From IMG/VR virus record IMGVR_UViG_3300023227_000027, positions 1-25,557 of that record: DNA of 25,557 bases; one strand, 5' to 3'. How positions within the stretch are numbered: position 1 is the first letter of the stretch; each line of letters opens with the position of its first letter. The notes beneath the pieces were generated by a model that saw only the letters and a program-made list of their open reading frames with translations, was not told the DNA's origin and searched no databases. Below, one piece after another: positions 1 to 25,557 of this stretch. The position numbers were made by a program, and so were the translations under genes. The stretch is from a virus (Duplodnaviria; Caudoviricetes).

Positions 1-177
1 CTTCTTCGCGGCCGCTTCGGCCTCGGCGGTCGCTTGGCTCACGGCAGCAGTCGCCTCTTGGCTCGCGGTCGCGCGCTTACTATCGCCATCCAAAAACTTT
101 GGCTTGAGCGCTGGAAAGGCGAGCCCGAGCAACGCCAGAGCAATCAGCACTTCGATGGTGGTAAAGGCGCGCTTCAT
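1..177 (-). CDS. Partial gene (runs off the window) with a type IV prepilin-like N-terminus
   Basis: Manual translation from ATG 177 (ATGA overlap with the upstream stop): MKRA|FTTIEVLIALALLGLAFPALKPK... It has a basic leader, A|F cleavage site, E at +5 and a hydrophobic helix, followed by an Ala-rich coil. Not in the ORF track. Confidence 0.65.
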   Translation of the reverse strand, partial: MKRAFTTIEVLIALALLGLAFPALKPKFLDGDSKRATASQEATAAVSQATAEAEAAAKK

Positions 178-653
178 TGGTCTGGTGCCACGCGGTAAAT
201 GGCGACGGCAGTTGAAATGTAGTTGGCGCTCGTTACTCGTTCGTCGGGCTCGCTGCGGGCGTTGTTGTCGCCACTGGCGATATACCCATCGCGTGCATTG
301 CCACTCACGAATCGGTGCAGGAGATGCTGGCCGTTCTCACGGCGATAGACTCCGGCCTTGCCGAGCAGAGCATCGGTGAATACTTCGCGCTTCGTCACGA
401 TCCAGTCGCCAGCGTAGATCAGGGGCTCCATCGAACCGCAGCACTTGTTCTGGTGGTAGTCACCAGCGATATCCCGAGCGTGCAGGCGGGCGGCTTCTTG
501 CGCAGCGGCTGGGCTTGATTCACGGTAAAGATCGGGATCTTTGTGCTTAGCGTAGCCACATCCTGAGAACATCAAACCAGCCAGACAAAGCACGGCCACC
601 AGCCCAGCCATCGCTGCGGCTTTGAGTAGTGAATTGTCGGCGTGGATGATCAT
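174..653 (-). CDS. S26/S24-like serine peptidase (signal-peptidase-like), probable lipoprotein
   Basis: Motifs GSMEP..GD, LLHR and GDNN..D match Ser-His (Sec11/SipW-type) S26 peptidases. Hydrophobic N-terminus ending FSGC resembles a lipobox. Start moved to ATG 653, just after the stop of the 655-849 ORF. Confidence 0.7.
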   Translation of the reverse strand: MIIHADNSLLKAAAMAGLVAVLCLAGLMFSGCGYAKHKDPDLYRESSPAAAQEAARLHARDIAGDYHQNKCCGSMEPLIYAGDWIVTKREVFTDALLGKAGVYRRENGQHLLHRFVSGNARDGYIASGDNNARSEPDERVTSANYISTAVAIYRVAPDQ

Positions 654-654
654 C

Positions 655-849
655 TTAGATGGGTTCGGGCAGCAATCCCTGCTCAATCGCATCGGCATCC
701 ACGAGAGCTTGCAGCTCTGCGCCGGTCCGTTCGGCAGTGAGCACCACGCTCACGAGGTGGCCGTGTGAGATCAGAACATCGTCTTCATAGATGTCATACT
801 CGACTTGGCCGAATTGCGGTTTGATCGTTACTATTTTGGCGGTCTTCAT
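655..849 (-). CDS. Small hypothetical protein following the tail-fibre-like gene
   Basis: 64-aa ORF packed tightly between its neighbours (4-nt and 1-nt gaps). Confidence 0.6.
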   Translation of the reverse strand: MKTAKIVTIKPQFGQVEYDIYEDDVLISHGHLVSVVLTAERTGAELQALVDADAIEQGLLPEPI

Positions 850-853
850 AGGA

Positions 854-2497
854 TTAAAATATGCGTTCGAGGATGGTATCGACTGCGACCTTGCCCACGG
901 TTACGGAGGCAGAGAGTTGCAGGTAGATTGTGCGGACGGATGCGCTTGGCGTTTGCAATGCGCTGGCTTCAAGCACGTAGGCAATGGCATCGAGTGCCAT
1001 GTCGGAGGCGAAGGCTTCGGGTGTGCCCGAGATGCCTACATCCAGCACGCGGGAAGCATCGAAGGCCGTGATCACATTGAGCTGCGTTTCTCGCACCACC
1101 CAACCAGCCGGGAGGATCGCGTGGGCAGTCGTCGCGGCGGTCGTGGAAATATCACCAAAGTCGTATGTCTTCGGAACACCGTAGCGTGTGCCAACGGGCG
1201 AGGTCTTGCTCCACCGCATCCCCGTCATCGTGCCGATCACCGGAGCATTAGAGCGCGTGCCGTCGAGCACGATACCATCTGGCCCTTGGACGGGGATTGA
1301 GAGTGCTCCTGCTTTGACTGCTGTGCCTGTGCCGGTGCCTACACCCGTTGAAGTGAAACGCAATCCAACTGTGCTAGAGGCGGCCCCAATAAGGGTGAAA
1401 TCTGTAGTGCCGACTGTGGTGATCGTGTATTCTGTGCCAGAGACAAATGATCCCGCAGTGATGCTGACCATACTCCCACCAGCCACAACCCACTCGGGAG
1501 GCTGGCCTGTCGTGCGCCAGTAGGTGCGGTCTGCATCGGAGAGTGCGCCGTTGATCCATTGGCCGAGGGGTGCGGGGCCGGAGGGCCAGTTGTAGCCAGC
1601 GACCAAGAACGAACCGATCATTGTGGCATCTAGCCAATCTGGGACTGTCCCAGCTGAGCCTGTGGCGAACGATGCAGATATATCAATGTCATTCACCCGC
1701 ACGACTGGAGCGGTTGTGCCATTGGCGTAAGCGACTTCTAAAAAAATATACTGACCAGAGTATGCCGCCCGAAAATCCGTGTAGAGGAAATATCTATTGC
1801 TTGGGAAAGCTGCGCCCCACTGCTGAAGAGTCAAATTGCCATTTGATCCAATGACTGCGACCAGTTCGTTTGCGTAGAATGTCGTGCCCGCGGTCGCGCT
1901 TCCAGCGAGCTGGTGAACCACTATGTCAACGGTTGGATCACTCTCTGGCACATAGACCAGTCCCCGCCATGTCGCCGCTGGTGCGCCTGCAAGATTGGTG
2001 CGAGTGGTGCCTGTCTGCACGACTGCGCGATTCGAGGTCGCTCCGTCGCTGATCGGTAGGGCGATGGGGGCGCGGTTGGCAAAGCGCGGTCCACCATAAG
2101 CGTGCAGCGTATCCGGTGCGATATACTTGGCGTTTTCTACGCCTGCGATCGCTTCCGCATCACTCGCGGCGGGCACGCCCCAGCCGGTGCCGGCCACTTG
2201 CGACCAGTTGCCCGAGGTGCCTTCGTAGATGGCGATATCGCCCACGGCCCAGGTGATCGATTGCGAGGTGCCAGCGGCATTGATCACATACCAATCGCCG
2301 GCGCTCGTGCTCGTGGCCGCCACGCTACCACCGGCGACTTCTCCGGAATAGTCGCCGAGGGCGGTCACCCAGGTGCCATCACCTCGCGGTAGTTTACCTT
2401 CGTCGCCTGCTTGGGGCGCGGGGAAGTATCCGGCAGAGCCTGCGGCGCCACTGCTGGCGCCGATCATGATCCGAGGAGGGGTGCTGGGTGTATTCAT
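854..2497 (-). CDS. Virion structural / tail-fibre-like protein
   Basis: 547 aa, rich in G/T/A/S. Contains AGYFPAPQAGDEGKLPRGDGTW and GDWYVINAAGT..WAVGD motifs typical of phage fibre proteins. Lies downstream of the head genes. Confidence 0.65.
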   Translation of the reverse strand: MNTPSTPPRIMIGASSGAAGSAGYFPAPQAGDEGKLPRGDGTWVTALGDYSGEVAGGSVAATSTSAGDWYVINAAGTSQSITWAVGDIAIYEGTSGNWSQVAGTGWGVPAASDAEAIAGVENAKYIAPDTLHAYGGPRFANRAPIALPISDGATSNRAVVQTGTTRTNLAGAPAATWRGLVYVPESDPTVDIVVHQLAGSATAGTTFYANELVAVIGSNGNLTLQQWGAAFPSNRYFLYTDFRAAYSGQYIFLEVAYANGTTAPVVRVNDIDISASFATGSAGTVPDWLDATMIGSFLVAGYNWPSGPAPLGQWINGALSDADRTYWRTTGQPPEWVVAGGSMVSITAGSFVSGTEYTITTVGTTDFTLIGAASSTVGLRFTSTGVGTGTGTAVKAGALSIPVQGPDGIVLDGTRSNAPVIGTMTGMRWSKTSPVGTRYGVPKTYDFGDISTTAATTAHAILPAGWVVRETQLNVITAFDASRVLDVGISGTPEAFASDMALDAIAYVLEASALQTPSASVRTIYLQLSASVTVGKVAVDTILERIF

Positions 2498-2501
2498 AGC
2501 A

Positions 2502-2846
2502 TTAAGCCTTCCAAGCGTTGTAGCGCACGGTCGTGCCCGCGAAGGACACCACGCCGATATAGTCGTCGATCACGAGAGCGCCGCCGGTGCCATCATCGGC
2601 CGCGCCTCCGCCTTGCAGCACGTAGTTAAAGAGAGAGGTGGTGGCCCCGGTGGCCCGGCGCACAAAGAGCGCATCGGTATCGAGGTTTTGGATAAAGAGT
2701 CGCTCGCCTGCGGCCAGGGTGATATCGGCCGCGCTGGTGATCGGCGCGCTGTTGCTCGGGGCGGTTTCGACTTGGGGCGCCAAAGATACGGGCACCGGAT
2801 TGGCATCCGTCACCTGCTTGCTGCGCACGACTAGGGTGGTATTCAT
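2502..2846 (-). CDS. Small virion structural protein (putative)
   Basis: 114 aa from ATG 2846 (preceded by GGAG). Beta-rich, LFIQN motif, in the structural operon. Confidence 0.55.
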   Translation of the reverse strand: MNTTLVVRSKQVTDANPVPVSLAPQVETAPSNSAPITSAADITLAAGERLFIQNLDTDALFVRRATGATTSLFNYVLQGGGAADDGTGGALVIDDYIGVVSFAGTTVRYNAWKA

Positions 2847-2878
2847 AATTGATTGTCTCCGGTATAGGTTTTTGAAAA

Positions 2879-3712
2879 TTACACGCGCACTTGCGGGCGG
2901 CCGGTCTGGCCTTGCAGCTTGGTGAGCTGCCACACTTGCTCTTCGAGCTGGTAGTTAAATTTGCCTTCCCACTTACTCGCCTTGGAGTCCTGGTCGTTGT
3001 TGGTCAGGTAGTCGGCGAAAGCGCCGGCCTTGATCGCCCGGGCGAGCCGGTAGGGGATGGATTGCAGGGTGAATTTCGCGGGCGCCGTGCTCGGCAGATC
3101 CCCGGCGGTCGTCGTCGCGCCCACGAGGTAGCACTCGTTTTCCGCATACACCAAATCGCCGATCGCATAAACCGCGGTCGCGCTGTAAAGCGCACATTCA
3201 AAATCGGGGCAACCGGATCGAAACTCGACCCACACGGTCGCCTCTTCGGTGCCGGGATCCAGCACGAGGCCATCGGCCACGAGCTTATAGTCGAGCTCGC
3301 GCGCGCTCTCGTAAGTATCGGGATCCTGGTTCCACACGCGCAGCACGGCCTCGATGGCCGTCTGCCCGGTTTGCGCCCAGGGGATGCCTTTGCGGAAAGT
3401 GGTAAGCGGCGACCAATAATCGGTATCAGTCGGCAGATTGCCGGTGCTCGGCGCGGTGCAGGTGTAATAGGCCGTGAGGTAAAACACCTCGGAGCCGATC
3501 GCGTAAGTGGTCGCCGCATCGTAGGCCAGCCGGTAGTTGCGGGGCTCGGTGAGCATCTGCTCGGGCCAGCGGTAAAACTCCCAGGCATCGCGCGTGCGAT
3601 CGGCGATGAACTGGATCACCGCGCGTTTATCCGCATCGCTAAATTGCGAGGGATCTCCCCCACCCATTTGATACACCCCCTCGAGGACAGATTTGAAAGT
3701 AACTCTAGGCAT
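2879..3712 (-). CDS. Head-tail adaptor / tail tubular-like protein with two carbohydrate-binding-like repeats
   Basis: Position after the capsid genes, helical N- and C-termini, and internal repeats YDAATTYAIGSEVFY and YSATAVYAIGDLVY. Confidence 0.55.
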   Translation of the reverse strand: MPRVTFKSVLEGVYQMGGGDPSQFSDADKRAVIQFIADRTRDAWEFYRWPEQMLTEPRNYRLAYDAATTYAIGSEVFYLTAYYTCTAPSTGNLPTDTDYWSPLTTFRKGIPWAQTGQTAIEAVLRVWNQDPDTYESARELDYKLVADGLVLDPGTEEATVWVEFRSGCPDFECALYSATAVYAIGDLVYAENECYLVGATTTAGDLPSTAPAKFTLQSIPYRLARAIKAGAFADYLTNNDQDSKASKWEGKFNYQLEEQVWQLTKLQGQTGRPQVRV

Positions 3713-3732
3713 CAGCTCGATCCCCCAATCAG

Positions 3733-3880
3733 TTTAATGTGGAAAGCTGGAAACAAGGCAGAAACGGAAGCCGTGAGGCAGCGCAGTTTCTTAACCACAG
3801 ATTGCACAGATGGCCACAGATCCGAGAGGCAGTGCATCGGGATCGTTCCTGCCTTTCTTTCGTTTGCTTCCACATTCAAA
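3733..3880. repeat. REP-like intergenic inverted-repeat element (ATGTGGAA...TTCCACAT)
   Basis: Arms AATGTGGAA (3736) and TTCCACATT (3868), with internal CACAGAT x3. Bases 3861-3877 are the exact reverse complement of 7396-7412. Confidence 0.7.
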
Positions 3881-3902
3881 ATTCTGAGGTATTCGGGTAT
3901 CA

Positions 3903-4454
3903 TCAGCTCGCCCACCGCCCCCCACGGCTGGCCGGTTTAGCTGGCCCGGCTTTCACCGGACCAGCCGTAACACAGCTATCGCATGACTTCCCTGAGTCCC
4001 CACTCGGGAAATTAGTTTCGACCGTGACCATCGTTTTACCGGGGGTCGTGATCTTAAAGCCGGGATTGCCCACGCCGCCACCGGCGCGCTTTTCAAAGTA
4101 ATCAAGGGTATCCTCCTGCAGCCAAAATTCGGGCCCTTCGCGGGCGGTCCATTCTAAATACATTTCCATCGGGATCCTCGCCGCGCAACGTCCGAGCCCT
4201 TCGATGGCGCGGTGTTCGAGATCCTTGCTGGTTTCAATCACGCGCCGCATGCGCGCTTCCGTGAGGATCGCCTTCGCGGCCTCGCCGCGGTGCAGATCCT
4301 TCCAAAGCAAATCAAGCAGCTCCTGCTCATCCATGCCGCCGGGCATCACGATTCCCGGGCCATCCGAGGCATCGAGGCCAGTATCATCGAGATACTCCCC
4401 ATCGATCCCCAGGTGATCCTCAACCAGTGTATCCGGCGGCATAGTAGCAGTCAT
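3903..4454 (-). CDS. Hypothetical phage protein (head-completion region)
   Basis: 183-aa ORF co-directional with, and adjacent to, the capsid genes. Confidence 0.6.
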   Translation of the reverse strand: MTATMPPDTLVEDHLGIDGEYLDDTGLDASDGPGIVMPGGMDEQELLDLLWKDLHRGEAAKAILTEARMRRVIETSKDLEHRAIEGLGRCAARIPMEMYLEWTAREGPEFWLQEDTLDYFEKRAGGGVGNPGFKITTPGKTMVTVETNFPSGDSGKSCDSCVTAGPVKAGPAKPASRGGRWAS

Positions 4455-4466
4455 GTAACAAAACGC

Positions 4467-4928
4467 TTATTCAGCGTTGATATTGCGCAGCTCGGGGAGG
4501 CTGATCTTGTTGAAGTAGATCCGCGCCCGGCCCGCCGTGAGCGTGCTCAGATTCGCACCCGTCGCCGTAAACAGCGCCGTGAGCGAATACGATTCCAAGA
4601 ACGCGACGGCGAGCGTGCTCACCCCCGTATTGATCGGAGTCGCATCGGCATGCAGGCTTTGAGCCACGGCCAATCCATTCGGATCATCCGTGCCCGCGGC
4701 CAGATCGTAGCCCACCTGCACGGTGAGTTCGGAAGTAGCGCCGCCGTCGAACTCAGTCACGAGATCGATCAACACGCGGTCCACCACATCGCCCAGGACG
4801 CCACCGGCATCGAAGGTGAGGGTTTTCGTGGTCGCCGCGGTATCGCTGAGATCGGTGTGATCGATTTCGGCAGCATAGCGGCACCCGGTGCGCACCTGCT
4901 CTTGGAGAGTTAATTCACTTATATTCAT
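4467..4928 (-). CDS. Capsid decoration / cement-like protein (putative)
   Basis: 153 aa directly after the major capsid gene. Beta-sandwich-like pattern (LVTEFDGG..LTVQVG..LTAGRARIY). AAGGA upstream. Confidence 0.55.
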   Translation of the reverse strand: MNISELTLQEQVRTGCRYAAEIDHTDLSDTAATTKTLTFDAGGVLGDVVDRVLIDLVTEFDGGATSELTVQVGYDLAAGTDDPNGLAVAQSLHADATPINTGVSTLAVAFLESYSLTALFTATGANLSTLTAGRARIYFNKISLPELRNINAE

Positions 4929-4970
4929 AATCTGTAATTTCCTTAGTTAAGGGTTTCGTGGTCGCGGTGA

Positions 4971-5987
4971 TTAAGCCGAGACGAGGATCGCACCGTTGGC
5001 CTTCGGGCTCTTGGCGCGCAGGCCAAAGATCGTATCGACGATGCCACGAGGGCCGCCGCCTTGATCTTCCAGCTTACGATGGCCGGGAGTGCGTTTAAAG
5101 GTGAGGCCCCACTTGGAGAGATCGAGGATGTAGCCCGAGCCGCGGCGCTGGGCCGTAGTCGTAGCCGCACCGGCGCCATCGAAGTAGCGCATCCGGGTGC
5201 AGGGCACCAGAACCACGCGACCGAAATCGCCCACCATGATATCGACCGTAGTCTGCAAGACTTCGCCCGCGGATTGGTTGATCCGGCGCACCACGGTGTT
5301 GCTCGCCTTGTCGGGCTGATAGATCGACATGAGGCTGATCTTCTGCTTGAGCTCGGAGCCCACTGGAGCGTGGAATTTACCCATGCCATTCGTGGCCTCG
5401 AAGACTTCTTGCGCGATGTTATTCACATCCGACTCCTCGAGAGCGGCGAGCGTGCCGGTGTAAACCTGCGCGGCCGCGGGGCGGAAACGCTCAGGCACGA
5501 TCTGCGCACCAGTAGGCGCGCCGGATTTGAGGAAACCACCGATCGAGCAGGTGCCGTATTTAGTGGCGCCACTCTGCGCTGTCCCTTCCACCTGGGAAAG
5601 TATGCGCTTTTCCACGCGGAACTTGATGCGAATCGTCGCCTTGCGCACGGCCTCGGCGTATTCGCCTTTGGAGATCGCCGGGTTTTCGCTCACGTTTTCC
5701 GCGAGATCGTCCACCATCGGCACTTCCCGCATCTTCATGACGTAGTTTTCGATGATCCCACGGTTTTCGGCCATGTTATCAAACGAAGTCACATCCTCGC
5801 CGGAGCCGACGCCGTTGATATCGTCGGTATCGCCATAGTCATCCACTTGCGTTTCAAACTTGGTATTGTGCACGGTGTCCTTGGGGAGCATCGTGAAGAG
5901 CGGCGTTTCCGAGCGCTCGATGTTGGTGATGTAGTCGGACAAATCCTGACGCTTGCCGACTTGGTTTGGTTCTTGTAATCCTGGCAT
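4971..5987 (-). CDS. Major capsid protein (DUF5309/SU10-like)
   Basis: 338 aa after the scaffold gene. N-terminal GKRQDLSDYITNI..ETP and C-terminal DFGRV..P...L...G motifs are characteristic of this family. Confidence 0.85.
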   Translation of the reverse strand: MPGLQEPNQVGKRQDLSDYITNIERSETPLFTMLPKDTVHNTKFETQVDDYGDTDDINGVGSGEDVTSFDNMAENRGIIENYVMKMREVPMVDDLAENVSENPAISKGEYAEAVRKATIRIKFRVEKRILSQVEGTAQSGATKYGTCSIGGFLKSGAPTGAQIVPERFRPAAAQVYTGTLAALEESDVNNIAQEVFEATNGMGKFHAPVGSELKQKISLMSIYQPDKASNTVVRRINQSAGEVLQTTVDIMVGDFGRVVLVPCTRMRYFDGAGAATTTAQRRGSGYILDLSKWGLTFKRTPGHRKLEDQGGGPRGIVDTIFGLRAKSPKANGAILVSA

Positions 5988-6035
5988 GATATTTAGTTTT
6001 TGGATGGCCCAGCGGCGCCTTCGCCGGGCCGGTTG

Positions 6036-7169
6036 TTATTCGTTTAATACCGCGAGGAGCGCCGCGTTGTCCTGGTCGTGCCCGGTTTCCGTGAAGCGCT
6101 TGGCAGCGGTCTTCTTCTGGATCGCCTGCGCATGGACGCGCGCGGGCCGGGTGCCGCCCGCCGGTGAGGCGGGAGCCTTGCGAACACCGGGCAATTTGCC
6201 GGTGGCCTTACTTTTCGGATCTGCTTTCTTCGCCGCCTCTTGGGCTTTGATCAGGCGCATATTCCGGCCAATAAACATATCGGCCATAGCCAGCTTCACA
6301 TCGGGCACGAGGCCGCCGAGCTGCGGGTATTGCCGCAGGGCTTTCTCGATTTCGACGGCGCCAGCCGTGGCCTTGTTTTTAAGCCAGGGGTAAGCCGATT
6401 CGGCTTCCTGGTCGGCCGTGTGCCGCACACGCAGAAACTCGCGCCGAGCGGGCACGTGCTCCTCGATCAACTCCTCGGCTTCCGCGAGCATTTCGCCCAC
6501 TTGTTCCGGGGTAAACTCGACCTGTTTTCCGTCCTCAGCATCGAGCAGCGCGCCGTTGAGATTGGCGCGAGCCCAGCGACGGCGCTTGCGCGCGATCGTG
6601 AGTCGCTCCTCGAGCGCGGCCTCATCGGCCACATCCAGGAGCGGGTTGTCGGGAGTAGGAGCAGCGGTGGCGGGCGGATTAGCGCGCGCCTCCTCGAGCT
6701 CGGTCTGCAGTTGGGTGAGCGATTGCTCGCGCTCATCCAGTTGCGCTTTGATCTCTGCGGTCTTGCGCGACTTCTTAGCCATCGCCTTGTCGAACTGCTT
6801 TTGCTGTTCGGGCGTAAATTTAGCACGCGCCTTAGCATCTTCCTCATCCAGTTCTTCGGTAGCGTCCGCGGCCTCATCGGCCTCGGTTTCCTCGCCCTCC
6901 GCTTCATCCTGGGCTGCCTCGGGATCCGGCTCATCGCCATCGCCCGCGGCGGGGTTTTCCTCCTCGTCGCCGAGCTCATCATCAAATTCGGGATCGTGGC
7001 CGGCGCCCGCGCCCTCCTCTTCGATTAGTTCGCCTTCGATTGCTTCATCACTGGCAGCCTCGGCTGCGGGATCCGGTTGAGCTTCCGTCGGAAAGAGGAT
7101 CGTATTAAGATCCACCTCGGTAGCTTCGGTTGATTGGGGTGTGGCGCTTTCGCCGGCTGGATTACTCAC
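6036..7169 (-). CDS. Capsid scaffolding protein
   Basis: Very acidic disordered N-terminus plus coiled coil, directly upstream of the capsid gene. Start placed at GTG 7169 after GGAAGG. Confidence 0.75.
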   Translation of the reverse strand: MSNPAGESATPQSTEATEVDLNTILFPTEAQPDPAAEAASDEAIEGELIEEEGAGAGHDPEFDDELGDEEENPAAGDGDEPDPEAAQDEAEGEETEADEAADATEELDEEDAKARAKFTPEQQKQFDKAMAKKSRKTAEIKAQLDEREQSLTQLQTELEEARANPPATAAPTPDNPLLDVADEAALEERLTIARKRRRWARANLNGALLDAEDGKQVEFTPEQVGEMLAEAEELIEEHVPARREFLRVRHTADQEAESAYPWLKNKATAGAVEIEKALRQYPQLGGLVPDVKLAMADMFIGRNMRLIKAQEAAKKADPKSKATGKLPGVRKAPASPAGGTRPARVHAQAIQKKTAAKRFTETGHDQDNAALLAVLNE

Positions 7170-7395
7170 GGGTTTTGACCTTCCGTTAAGGTTACGCCGC
7201 TGAGGGAACCAGGCACGCAAAGCGAGCCCGGTATGATCTGCCAACGACTGAGCAGGGTATTCATACCCCCTACCCACCACGCCCCCGCCAAGGGTCGCAA
7301 AACATCGCCCTACCTACCCCACCCTAGACACCGCTACCCCCCTCATTTAACCGCCTTCTTTAAGTTTTATACGCCGTGAGCCGCGCCGAAATATA

Positions 7396-7492
7396 GAATG
7401 TGGAAGCAAACGGAAAAAAGGCAGAAACGGACTGAGAGGCAACTGATCGACTTCTGCCTTGTTTCTGGATTGATTCCTGATTTCCACATAAA
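7396..7492. repeat. REP-like intergenic inverted-repeat element
   Basis: GAATGTGGAA..AAGGCAGAA on the left and TTCTGCCTT..TTTCCACATAAA on the right. Confidence 0.7.
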
Positions 7493-7502
7493 GTGCGGGG
7501 CC

Positions 7503-7664
7503 TCACGGCTTCGCGCTCTTCGCGAGCTTCGCGTTTAATCTCCGCAGCTCGATCTCGAGTTGCTGCGCGAACTTCAAGGGCACCCACTTACCACGCATCA
7601 ATTCACTGAGTGATAGAAATGGATCGTGCTCCGCATCGCAGAGAGGGGTCTTACTCTTGCTCAT
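7503..7664 (-). CDS. Small hypothetical phage protein
   Basis: 53 aa from ATG 7664, overlapping the end of the upstream gene. FAQQLEIEL coiled-coil motif. Confidence 0.5.
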   Translation of the reverse strand: MSKSKTPLCDAEHDPFLSLSELMRGKWVPLKFAQQLEIELRRLNAKLAKSAKP

Positions 7665-8109
7665 CATCCTGCGCATCCTCACGAGCGCGCCGGGTGTGGA
7701 TCGCCATGAGCTTACTTTGAAACTCGCGCAATGCCTCGGCCCCGCCGGCGGCATATTCGCGCTGGGCAGGGGTGAAGCCTGCTTGCGGTGGGAGCGTAGA
7801 TTTATCGAGCTGATCGGAGATCTCATCATCGAGGAGCTGGTGCAGCGCCTTGAGCGCACCGAGCCCGGGATCGGCCCCGATCTCCTCACTGATCTGCAGA
7901 TCGCTCAACCGATCCGCCGGTTTCGGCCAGGCAACGGGACGCAGAGCTTCGCTCTCACGAGCTGCGGCCTCGAGGAGCTCGCGGCGCAGATCGTGGATCC
8001 GGCTTTCGTGCAGCTCGCGCCAGCATTTATCAGATTCGCACCTCTTCTCGAGCTCGCGGACATTGGCCCGCAGTTCGCGGATCTTCTTAAATGGATTATA
8101 TAATTTCAT
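7651..8109 (-). CDS. Hypothetical protein between portal and scaffold
   Basis: 152 aa, AAGGAAAA upstream of the ATG, coiled-coil N-terminus. Confidence 0.65.
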   Translation of the reverse strand: MKLYNPFKKIRELRANVRELEKRCESDKCWRELHESRIHDLRRELLEAAARESEALRPVAWPKPADRLSDLQISEEIGADPGLGALKALHQLLDDEISDQLDKSTLPPQAGFTPAQREYAAGGAEALREFQSKLMAIHTRRAREDAQDDEQE

Positions 8110-8140
8110 GATCTAGTTTTCCTTTCGTGGGGGTTTTGAA

Positions 8141-8180
8141 TTTCTGCCTTGTTTCCTGACTTTCCTGATTTCCACATAAA
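8141..8180. repeat. REP-like repeat arm
   Basis: TTTCTGCCTTGTTTCCTGACTTTCCTGATTTCCACATAAA, closely similar to 7452-7492 and 10863-10898. Confidence 0.7.
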
Positions 8181-8203
8181 TTCATTAGGTGGTTTCTGTT
8201 TCC

Positions 8204-10336
8204 TTATCCGGCTTGCACGCCGACGCGGCCGGTTTGTGCGTTCTGCGGCTGCTGTGCCATAAATTGCAGGTGCTGCAAGCGCTTCTGGCTGATCTCATCG
8301 CTATCGGGGAGCTGCGCGAAACGCGCCATCGCGCCGGGTTGCTCCATCTTGTTTTGCAGCCATTCCAAGCGCAGTTGGAAATTCTGGTTATCCTCGTGCA
8401 TCGGCGGCTCTTCGCCCGCCATGATCAAGGCCCAATTCTTTTGCTCATCCTCGATCTCGCGCGCGCTGCTCTGTGATACATCCTCGAGCGCCGCATCGCT
8501 AAACTCGGGGAAATAGTGCGCGACGAGCCCGGCCACGATCGGCGCCGGGTTGATCTGCGAAGCCCGGTCCATCGGCATGATCAGCTTATGGAGCGTCTCG
8601 AGCTTGGCCTTCATCTTCTCGGGATCCAAGGTATCGGTGTTAAACGTGAGCTTGAGATCGTATTCGCCCTGGATCTCATCGCGGGAAACGGTAAACGGCA
8701 CCGGCTTGCCGCCGACGATGCGGTGGAACTTCTGATCGCTCTCGAATTGTTGCGCGAGCTGCAGCGTCATGCCCCAGCACTCGGCCAGCTCGCCGCACCA
8801 GGTATCGGCCAGATCCTGATCGTAGAGCCCGGCGCGCACCGGATTGGCCACGCGGTCGCGGGCGTAATAGCGATCGGCATCGCCCATCACCTCGAGCTCG
8901 AGCGGCTTCGCGGCCGGCGCCGTATCGGGCACACTCATTTGCCGGGTGGATTGGCCCCCACCCCGGCGCTCGCCGATCTCGCCGCGCGGCTGGATCTTGA
9001 GCGGCAGGCCGATCTCGCGCTCGGGGCGGATCATCGGCGGTTGCAAATAAAGATCCGTCTGATTGAGCCCGGCATCGCGGAGGTGCTTCTTCTCCTGCTG
9101 CCAGGAGCCCGCGATTTGTGCCACCCCGCGGCTCTCGATCAACTGGCGATCCGCGAGCTCGGCCCGCAGCTCGACAAAGGGCATCTTGCCGTGATCGTAG
9201 CCCACCGGCTCATCGATCCCGTAGAGCGGGCCATCGAGCCTATCCTTGGCGATATGCGGGCTCATTACCGTGCGGTAGCGACAAGGCACGCCGTGCTCAT
9301 CGGCCTCGGTGTAGTAAAAATAGAACACCTCATGCAGGCCATCCATCGCCTCGGCGCGATCGGCGGTCTGGCGATCTGTCGCGACCCGCCCGCCGTCGAT
9401 GTTTTCTAAAATCGTGGTGCCTTCGGTTTTCTGCACCGCGGCGATAAAATCGGGATCCCAGCCCTCGCTGAGCGCTTTCTCCTCGAGCTGCGAGGCATTG
9501 AGCGTCACGCGCCAGGCGATCCACCGCGCGTTTTGCACCTGCTCGGTATTGGCCGGGAGAAACACATCGCGCCACGGCTTGAGCGCTTCCCATCGCGGCT
9601 CGTTTACCCGCAAGTAGCGCACCGGCAGCTCCATCGTGCCCGCATCCTTGAGCGCCTTTAACTGGCTGAGCGCTTCCTTCTTCGTGAGATCCTCGTAGAC
9701 GGCCATCAACTGCGCCGCCAAAGCCGCGCGCACCTCGGGCTCTTCGGAAAACAGATCGGCCACCAGCGCCGCACTCTGTTGATCGCCCTGCTGGGCCGCT
9801 TGTTGCAGCCCCTCGAGGGTAACCACCTCGTAATCGCGACCGTATTCCTGCGCCCAGGTAATGCTCATCAAAGCAAAGCCATGCGTTTGCCGCCAGTTGG
9901 CCGCGAGCTCGCTCTCGGTCGCCGTATTCTCCCGGATCCGGGTATCGCGAAGCTGGTCCAGGTAAATCTGAGTCTTGCCGCCTCGCGCCATATCCCCGGC
10001 CTCGGTGCCGCGCACCGTGAGGCGCGAGCGCCGCTGGGCGACTTTCATCATCGTCACCTGATCGCGCACGATCTCATCCACGAGGTGGTGCCGGGTATCG
10101 GCACTATACGCCCACGGCTCGGCCGGGCGCCCATCGGCGCCGATCAGGCCCTTGCGGCCACTGGCATTTTGCTGCGACCACCGGCAAAAGCGGGTATCCT
10201 CATCGGTCGCCATCGCGGTGATGCGATCACTCGCCTGCTCGGTCGATTGCTGCAGCTCCTCCTCCATTAAGGAGAGGTTGGGTTGATCATCATCGAGGCG
10301 CATCGCGGCACCGTGGTTAAGTTCATCGTTTTTCAT
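8204..10336 (-). CDS. Portal protein
   Basis: 710 aa between terminase and scaffold, with size and layout of podovirus (P22-like) portals. Start at ATG 10336 (ATGA overlap). Confidence 0.8.
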   Translation of the reverse strand: MKNDELNHGAAMRLDDDQPNLSLMEEELQQSTEQASDRITAMATDEDTRFCRWSQQNASGRKGLIGADGRPAEPWAYSADTRHHLVDEIVRDQVTMMKVAQRRSRLTVRGTEAGDMARGGKTQIYLDQLRDTRIRENTATESELAANWRQTHGFALMSITWAQEYGRDYEVVTLEGLQQAAQQGDQQSAALVADLFSEEPEVRAALAAQLMAVYEDLTKKEALSQLKALKDAGTMELPVRYLRVNEPRWEALKPWRDVFLPANTEQVQNARWIAWRVTLNASQLEEKALSEGWDPDFIAAVQKTEGTTILENIDGGRVATDRQTADRAEAMDGLHEVFYFYYTEADEHGVPCRYRTVMSPHIAKDRLDGPLYGIDEPVGYDHGKMPFVELRAELADRQLIESRGVAQIAGSWQQEKKHLRDAGLNQTDLYLQPPMIRPEREIGLPLKIQPRGEIGERRGGGQSTRQMSVPDTAPAAKPLELEVMGDADRYYARDRVANPVRAGLYDQDLADTWCGELAECWGMTLQLAQQFESDQKFHRIVGGKPVPFTVSRDEIQGEYDLKLTFNTDTLDPEKMKAKLETLHKLIMPMDRASQINPAPIVAGLVAHYFPEFSDAALEDVSQSSAREIEDEQKNWALIMAGEEPPMHEDNQNFQLRLEWLQNKMEQPGAMARFAQLPDSDEISQKRLQHLQFMAQQPQNAQTGRVGVQAG

Positions 10337-10536
10337 AATTCTTGAGATAAAGGTTCGACGAGCTTTCGCTTCACGTCTGATTTTGCATAATAGTTTTTCG
10401 CGCACCCTGGCAATTTAACGACGGTCAGGTGCGGCTGAATCTTGCGCCACTGCTCCACGGAGATCCCATCGCACCACGCCATGATATCCCCCCGCTGTAA
10501 TAAATGCCCCTCGGGCTCTGGATTGATTGTGATCAT
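10333..10536 (-). CDS. Small HTH / excisionase-like DNA-binding protein (putative)
   Basis: 67 aa with the pattern LLQRGDIMAWCDGISVEQWRK...YYAKSDV, resembling Xis/AlpA-type winged HTH. Coupled to the portal gene. Confidence 0.45.
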   Translation of the reverse strand: MITINPEPEGHLLQRGDIMAWCDGISVEQWRKIQPHLTVVKLPGCAKNYYAKSDVKRKLVEPLSQEL

Positions 10537-10643
10537 TTCGATTTTGGATTTTGGATTGCGGAATGTGGATTGCTGGGAGGCAGAGCAGTTATGTGGAACT
10601 CAGAAAGAAATTCAGGAAACGGAAGGAACGGACTGTGAGGCAG
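10537..10643. repeat. Heptamer tandem repeat (GATTTTG-like) followed by a REP-like arm
   Basis: GATTTTG GATTTTG GATTGCG GAATGTG GATTG, then TTATGTGGAA (10589) and CGGACTGTGAGGCAG (10629). Confidence 0.6.
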
Positions 10644-10851
10644 GATCGTGGTCGGCGAGCTGGGCGGTAAACCCCACATCGCGGCAGTTGTCGCAGTAAA
10701 TCTTCACTTGATTTGGTTCGGTAGGTTCCCAATCGGCCATCATATCATCGCCCTCTTCGAGCTCGACCACTCGGCCGCAGGTCGGGCAGGTTAATATCAG
10801 TCCGACCCACCACTTCCCGATCTGCGCACTTCCTTCTTTAATGATTTTCAT
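10612..10851 (-). CDS. Small zinc-ribbon protein
   Basis: CPTC...CDNC, 79 aa from ATG 10851, flanked by inverted REP-like arms. Confidence 0.55.
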   Translation of the reverse strand: MKIIKEGSAQIGKWWVGLILTCPTCGRVVELEEGDDMMADWEPTEPNQVKIYCDNCRDVGFTAQLADHDPASQSVPSVS

Positions 10852-10862
10852 AATTCCGTTTG

Positions 10863-10898
10863 TGCCTTGTTTCCTGATTTTCCAGCTTTCCACATAAA
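10863..10898. repeat. REP-like repeat arm
   Basis: TGCCTTGTTTCCTGATTTTCCAGCTTTCCACATAAA, an inverted relative of 3733-3760. Confidence 0.7.
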
Positions 10899-10923
10899 GC
10901 GCGTTGCCTCTCGGTTCCGGGCT

Positions 10924-12942
10924 TCATGCGGCGTTTTCTCCGTAGTCTTCGGTCTCGGCGAGGATGAGGTATTTCACGAGATCGATAAAATCCTTGCAGG
11001 CGCCTTTCTGGCCGTCTTCCCCGGTCCAGTTCTGCAGCGCAAAGATTAAGTTTTTGCATTCCTTGGCGATATAGAGCCGCGGGCAATTCAAGCTATCGAT
11101 CGGCTGCCCCTCATCGTAGTCCAGGAGATCATTGATCAAGTGCACCCAATGCACCTTGGTATCATCGGCATAGGCGCCGCCGCTCGCGGGCACAAACTCC
11201 ATGCCGAGCTCATCGAGCTCCTCGAGCAGGGTGGTCGAGCCCTCGCGCTGCTGCGTGGGATGCGCGGCCGCGCGGCTGTCTAAGATCCGTGAATACACAT
11301 CCTCCCCCTGCTCAGGGCGGCGCTTGCGCTTCCTGATCGGCGTATATTCGGGGGTATCATCCTTATCCCACTGGAAAGGTTTATCATCGAGCACGACCTC
11401 CTCCCAATCGGTGCGACCTTCGAGCCGGTAGATCTCGCGCAGGTAGCGATTCAGGCCCCAGCCGAGCGCCGTTTGCGCGGGGCCTTTGGCGCCATCGTGC
11501 TTTTCGCCCGGCACCGCCCACTCGCCCATATCGCCCACGCCCGGCACGTAGCGGCCGGGGCAAGGGCTCTCGCGATAAATGTAATACGTTTTCCCGCGCG
11601 GCGTATCGAGCACGCGGCACCAGAGCATCGCCCAATTACGACCGCTGCACGGATCGACCACCATATAAGCCGTGCCCGCGCGCGGCATCTGCTCGCCGGC
11701 CATCGCGGCGTGCACGGCGGGATTGAATCGCGGAAATTTCCCCGAGATCGATTTCTCCGCGAGCCCGTAAAACCGCATGAGCTTATCCGCCGTAGGTGAA
11801 TCTTTATAGAGCGCCACGAGCTCGGGCGCATTGCCATACGCATTGTCGAAACTGTGAAAGAAGAACACGCCGGATCTCTCATCATCGATCGCCATCACCC
11901 GCGGCACCTTGCGAAATTCACGGCCTGGCGCCGGCGCGGGTTGGCTCGGGCGCCCCTCCGCAAGCGCGATCAAATCCTGCCCGGCGAGCGTGAGCTCGAG
12001 ATCGGGCTCCCCACCATCGGCCGGGCACATATACGCCGTGCCCTCGGCGGTCGTGGTCGCGCGGTCGAGAAACATTTTAACCGTGGGCGAGTAGCCACCG
12101 GCCGCGGTGCCGAGCTCGCCGACCGGGGTAAAGGTAATCAACAACCAGCCCGCACGAGTCGCCACGCGAGCCTTGAGCGTTTCGATCCAGGAGGCCGGCA
12201 CCAGCTCATCGCACCAGACCACATCCAACTCGCCGCCCTCGATCTTGGCCGCATCCTGCTCGTAGTAGCGAAACGATAAATCACTGCGATTCGGCCACAC
12301 GAGCTTCTCCTCCGAGAAACCCGTCTGCTGCTTGTAGGCAATGTAGGCCGGGTTGAGGCGGATACCCTTCTCCGTGCGCAGCTCGGCCGGAATATATTTA
12401 TAAATCAGCGGCTGCTGATAGTCGCGACTCATGCTCGCATCCTGGTGAAAAGCCCAGGCGCGCGCCCCGGCCTTAAACTGCAAGAGCTTGTTTACCCGAC
12501 TTGCGGCCCACTCGCTCTTGCCGCCCCGATTGCCGCCATTAAGCAGCAGGATCTTGATCGGCGCATCGCGCTTGAGCAACCGGCGCCGCACCGCCAGCGC
12601 CCAATCCTGCTTGGCCTGGAGCTCCTCGCGCTCGGTGATCGACTTCGCGGTGAGAATCATTTCCCGCGACGGATCCTCCCAGGGGAAACCGCACAACGCA
12701 TCGAGCACCTTCCACGATCCGGGCTCGAAACCATACCGCGCCGGATCGGCCTGCATCCGGTGAATCGTCTCCTCGCGCTCATTCAAAAACTCGAGCAAAG
12801 CCCCCACGCTATTCGCGCGCAGCCAAGCCTCATCCGGCAACGGTGCCACCGGGTGCGGAGTCACGCCCAGCAAGGCCCAAACGTCCGAGGACCAGGCTTC
12901 ACCCGGGGCCAACAAAGGAGCTGTTTGATCAGAGAGATTCAT
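10924..12942 (-). CDS. terL: Terminase large subunit
   Basis: Walker A GGNRGGKS, Walker B VVWCDE, coupling motif ITFTP, nuclease motifs MVVDP and C-terminal KDFID. Upstream of the portal gene. Confidence 0.9.
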   Translation of the reverse strand: MNLSDQTAPLLAPGEAWSSDVWALLGVTPHPVAPLPDEAWLRANSVGALLEFLNEREETIHRMQADPARYGFEPGSWKVLDALCGFPWEDPSREMILTAKSITEREELQAKQDWALAVRRRLLKRDAPIKILLLNGGNRGGKSEWAASRVNKLLQFKAGARAWAFHQDASMSRDYQQPLIYKYIPAELRTEKGIRLNPAYIAYKQQTGFSEEKLVWPNRSDLSFRYYEQDAAKIEGGELDVVWCDELVPASWIETLKARVATRAGWLLITFTPVGELGTAAGGYSPTVKMFLDRATTTAEGTAYMCPADGGEPDLELTLAGQDLIALAEGRPSQPAPAPGREFRKVPRVMAIDDERSGVFFFHSFDNAYGNAPELVALYKDSPTADKLMRFYGLAEKSISGKFPRFNPAVHAAMAGEQMPRAGTAYMVVDPCSGRNWAMLWCRVLDTPRGKTYYIYRESPCPGRYVPGVGDMGEWAVPGEKHDGAKGPAQTALGWGLNRYLREIYRLEGRTDWEEVVLDDKPFQWDKDDTPEYTPIRKRKRRPEQGEDVYSRILDSRAAAHPTQQREGSTTLLEELDELGMEFVPASGGAYADDTKVHWVHLINDLLDYDEGQPIDSLNCPRLYIAKECKNLIFALQNWTGEDGQKGACKDFIDLVKYLILAETEDYGENAA

Positions 12943-12984
12943 GCTCGAAAATTCGGAATAGGATTTATATGGAAATCAGGAAAA

Positions 12985-13332
12985 TCAGGAAACGATCCGA
13001 AAGGAATTATCGGGCAGATAGTTAGCCAGCACCGCCGCGACCTTGCGGCCCGCCAGCGTAGGCGAGACCGTGAGCCCACCCCACGGATCGCGCACCGTGC
13101 GCAGCTTGACCTTAACTCCATCATCGAGACACCGGATCGTGAGCTCGAAACCGGAAGGCTTCGCCGCGGGCATCTTGCAATGCGAAGTATCGGGCAGCAC
13201 ATCCGGGAGCGCGAGCCGCTCTATGCGCTTGCGCTCCTTGGCGGCGCGCATCTTAGCAAACCGAGCCGCGCGGCAGCAGTTCTTACTCCGGTGCAAAGAT
13301 TTGCGTCTTACCTGTGTGTTTAGGTGTGGCAT
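12985..13332 (-). CDS. Basic hypothetical protein upstream of terL
   Basis: 115-aa Arg/Lys-rich ORF starting 2 nt after the TGA at 13335. Confidence 0.55.
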   Translation of the reverse strand: MPHLNTQVRRKSLHRSKNCCRAARFAKMRAAKERKRIERLALPDVLPDTSHCKMPAAKPSGFELTIRCLDDGVKVKLRTVRDPWGGLTVSPTLAGRKVAAVLANYLPDNSFRIVS

Positions 13333-13334
13333 AT

Positions 13335-13532
13335 TCAGTTGTTCGATCCGCCTGAGCGTTTCTGTTTTTTTGGGCGGATGGCGCGGAGCGCCAAGACAGC
13401 CTCTTCGGTGATTCGCTGATCACCAGTCTCTCGGCGGCTGATGCTTTCGCGGGGCACACCCAAGAGGGCGGCAAGCCCGGCCTGCGTGAGGCCGAGCTTT
13501 TCGCGGGTCGCTTTATAGTCGTCGGGGCTCAC
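13335..13532 (-). CDS. XRE/Cro-type HTH protein (cassette 1)
   Basis: REKLGLTQAGLAALLGVPRESISRRETG is a classic HTH_3 signature. Its stop lies in phage DNA beyond the cassette boundary. Confidence 0.85.
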   Translation of the reverse strand: MSPDDYKATREKLGLTQAGLAALLGVPRESISRRETGDQRITEEAVLALRAIRPKKQKRSGGSNN

Positions 13533-13765
13533 AGGTCAATGTATCCGCTGTTGTAGCTGTCCGTCGCCGCGTCACCGCGATAGCCGACGTTGGACGCTGC
13601 CTGCTTCGCGGTGATCGCTCTCGCACCGCAAGCGGCACTGTTTACATCTCCATCGCTCTCATGTCGATCCACCCACTCGTCGCGCTCAATCTTGGATTTG
13701 AAGCGGTAGGTATTCATTTCGTTCGCGAATCCACGGGGGGATTTTTCGGCGTAATAGTGTTTCAT
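13529..13765 (-). CDS. Hypothetical protein (cassette 1), coupled to the HTH gene
   Basis: 78 aa from ATG 13765 after an A-rich leader, with a 4-nt overlap into the HTH gene. Confidence 0.65.
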   Translation of the reverse strand: MKHYYAEKSPRGFANEMNTYRFKSKIERDEWVDRHESDGDVNSAACGARAITAKQAASNVGYRGDAATDSYNSGYIDL

Positions 13766-13802
13766 TTTATATATTTGTTTTTGGTGAGGCTTGATTACCT
13801 CG

Positions 13803-13839
13803 ATGTGACATAGTGTGCATATGCTCACATTATGCGCAA
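13803..13839 (-). promoter_or_regulatory. Putative sigma70-type promoter with overlapping palindromic operator
   Basis: Minus-strand TTGCGC-18 nt-CACTAT in AT-rich DNA. Inverted repeat ATGTGA(13803)...TCACAT(13825) and a GCATATGC palindrome overlap it. Confidence 0.5.
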
Positions 13840-13889
13840 GCTTTATTTGTGATATTTCTCACTTTTATTTTGAGCACGTAAATGAGCGG

Positions 13890-13948
13890 ATCGAACCAGT
13901 CAGCCAGAGTTAACTCGCTTCGCTCGCACCTCAGCTGAGTTGTTCGTC
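13890..13948 (+). repeat. attC-like site 1 (59 bp)
   Basis: R'' ATCGAAC pairs with the cassette-start core GTTCGAT (13341; match extends to 11 bp). TCAGC/GCTGA arms, TCGCTTCGCTCG centre, R' GTTCGTC. Confidence 0.9.
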
Positions 13949-14215
13949 TCAGTAGTGGGTCTTTATGTTCTTCAGCATCGTCACGCGCCCTACAAATACT
14001 TTGCTTTCATCGTGCCTTCCGTCGGCTTCATGTAGCTGCGTGACCTCATCACTCGCCTCCTTTAGCGCCTCGGCCTCAGTGTCAAAATATGAAACATTTG
14101 GATAATACGGGTGATCTGAAACCATAACCCATTTAGACGAACCAGACACTTCACCCAACTCCTCACGGCGGGCTGGCACTTCGGCGGGTAATGTCTCGAT
14201 AGTTTCTTGTTTCAT
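13949..14215 (-). CDS. Hypothetical protein (cassette 2)
   Basis: 88 aa. GAAAGGA RBS and ATG lie inside attC2, and the stop abuts the core of attC1. Confidence 0.7.
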   Translation of the reverse strand: MKQETIETLPAEVPARREELGEVSGSSKWVMVSDHPYYPNVSYFDTEAEALKEASDEVTQLHEADGRHDESKVFVGRVTMLKNIKTHY

Positions 14216-14261
14216 TTTGATCCTTTCGGTGGTTCGTCGTCGGGTGAGTTAGATGTTCTAC
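14136..14261 (+). repeat. attC-like site 2 (126 bp)
   Basis: R'' GACGAAC is the reverse complement of GTTCGTC (13942). TCACCC/GGGTGA arms, R' GTTCTAC. Confidence 0.85.
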
Positions 14262-14497
14262 TGCCCGATTGCGGCCAGTTTTGCGCGTTGCTTGGCCCCT
14301 ACGTGTGGAACGTGACGTGATCGAGTCTGCTTCGTTAGCACCTTACCTAGTTTGCTGCGGTGATCGTGAGGGCTGACCTGCATGCCTGTTTTCTGCTTTG
14401 GGGTCGCGTCTTTCATGTCGACGGGAACGAAGTTGCGTATAAAGGCTGATGACTGTGTCATTTCTTCTTGAGTTAATTGTCCTGATGGAACGTGCAT
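14258..14497 (-). CDS. Hypothetical protein (cassette 3)
   Basis: 79 aa, with its TAG stop inside the core GTTCTAC. Confidence 0.6.
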   Translation of the reverse strand: MHVPSGQLTQEEMTQSSAFIRNFVPVDMKDATPKQKTGMQVSPHDHRSKLGKVLTKQTRSRHVPHVGAKQRAKLAAIGQ

Positions 14498-14526
14498 TAT
14501 TATATAGTTGAGGGTTTGATTACGGG

Positions 14527-15294
14527 TTAAATTTCGGAGGTAGAACCATCGTTTCGAGACAACCTCGCTTCGCTCGGCGTCTCACACGAACTGTTCTGCT
14601 TCAAAAATTCACGGCCCACGTATTCCGTGTAAGCGGGCGGTATTCCTAGCGAGAGTTCGCTGAGTGTTAAATTCCAATCGACCTGCATGTGTTCCTTTTG
14701 CACCGCGAGCGGGACGCGATACTCTCCCACGTTGCACACCGTCCGACCGTTGGGGCGGTTCGTCGATCCGGGGAAGATTCGGGCAGTGAATCGCTTGTGA
14801 TCGCACGGCACTGGATCAATCAGGAAACTCGCCTCAAACAGTCGATGTCGCCGCACCCTAATTCCGAACGATGTCCCGCACAGTTGGACGGGATCTTTCA
14901 GCGGAGCTCCTGGGACGTTCTCCATAACCCAATGCTTGCCGCTCGCAACCAGTGCTTGCCGGGTCGGCTCGATCATATCCGGCCATTTCGGTTTGTGCCC
15001 CGGTCGGCAATTCCGATAGACTGTGAATGTCTGGCACGGCGGACTTGCGTGAATCACGTCGTATTCGTGCCCGTGAGCTCGCAGATATTCCAACGCATCA
15101 CCTTGAATGAACGTGTGGGGATTGTTTGGCTGAGGGTTGATGTCCACCCCTACAATGTCGAATCCGGCTCGGCGGTAGCCTTCCCCTGCACAACCAGCCC
15201 CGCAAAACAGATCAAGCAGAACAAGACGGTGCTGACCAACCTGCTTGGCGCTAGGTGTCGGCGTTTCGTTTTCGATTATACCCTGTTTATTCAT
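14527..15294 (-). CDS. C5-cytosine DNA methyltransferase-like protein (cassette 4)
   Basis: Motif I LDLFCGAG, motif IV ASPPCQ, motif VI MENV and RxR (RRHR). Short phage-type enzyme with no cognate nuclease seen. Confidence 0.85.
   Translation of the reverse strand: MNKQGIIENETPTPSAKQVGQHRLVLLDLFCGAGCAGEGYRRAGFDIVGVDINPQPNNPHTFIQGDALEYLRAHGHEYDVIHASPPCQTFTVYRNCRPGHKPKWPDMIEPTRQALVASGKHWVMENVPGAPLKDPVQLCGTSFGIRVRRHRLFEASFLIDPVPCDHKRFTARIFPGSTNRPNGRTVCNVGEYRVPLAVQKEHMQVDWNLTLSELSLGIPPAYTEYVGREFLKQNSSCETPSEARLSRNDGSTSEI
14540..14599 (+). repeat. attC-like site 3 (60 bp), near-identical to site 15
   Basis: R'' GTAGAAC matches GTTCTAC (14255). GAGAC/GTCTC arms, R' GTTCTGC. Confidence 0.9.
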
Positions 15295-15348
15295 TCGTTT
15301 AACCCTGTTTGGTTGTTCGTCGCAGGTGGCAGACCTGAAGCGTTCTGT
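15216..15348 (+). repeat. attC-like site 4 (133 bp)
   Basis: R'' GCAGAAC matches GTTCTGC (14593). CTGACCAACCTGC/GCAGGTGGCAG arms, R' GTTCTGT. Confidence 0.85.
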
Positions 15349-15671
15349 CTCTTGAGTTCGATGATTTCACATGCCGCTTGGACACCTCGATTAAATCGGT
15401 AGTATTTATCGGAGCCTTGTTCGTATGGATTATCGCTGAATGAGCCATCCTTACACTTCCCTGTCTCGTATCCTTCGCGCTGCACGGGATCGGCTAGATC
15501 ACAGACTATCGCGTTGGGCATAATTTTATATTTATAGGTGGGAGGTGGCTTGATAGGTCGCTTGCTACGCATCGCGGCAGCATGTCCTGCTGCGTATCCT
15601 CTTCGATAATCGGATACAGAACCAGTCGCTAGTGTGGAACGCGATTGCTCGCAGTGTGTTTTATCGGGCAT
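15291..15671 (-). CDS. Hypothetical protein (cassette 5)
   Basis: 126 aa with YRRGYAAG and NPY..YYRFNRG motifs. Starts in attC5 and stops in attC4 with an ATGA overlap. Confidence 0.7.
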   Translation of the reverse strand: MPDKTHCEQSRSTLATGSVSDYRRGYAAGHAAAMRSKRPIKPPPTYKYKIMPNAIVCDLADPVQREGYETGKCKDGSFSDNPYEQGSDKYYRFNRGVQAACEIIELKRQNASGLPPATNNQTGLNE

Positions 15672-15738
15672 GGTATTTTATTCGGTTGAGGGTTTCGAGG
15701 CCGCGATCTCGTCGCGTCCCACATCTCGGTCGTTCGAC
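15616..15738 (+). repeat. attC-like site 5 (123-bp family)
   Basis: R'' ACAGAAC matches GTTCTGT (15342). TGTGGAACGCGA/TCGCGTCCCACA arms, R' GTTCGAC. Confidence 0.9.
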
Positions 15739-16061
15739 TGTGCGGGTTCATTGGTAATCGTTTCGGCCTGTCGAATGTATCGAAAAGCTGTTTCGTGCCG
15801 TGTTTCATTCGGCCATTTTTGAGATACGGCATAAATCAAATCATAGTATTTTGCCTCCAATTGTTCAATTTCGTCTGCGGCTTTTACCATGAGTTCATCG
15901 GTCGCGATTTCGTCCACAGTGGACATTTCTCCACAGTCGCCAGACCAGCGTCGCGGAGTTTGAATTGCGCCCTCGCGTAGTCGCTCAACTAGAGTCGAAC
16001 CCACAGCCAGAGCCAACGAGGCCGACTGTCCTTTTTCGGGTGATTGATTTGGTGTATTCAT
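15678..16061 (-). CDS. Hypothetical protein (cassette 6)
   Basis: 127 aa with a phage-type LVERLR...AADEIEQL motif. Starts in attC6 and stops in attC5. Confidence 0.7.
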   Translation of the reverse strand: MNTPNQSPEKGQSASLALAVGSTLVERLREGAIQTPRRWSGDCGEMSTVDEIATDELMVKAADEIEQLEAKYYDLIYAVSQKWPNETRHETAFRYIRQAETITNEPAQSNDRDVGRDEIAASKPSTE

Positions 16062-16106
16062 ATCAGGTATTACTTCGGGCCTCGTTGCTCATCAGAACCG
16101 TTAGGC
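15994..16106 (+). repeat. attC-like site 6 (113-bp family)
   Basis: R'' GTCGAAC matches GTTCGAC (15732). GAGCCAACGAGGCC/GGCCTCGTTGCTC arms with one extra base, canonical R' GTTAGGC. Confidence 0.9.
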
Positions 16107-16119
16107 AAAGAAAGATCCG

Positions 16120-16566
16120 ATGCGCAGCGAGTATTCAAAGGAAGAAGAGAATCGTTGGTATTCGCTCGGCGAGTCAGTCGCTCTTGCCATCCCATATCTC
16201 CCTTGGACAGCAGCTCCCTGGCTACGGCCAGCGACAACTGATGCCGATTTGCCAGCGCGCGTTCAGGCGTTTGAGCTGATCGAACGGCCCCACGTCGCGC
16301 GCATCGAAGCAGCCGTTGAGCAGTGGCTTCGAGACCAGAAGCCACCCGTATTAGAAGAAGAGCCCATGTTTTTCTTTTCATTACGATTTCAGGTTGTCGG
16401 TTCTTTACTGATGTCATTCCGTTTATTGGCTGATGCGCTGCCATATCCAGCCGACATTTCGGAGCGTGAGATCGCGCATCGTTGGCTGATCGATTGGTGG
16501 CGCGATAGTGGGGCCTTCCACGGAGTTGGCCACACCTCTGCGGAGCACGAAGGAGAGCCTAACTAG
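16120..16566 (+). CDS. Hypothetical protein in a canonically oriented cassette (cassette 7)
   Basis: ATG 13 nt after GTTAGGC, and the ORF ends ...EPN* across R'' GCCTAAC-TAG, the textbook cassette layout. Confidence 0.75.
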   Translation: MRSEYSKEEENRWYSLGESVALAIPYLPWTAAPWLRPATTDADLPARVQAFELIERPHVARIEAAVEQWLRDQKPPVLEEEPMFFFSLRFQVVGSLLMSFRLLADALPYPADISEREIAHRWLIDWWRDSGAFHGVGHTSAEHEGEPN

Positions 16567-16667
16567 ACGCCACAGCGCAACGCGGGCAGCTGTCCGATAT
16601 TCGCAAGCATCACCGCAATCATGATCTCTCCTCCTTTGGCCCGCGTGGCTCAGCTTTAACGTAGGAT
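16557..16667 (+). repeat. attC-like site 7 (111 bp)
   Basis: Canonical R'' GCCTAAC matches GTTAGGC (16100). ACGCGGGC/GCCCGCGT arms, atypical R' GTAGGAT. Confidence 0.85.
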
Positions 16668-17035
16668 TTTCGGGCAAAGAACCTCTTGATTTTCTCTGCA
16701 TCTTCCGGCGAAGAGGTTTGCAGCATGAGGGCTTTGAATTTCGCCATACTCAGCTTTTCTACATTTTTATCGTATATTTTTTGCACACGCACGAGAGCGG
16801 TCACTCGCCATCCCGTATGCGTTTCCTCGTTCACCAGTCCTGCGAATCCGTCGATTTTACTTTGCTTCCAGTGACGCGGTGGCTTCACCAACAATTGGCG
16901 CGGAGGCGGCACGATAATCGTGTATCTTACCGTGCCGTCATTAGTTCCAGCCGTGGTGCAGTTCGTGTCCGTGCAGTATGATATTAAGTAATCCCTGCTA
17001 GTCGCGGTCGCAGTTGTCTGATCGTATGTTCCCAT
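16619..17035 (-). CDS. Hypothetical protein (cassette 8)
   Basis: ORF fills the cassette. Likely ATG at 17035 (alternative TTG 17065). Stops inside attC7. Confidence 0.65.
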   Translation of the reverse strand: MGTYDQTTATATSRDYLISYCTDTNCTTAGTNDGTVRYTIIVPPPRQLLVKPPRHWKQSKIDGFAGLVNEETHTGWRVTALVRVQKIYDKNVEKLSMAKFKALMLQTSSPEDAEKIKRFFARKSYVKAEPRGPKEERS

Positions 17036-17042
17036 AGTATTT

Positions 17043-17147
17043 ATCCTACCAGCGATTCGAGACAAGCCGCCTCACGCCGCTGGTTTGCGCGAGAGCTTGG
17101 TGTTGTTTAAAGATTATTGGTTGGCTGTCTCACTCGGGTTGTTCGCG
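17043..17147 (+). repeat. attC-like site 8 (105 bp, TAC core variant)
   Basis: R'' ATCCTAC matches GTAGGAT (16661). GAGACAAGCC/GGCTGTCTC arms, R' GTTCGCG. Confidence 0.85.
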
Positions 17148-17425
17148 GAAAGAGCATCGCGGGCGCAGTTTTCGAGCAGCCCGGCGAGCCATGTCGTATT
17201 CTCCCCGAACCAAAGGCAGGCGCACGCGCCCTCATTAAGCATGGTGCCGCTCGGGAGTTTCTTCGGTGGTTGGACACCAGTTCCAGAGCACCGTTTGCAA
17301 TCGGGAGTTGGCGGGTAATGCAGTCGGTCTTCAGGGAAGCGGGCGCGAAGCTCCGCTAACAAATCCACAGAGCCAACGCCGTTGGCGTTTTCCTTGAGGG
17401 GCGGCGTTGTAGTGGCGTGGCTCAT
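17114..17425 (-). CDS. Cys-rich zinc-finger-like protein (cassette 9)
   Basis: CKRCSGTG...CAC motif. Likely ATG 17425 inside attC9, stop in attC8. Confidence 0.65.
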   Translation of the reverse strand: MSHATTTPPLKENANGVGSVDLLAELRARFPEDRLHYPPTPDCKRCSGTGVQPPKKLPSGTMLNEGACACLWFGENTTWLAGLLENCARDALSANNPSETANQ

Positions 17426-17438
17426 GTCAGGGTTCGCG
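17354..17438 (+). repeat. attC-like site 9 (85 bp)
   Basis: R'' CGCTAAC versus GTTCGCG (17141), 6/7 complementary. GAGCCAACGCC/GGCGTGGCTC arms, R' GTTCGCG. Confidence 0.85.
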
Positions 17439-18035
17439 CTATTCGAGAGCGCCGGACATTTGTTGCATAGTTTCATAGTCGCATCCTGTGTTTTCCATGT
17501 CCGATCGCCCCGAGAAGAATTGTCCCGCGCCAAGTATTGAGAAGGGGTCGCCATCATTCGGATTCCAGATTCCTTCCTCGATCATCCATGCCATGCGATA
17601 GAGTGCGCACAGCATTCGAGCGCCGTCCTTGCCGTATTTCCCCTCTGAGAATGATTTCTTTCTGGTGTAGCCATTCACGGTCAGCGACGCTTTCCATCTT
17701 ACGCACACCTGGCCTGTCCCTGGTCGGTCAAGACGCTTCGAGATTCCGCCAGTCATGCGCGTCATGCAGCCACGCCGGTAACGCCCCTTTGTAGAGTATA
17801 GGCGCTGTTTAGACTTTCTCGCCGGGCGTAAATCTAGTAGTCGTTTGAGTTCCGATTTGAGTTCTGAAATTTTACGCGCAGCATTTTTACTCCTCACGCC
17901 AGCACCTTTATCGTAGTAGTTTAATGCACATCTTACCCGATGCAGTTCGGAGGCAAGACGCGAACGAGGCGAGACAGCCAACCCGATTGGGCGCTGCTGG
18001 TTACTCGCGGGAGATTTAAGGTCGTCGGTAGTCAT
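17439..18035 (-). CDS. AP2-like DNA-binding domain protein (cassette 10)
   Basis: WKASLTVNG..KKSFSEGKYG..A...A..R resembles phage/bacterial AP2 domains. No HNH motif seen. Confidence 0.6.
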   Translation of the reverse strand: MTTDDLKSPASNQQRPIGLAVSPRSRLASELHRVRCALNYYDKGAGVRSKNAARKISELKSELKRLLDLRPARKSKQRLYSTKGRYRRGCMTRMTGGISKRLDRPGTGQVCVRWKASLTVNGYTRKKSFSEGKYGKDGARMLCALYRMAWMIEEGIWNPNDGDPFSILGAGQFFSGRSDMENTGCDYETMQQMSGALE

Positions 18036-18065
18036 TGGTCGGGTTGGCTGCTCTTGATGTTCGAC
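17959..18065 (+). repeat. attC-like site 10 (107 bp)
   Basis: R'' CGCGAAC matches GTTCGCG (17432). CAGCCAACCCGA/TCGGGTTGGCTG arms, R' GTTCGAC. Confidence 0.9.
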
Positions 18066-18358
18066 GAAAGAATTTCTAGGAACTCCCGAATCTTTGGCCT
18101 TAGATATTTATCGCGCACTCTTTCGACCACACAGATGTGCCCGTGGTGCTTTTCCTCCCATCGGCGGCAGTGGCTCCCGTATAGGTCTAGCAGGTCGTGA
18201 AAATTGTAGAGATTGATTTCGTCGGAAGCTTCAGCGTCCCACTTAAAAAACCAATACTGCTCCAGGTCTTCTTGGCTTTGCTTAGCTAAGTCATCATCGA
18301 GCGATTGAGCCAAAGATGTTATCGTGTTTTCTATATCTGTTTCGGTTACTTGTGTCAT
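18032..18358 (-). CDS. Hypothetical protein (cassette 11)
   Basis: 108 aa, stops in attC10 with an ATGA overlap to the next gene. Confidence 0.7.
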   Translation of the reverse strand: MTQVTETDIENTITSLAQSLDDDLAKQSQEDLEQYWFFKWDAEASDEINLYNFHDLLDLYGSHCRRWEEKHHGHICVVERVRDKYLRPKIREFLEILSSNIKSSQPDQ

Positions 18359-18382
18359 AGTGTTTTCGTTATGTCAGTTAGG

Positions 18383-18442
18383 GTCGAACGAGTCAGAGCT
18401 AGCAATTTCGCTCCGCTCAATCGCTAGTCTTTCATGTTCGGA
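18383..18442 (+). repeat. attC-like site 11 (60 bp)
   Basis: R'' GTCGAAC matches GTTCGAC (18059). CTAGC/GCTAG arms, R' GTTCGGA. Confidence 0.85.
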
Positions 18443-18624
18443 AGAAATAGCGGAGTGATGCACCCCTCTTCGCATCTGCGGCAATAGAGAGTGTATCCAC
18501 GAGGCTCTATCTTACTTGGATAAAGTTCCGCGAACTCGTGTTGTTTACAGGTTGGGCAAACCGGAATTTCCGAACCAGTCGCTGGTGTGGAACGCGATTG
18601 CTCGCTTTGGATTTTATCACTCAT
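18424..18624 (-). CDS. Small zinc-ribbon protein (cassette 12)
   Basis: CPTC...CRRC. Starts in attC12 and stops in attC11. Confidence 0.65.
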   Translation of the reverse strand: MSDKIQSEQSRSTPATGSEIPVCPTCKQHEFAELYPSKIEPRGYTLYCRRCEEGCITPLFLPNMKD

Positions 18625-18691
18625 GTTATTTTAATCGGTTGATTGCTTCGTGGCCGCGCACTCGTCGCGTCCCACATCTCTATTGTTCTGC
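18569..18691 (+). repeat. attC-like site 12 (123-bp family)
   Basis: R'' TCCGAAC matches GTTCGGA (18436). Same arms as site 5, R' GTTCTGC. Confidence 0.9.
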
Positions 18692-19032
18692 CACTTCGCA
18701 TTGAAGTCGTTCATCATCTGTTCATCGGCAAATCCCATCCATGTTTCACCATTCACGGTTGCGCCTCCGCTATGCCATTTCCCCGCCTTGCCGTGGATTG
18801 GCCACGCTTCGGGGCCGCAGTATTCACGACACCACTCCATGACGTTCTGCCAGCGTTGAGAGTTTATGCTGTCCGTGTATGCCTCCACCATCCAAGGCGT
18901 TCCATCCCACACTTTATGCGTGAGATCGTCCGTTGAGTCATAGGCCATGACGCGATGATAAAGAGCAGAACCAACAGCCAGAGCCCACGAGGCCGACTGT
19001 CCTTTTTCGGGTGTTTCATTTGGTGTATTCAT
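18631..19032 (-). CDS. Trp-rich hypothetical protein (cassette 13)
   Basis: Start reassigned to ATG 19032 by homology of its N-terminus (MNTPN..PEKGQSAS.ALAVGS) to the cassette 6 gene. Confidence 0.7.
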   Translation of the reverse strand: MNTPNETPEKGQSASWALAVGSALYHRVMAYDSTDDLTHKVWDGTPWMVEAYTDSINSQRWQNVMEWCREYCGPEAWPIHGKAGKWHSGGATVNGETWMGFADEQMMNDFNAKWQNNRDVGRDECAATKQSTD

Positions 19033-19077
19033 GTTCTTAGTTTTTCGGGCCTCGTTGCTCATCTGAGCTGGTTCTGC
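18965..19077 (+). repeat. attC-like site 13 (113-bp family)
   Basis: R'' GCAGAAC matches GTTCTGC (18685). Arms like site 6, R' GTTCTGC. Confidence 0.9.
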
Positions 19078-19370
19078 GATGATTCGGCCATCGGGGTTAT
19101 CGTGAGGGTTTGATCCCTTGCGCCGTCGTCGATCCATGTGAATCCGTCGAGCTTGCAGGCGTCCTTCACGCCCATGAGTCGGCCTAGTGTGTTCACTCCC
19201 GAGACTGTTACTCGGGCTAGTTCTAGATAGTCTGCGAGTTCCTCTAAGCATATAGGCAGTCTATCCTTGGGGACTTCCAGGAGGTCCATTACATGGTTGA
19301 TCGTATATCCGGGAGCAGAACCAGTCGCTGGTGTGGAACGCGATTGCTCGCCCTGTGTTTGAGTAGGCAT
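19059..19370 (-). CDS. Hypothetical protein (cassette 14)
   Basis: 103 aa, starts in attC14 and stops in attC13. Confidence 0.7.
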   Translation of the reverse strand: MPTQTQGEQSRSTPATGSAPGYTINHVMDLLEVPKDRLPICLEELADYLELARVTVSGVNTLGRLMGVKDACKLDGFTWIDDGARDQTLTITPMAESSQNQLR

Positions 19371-19437
19371 ATTATTTTAGGAGGTTGATTGTTTCGTGAG
19401 CGCGTTCTCGTCGCGTCCCACATCTCGGTCGTTCTAC
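19315..19437 (+). repeat. attC-like site 14 (123-bp family)
   Basis: R'' GCAGAAC matches GTTCTGC (19071). Same arms as sites 5 and 12, R' GTTCTAC. Confidence 0.9.
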
Positions 19438-19757
19438 CCACCGCCGTTGCTGTAGTCGTTGGCGATTATCTCAGGAATCTTGGCGCATAGCACCTCATCG
19501 CAATAGTTGCCGTCGTCTTGTTGATACGCCCTCTTGCCAATTTCCTTCCCGCACTTCTCAAGCAGTCCACGGTAGTAGTCCGTGTTTCGTTGATTCTGTG
19601 CGGCGGTGTCCATCCAGTTTGCGATTCGACGTGCTACTGATTCCGCGAGCACGGTATCCATTTCTATGTGCTTCGTCTCTTCGTCGCACCAACATTGAGC
19701 GGCCATTTGACGCGCTTCTTCCATCCAAGTTTCGGGAGTTGTTGTTGTTGTATTCAT
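19434..19757 (-). CDS. Hypothetical protein (cassette 15)
   Basis: 107 aa, with its TAG stop inside the core GTTCTAC. Confidence 0.7.
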   Translation of the reverse strand: MNTTTTTPETWMEEARQMAAQCWCDEETKHIEMDTVLAESVARRIANWMDTAAQNQRNTDYYRGLLEKCGKEIGKRAYQQDDGNYCDEVLCAKIPEIIANDYSNGGG

Positions 19758-19771
19758 TGTATTATTACGGG

Positions 19772-20314
19772 TTAAAATTCGGAGGTAGAACCATCGTTTC
19801 GAGACAACCTCGCTTCGCTCGGCGTCTCACACGAACTGTTCTCTCTAAGAGATTTGGGGTTCATCACGAGGACTGACTCGCAGTCCCATCCATAGAGGCT
19901 GTGTGGGCGAGCGAAGCGGGTTTCCTGTTGGCCTCTCTCGGTCAGATACACGGCGTCGATTCCGCTCATCTCTAACGGTTGGAACAACGGGAAACTCCAA
20001 TTAGGCATCAGTTCGACCCACGGGAGTTGATCCCTCGCGTCTTCCAGCGAGTCGATGACAAGCGCCACCCCCTCAAATTCAATATCGAAATGGGTTGATA
20101 GATCACCGAACGATTCAGCATCGCACCACTCACGCCATCCGTAATTGCACCCCACGGGGGATGCCCAGAATCCCCCACGAGGTTTCACTAAATGATCGTC
20201 CGTAATCGGTTTGAACTTCGACGGGTCGTATTGACGCGCACCGTAATGCCGCAAGGAGAGAACAAGTCGCTGCTGAGCAACCGCCGGAGCGGTGGAGTTT
20301 TCTTTTGTATTCAT
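19772..20314 (-). CDS. Hypothetical protein (cassette 16), possibly ADP-ribosyltransferase-like fold
   Basis: Start ATG 20314 inside attC16 (ATGA overlap). Motifs LRHYG, KPRGGFWASP and WDCESVLVMNP. The fold is an inference only. Confidence 0.65.
   Translation of the reverse strand: MNTKENSTAPAVAQQRLVLSLRHYGARQYDPSKFKPITDDHLVKPRGGFWASPVGCNYGWREWCDAESFGDLSTHFDIEFEGVALVIDSLEDARDQLPWVELMPNWSFPLFQPLEMSGIDAVYLTERGQQETRFARPHSLYGWDCESVLVMNPKSLRENSSCETPSEARLSRNDGSTSEF
19785..19844 (+). repeat. attC-like site 15 (60 bp), near-identical to site 3
   Basis: R'' GTAGAAC matches GTTCTAC (19431), R' GTTCTCT. 19764-19842 equals 14519-14597 with one mismatch. Confidence 0.9.
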
Positions 20315-20356
20315 AGTCTTGGGCGCTCCGTCTGTGGCAGAGCTTGAGCGTTCTGT
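20257..20356 (+). repeat. attC-like site 16 (100 bp), right end of the array
   Basis: R'' AGAGAAC matches GTTCTCT (19838). CGGAGCG/CGCTCCG inner arms, R' GTTCTGT running into phage DNA. Confidence 0.85.
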
Positions 20357-20631
20357 GATTCCATGCGCTGCCAGATCCGCCGGATCGCGGTTTGACCCAC
20401 CCCAAACTCCAATGCCAGGCACTTGCGCTCTTCGAGCGAGCCCGCAGTGGCCCGCAGGCGGGATTGGATCTGCGCCCGCTCATCGGGATCGAGCCGCTTC
20501 GAGTAAATGCCGGGCTCCTCGTGCAACGCGCCGCCGCCGGTGCGCATGAGGCCCGGACAGTAGCGAGCAATCAGCGACTGGCACCGGGTCGCCGTGCTGT
20601 AATCATCGGAGTGAGCGTAGGAGGTAATCAT
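20311..20631 (-). CDS. Phage protein with C-terminal HTH; its 3' end is the array insertion site
   Basis: KCLALEFGVGQTAIRRIW is HTH-like. The last 12 codons come from attC16. Confidence 0.65.
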   Translation of the reverse strand: MITSYAHSDDYSTATRCQSLIARYCPGLMRTGGGALHEEPGIYSKRLDPDERAQIQSRLRATAGSLEERKCLALEFGVGQTAIRRIWQRMESQNAQALPQTERPRL

Positions 20632-20633
20632 GG

Positions 20634-20670
20634 TTCGATTTTGGAGCTTAGATTTCGGGTTTTGGAGTTC
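20634..20670. repeat. Degenerate heptamer tandem repeat
   Basis: GATTTTG GAGCTTA GATTTCG GGTTTTG GAG, related to 21535-21569 and 10540-10572. Confidence 0.55.
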
Positions 20671-20941
20671 AGTCGCCCGCCGCGGTGATCGCGGCTTGCA
20701 AGCGGTTTATTAAGATCGGGCTCACGTAGTAGCCGTTGAGAGATTCTTGCTTGTCGGCCGCGATCGCCATCGCCACCGCCAGGAGTTCGCGCCGCGTTGT
20801 CATGAGGCGCCGCGCCGAGAGCTGCAGCTTTTCCGCCGGCTCATCGCCGCGGAGATTAAGCTCCGAAGTCACGCAGCCCAGGCGCTTCGTGGAAGAGAGA
20901 AAGAGAGCCGAAAGCTCGGCATGTTCGGCGGGATCAATCAT
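20669..20941 (-). CDS. Hypothetical protein
   Basis: 90 aa from ATG 20941, overlapping the upstream stop. Confidence 0.6.
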   Translation of the reverse strand: MIDPAEHAELSALFLSSTKRLGCVTSELNLRGDEPAEKLQLSARRLMTTRRELLAVAMAIAADKQESLNGYYVSPILINRLQAAITAAGD

Positions 20942-21533
20942 CTTTGAATCCCAGGATTTTATGCCAAAAATACTTGGCACAGAAATGCGCGGTCAGACAC
21001 ACCGACCACCACCACACATGCGTGACGTAGCTCGCCTGCCAGATCGGCCGCGAGCCCAGCACATAGGCATAACGGATCGGCTCGCCGTCCTCGTGGTGAT
21101 GGCGCAAGCACAGATTATTTTTCGAGCGCGCGGTGCTACTCGAAGACCATACGCCAAACTCGGCATCGAGGAGCGGCGGCCGGCCGCGATAGATCCAATC
21201 GCGCAACACATTGCCGGTGCTGCCCCCCTTGAGCGTGAGGTGCCGGGCTTCGCCGGTCGTCACATCGAAATCCGCAAACAAGCAATCATGATCCTCCGAG
21301 GAGATATCCACCCCATCCTCCGTGCCCCCATTGACCACTGTGATCCGCGCAAACACTTCCGACAGGCGCCGGTAAAACTTGGCCGTATCTTGCCAGGTGC
21401 CGCGCAGCCAAAGCCGCCGGCCAAACTCATCCGTGGCCGGATCGCTCAACGGATCCAGCACCACATCGGTATGCGGTGGATCATCGCCGCCGCCATCCCA
21501 TGATCGGTAGTTTCTATCGTGTCGTGTGCTCAT
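20934..21533 (-). CDS. Hypothetical protein (possible beta-helix segment)
   Basis: 199-aa ORF in the operon. The EDGVDI...LTLKGGSTGNV pattern suggests a beta-helix. Confidence 0.55.
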   Translation of the reverse strand: MSTRHDRNYRSWDGGGDDPPHTDVVLDPLSDPATDEFGRRLWLRGTWQDTAKFYRRLSEVFARITVVNGGTEDGVDISSEDHDCLFADFDVTTGEARHLTLKGGSTGNVLRDWIYRGRPPLLDAEFGVWSSSSTARSKNNLCLRHHHEDGEPIRYAYVLGSRPIWQASYVTHVWWWSVCLTAHFCAKYFWHKILGFKDD

Positions 21534-21534
21534 T

Positions 21535-21634
21535 TGATTTTGGAGTTTAGATTGCAGATTTTGGATTTCACGGAGCCGTGAGGCAGAGAGTCGGGGTATT
21601 TAATCCGGTATTCATCTGTGTAATCCGTGGTTAA
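21535..21634. repeat. Heptamer repeat plus REP-like motifs
   Basis: GATTTTG GAGTTTA GATTGCA GATTTTG GATTT, then CGGAGCCGTGAGGCAG. 21614-21634 is a 19/21 inverted match to 3791-3811. Confidence 0.6.
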
Positions 21635-21828
21635 GATTCTGAGGTTTGAGGTTTTGAGAGATTGAGCTTCGAGGCATCGATCACGGCGCGGTTGATTTCA
21701 CCTGGGCCGGGATTGCTCCACTGCCACCAGAGCGAGCCGATCGCGCAATGCGGGCACTCGATAAATCCATGCACTCCGCTCAGCGTGCGCGGATCGCTGG
21801 CCTTGCCGCAGTCGGGGCAGATCTTCAC
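21631..21828 (-). CDS. Small zinc-ribbon protein
   Basis: CPDC...CPHC, with a GTGA overlap with the helicase stop. Confidence 0.6.
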   Translation of the reverse strand: MKICPDCGKASDPRTLSGVHGFIECPHCAIGSLWWQWSNPGPGEINRAVIDASKLNLSKPQTSES

Positions 21829-23390
21829 GAGCCACCTCCGAGGTATTTCGATTTATCGAATTTCACGCCATCGGCCACCGAGGGCGCGCGCGGCGCGGGC
21901 GCTGTTCCCGCCGGGCGCTTGTCGCCATGCGGCACAAATCGGGTGTAGCATTTCTCGAAGACGGCTTTGACCGCACTCGTGCGACCGGTGCGGCGCTTCT
22001 CCTGATACCACCAGACCTCGATCCGCACGAGGCCGGGCTGCACTTGCGAATTGCCCGCCGTATCTTCGGGCGGCATGTAGAGAAAGATCATGCGATCGGC
22101 ATCGTGATAGATGGCCTGGCTCTCGCGCAGATCGCCGCGGTGCGGCATGCGGTGGATCAGCTTGCCATCTTCGTCGTGCTTGGCCTGTCGAGATTCGGAG
22201 AGGCCGCTCTCATTGAGCTGCGCGGCGACCACCATCACACAATCGAGCTCGCGCTGCAGGGCTTGGAGCTGGTGCGAGACAAAGGCCACGCGGGCCTCGC
22301 TATTACTCAGGCCCTTCCGATCGGTATCGAAGATTTGCAGGTAATCGACCAGGATCACATCGGGCGTGCCGTGCAGGTGACACCAGGCGCGGGCATGCGA
22401 GCAGAGATCCTCGATCGTCGCCAGTGGCGAGGCCGCTTCGTTTTCGATACAGAAGAGGCGCTTATTCGCCCACTCCTCGATCATGCGTTCCATCTCGTCG
22501 GAAAAGGCTTTCTGGCGATCCACCGGCTGATCCTCGATATCGAGATCATACCCCACCTCGGCGCTCGCCATCATCTTGCAAAATCCTTTTACCCCCGTTT
22601 CCCGCACATAAGCCAGGACACGCTGCCCCTGGTGGAGCGAGGCCCGCGCGATCTGGCGCAGTGCCACACTCTTGCCGTGCCCGGAGCCGCCCCCGATCAC
22701 GATAAATTTATCATCGGCCCCACCGGCGCCAAAAGGTTTACACTGCGCATCGAAGCGCTCAAGCCCACTCGGCACCCAGCGACTGCGATCCACTTTGCCC
22801 GAGGCCAGCGCGAGCACTTCATCCTTGGCCGAATCGATCTTTTCCTCGAGGGATTGCTTCGCCGCCTTGCGCCCGAGCCCGATCAGCTTGCGGCCAATAT
22901 CCGCCGCGCTCTCGGCAAACTTATCGCGGGTCGAGAAATCAAGGGCCGATTCACGCAGACTCGCCGCGAGCTTCACCGTGTGGCGCATCTCCCAAAGCAG
23001 CACCACAAGCTCGGCATAATAGCGCGTATTGGCCGAGGTGCTCGCGCTGGCCGTCATTTCCGATAGGGCCTGCACACCGCCGATCTTCTCAAGATCGCCG
23101 CGCAGCTGCAGCTCTTCCGCCAGCACCGCCACATCGACCCCCGACTGCCCCGCCTGGCGCAGCTCGTGGATCAGCCCCCATACGAGGCCACTCGCGGGCT
23201 CGTAAAATGCCTTCGCCTTCACCCCGCAATTCACCGCGATCGCCCAGGCTTCGCCGGTATCATCGGCGATCACGCTCGAGATCAGCCGGTGCTCAGCCTC
23301 GATCGAGTGCGGCGGCGCCTGCCCGCCGATCACCTCGATCTCCTGCCCCGCAGGCCCGACGATATGCTCGACTCGTTTCTCGGCGCTCAT
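21825..23390 (-). CDS. dnaB: DnaB-like replicative helicase
   Basis: N-terminal PPHSIEAE, Walker A GGSGHGKS, Walker B ILVDYLQ, plus AAQLN, DLRES.AI..DAD and KRRTG motifs. Confidence 0.92.
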   Translation of the reverse strand: MSAEKRVEHIVGPAGQEIEVIGGQAPPHSIEAEHRLISSVIADDTGEAWAIAVNCGVKAKAFYEPASGLVWGLIHELRQAGQSGVDVAVLAEELQLRGDLEKIGGVQALSEMTASASTSANTRYYAELVVLLWEMRHTVKLAASLRESALDFSTRDKFAESAADIGRKLIGLGRKAAKQSLEEKIDSAKDEVLALASGKVDRSRWVPSGLERFDAQCKPFGAGGADDKFIVIGGGSGHGKSVALRQIARASLHQGQRVLAYVRETGVKGFCKMMASAEVGYDLDIEDQPVDRQKAFSDEMERMIEEWANKRLFCIENEAASPLATIEDLCSHARAWCHLHGTPDVILVDYLQIFDTDRKGLSNSEARVAFVSHQLQALQRELDCVMVVAAQLNESGLSESRQAKHDEDGKLIHRMPHRGDLRESQAIYHDADRMIFLYMPPEDTAGNSQVQPGLVRIEVWWYQEKRRTGRTSAVKAVFEKCYTRFVPHGDKRPAGTAPAPRAPSVADGVKFDKSKYLGGGS

Positions 23391-24118
23391 GATACCACCT
23401 CCACCCCGCCGGTGTGCGCATTGACCAACTTCGGATCAAACGGCACCGCGGGCGCCCCGCCGATAAATTTTTTGTCGGAACCAGAATTTCCCGAAGGCCC
23501 GAACTCGGTCGTGCGGCGCTGCCAATTCCGGCACGCGGCGCGCCAGTCTTTGATCGTGGTCTTGCCGCCTTGCTTCCAGCCATTGGCTGAGAAGTGATCG
23601 TGAAACTTCTCTGCTTCGAGTTTCGATAAGCTGATTGTCTCTGCATAGGAGATGACTTCTGCAAGATCTCTCGGCCGCTTTGCGGTCGCGACTACGCCTT
23701 CGACTACGTCTTCGGATACGACTACGACTGAGTGCGCATCTGCTTTCTTCTGCGTATCGCCTGATATTTCTTGCGTAGCATCTGCGATCATTGGCGCATC
23801 ACATGAGGGAAACTTGCTGGCAGAGCGCCTTTGTTGGCCGAAATTAACCACTTCCAAATAGTGTTTACCTTTTGATTCGTAGAGCTTTATCAGCTTCGCC
23901 TTGGCCACCTCGGCCAGCATCCGCTTGATCATCGGCTCTTTCACGCGGTCGATGCGCAAGGGATAGAGCGCCGCGCGCAGGAGCCCCGCATGCGCTTCCG
24001 TGCGCCCGTAATCGTCCACAATGGACAACAAGCGCCGGAAAAACACCTCACCCTCAACGGAAAGCTCGTTTATTTTCTCCGAAGTGAGGATCCCGGCTCT
24101 GATAATTCTGTTTGGCAT
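23387..24118 (-). CDS. Phage replication initiator / replisome organiser
   Basis: N-terminal NRII...VDDYGR and C-terminal FHDHFSANGW..G...KDWRAACRNW motifs. Coupled to the helicase gene. Confidence 0.75.
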   Translation of the reverse strand: MPNRIIRAGILTSEKINELSVEGEVFFRRLLSIVDDYGRTEAHAGLLRAALYPLRIDRVKEPMIKRMLAEVAKAKLIKLYESKGKHYLEVVNFGQQRRSASKFPSCDAPMIADATQEISGDTQKKADAHSVVVVSEDVVEGVVATAKRPRDLAEVISYAETISLSKLEAEKFHDHFSANGWKQGGKTTIKDWRAACRNWQRRTTEFGPSGNSGSDKKFIGGAPAVPFDPKLVNAHTGGVEVVS

Positions 24119-24130
24119 AGTTCTGTGTCC

Positions 24131-24493
24131 TTAAATTTTGATCGGGAGCTCTTGTTGATCGCGGCTCCGCACGAGAGGCCGGAGCCGATGAGCCAACGAC
24201 TCGCGGCCGGGCTCGGGTTTCAAATCCTGATGTTTGGTGCGCAGAGCGCTCAGCAGATCCGCGAGCCAGGCGCCATTGCCCAGCTCGGTCTCCTGGTCGA
24301 GTAGATCGTGGCAGAGCTCGAAGAGCCCCGCGAAATACGGCGTCTCCCGTAACCACTTGCCGTAAGCGATCACCTCCGTGTGCGAGGGGTGCACGCTGCG
24401 CTCGCCGCCATCCCGATGAGGCCACACGAAGCCGCCCGGCAAAGGATTGTCGTTGAGGTAACGCATCGATGCGTCTCGCGTCCAGAGAGTCAC
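24131..24493 (-). CDS. Hypothetical protein
   Basis: 120 aa from GTG 24493 (GTGA overlap with the upstream stop). Confidence 0.6.
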   Translation of the reverse strand: MTLWTRDASMRYLNDNPLPGGFVWPHRDGGERSVHPSHTEVIAYGKWLRETPYFAGLFELCHDLLDQETELGNGAWLADLLSALRTKHQDLKPEPGRESLAHRLRPLVRSRDQQELPIKI

Positions 24494-24756
24494 GGCACGA
24501 GCTCCTCGAGTTCCTGGATCTCCACCCACAACCGCCAAGCCTTCCGGCACTTCACGATCCCCACCACCATCGCAAAGCAGAGGATCCCAATAAAGATACC
24601 CACCTGCGCCGGTTGATCCACGATCAAGAGAAAGAGCACCGCCAAGCACTCCACGATCCCCGCGATCGCGATATCCACGAGCGTCATGATATAGCGATCC
24701 CGCAGCCCCCACTGAGCCGCTGCCGGGTCAATATGCCGAATGGTCGAGCGCTTCAT
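24490..24756 (-). CDS. Small membrane protein (two predicted TM helices)
   Basis: Hydrophobic stretches IAIAGIVECLAVLFLLIV and VGIFIGILCFAMVVGIV. Confidence 0.6.
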   Translation of the reverse strand: MKRSTIRHIDPAAAQWGLRDRYIMTLVDIAIAGIVECLAVLFLLIVDQPAQVGIFIGILCFAMVVGIVKCRKAWRLWVEIQELEELVP

Positions 24757-24923
24757 GCTGCCGCCTTGGTTGAAGGAATGAGGGCAGCCTGCGCCGCGGT
24801 GCGGGTCAGATACTGGCCATCATAAACGCGGGCCGTGCCGGAATTGACCGGCCGCGCAATCGTCCAGCCCCCTTGCGGGTGCGGCACGATCGCGGGATTG
24901 GGGTTATTAGTTAGGGTTTTCAT
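24753..24923 (-). CDS. Small hypothetical protein (56 aa)
   Basis: Manual translation MKTLTNNPNPAIVPHPQGGWTIARP...KAAA*. Fills the gap and overlaps the next gene by ATGA. Not in the ORF track. Confidence 0.55.
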   Translation of the reverse strand: MKTLTNNPNPAIVPHPQGGWTIARPVNSGTARVYDGQYLTRTAAQAALIPSTKAAA

Positions 24924-24935
24924 AAGAGTAGTTTT

Positions 24936-25478
24936 TCAGTAGTGGCCGGGGCGCCGCGGGCAGTTGCCCACATGAAACCAAACGCCCGGGCGCTTCGGCT
25001 CCTTCGCCTTGAGCTTCATCCCAGCGCGGAAATTGCGATTCACCTTCACCTTCACCAGCACCTCGGCGCCGCCCGGCGTCGTCGCGTGCAGCACGAGCGG
25101 ATTGCGCGAGAGCTTCGCGACCGTGAGCTCGATCATCGGCCGATCCGCCGCCTCGACCTGTTTCGCCACCGCATCCGCACCCGTAAAATTTTTCTCTGGC
25201 GCCGGGGCCTCATTCGGAGCCGCTGGGGTAGCTTCCGCGGGCTCCGCTTTCGGAGCGGCCTTTGCCTTGGCCTCGCCGGGCTCTGCCCAGCCGAACACCT
25301 CCGCATCTAAGCCCAGCCCCTCGAGCAATTTTTCCAGACCCTCTTTCTGATAGTGCACCACGTGCTTGATCAGATCCCAATCGCCGGGCCTCGTGAGGGT
25401 TTCCTTTCTCAGCTTGGCAATCCGTGTCTTCGGGATCCCGATCACTCTCGCGACCATCGGCTCAGGGTAGGTCGTCAT
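24936..25478 (-). CDS. Hypothetical protein with N-terminal HTH-like motif
   Basis: EPMVARVIGIPKTRIAKLRK, an Ala/Pro linker and a basic beta-rich C-terminus. AAAGGGGG upstream. Confidence 0.65.
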   Translation of the reverse strand: MTTYPEPMVARVIGIPKTRIAKLRKETLTRPGDWDLIKHVVHYQKEGLEKLLEGLGLDAEVFGWAEPGEAKAKAAPKAEPAEATPAAPNEAPAPEKNFTGADAVAKQVEAADRPMIELTVAKLSRNPLVLHATTPGGAEVLVKVKVNRNFRAGMKLKAKEPKRPGVWFHVGNCPRRPGHY

Positions 25479-25557
25479 GATAGAGCCCCCTTTGTAAATA
25501 ATTCTTCGGAGCCTGGACCCATTAAGAGGGAAACCACCCCCCCCTTATCCCCCGACC

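Follow-up and report, generated by a model that had tools for sequence, protein, structure and literature searches.

The window, a 25,557-nt stretch of a Caudoviricetes virus record (IMGVR_UViG_3300023227_000027), contains at positions 13341..20356 a run of 16 cassettes, each consisting of a body followed by an imperfect hairpin. The array has the replication genes of a ~41-kb phage on one side and the packaging genes on the other and, at ~7 kb, makes up ~17% (about a sixth) of that genome. A phage gene of 115 aa (12985..13332, minus strand) adjoins the array on its downstream side, with the large terminase gene (10924..12942, minus strand) further downstream; a phage gene of 106 aa (20311..20631, minus strand) flanks the other end.

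The window was scanned with a script that required a GT[TA]NNNN core, its exact reverse complement 100-1500 nt on, and a following core after another 45-150 nt. The script picked out 16 core/inverse-core pairs in one uninterrupted chain at 13341-20356, with cores starting at 13341, 13942, 14255, 14593, 15342, 15732, 16100, 16661, 17120, 17432, 18059, 18436, 18685, 19071, 19431 and 19838 and a last core, at 20350, closing the array. No chain longer than 1 occurred in the remainder of the window, and 200 dinucleotide shuffles of 13001-20700 gave chains of at most 4. All 16 sites were bounded by an AAC-ending inverse core and a GTT-starting core, one boundary being a TAC/GTA variant (ATCCTAC at 17043 with GTAGGAT at 16661). 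The scan agreed with the first-pass annotation, which had described 16 hairpins of 59-133 nt and a single such variant.

Each cassette starts with a core complementary to the inverse core of the same cassette, which implies crossover at G/TT. This own-core rule held in 16/16 cassettes by the chain, and in 15 perfectly and one at 6/7 when attC 9 was placed by the covariance model described below. The chain bounds cassette 9 by GTTGGCT at 17120 and AGCCAAC at 17371 (7/7). The model instead puts hairpin 9 at 17354-17438, opening with CGCTAAC, which pairs 6/7 with GTTTGCG at 17085, where a tight hairpin of 49 nt (17043-17091) has its base; the mismatched pair is probably the annotated 6/7 case. 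The fourth core base, a purine in the textbook core, was C in 14/17 array cores.

To identify the hairpins, a surrogate attC covariance model (R1) was trained on 9 attC sites; these belong to an array ~700 nt from intI in an Isosphaeraceae genome (G002, locus L153), whose intI exceeds the TIGR02249 cut-off. R1 was then applied, unfiltered, to the entire window. The 12 top-ranking matches were all array hairpins on the plus strand, and 11 of the 12 reproduced the chain end points exactly. Eight sites matched at E < 0.02 and 15/16 hairpins at E <= 10; four array sites were weak (E 0.3-4), attC 8 was missed, and no minus-strand match below E = 1 occurred anywhere in the window. Since a motif derived from the phage hairpins had led to one of the nine training sites, the scores of attC 1, 3 and 15 are partly circular. 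In an alignment that was itself fitted to the model, 91.2% of cells paired, vs 65.2% when shuffled and 30-45% when slid, and compensatory changes were seen in 12/12 inner-stem pairs. By eye, attC 1, 3, 4 and 11 carry an extra base in the left arm, as in the G002 sites. Folding of the bottom strands, a check put forward with the first-pass annotation, was less uniform: the hairpins are thermodynamically weak, and as single-stranded DNA only 2/16 clearly beat their shuffles (H10, z = -2.99; H13, z = -3.22), the other 14 being unremarkable (+0.05 to -1.66). Judged on sequence, the hairpins are attC sites. The plus strand is the attC top strand, and the model matches were all on it; the one-cassette difference described below removes body 1 together with hairpin 1.

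The left junction, AGTTG/TTCGAT (13337..13347, plus strand), lies 5 nt upstream of the start of the core gene 12985..13332. It presumably served as the primary insertion site; it would be attI-like or attG-like and is not an attC: no R1 match ended there, and the sister genome G001 joins the left flank straight to cassette 2. Cassette 1 (13342..13942, 601 nt) carries two minus-strand genes, one of 99 aa with no family (13529..13828) and one of 65 aa (13335..13532) encoding an antitoxin-like HTH protein (HTH_3, E = 1.1e-9; 1.7e-8 to an MqsA-type antitoxin family, below that family's cut-off). Its attC (13890..13948, 59 nt, apex CTCGCTTCGCTCG, 14.6 bits) folded as an end-to-end hairpin. The attC sites that follow are likewise given on the plus strand. 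The second (14136..14261, 126 nt) scored 10.3 bits (E = 1.1 over the window), has a perfect core pair and contains the ATG (14215) of gene 13949..14215 (minus strand). The third (14540..14599, 60 nt) gave the best R1 match, 29.3 bits (E = 2.8e-5). Cassette 4 carries a DNA methyltransferase gene of 255 aa (14527..15294, minus strand; phrog_363, E = 8.9e-37; PF00145 weak) that starts within attC 4 (15216..15348, 133 nt, 18.6 bits) and extends 67 nt beyond its own cassette's recombination point. Two sites with internal start codons come next: attC 5 (15616..15738, 123 nt, 21.4 bits, ATG 15671; repeats I21-I23) and attC 6 (15994..16106, 113 nt, 24.7 bits, ATG 16061), the latter with the canonical closing core GTTAGGC.

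Cassette 7 differs in holding a plus-strand gene of 148 aa (16120..16566), the only one in canonical orientation, with its stop directly after GCCTAAC; the sole homologue found, at 70% identity, takes its name from a Lacunisphaera (Opitutaceae) MAG. Its attC (16557..16667, 111 nt, 12.2 bits) has a core pair and closes with the GTA variant GTAGGAT. The weakest site, attC 8 (17043..17126), opens with ATCCTAC and showed a tight inner hairpin in the fold; its probable end is GTTTGCG 17085-17091, for a length of 49 nt, with GTTGGCT 17120-17126 as the other candidate. By the model, attC 9 is 85 nt long (17354..17438, 13.2 bits; 17371-17438 by the chain) and holds ATG 17425. The next site, attC 10 (17959..18065, 107 nt, 8.0 bits), holds ATG 18035, the start of a 198-aa gene with a weak AP2-domain match, and attC 11 (18383..18442, 60 nt, 8.8 bits) formed an end-to-end hairpin. 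Further start codons lie inside attC 12 (18569..18691, 123 nt, 22.6 bits, ATG 18624), attC 13 (18965..19077, 113 nt, 15.3 bits, ATG 19062 and 19032) and attC 14 (19315..19437, 123 nt, 25.9 bits, ATG 19370). The short attC 15 (19785..19844, 60 nt, 22.3 bits), together with ~20 nt of left flank, is near-identical to attC 3 (BLAST self-match of 14519-14597 with 19764-19842). In the last site, attC 16 (20257..20356, 100 nt, 17.7 bits, ATG 20314), the right arm forms the last 13 codons of the flanking core gene 20311..20631, whose end overlaps the start of the cassette 16 gene as ATGA. Sites 5, 12 and 14 form one sequence family, and sites 6 and 13 another.

In 15 of the 16 cassettes the gene is on the bottom strand of the attC, runs in the direction of the phage genes and has attC at its 5' end; the canonical layout, a promoterless top-strand gene followed by attC, fits only cassette 7. 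The hairpins of the ten longer attC sites enclose the start codon together with the first codons of the gene. The distance from core to stop was divisible by three for 10/10 genes crossing a recombination point (11 with the alternative cassette 9 boundary) and for the flanking core gene 20311..20631, which crosses the last G/TT in the same frame. In every gene that extends beyond its own cassette, the AAC of the core is read as a codon. The first-pass annotation does not mention that the strand opposite to the attC top strand carries almost every cassette gene.

Start codons in the loops of the long hairpins, an A/T-rich TAAAATA a few bases before the ATG and the repetition of three hairpin families would also be expected if the hairpins were phage expression signals, either promoter or terminator stem-loops, shuffled by homologous recombination between them with no integrase. 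T4-type phages offer a model: their promoter-early stem-loops flank small variable genes in a hyperplastic region, homologous recombination is thought to act on these cassettes, and the present array shares with them stem-loops beside small variable phage genes. The T4-type elements are not known to have a G/TT own-core rule or attC architecture, and exchange from repeat to repeat would not yield own-core complementarity. Neither sigma-70-like promoters, the one promoter type scanned (5 vs 5.2 +/- 2.1 expected), nor terminator-like sites (12 vs 9.2 +/- 2.5 expected) were enriched, and the match to attC sites of a bacterial integron was strand-specific. Expression signals are an extremely improbable account of the hairpins.

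Comparison with related phages, which the first-pass annotation had suggested for this locus, revealed a difference in cassette content. G001, a phage record of 41,443 nt that is 98% complete and 99.96% identical to the window, lacks exactly cassette 1: the 601 nt of body plus hairpin 1 are absent, with the junction in AGTTGTTCG, at G/TT. The remaining 15 cassettes showed no difference, and the 7 mismatches between the two sequences were all outside the array. Two further assemblies carry cassette 1, present in L158 and begun in L021, and no other cassette-level polymorphism was seen among the four assemblies. The gain or loss of this one cassette is recent enough for the remaining array to show no other change. 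This natural difference is the only evidence, and indirect evidence at that, for recombination of the sites by an IntI.

A single polymorphism among four assemblies, in a phage with no integrase, could also mark a fossil: an array that illegitimate recombination brought in whole from the chromosomal integron of a bacterium and that has since ceased to recombine in the phage. Off-target recombination was suggested as an entry route by Qi et al. (PMC9892861). However, the sole polymorphism is a precise single cassette at G/TT, in first position, with the array otherwise unchanged. The genes are co-directional with those of the phage, ATGA-coupled to the flanking core gene and in one frame at the cores, a layout unlike the canonical bacterial array of G002 with its top-strand genes. 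We regard a fossil array as quite unlikely.

No TIGR02249 match was found in the window and no PF00589 match in G001, in keeping with the first-pass annotation, which had seen no integrase. A six-frame search of G001 returned no tyrosine recombinase at E <= 0.1, Pfam and PHROG scans (36 and 28 window ORFs, and 17 from the rest of G001) returned no recombinase or transposase family, and G001 positions 1-20000 held no further attC. These searches also bear on the possibility that the attC-like sites are cut by an unrecognised phage-encoded recombinase and not by a host IntI. Most G001 proteins have no family match, among them those of three ORFs on the plus strand at the left end of the record, and ~2% of the genome may be missing; the sites, however, resemble those used by true IntI enzymes, and we judge such a recombinase very improbable.

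A CALIN is defined by two or more close attC sites with no intI nearby, and this is what the window contains; a complete integron has intI with adjacent attI and Pc, and here there is no integrase and the left junction is not an attC. With attC sites and no tyrosine recombinase in either record, the array is an integrase-less attC cluster (CALIN) in a phage. The integron-type reading of the first-pass annotation is upheld by the R1 matches, the own-core rule, the one-cassette difference at G/TT and the missing integrase.

The likely source of the enzyme is the host, which is probably an Opitutaceae-type Verrucomicrobiota bacterium. Relatives of the phage TerL were found in 6/401 Verrucomicrobiota genomes vs 0/401 Planctomycetota genomes, the closest named homologues came from Opitutaceae MAGs, and IntI exceeded the cut-off in 116/401 Verrucomicrobiota genomes. 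We consider it very likely that the locus is a 16-cassette CALIN with genuine attC sites, flanked by the replication genes and the packaging genes of a ~41-kb phage; a host IntI likely inserts and excises its cassettes at G/TT. The founding cassette would have entered through an attI-like or attG-type reaction, at a GTT that separated two genes of the phage, and further insertions at the founding site would have enlarged the array, with host IntI as the presumed enzyme. The fixed frame would keep reshuffled cassettes translatable within the polycistronic transcript of the phage.

Among 78 loci of TerL relatives scanned for attC, 76 had none at E < 1e-3. One distant relative, L224, had 14 attC matches of up to 50 bits and obeyed the own-core rule in 11/13 cassettes. 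Its genes are backward too, with an ATG inside 10/14 sites: it shares the layout of the window and none of its cargo. We tentatively suggest, at somewhat less than even confidence, that attC at the 5' end supplies the start and first codons and that the single frame makes any cassette inserted by a host integrase immediately translatable and translationally coupled in the long phage operon, so that phages without an integrase use the integron as a plug-and-play exchanger of accessory genes with a backward cassette pool of their own. This would apply to phages whose bacterial hosts are rich in integrons. The backward layout, with start codons inside the recombination site and a single frame at the crossover, raises a testable question: how coding sequence and recombination sites evolve together.

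Integrons are usually treated as bacterial devices. The present array suggests that with a host enzyme phages can exchange accessory genes, including a DNA methyltransferase and a toxin-antitoxin-like pair, and that they can move cassettes between bacteria; it also bears on the origin of cassettes, an old open question for integrons. Literature searches found no phage array of this size, the one phage paper found describing clusters of 2-3 sites, and no report of 15/16 cassette genes backward relative to attC, of ten genes starting inside attC, or of one common frame for all genes crossing recombination points.

The array resembles the G002 integron, an example of a sedentary chromosomal integron, in its left (GAAC-CAG/AAG-NCGCTGC) and right (GAGCT) motifs, the bulged A in GAC/AAC, the own-core rule and the frequency of GTTC cores (4/9 attC sites in G002, 14/17 here). 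In G002 there is an intI, containing two in-frame stops, and the genes are on the top strand and followed by attC, whereas the phage has no intI and bottom-strand genes. Cassettes are known to insert at GWT genome sites (bioRxiv 10.1101/2022.09.11.507474); the phage array is similar to these attG insertions in lying outside an integron platform and starting at a bare GTT in ordinary sequence, but the attG events described there were single cassettes in E. coli and V. cholerae chromosomes. The first-pass annotation had integrons as mainly known from chromosomes, plasmids and transposons, which needs qualifying: integron parts in phages have already been published, so the kind itself is not new. 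Qi, Rajabal, Ghaly, Tetu and Gillings (2023; PMC9892861) reported 17 CALINs in 10,705 phage genomes, with 14 phages of 2-3 predicted attC sites each in Table S1, and IntI1 recombined 5/6 phage attC sites tested. Similar to the present array, their CALINs combine attC sites and cassettes in phage genomes without intI, with methyltransferase cargo; they occur in temperate, virulent and uncharacterised phages, and host IntI was proposed as the enzyme. Unlike theirs, with same-direction cassettes described as typical, the array here has 16 sites in 7 kb, 15/16 genes backward, many of them starting inside attC, and boundary-crossing genes in one frame. Qi et al. assayed phage attC sites at the bench, whereas here a natural single-cassette difference separates sister genomes.

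The first-pass annotation had described 16 imperfect hairpins (13341..20356), each with a core pair of its own. A chain script took a core of the form GT[TA]NNNN, required its exact reverse complement 100-1500 nt later and placed the next core 45-150 nt further on. It returned a single unbroken run of 16 pairs from 13341 to 20257, with a closing core at 20350. Chain length elsewhere in the window was 1, and the maximum in 200 dinucleotide-preserving shuffles of 13001-20700 was 4, so the hairpins and their cassette-own cores are real. Measured from inverse core to next core, the hairpins span 59-133 nt, the range originally reported. Hairpins 1/3/11/15 form a family (59-60 nt, apex CTCGCTTCGCTCG or a variant), as do 5/12/14 (123 nt) and 6/13 (113 nt). 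Folded as free single strands, the hairpins were not unusually stable: only H10 and H13 (hairpins 10 and 13) beat all 200 shuffles, and the remaining 14 had folding z-scores of +0.05 to -1.66. Hairpin scans by folding energy were non-selective in the window and in a GC-rich bacterial locus alike. A chain search with a 2.5-kb span was dropped for calling arrays elsewhere because chance chains of 5-7 arose in 12-kb loci.

Rfam holds no attC family, and an Rfam search of the window gave two chance-level matches only; the hairpin type was therefore sought in bacterial genomes. Species genomes were searched with a motif based on the short hairpins (GAAC, gap, CTCGCTTCGCTCG, gap, GTTC), which picked out hairpins in Planctomycetota, Verrucomicrobiota, Myxococcota and further bacterial genomes, plus many haloarchaeal ones. 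All five motif-bearing genomes tested carried an integron integrase over the TIGR02249 cut-off (NCBI). In one, an Isosphaeraceae genome (G002), the motif match lies ~700 nt from intI. The array adjoining this intI has nine sites that all obey the own-core rule, in which the core at a cassette's start is complementary to the inverse core of the same cassette; its layout is canonical, with genes reading away from intI and each followed by its site. The G002 intI (L153:18853-19800) contains two in-frame stop codons, one TGA and one TAG, and the integrase of that integron may thus be inactive. Most of the 120 apex-motif matches listed were an unrelated haloarchaeal hairpin. It is conserved in dozens of haloarchaeal genomes (loci L023-L142), usually with one match per locus, is ~57-63 nt long, is bounded by TTTGAAC and GTTCAAA, and shares the apex CTCGCTTCGCTCG with the phage's short attC sites.

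A covariance model, R1, was built from the nine G002 sites aligned in top-strand orientation and run over both strands of the whole window with filters off. The 12 best matches were all array hairpins on the + strand, 11 of them with the exact end points of the chain. Eight hairpins scored E < 0.02 and 15 of the 16 scored E <= 10; attC 8 was missed, and nothing on the minus strand of the window fell below E = 1. When R1's placement was used, the one 6/7 core pair claimed earlier was reproduced at one ambiguous boundary. Because one of the nine training sites had originally been found through the phage-derived motif, there is some circularity in the R1 scores of attC 1, 3 and 15, from which the scores of attC 14, 6, 12, 5, 4 and 16 are free. 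In the aligned hits 91.2% of cells pair, against 65.2% in shuffled and 30-45% in slid partners, and compensatory changes occur in all 12 inner pairs, both in an alignment fitted to the model. The initial reading of integron-type cassettes with attC sites is essentially right.

The own-core rule is symmetric and is therefore silent on which side of the body the attC lies. Three results make the + strand the top strand of the attC sites and show that each cassette consists of a body and the hairpin on the right of it: R1 matches the + strand only, attC 3 and attC 15 share their left flank and not their right, and, most directly, a near-identical sister phage record (G001, 41,443 nt, 98% complete) lacks body 1 together with hairpin 1. 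Comparison of related phages for cassette content, which the first-pass annotation had put forward as a check, showed that G001 differs by exactly cassette 1. Positions 6-13345 and 13938-25557 match G001 at 99.96-99.98% identity, and the 601 nt between those matches, body 1 plus hairpin 1, are absent. At the junction in G001 the left flank is followed by AGTTGTTCG, and this by the TCTCAG of cassette 2. Outside this indel there are 7 mismatches in ~24.9 kb, with zero in the other 15 cassettes.

Two more assemblies, a metagenome contig of 2,615 nt and a virus contig of 23 kb, have the cassette-1 form. It is the cassette adjoining the array's left junction that varies, and this junction is not itself an attC. 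Integron insertion at a primary site would put the newest cassette at that junction. A metagenome scan of the left junction gave no new variant, returning the two records already known, an identical fragment and a chance match. The 23-kb assembly of the same phage (L021, IMGVR_UViG_3300022885_000079) ends 15 nt into cassette 1, which would fit an assembly break from mixed cassette content in the sample.

IMG/VR lists the window as a whole, linear virus record of 25,557 nt rated 62% complete, and the minus strand carries nearly all of its genes. A major head protein (4971..5987, -; phrog_1328, E = 9e-23) and a large terminase, TerL (10924..12942, -), lie on one side of the array; the latter was identified from a weak Terminase_6N match and many homologues named terminase by their sources. 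On the other side are a DnaB-type helicase (21825..23390, -) and a replication initiator (23387..24118, -). These gene calls bear out the proposed position between replication and packaging modules. G+C is 50-55% in the array and 58-63% in its surroundings. The DnaB-TerL distance is 8.9 kb in the window compared with 2.85-3.4 kb in the four relatives showing both genes, which fits the array being an insertion. Outside the window, G001 encodes a 1,887-aa protein (L018:4675-10338) that matches a virion structural family (phrog_22602, E = 3.4e-57) and, less strongly, virion RNA polymerase (phrog_2206, E = 1e-14); injection of a phage-encoded RNA polymerase is a possibility.

In 15 of the 16 cassettes the genes occupy the minus strand, which is the bottom strand of the attC sites, and are co-directional with the phage's other genes. 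Cassette 7 (16120..16566, +), between the textbook cores GTTAGGC and GCCTAAC, is the only canonical one. Ten cassettes (2, 4, 5, 6, 9, 10, 12, 13, 14 and 16) have the ATG within their own attC, with the first residues of the protein encoded by the left arm; each of the four 59-60-nt sites is found a short way upstream of the start of its gene. Otherwise unrelated proteins consequently have identical first 18-22 residues. Genes starting in attC 5, 12 and 14 share the N-terminal peptide ..EQSRST(L/P)ATGS.. (left arms at 15616-15671, 18569-18624 and 19315-19370), and a second peptide, MNTPN..PEKGQSAS..ALAVGS, is common to the genes that start in attC 6 and 13.

Ten cassette genes, namely the HTH gene in cassette 1 and those of cassettes 4, 5, 6, 8, 11, 12, 13, 14 and 16, also extend 7-67 nt beyond their own G|TT crossover and enter the attC of the adjacent cassette. 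The cassette 9 gene does so too if an alternative boundary is used. The core AAC is read as a codon in all boundary-crossing genes and in the flanking core gene 20311..20631; with three frames available, the chance of ten further genes matching the frame of the first is arithmetically ~2e-5. Several boundary-crossing genes end in an ATGA overlap with the next start. Sigma-70-like promoters and intrinsic terminators were not enriched in the array. A gene-strand motif, ..TCAACC.. and then TAAAATA 3-7 nt before the ATG, was seen in attC loops or just past short attC sites (15672-15690, 18625-18643, 19371-19389 and 14498-14520). No clear Shine-Dalgarno was found at these starts, and in two sites the TAA of the motif is the stop of the upstream gene.

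The claim that no integrase was in view held for the window and for the 98%-complete sister record. TIGR02249 had no match in the window, a six-frame search of G001 with PF00589 gave none at E <= 0.1, the proteins of the two records matched no recombinase or transposase family, and R1 detected no attC in G001 positions 1-20000. TerL relatives were present in 6 of 401 sampled Verrucomicrobiota genomes versus 0 of 401 Planctomycetota genomes. IntI exceeded the cut-off in 116 of the 401 Verrucomicrobiota, two of which belong to the six that have a TerL relative. A single homologue of the cassette 7 protein was found; it is 70% identical and its source is given as a Lacunisphaera MAG (Opitutaceae), and a search of the 401 sampled Verrucomicrobiota genomes gave no match to the protein. 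We infer that a host IntI recombines the cassettes; how the array was founded and what the fixed reading frame at the cores is for are likewise matters of inference.

NCBIfam, Pfam and PHROGs gave a name to three of 17 cassette genes and no family to the others. Cassette 4 encodes a DNA methyltransferase (phrog_363, E = 8.9e-37) and cassette 10 has a weak AP2-domain match. Cassette 1 carries the gene for a 99-aa protein and, after it, one for an HTH protein that weakly matches antitoxin families; the two could form a toxin-antitoxin-like pair.

TerL homologues at 53-62% identity were found on ~40 kb contigs, one named from an Opitutaceae MAG, and a 27-protein TerL alignment led to 78 further virus loci (~910 kb in total). 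No homologues of the small genes flanking the array were detectable in these 78 loci. R1 matched two of them at E < 1e-3. One, L224, whose TerL is 40% identical, carries 14 sites at 7778-12374, with scores of up to 50 bits and all antisense to TerL, and the own-core rule is perfect in 11 of its 13 cassettes. Its genes are likewise backwards, with the ATG inside 10 of 14 sites; among the 12 core-spanning ATG-ORFs of 40 aa or more, 8 use the AAC frame. The L224 array lies downstream of TerL, whereas that of the window lies upstream, and their cargoes have no DNA or protein similarity. The other, L232, is a 44.8 kb contig with a single strong attC (12914-13019, 47.9 bits) ~1.3 kb downstream of TerL, which may represent a lone cassette.

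The array is a phage CALIN. In the literature searched on integron/attC, viral contigs and inverted cassettes, no description of large backward arrays in phages was found. A preprint (10.1101/2022.09.11.507474) shows that IntI inserts cassettes at GWT genome sites, termed attG. Qi et al. 2023 (PMC9892861) report a screen of 10,705 phage genomes that yielded 3 complete integrons, one In0 element and 17 CALINs, and IntI1 recombined five of six tested phage attC sites. Phage CALINs are thus already published, and the array is not categorically new. Methyltransferases occur in the phage-cassette cargo described there, as in cassette 4 of the window. Table S1 of that study lists 14 phages with 2-3 predicted attC sites each, in contrast to 16 in the window phage. 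Its size, the exact natural difference of one cassette and the backward, frame-locked layout set the array apart from the phage CALINs of that study and merit a specialist's attention.

Follow-up and report, generated by a model that had tools for sequence, protein, structure and literature searches.

In integrons, attC sites (59-be) are imperfect palindromes with terminal AAC...GTT boxes, and the R' core contains the cassette boundary. Each cassette begins with bases complementary to the inverse core of the site that it carries, and whole cassettes are inserted or lost at attI. T4-type phages carry promoter-early stem-loops (PeSLs), mobile promoter/terminator modules exchanged by homologous recombination. 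In a hyperplastic region they form repeated hairpin junctions beside small accessory genes, whose shuffling they probably promote. To our knowledge, PeSLs have no AAC/GTT cores, no complementarity within their own cassette and no coding role.

Two precedents for the features described below were already known, phage CALINs and ORF-11 of attI1. Clusters of attC sites without an integrase (CALINs) occur in phages, and IntI1 can use phage attC sites, as described in the main text of Qi, Rajabal, Ghaly, Tetu and Gillings (2023, PMC9892861). The open reading frame ORF-11/ORF-18 of attI1, one top-strand peptide of 11-18 amino acids at attI, overlaps the crossover and takes an in-phase stop from the 7-bp core of the neighbouring cassette; the closeness of this stop favours translational coupling with the gene that follows (Hanau-Bercot et al., as cited in PMC8876359).

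Results

The window analysed here is a stretch of 25,557 nucleotides (IMG/VR record IMGVR_UViG_3300023227_000027, positions 1 to 25,557), and comes from a tailed phage of a salt lake. Positions 13341..20356 probably hold an array of 16 integron-type cassettes of 249-749 bp; 17 R' boxes delimit them, each edge falling at G|TT on the + strand. As in integrons, its imperfect palindromes of 59-133 nt have AAC...GTT boxes and an edge inside the R' core, the cassette starts complement their own inverse cores, and units are gained and lost at an attI-like end. As with PeSLs, repeated hairpin junctions flank small accessory genes. Unlike integron cassettes, 15 of the 16 have a bottom-strand gene with the attC ahead of it, start codons and leaders lie inside attC, and 12 genes lack a stop of their own. 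The array has no intI, Pc or recognisable attI structure, and its core is GTTCKRY instead of GTTRRRY, so that C replaces the integron consensus purine at position 4, which counts against an integron-type array; only two boxes are canonical.

The array genes lie on the minus strand, in the direction from the replication module to the terminase, which is the integron "bottom" strand, and therefore each gene has its own attC at its 5' end. Eleven sites contain the start codon of their own gene and a predicted leader of 17-29 amino acids, and the gene body extends right up to the opposite end of the cassette. The 12 stop-less bodies end in ...G-AA; the site of the next cassette supplies the last C of the Asn codon, a predicted tail of 2-22 amino acids and the stop codon. 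Among the cargo genes are a single methyltransferase and a single candidate HTH/TA-like pair. In the database, gene 15291-15671 is called as a 93-amino-acid form that lacks the leader, which counts against the predicted leaders.

The initial annotation had counted 12 junctions at which a gene reads through the crossover with the core triplet as one codon. The phase was measured for each minus-strand ORF crossing a box as (box position - stop coordinate) mod 3. The value was 0 at all 12 junctions (13341, 14593, 15342, 15732, 16661, 17141, 18059, 18436, 18685, 19071, 19838 and 20350), so that the + strand GTT of the GTTC box (GTA at 16661) is one sense codon, AAC in 11 cases and TAC in one. The TAG-AAC sequences reported at 14255 and 19431 were found in the same frame as the crossings. 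The two stops placed just outside the core, TGA at 13949 and TAG at 17439, each directly abut the 7-bp box, at a distance of 7 nt from the G of GTTC. Altogether, 12 of the 17 R' boxes are crossed in frame 0, two have an internal frame-0 TAG, two have flush stops and one (16100) faces an inverted cassette. Internal sense GAAC fell in the crossing frame in 19/56 cases among all genes and in 12/31 among array genes (34-39%). From this measured background, and because the 12 crossing gene bodies are mutually unrelated by BLASTP, the probability of 12/12 in one frame is about 2e-6 to 1e-5. Two further bodies in other contigs obey the same phase rule. In another contig (L014), TTT-GAA-CTT is a possible out-of-phase crossing that counts against the rule, at a cassette edge that is not fixable.

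The R'' boxes had been offered as a control crossed in all three frames. This control turned out to be weak and invalid: 9 of 11 R'' crossings read GGT/CGT-TCN and two read GTT-CTN, and the third frame occurs only at 17353-59 (an alternative R'' for S8b, see below) or in a 19-codon mini-ORF at 16622. Since the site's own leader length sets the R'' phase, this phase mirrors site lineage rather than providing an independent control.

The sites, all given on the + strand, were numbered along the array, and tails are quoted up to their stops. S0 (13341..13347) is a lone R' box, GTTCGAT, without a palindrome; gene 12985-13332 starts 9 nt from this attI-like edge. S0 is crossed by the XRE-HTH gene 13335-13532 (tail NN), which together with gene 13529-13765/13828 and S1 makes up a polymorphic 601-bp cassette (13337..13937, minus strand) with the 9-nt AGTTGTTCG at both ends. 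The attC-like S1 (13890..13948, 59 nt) is uncrossed; gene 13949-14215 stops (TGA) flush with its box and starts inside S2 (14136..14261, 126 nt), whose R' box GTTCTAC gives the frame-0 TAG of gene 14258-14497. S3 (14540..14599, 60 nt, family D2) is crossed by the methyltransferase gene 14527-15294 (tail NSSCETPSEARLSRNDGSTSEI), the start of which lies in S4 (15216..15348, 133 nt, family D10) in an ATGA overlap. S4 is crossed by gene 15291-15671 (tail NASGLPPATNNQTGLNE), and S5 (15616..15738, 123 nt, family D1), which contains the start of that gene, by gene 15678-16061 (tail NDRDVGRDEIAASKPSTE). S6 (15994..16106, 113 nt, family D3), with the canonical core GTTAGGC, is uncrossed because the next cassette is inverted. 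There lies the sole ORF of canonical orientation (16120..16566, + strand), which is followed by its own attC, S7, and ends CCT-AAC-TAG in the inverse core GCCTAAC.

S7 (16557..16667, 111 nt, R' GTAGGAT) is crossed as TAC by gene 16619-17035 (tail YVKAEPRGPKEERS). The A of its GTA is matched by ATCCTAC of the next cassette's own site, forming a compensatory pair; that site, S8 (17043..17147, 105 nt, R'' ATCCTAC), is crossed by gene 17114-17426/17476 (tail NNPSETANQ). S8b (17344..17438, about 95 nt) has an ambiguous R'', either CGCGAAG at 17344 or CGCTAAC at 17353, and is uncrossed, gene 17439-18035 stopping (TAG) flush with its box. The start of this gene, in an ATGA overlap, lies in S9 (17959..18065, 107 nt), which gene 18032-18358 crosses (tail NIKSSQPDQ). 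S10 (18383..18442, 60 nt) is crossed by gene 18424-18624 (tail NMKD), S11 (18569..18691, 123 nt, family D1) by gene 18631-19032 (tail NNRDVGRDECAATKQSTD) and S12 (18965..19077, 113 nt, family D3) by gene 19059-19370 (tail NQLR). In S13 (19315..19437, 123 nt, family D1), the R' box GTTCTAC is again a frame-0 TAG, for gene 19434-19757. S14 (19785..19844, 60 nt, family D2) is crossed by gene 19772-20314 (tail NSSCETPSEARLSRNDGSTSEF); its start lies in an ATGA overlap within S15 (20257..20356, 100 nt, family D10), which gene 20311-20631 crosses (tail NAQALPQTERPRL).

The cassette model of the initial annotation, with the crossover at the + strand GTTC box and R'' not exchanged, was upheld by box complementarity. 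The left-edge 7-mer is the exact complement of the own site's inverse core in 15/16 cassettes. In other words, the reverse complement of R' of one site equals R'' of the following site at 7/7 positions in these 15 and at 6/7 in the remaining one, and the first six bases of every cassette are complementary to the inverse core of its own hairpin site. R' and R'' of the same site match perfectly in only 1/16, and in 100,000 permutations complementary cassettes averaged 1.6 and never exceeded 8. When the cassettes were circularised in silico and folded without constraint, the terminal R box formed in 15/16 bottom strands and 14/16 top strands. The folded sites consist of an R box, a spacer, a bulged stem and a variable loop, and span 59-133 nt. 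Judged from their sequences, the junctions are real integron-type attC sites.

The model also fits the population variants, which were seen in assembled contigs and loose ends of 19-30 nt. A 41-kb phage contig (L002), 100% identical, lacks exactly the one 601-bp cassette between two R' boxes with the 9-nt repeat (joint 13336>13938), and both forms occur in one metagenome run (X9). This indel alone could also originate from slippage between the 9-nt repeats. Foreign contigs with a common site diverge after GTT at 13344, 15344, 18687 and 20353-20355 and after GT at 16662, and where the body is common, divergence begins at the box (15731 and 19837). Such sharp homology breaks stand beside at least 8 different foreign flanks. 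Among the variants are a third right flank of S0 at 13344 (run X17), a canonical GT|TAGGC variant of S7 and a right flank GTT|AGGA of S11 (both run X12), and four other right flanks of S15 at 20353-20355 (runs X9, X13 and X14). The whole S4 site is found in foreign contexts on both sides.

The ATGA overlaps noted at 15291, 18032 and 20311 and the 6-nt gaps at 15678 and 18631 are present, and there is one further overlap at 16619. In-silico permutation of the cassettes gave a frame-0 stop at or before the next start in 16/17 contexts, from 4 nt past to 134 nt before it, including sites S1, S2, S6 and S13, which no gene crosses at present. The exception, the S8b context (17432), has no frame-0 stop, so that fusion to the next gene is expected, which counts against a general rule. 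Reading in frame 1 fused to the next gene in 5/16 contexts, and reading in frame 2 continued more than 4 nt past the next start in 6/16. The plug-and-play grammar proposed earlier thus stood as regards the cassette model and the stops near the next start, apart from S8b; we infer its remaining parts, translation of the tails and selection for shuffle-proof ends.

Both tail families said to be shared by unrelated proteins were found, and a search for homologues with other tails after the Asn showed that one methyltransferase body carries 7 different tails. Close homologues have the body in common up to the Asn and then six other tails; in all, the body ends KQN or KEN and continues with SSCET..., D, A, ND, REINHGG, AEISG... 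or K. DNA homology of this cassette to L013 extends from box to box only (14591-15224). In L013 and L017, two unrelated genes cross AAC in frame into one common tail, and the boxes of the crossing gene in L013 match (GTTGGCC/GGCCAAC). The body of 19772-20314 carries another tail in run X13, and its tail in the array was absent from all 17 aligned homologues.

Discussion

The array resembles phage CALINs (PMC9892861) in its attC cluster, a phage without its own integrase and a DNA methyltransferase cassette. Unlike the array, the phage CALINs figured there have few sites (TJE1: 3 attC, 4 ORFs), and the genes of TJE1 and PH101 run in the usual direction; nothing on crossover phase or stop-less genes was found in the searched passages of that paper. 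As in ORF-11 of attI1, described in PMC8876359, ORFs overlap the crossover and take an in-phase stop from the neighbouring cassette. The array differs from that account in having 12 full-length accessory genes at attC x attC junctions on the bottom strand, with the stop usually in the site's loop and not in the core.

The cassettes may be real and their single phase a by-product of cassette making without selection, either because the genesis process adds the site at a fixed distance or phase from the coding end or because packaging limits leave only flush and maximally compact cassettes. Every one of the 16 genes ends flush with the box or crosses it, two of them with other-frame stops abutting it, which indicates compaction as such; the R'' phase tracks site lineage, and one context lacks the frame-0 stop. 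However, no relationship links the 12 bodies, several families are represented among their sites, the uncrossed sites S1, S2, S6 and S13 retain a frame-0 stop before the next start, and the other frames fuse with or overrun the next gene, and we consider this origin unlikely. It is quite improbable that the palindromes are RNA-level or regulatory hairpins (translational coupling, attenuation) spread by homologous recombination, with the 601-bp variant as a short-repeat slippage deletion. The stop, AT-rich spacer and start inside the hairpins, the absent recombinase gene and the direct repeat on both sides of the indel would suit such hairpins, whereas homologous spread does not predict complementarity of the outer six bases to the own inverse core in 15/16 units. 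Nor does it predict the sharp breaks right after GTT beside foreign flanks, the canonical GTTAGGC/GCCTAAC and GTT|AGGA cores or the compensatory GTA/TAC pair.

That the phase agreement reflects chance or an after-the-fact choice of boxes and ORFs appears extremely improbable. The junctions were chosen by eye, 16661 is not GTT, and S0 and S8 have no obvious GAAC partner; yet the complementarity rule fixes the boxes independently of frame, 16661 and S8 included, the counts exclude chance at P of about 1e-5 or less against the measured background, and the two bodies in other contigs follow the rule as well.

The preferred reading is an integron-type cassette array. A tyrosine recombinase was not found at E<=1 in the 98%-complete 41-kb genome, nor a recombinase domain in its other ORFs, which counts against this reading; the host or another element might supply an integron integrase in trans. 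Strand exchange would occur between G and TT, as in integrons. Selection probably maintains the one-phase rule; read-through in the other frames would fuse with or overrun the next gene in 5-6/16 contexts. A ribosome entering the 5' arm of a hairpin would open it and so might aid the next start.

Taken together, the cassettes of this tailed phage probably form a CALIN, an integron-type array that lacks an integrase, and the fixed phase at the swap point likely serves to let cassettes be gained, lost or reordered while termination and start-stop coupling are kept. Translation is thereby likely to stay whole in almost any cassette order.

Genome setting of the cassette region

All large genes of the 25,557-bp contig are carried on the minus strand, including a replication initiator (23387-24118), a DnaB-like helicase (21825-23390), a terminase-like gene (10924-12942), a large gene without assignment (8204-10405) and the major head protein gene (4971-5987). 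The cassette region sits between the replication genes and the terminase-like gene. An identical terminase (100%) was found in two IMG/VR contigs, one of which is 41,443 bp long and rated 98% complete, and the runs with this sequence are labelled as salt-lake metagenomes. The tyrosine recombinase profile PF00589 gave no match at E ≤ 1 across this 98%-complete 41-kb genome, and recombinase domains were found in none of its ORFs. The window had no match in Rfam at E ≤ 1, blastn against GenBank phages returned only methyltransferase-level matches, and the promoter and terminator scan detected no enrichment. AT-rich runs (e.g., aaaatacc and aaataat) lie upstream of the starts at 14497, 15671, 18624, 19370 and 19757, where Shine-Dalgarno motifs were absent; these runs may be a hint at the host group.

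Cassette structure of the junctions

Each junction of the array is an imperfect palindrome, GAAC...GTTC, with an R' box (the 7-bp core at the cassette edge, GTT on the plus strand) and an R'' box (the inverse core of the site). As is the rule for circular cassettes, the R'' 7-mer of site k+1 is reverse-complementary to R' of site k at 7/7 positions in 15 of the 16 pairs, and at 6/7 in the remaining one. When R' and R'' were compared within one site as arrayed, the match was perfect in only 1 of 16, and in 100,000 permuted pairings the number of perfect matches averaged 1.6 and did not exceed 8. It follows from this complementarity that each G is followed by six bases of the right-hand unit, which has the hairpin at its right end. 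A compensatory pair was also found: GTAGGAT at 16661, the junction with TAC, is matched by ATCCTAC in the site of the next unit. For the folding analysis, each unit was closed on itself in silico by joining its own ends, and an unconstrained DNA fold was calculated. The terminal 7-bp box paired in 15 of 16 bottom strands and in 14 of 16 top strands; next to it came an internal loop or unpaired spacer, a bulged stem and a variable loop. The total length was 59-133 nt, compared with about 57-141 nt for attC sites in general. With the bases of the neighbour left in place, the terminal box was formed in far fewer sites.

GTT is present in 16 of the 17 R' boxes, the exception being GTA at 16661, and AAC in 14 of the 16 R'' boxes, the exceptions being TAC at 17043-49, which pairs with GTA, and an ambiguous AAG/AAC in the site S8b (about 17344-17438). 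The boxes depart from the full consensus RYYYAAC/GTTRRRY, as most of them read RYMGAAC/GTTCKRY with C at core position 4, and only GTTAGGC/GCCTAAC and GTAGGAT/ATCCTAC fit it. Foreign flanks from the same lakes read GTT|AGGA and GT|TAGGC. With 16 sites, one lone box (S0, 13341) and no tyrosine recombinase found in the genome, the array corresponds to a CALIN. It differs from a complete integron, in which intI, attI and Pc adjoin the array, in that no intI was found and S0 is a lone core. The GAAC...GTTC arm score, ungapped or gapped, separated the sites poorly from shuffles, whereas the complementarity rule separated them. A GAAC...GTTC pair was also observed at 10596-10728, between the gene 8204-10405 and the terminase, with an arm similarity equal to that of some array sites; it is perhaps a chance occurrence, because shuffled sequence scores similarly.

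Integrons are bacterial gene-capture platforms that are read from one promoter at attI. When the plus strand was taken as the integron top strand, 15 of the 16 cassettes had their gene on the bottom strand, so that each of these genes has its site at its 5' end. Only one cassette has an ORF reading toward its own attC (16120-16566, plus strand). Eleven sites hold a start codon and leader, reading out through R'', and the gene body extends to the far cassette end. In addition, a mini-ORF of 19 codons was observed on the minus strand at 16563-16622. Its start is in an ATGA overlap with the stop of the gene 16619-17035, and it ends at a TAG within the palindrome CTAG, which it has in common with the stop of the plus-strand ORF 16120-16566. 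It looks like a leader left bodyless once the neighbouring cassette came to lie inverted.

Reading frame at the crossover

The initial annotation had proposed that stop-less genes read through the crossover in a single frame and borrow tails and stops from the neighbour. Among the 17 R' boxes, defined on the plus strand, the GTT (GTA at 16661) is one codon of the crossing minus-strand ORF at all 12 of the junctions in question. The two genes described as stopping at the core, 14258-14497 and 19434-19757, do end TAG-AAC in the same frame, with the TAG inside the box GTAGAAC, and the two stops placed just outside the core belong to the genes 13949-14215 and 17439-18035, in which the stop codon directly abuts the 7-bp box. 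The box at 16100 is followed by the sole plus-strand ORF. The overlaps, gaps and common tails that had been listed were all found; relative to the next start, the stops of the 12 crossing ORFs are at -4 to +78 nt, and there are four ATGA overlaps. The tails and leaders are predicted to be coding, an example of a predicted tail being ...KQNSSCETPSEAR, and one public gene call for 15291-15671 leaves out the leader.

As background, sense GAAC within genes is in frame 0, the phase that takes AAC of the core as one codon, in 19 of 56 cases, and in 12 of 31 within the array genes. The 12 gene bodies showed no mutual similarity (best E 0.04 in a 17-sequence database). From this background frame use and the unrelatedness of the bodies, the probability of 12 of 12 in one frame is about 2e-6 to 1e-5. 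The R'' boxes had been offered as a control crossed in all three frames; their crossings are skewed, with 9 of 11 in one frame, and this control says little either way, because the R'' phase is fixed solely by how long the leader is in each site lineage.

The in-silico permutation of cassettes that had been suggested as a check was performed, and frame 0 gave stops from 4 nt past to 134 nt before the next start in 16 of 17 contexts, including four sites without any gene crossing at present. In frame 1, the reading continues in phase into the downstream gene at S0, S4 (15216-15348), S9 (17959-18065), S12 (18965-19077) and S15 (20257-20356). In frame 2, it passes the next start by more than 4 nt at 6 of 16 sites. 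S8b is the sole context without a frame-0 stop, and since an in-frame ATG is present there, a stop-less gene at S8b would be fused.

Tails that change with the neighbour

The search with the methyltransferase gave 7,915 homologues at E ≤ 0.001 among 8,000 scored, and 15 of 120 listed were aligned. In the three closest of the 15 aligned (73-87% identity across the aligned part), the body is kept to ...EFLK(Q/E)N and is followed by D, A or ND, and in contigs from other metagenomes KQN is followed by REINHGG, AEISGLSAASAGYQSQGED or K; the expectation that homologues would have other tails after the Asn was thus borne out. The more distant aligned homologues have ordinary ends. DNA homology between the window and the contig L013 runs from box to box only (14591-15224). 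L013 and a further contig, L017, have upstream genes that are unrelated to each other, and both genes read in frame through AAC into a common tail, AESSHARREPT.DCNG.D. The boxes of the L013 gene are matched (GTTGGCC/GGCCAAC), and the pair of the L017 gene matches at 6/7. In the unrelated contig L014, the upstream gene appears to cross a structural GAAC as GAA|C, and for neither candidate core could a matching leader box be found. This may be an out-of-phase crossing and a possible exception, in a contig where the cassette edges could not be fixed. A tRNA-like sequence was observed at about 1290-1375 of L014, after two small genes downstream of the methyltransferase homologue.

For the gene 19772-20314, 37 proteins were found, the query's own cluster included, and its tail was absent from all 17 homologues aligned. 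In a contig of run X13, a run that lacks coverage of most of the array, the body of this gene continues into another sequence, which stays open in frame 0. The protein search with 15291-15671 found only the gene itself.

Mobility and variant contexts

The metagenome evidence consists of assembled contigs. The 41-kb contig has the same sequence as the window over 927-13345 and 13938-23543, with 601 bp missing between two AGTTGTTCG copies at the R' boxes of S0 and S1 (13890-13948). One run has both forms, with a contig that has this joint (depth 6.9) and contigs spanning the cassette (depth 3-4.8). In contigs of other runs, the site is common and the sequences diverge after GTT at 13344, 15344, 18687 and 20353-20355, the last with four different flanks. 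At 16662 the divergence is after GT, and the variant reads the canonical GTTAGGC. Other contigs have the body in common and diverge at the box (15731 and 19837). On the R'' side of S4, the homology extends no further than 15216, outside the whole 7-mer. As regards a putative exchange at G|TT of R' only, the indel ends within AGTTGTTCG and the breaks come after GTT, GT or GTTC at six R' boxes, the exact phosphodiester bond being unreadable from sequence.

The polymorphic cassette adjoins S0, a lone box that neighbours the gene located upstream of the terminase, and we infer that an attI-like insertion point would be expected at this position. This cassette (13335-13892) has two overlapping genes, one for 78-99 aa without known function and one for a 65-aa XRE-type HTH protein, with an AT-rich stretch upstream, in which the promoter scan gave a weak plus-strand match only. 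In its layout, the cassette recalls toxin-antitoxin cassettes that have a promoter of their own.

The loose ends at 13911 and 13944, which resembled S1 in a foreign context, were traced to a paralogous site that the same phage carries in its left arm. This extra attC-like site, at about 3685-3765 of the same phage's contig L003 (G001) and outside the window, matches S1 at 97% identity over 34 nt. Its core is a canonical GCTTAAC, and the site is oppositely oriented and begins 27 nt past the stop of a plus-strand 413-aa ORF. Exact scans of IMG/VR with the arms of the site families D1, D2 and D10 returned only the phage's own 41-kb contig, and the D10 arm had no match in the genome collection. 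A 16-mer from S1 occurs at 73 loci, of which about 46 are expected by chance from a rough estimate of the collection size; one locus was examined and was the phage's own paralogous site. The S1 centre matched two alphaproteobacterial MAGs in the genome collection, which were set aside as unrelated because their local sequences are nearly identical to each other and have neither GAAC/GTTC boxes nor a cassette context.

Two further contigs show other kinds of joint. In a contig of run X14 (depth 2.9, with 35 nt on its shorter side), positions 16048 and 19784 are joined on opposite strands; since both are in similar leader sequences, an inversion junction or an assembly chimera is possible. A contig of run X17 has the 3' portion of the gene body of 15678-16061 in common with the window (15731-15901) and then switches at 15901 to a leader like that of the family D3, which suggests that a shorter variant of this gene exists.

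Discussion

The use of one phase at the crossovers is confirmed as an observation, and the cassette interpretation is supported in its structure and in its testable predictions. Known systems share parts of this arrangement. Phages with attC clusters but without an integrase have already been reported, and IntI1 used 5 of 6 tested sites (PMC9892861). ORF-11 and ORF-18 at attI1 are cases of an ORF that spans the crossover and takes its in-phase stop from the next cassette, and short ORFs within attC have been proposed as an aid to downstream translation (PMC8876359). As in the ORF-11 type, 12 ORFs span the crossover here with the in-phase stop of the neighbour near the next start, an arrangement that would allow translational coupling. 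Our literature search found phage CALINs and ORF-11, and gave no account of reversed, stop-less cassettes with a fixed crossover phase.

A recombinase presumably acts on these sites, and the single phase would be adaptive. We consider the chances evenly balanced that the array represents a distinct, reverse-polarity class of integron cassettes in phages, in which attC encodes the leader, the start, the stop and the C-terminal tail, and the AA|C split of the codon is kept in one phase. Such an array would be a one-directional operon reshuffled by an integrase acting in trans and translated as a coupled chain, with every C-terminus dependent on the neighbour.

On this account, a phage operon has adopted the recombination logic of integrons with the polarity reversed; its recombination sites also serve as the junctions between genes, and the crossover is subject to a reading-frame rule. 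Own-cassette core complementarity together with an in-frame AAC provides a simple sequence signature for such arrays. If the rule is selected, natural cassette shuffling would be frequent enough to shape coding sequence, and the array would be an example from nature of translationally coupled gene modules that do not depend on their order. The finding also widens the known traffic of accessory genes between phages, with a cytosine methyltransferase as cargo here.

Follow-up and report, generated by a model that had tools for sequence, protein, structure and literature searches.

A probable integron cassette array with genes antisense to its attC sites in a salt-lake phage

The phage DNA analyzed here (IMG/VR record IMGVR_UViG_3300023227_000027, positions 1 to 25,557, the whole of this 25,557-nt stretch being termed the window) comes from a salt-lake phage, and is best explained as carrying a 16-cassette integron array without an integrase, whose genes lie on the bottom strand; this array is likely rearranged by an external integrase, and likely read along with the phage's own genes. 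We give this reading a probability of roughly 85%. The new observations are the crossing of cassette junctions in the AAC phase, cassette homologues in Opitutales, relatives that bear an integrase, and the presence or absence of cassette 1. The fixed junction phase, the tail and stop supplied by the neighboring cassette, and the location of intI just downstream of the relatives' arrays go beyond an earlier account made from the letters alone (the sequence-only reading).

Organization of the array

The array (window positions 13341-20356) comprises a bare core and 16 attC-type hairpins of 59-133 nt, delimited as imperfect hairpins with outer boxes xxxxAAC ... GTTxxxx. The AAC/GTT boxes are exact in 14 of the 16 sites, the degenerate ones being sites 7 and 8 (the arms of site 8 were assigned by eye), and the right-box consensus is GTTC(G/T)nn, as against the textbook GTTRRRY. 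AAC/GTT hairpins at or below -11 kcal/mol number 10 in the 7.1-kb array and one in the remaining 18.4 kb; when the array was shuffled 20 times, the mean was 0.85. Bit scores below refer to the covariance model described in the next section.

13341-13347, plus strand: bare core GTTCGAT, attI-like or a secondary-site half; left end of the array, upstream of ATG 13332
13890-13948, plus strand: attC site 1, 59 nt, ATCGAAC / GTTCGTC, 7.6 bits
14136-14238, plus strand: attC site 2, 103 nt, GACGAAC / GTTCGTC, 9.5 bits
14540-14599, plus strand: attC site 3, 60 nt, GTAGAAC / GTTCTGC, no model match
15216-15348, plus strand: attC site 4, 133 nt, GCAGAAC / GTTCTGT, 17.7 bits
15616-15738, plus strand: attC site 5, 123 nt, family D1, 23.9 bits
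15994-16106, plus strand: attC site 6, 113 nt, GTCGAAC / GTTAGGC, 21.9 bits
16557-16667, plus strand: attC site 7, 111 nt, GCCTAAC / GTAGGAT (right box degenerate), 33 bits
17043-17147, plus strand: attC site 8, 105 nt, ATCCTAC (degenerate) / GTTCGCG, no model match
17354-17438, plus strand: attC site 9, 85 nt, CGCTAAC / GTTCGCG, one extra A in the left L box, 24.3 bits
17959-18065, plus strand: attC site 10, 107 nt, perfect 12-nt arms, 15 bits
18383-18442, plus strand: attC site 11, 60 nt, hairpin, no model match
18569-18691, plus strand: attC site 12, 123 nt, family D1, 29.1 bits
18965-19077, plus strand: attC site 13, 113 nt, 13.5 bits
19315-19437, plus strand: attC site 14, 123 nt, family D1, 28.9 bits
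19785-19844, plus strand: attC site 15, 60 nt, no model match
20257-20356, plus strand: attC site 16, 100 nt, right end of the array, 20.1 bits

The sequence-only reading placed a bare core at the left end and a full hairpin at the right end, and the layout bears this out: the core and the left box of site 1 are perfect reverse complements, no hairpin was found to its left, and no further ACAGAAC box was found to the right of site 16, which overlaps the final 13 codons of the backbone gene 20311-20631. Paralogous sites are 77-98% identical, and site 3 is nearly a copy of site 15 (98.7% identity over 79 nt to 19764-19842). Four pattern scans for the site families outside the phage matched only the phage itself.

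Identity and polarity of the attC sites

These are attC sites, and their polarity is plus, as the sequence-only reading had held. Five independent lines of evidence establish this: a covariance model, the orientation of site 7, the position of extra bases, the layout of core and intI in a relative, and the bounds of a 601-bp cassette (next section). Trained only on 27 canonical attC sites that belong to two chromosomal integrons of Opitutales, the model recovers 12 of the 16, every one on the plus strand, at full length and with the boundaries delimited here (eight with E<0.01); site 7 is the top match (E=7.8e-7), and the best match outside the array has E=0.78. Site 7 also shares 73-78% identity with equally oriented attC repeats in G272, G381, G104, and G387, and the host chromosomal arrays that hold site-7-like repeats have canonical ORFs. 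Of 13 evaluable sites, 10 have their extra bases on the plus-strand AAC arm, three are equal and none is reversed, which indicates plus polarity under the rule that the top strand of attC carries its extra bases on the AAC arm (PMC5027507). In a related bacterial locus (G002), the bare core adjoins the 5' end of intI.

Cassette boundaries and mobility

The cassettes are limited at the right box, between its G and TT (written G/TT below). Compared as reverse complements, a right box and the left box that follows it agree at 7/7 positions in 14 of 16 pairs, at 6/7 in one and at 5/7 in one, and this complementarity in 14/16 pairs is the signature of circularizable integron cassettes. It is complete between sites 1 and 2, and also between the two degenerate boxes of sites 7 and 8, while the boxes within a single site are complementary at 7/7 in just 2 of 16. 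Among 158 locus-strands of 79 related phage loci, used as a control, the longest box chain had 2 links.

Cassette 1 is missing from the near-identical record G001, the bounds of the 601-bp difference being the bare core and the R' box of site 1. Run X9 contains a direct joint 13336->13938 that skips cassette 1, and in runs X8 and X9 the depth of this cassette is about one third of that of its flanks. In the natural population, some phage genomes have cassette 1 and others lack it; nine bases are common to both ends of the polymorphism, and deletion by microhomology could be an alternative origin. Two cassettes have homologues in Opitutales genomes, at 85% and 76-78% DNA identity, both starting exactly at G/TT. 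For the methyltransferase cassette (cassette 4), the 85% identity with G008 extends over 648 nt and its first matched base is G 14593; in G002, the cassette 9 homologue stands first in the array, next to an IntI-like gene. Other contigs match site 4 exactly from 15216 to 15342-15344 and diverge beyond, and one contig departs after 20353, in site 16. Between sites 3 and 15, similarity extends 27 nt past the left box, and this similarity beyond the hairpin points to a probable role of homologous recombination as well.

Because the box-complementarity signature is symmetric and gives no polarity alone, the array might be read as an ordinary CALIN (a cluster of attC sites without an integrase) of minus polarity, in which sense genes are each followed by their own attC and the starts fall by chance in the site of the previous cassette. 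Canonical ORFs do often end in their own attC, as the array genes would under this reading, but we consider it extremely improbable and reject it: the canonical-attC model matches the plus strand only in the window and the strand opposite to the ORFs in L128, L210, L211, and L200; the plus-strand AAC arm carries the extra bases; the polymorphic cassette ends at the right box of site 1 and not at the left; the bare core is on the intI side in G002, L206, and L210; and the homology with G008 and G002 begins at the G/TT of the right box.

Bottom-strand genes and their starts

That 15 of the 16 cassettes carry minus-strand genes, an earlier claim, is seen in the ORF map and in the codon-position mismatches of two genes. 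Counted in the minus frame, mismatches per codon position are 8/11/41 for cassette 9 and 16/10/76 for the cassette 4 methyltransferase, a concentration at third positions that argues for minus-strand coding in both.

13343-13942: cassette 1, polymorphic; AT-rich promoter- or operator-like stretch at about 13770-13890
13335-13532, minus strand: cassette 1, HTH_3 regulator (HTH_3 E=1.1e-9)
13529-13765, minus strand: cassette 1, second ORF, 78 aa
13949-14215, minus strand: cassette 2 gene, 88 aa; start in site 2; stop of its own, 7 nt away from the site 1 G
14258-14497, minus strand: cassette 3 gene, 79 aa
14527-15294, minus strand: cassette 4 gene, C5 cytosine DNA methyltransferase, 255 aa (PF00145 E=0.0012)
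15291-15671, minus strand: cassette 5 gene, 126 aa; leader EQSRSTLATGS
15678-16061, minus strand: cassette 6 gene, 127 aa; leader PEKGQSASLALAVGS, tail NDRDVGRDE...
16120-16566, plus strand: cassette 7 predicted ORF, 148 aa
16619-17035, minus strand: cassette 8 gene, 138 aa from ATG 17035
17114-17425, minus strand: cassette 9 gene, 103 aa; homologous to a gene in the integron of G002
17439-18035, minus strand: cassette 10 gene, 198 aa; weak AP2 match (PF00847 E=5.8e-5, below the curated cut-off)
18032-18358, minus strand: cassette 11 gene, 108 aa
18424-18624, minus strand: cassette 12 gene, 66 aa; Cys-rich
18631-19032, minus strand: cassette 13 gene, 133 aa; blastn match in Halomonas phage QHHSV-1 (hypothetical gene)
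19059-19370, minus strand: cassette 14 gene, 103 aa
19434-19757, minus strand: cassette 15 gene, 107 aa; stop TAG inside the right box of site 14
19772-20314, minus strand: cassette 16 gene, 180 aa; tail from site 15

The exception is cassette 7, whose sole top-strand ORF ends with a stop overlapping the left box of site 7, in agreement with its earlier description as canonical; since family and homologue searches found nothing for it, this gene is a prediction only. The cassette 9 protein has 75% amino-acid identity (60/80, E=4e-45) to its G002 homologue, and cassette 4 has blastn matches to mycobacteriophage methyltransferases.

All ten starts that the sequence-only reading had named within the cassette's own attC were located there, with the start codon and the first 6 to 26 codons inside the site, and none was found in any of the four 59-60-nt sites. 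Site 4 contains the start and strand beta-1 of the methyltransferase; since motif I of the enzyme is read from this site's left box and arm, the start must lie inside the attC. Predicted RNA folds of the sites range from -24 to -40 kcal/mol, and place 8 of the 10 start codons in the unpaired center of the hairpin.

N-terminal peptides common to several genes are encoded by the attC sites, and appear in the translations as first described. These peptides could themselves be functional protein signals (a targeting or packaging tag on diverse cargo) to which the DNA hairpins are secondary, given that three leader families occur on unrelated proteins and that the ...VGS / ...TGS ending is seen again in G002. 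We regard this as highly improbable: what is conserved is the DNA sequence, also in copies that encode nothing (site 14 has its right half between genes), the GS ending is the left box GAACC read backwards, the methyltransferase leader is wholly different in G008 although the enzyme is 91% identical, and C-terminal tails depend on context as well.

Junction crossing and borrowed tails

Genes of the array either stop at the box or cross the junction and terminate in the neighbor's attC, and in those that cross, the C-terminal tail and the stop codon come from that neighboring site. All 12 junction-crossing ORFs in the window cross G/TT in the AAC frame (TAC at the degenerate site 7), a count that falls to about nine independent cases when paralogous sites are considered. 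Crossing in this frame occurs in 5/5 cases in L210, 3/3 in G008, 5/5 in G002, and 2/4 in L211. Because 3' ends are completed by the neighbor's attC, one cassette has different C-terminal tails in different arrays: the methyltransferase, 90.8% identical in amino acids between the window and G008, ends in a 22-aa tail from site 3 in the window phage (KQNSSCETPS...SEI, then stop) and in KQND, then stop, in G008.

Relatives, hosts and the source of an integrase

Neither the window nor record G001 (98% complete) yielded an integrase, so recombination in the window phage would rest on an enzyme from another source. Two distantly related phages, G405 (39,440 bp with terminal repeats, 100% complete) and G406, have TerL, portal, and capsid proteins that are distant homologues of those in the window, together with an IntI scoring 354 bits (cut-off 265); their arrays lie on the 5' side of IntI, with ORFs co-directional with intI and attC sites on the opposite strand. 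L206 is another distantly related phage genome with its own integron integrase, G008 is a second, unrelated prophage with the antisense array design, and in the Opitutaceae genome G002 the design adjoins the IntI-like gene; the antisense design is associated with phages, in agreement with the sequence-only reading. In L210, the box chain beside attI is unclosed (GCCTAAC present, AGCCAAC expected). The array was looked for in the three closest prophage relatives and is absent from them. Among 301 Opitutales genomes, 60 have IntI above the cut-off.

The missing integrase would also fit attC-lookalike regulatory or hotspot repeats of the phage (for mRNA processing, terminator-like, or of the T4 promoter-stem-loop kind), shuffled by homologous recombination alone, and so would the stable predicted RNA folds with their mostly unpaired start codons, the likeness of sites 3 and 15 beyond the hairpin, and the close identity of paralogous sites. 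This is nevertheless very improbable, since the repeats match bona fide host attC sites at the sequence level, site 7 is a member of a host chromosomal attC family, the cassette-circle signature is present in 14/16 pairs, and the same architecture stands beside true IntI genes in related phages. A terminator scan was unenriched (12 found, 9.1 expected), and a regulatory role is compatible with attC function and no replacement for it.

Comparison with known systems

The array resembles bacterial integrons and CALINs in its hairpin lengths, AAC/GTT boxes, L boxes, and extra top-strand bases on the AAC arm, in its cassette bounds at G/TT, in a left box complementary to the bases with which its cassette begins, in beginning at a bare core, and in site sequences that match canonical Opitutales attC. 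It differs from them in being located in a phage, in its bottom-strand ORFs with starts inside their own attC, in genes that cross the junction in a fixed phase and borrow the neighbor's tail and stop, and in having GTTC instead of GTTR in most right boxes. In two large Opitutales chromosomal integrons, by contrast, the ORFs of 15/16 and 8/10 cassettes are on the top strand.

Some cassettes of chromosomal integrons are reverse-oriented and have their own promoters (e.g., toxin-antitoxin cassettes), as self-contained exceptions in sense arrays. Cassette 1, with its HTH regulator, small ORF, and AT-rich upstream region, looks like one of these, whereas the phage array is antisense as a whole, its genes running head to tail across junctions. 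In T4-type phages, mobile regulatory cassettes (promoter-stem-loop repeats) shuffle genes by homologous recombination and are not integrase sites. They share with the window array repeated stem-loops at gene boundaries, a hyperplastic region, modular gene exchange, and expression signals, but the repeats of the window phage are attC sites with integron cassette geometry.

In the abstract and section 3.4 of Qi et al. (2023; PMC9892861), integrase-free attC clusters (17 CALINs with a minimum of two attC each) are described from virulent and temperate phages, with cassettes oriented as in bacteria and methyltransferases among their cargo, and 5/6 of the phage attC sites tested recombined with IntI1. 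The array in the window is likewise an integrase-less attC cluster with methyltransferase cargo, while the antisense ORF design, the junction phase, and an integrase-bearing phage lineage of this kind are not described in these two parts. In the Treponema-type inverted integrase group, as portrayed in PMC3607928 and PMC4889954, intI is transcribed toward attI, upstream of canonical cassettes, so that integrase and cassette genes are co-directional, as in the phages. Unlike these, G002, L206, G405, and G406 keep the arrangement of ordinary integrons, in which the 5' end of intI faces the core; their arrays are read toward intI because the ORFs within the cassettes are reversed.

Implications for the phage

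The integrase acting on the window array may be supplied by an Opitutales host, or by a co-infecting relative with IntI just downstream of its own array. Judging from gene orientation, transcription would proceed from the replication module through the array to the packaging genes. The attC sites may double as translation-initiation modules, as the sequence-only reading proposed. Shuffled genes may stay translatable through the fixed junction phase and the loop-located start codon, and the cargo probably serves accessory or anti-defense functions of the phage, among which the methyltransferase is the one recognized. With this design, such phages are likely able to exchange accessory genes while keeping them intact.

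Sequence and Structure of the attC Sites

The phage was found in salt-lake metagenomes, in DNA sequencing runs only, and every recognizable gene of the 25.6-kb window is located on the minus strand. The principal features are:

4971–5987, minus strand: major capsid protein
10924–12942, minus strand: large terminase (TerL)
Minus strand: putative portal protein of 733 aa, with no family match and a 24–26% alignment to the frame after TerL in related phages
13341–13347: bare core, GTTCGAT, at the left end of the array
13890–20356: sixteen imperfect hairpins of 59–133 nt
21.8–24.1 kb, minus strand: replication initiator and DnaB

The sixteen hairpins comprise several sequence families and are delimited by outer boxes of the form xxxxAAC and GTTxxxx, and the G+C content drops from about 0.60 to 0.50–0.55 across 13.5–20 kb of the window. 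An integron attC site is characterized by its R'' and R' boxes (RYYYAAC and GTTRRRY) and by an imperfect hairpin, 57–141 bp long, that contains an inner L box together with an unpaired spacer and a center that varies. In this array, 14 of 16 sites have an exact AAC and GTT, sites 7 and 8 being degenerate. In 13 sites, C occupies the fourth right-box position, so that the RRRY consensus is matched only in part; GTTC is also present in canonical attC sites of the Opitutales. L boxes occur in 13 of the 14 aligned sites, the exception being site 2, which has no clear L box, and those of sites 7 and 8 were assigned by eye. Hairpins constrained to AAC/GTT boxes, at or below −11 kcal/mol, number 10 in the 7.1-kb array versus one in the other 18.4 kb, and average 0.85 in the shuffled array (n = 20).

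A covariance model was constructed from 27 attC sites adjoining IntI genes that score above the cut-off in two Opitutales genomes, with no window sites included. This model detects 12 of the 16 sites (8 at E < 0.01), all on the plus strand, at full length and with the boundaries as delimited, while sites 3, 8, 11, and 15 are not detected in the window scan. Outside the array, the best score on the window is no better than E = 0.78. An additional AAC/GTT hairpin (16232–16321, −17.5 kcal/mol, boxes CGACAAC and GTTGAGC) lies within the plus-strand open reading frame (ORF) of cassette 7, and receives no support from the attC model. A further feature of the region is an inverted 16-nt copy of AACCTCGCTTCGCTCG, the central motif of sites 1, 3, and 15, at 19907–19923 within the gene at 19772–20314; this copy is 88–94% complementary and may form a long-range hairpin with site 15 (predicted −20.7 kcal/mol).

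Rfam models yielded no matches in the window at gathering thresholds. GGTTCGA motifs raised the possibility of tRNA fragments, and ARAGORN detects no tRNA in the window. Promoter and terminator scans were both at chance level (5 versus 5.3 expected, and 12 versus 9.1 expected, respectively).

Cassette Boundaries and Polarity

In 14 of 16 neighboring pairs, the right box of one site and the left box of the next are reverse complements at 7/7 positions (the remaining two pairs match at 6/7 and 5/7), while the left and right boxes of the same site match at 7/7 in only 2 of 16; three site coordinates in this comparison were set by hand. Integron cassettes typically show this pattern, since each one opens with the outer portion of the right box that belongs to it. 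With the same detector, chains of 16 and 10 links were recovered beside bona fide IntI genes in two Opitutales genomes, and no chain exceeded two links among 79 terminase-related viral loci (158 locus-strands, 1.9 Mb on both strands).

Several lines of evidence establish the plus strand as the attC top strand, the polarity proposed by the sequence-only reading. The first is the strand of the covariance model matches. Second, extrahelical bases belong on the AAC-bearing arm of the attC top strand (Nivina et al., PMC5027507). In predicted folds of 13 evaluable sites, the plus-strand AAC arm is 1–2 nt longer in 10, equal in 3, and shorter in none, with a recurrent extra A (CCAACG versus CC-ACG). 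Third, site 7 shares 73–78% identity, in the same orientation, with attC repeats of four Opitutales genomes, and the array examined among these genomes (G272) contains canonical cassette ORFs. The sites are thus integron attC sites of plus polarity, and 15 of the 16 cassettes encode bottom-strand genes.

The canonical arrangement is a top-strand ORF that ends at or in its own attC and is transcribed from Pc next to attI; only cassette 7 (16120–16566, plus strand), for which no homolog was detected, conforms. By comparison, the cassette ORFs of the two integrons from which the model was built lie on the top strand in 15 of 16 and 8 of 10 cassettes. The ORF map bears out the antisense design that had been described, with cassette 7 as the canonical exception. 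In addition, for two genes shared with other genomes, the mismatches by minus-frame codon position fall mainly in the third (8/11/41 and 16/10/76), indicating that these are under selection as minus-strand genes.

Start Codons Within attC

Ten start codons had been placed within the attC of their own cassette and none in the four sites of 59–60 nt, and our analysis finds both to be the case; the shared N-terminal peptides are likewise present as described. For the C5 cytosine DNA methyltransferase of cassette 4, strand β1 of motif I is read from the left box and arm of site 4, and the start must therefore lie within attC. The start codon is predicted to be mostly unpaired in the center of the RNA hairpin in 8 of 10 sites (mean unpaired probability of 0.61–0.86; 0.35–0.36 in sites 9 and 10), and such a position could be beneficial. 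Across the gene starts of the whole window, Shine-Dalgarno motifs are absent and the upstream regions are A-rich. An MNT(P/T/K) N-terminus recurs in five window proteins, one of them in the tail-side module (854–2497).

Junction Phase and Borrowed C-Termini

Twelve window ORFs cross the crossover point of a right box (G|TT), and all twelve do so after the second base of an AAC (Asn) codon, the crossing codon at degenerate site 7 being TAC in place of AAC. When paralogous sites are allowed for, this amounts to about nine independent cases. The crossing ORFs stop 2–22 codons further on, within the site of the neighbor, and the non-crossing genes stop at the box or directly beside it. The same phase was found in 5/5 crossings in a distantly related phage that bears its own integrase (G405), 3/3 in an Opitutales prophage array (G008), 5/5 in an Opitutaceae genome with an IntI-like gene (G002), and 2 of 4 putative sites at one further locus (L211). 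A designed closure of the AAC frame at each site proved a weak idea: 16 of 17 close within 23 codons, and the other frames do so nearly as often.

The methyltransferases of the window phage and the G008 prophage are 90.8% identical, yet their ends differ: the C-terminus is KQND* in G008 versus KQNSSCETPSEARLSRNDGSTSEI* in the window phage, and the N-terminal leaders are wholly different. The unlike ends of two enzymes this similar show that the C-terminal tail is borrowed from the neighboring site.

Cassette Polymorphism and Exchange

The near-identical record of this phage (G001) lacks a 601-bp segment that begins at the bare core and ends at the G of site 1; nine shared bases flank it. One contig of metagenome run X9 connects 13336 with 13938, and in two runs (X8 and X9), the depth of the segment is approximately one third that of its flanks; both forms therefore coexist. 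The segment's loss could represent a microhomology deletion. Other contigs share site 4 exactly (15216 to 15342–15344) and then diverge, and further contig breaks occur at 13911/13944, 16549/16596, and 20353.

Among 401 Opitutales genomes queried with the whole array by blastn, six matched. In the G008 prophage, the methyltransferase cassette (85% identity over 648 nt) begins exactly at the G of the site 3 right box, and is flanked by attC-like sites whose boxes are likewise GTTCTGC and GCAGAAC. In G002, a homolog of the cassette 9 gene (75% amino acid identity over 80 residues) is the first cassette beside the IntI-like gene, and the DNA homology begins at the core. Together, the homology breaks and the natural presence/absence polymorphism at G|TT lend indirect support to recombination of the sites, as folded bottom strands, by an integron integrase. 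When all cassette proteins were compared by tblastn with all loci collected, only these two shared cassettes matched, and most cassette proteins remain without a name in Pfam and PHROGs. Pattern scans for three site families in viral contigs, and for one in metagenome contigs, recovered only the window phage; six other metagenome matches were chance occurrences within unrelated genes.

Several observations concern individual cassettes. The contig depth of the site 4 region (15203–15469) is approximately threefold that of its flanks in X8 (35 versus 10–13) and twofold in X9 (18 versus 10), which, with the loose ends at 15216 and 15342–15344, places the same attC in other, more abundant lake genomes. 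Sites 3 and 15, taken with 27 nt to their left (14514–14597 and 19759–19842), are 96–99% identical, and the boxes of sites 2 and 3 form one of the two links that fail to match fully. This suggests that the present site 3 is a recent copy of site 15 that displaced the original, and similarity extending 27 nt past the hairpin points to homologous exchange as well. Polymorphic cassette 1 (13335–13890) encodes an Xre-type HTH gene (65 aa) and an upstream ORF of 78–99 aa, and contains an AT-rich stretch with the imperfect palindrome GTGTGCATATGCTCAC at about 13813–13828; it resembles a self-regulated module of two genes, possibly of toxin–antitoxin type. In the cassette 10 protein (17439–18035), an AP2 domain is matched weakly, at a score under the curated cut-off. 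Phage AP2 domains usually accompany proteins of the homing endonuclease type.

Integrases of Related Phages and Genomes

Neither the window nor G001 (41,443 bp, rated 98% complete) has a match to PF00589 or TIGR02249, and G001 contains no tyrosine recombinase. The array, with 16 sites in series and no integrase in 41 kb, thus has the form of a cluster of attC sites lacking an integrase (CALIN), for which two or more serial attC sites with no nearby intI suffice. CALINs have been reported in phages (Qi, 2023, PMC9892861). The closest Opitutaceae prophage relatives (terminase 55–62% identical) have neither an array nor repeat families in the region upstream of the terminase.

An integron integrase gene with an adjacent attI is present in two distantly related phages, G405 and G406 (354 bits), and lower-scoring integrases occur in a third, L206, and in G002 (233 and 224 bits, under the TIGR02249 cut-off). 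For the latter gene, the TIGR02249 score is 224.5 bits (cut-off 265), with the next-best families at ∼130. The G002 locus (L128, G002:C20, 9953–17979) comprises, on one strand, the mraZ side of the dcw cell-division cluster, the IntI-like gene, cassettes, an AAA_22 protein, and a 900-aa phrog_310 transposase, a layout resembling that of Tn402, which has an integron plus MuA/MuB-like transposition genes. IntI above the cut-off was found in 60 of 301 Opitutales genomes, and the loci with low-scoring IntI fragments (G141, G286, G192, and G065) revealed nothing clear.

Searching viral contigs with the G002 integrase yielded 13 loci. The integrase of L206 shares 81% identity with that of G002 and is followed by HNH, small and large terminase, portal, and protease genes; the core region is conserved between the two up to CACTTG|TT, after which L206 has a different cassette. 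G405 (39,440 bp, with terminal repeats, 100% complete) and G406 both contain 4-link chains on the 5' side of intI, with ORFs co-directional with intI, start codons within 4 of 5 sites, and covariance model matches on the opposite strand. The G405 array opens the linear map (1–5100, locus L210), with intI directly upstream of the packaging genes. The chain beside attI in L210 does not close. A core-encoded tail, PNKNYPD*, is common to the two different last cassettes of G405 and G406. On the basis of identical box sequences, L210 and two further loci (L212 and L217) are probably one phage type and not three independent cases. The terminase, portal, and capsid proteins of the integrase-bearing phages are distant homologs of those of the window phage (23–41% identity). 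The array of G008 belongs to a lambda-like prophage, where it has the terminase gene on one side and the portal gene on the other and is co-directional with both. The proposal of a phage-associated class of antisense cassettes has therefore proved largely right, as arrays like that of the window phage occur in the G008 prophage, L206, G405, and G406; the junction grammar and the integrase-bearing relatives are additions to that account.

Proposed Mechanism and Implications

We consider it somewhat better than an even chance (a probability of roughly 0.55) that phages of Verrucomicrobia own a distinct kind of integron, rebuilt for a one-direction genome, with flipped genes, a fixed grammar and rewritten C-termini, and that the window phage borrows the enzyme. 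The normal geometry of integron recombination would be kept, with every cassette gene flipped onto the bottom strand, such that the array, the integrase, and the packaging genes would form one co-directional block. A plausible reason for this design is that diverging intI and cassettes misfit a one-direction phage genome, and that the ORF flip restores co-direction with the geometry kept. Under the proposed grammar, each gene would start in the loop of its attC, exit via the Asn AAC codon at the crossover, and take its tail and stop from the next site; any cassette order would then be translatable, and each rearrangement would rewrite the C-termini of proteins. Transcription would cross the array with the same orientation as the phage genes. 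The window phage would be an integrase-less member, its enzyme supplied in trans from an Opitutales host or a related phage.

The prevailing view of integrons is of devices belonging to bacteria, whose genes lack promoters, occupy the attC top strand, and are transcribed from a promoter next to attI. A Treponema-type inverted integrase has been reported (PMC3607928), and the sources searched, as far as their text was available, contain no description of antisense cassette arrays, which is not proof of absence. The same recombination machinery appears to be re-used by phages with the genes reversed, and with coding in a fixed phase through the recombination sites. Annotation pipelines built on sense cassettes will misread such arrays. 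If this reading is correct, recombination chemistry would not dictate cassette orientation, and DNA folding could act together with the coding of protein termini and start regions in shaping attC sequences. A site-specific gene-shuffling platform for accessory (probably anti-defense) genes, one that exchanges cassettes with host elements, would then belong to some phages.
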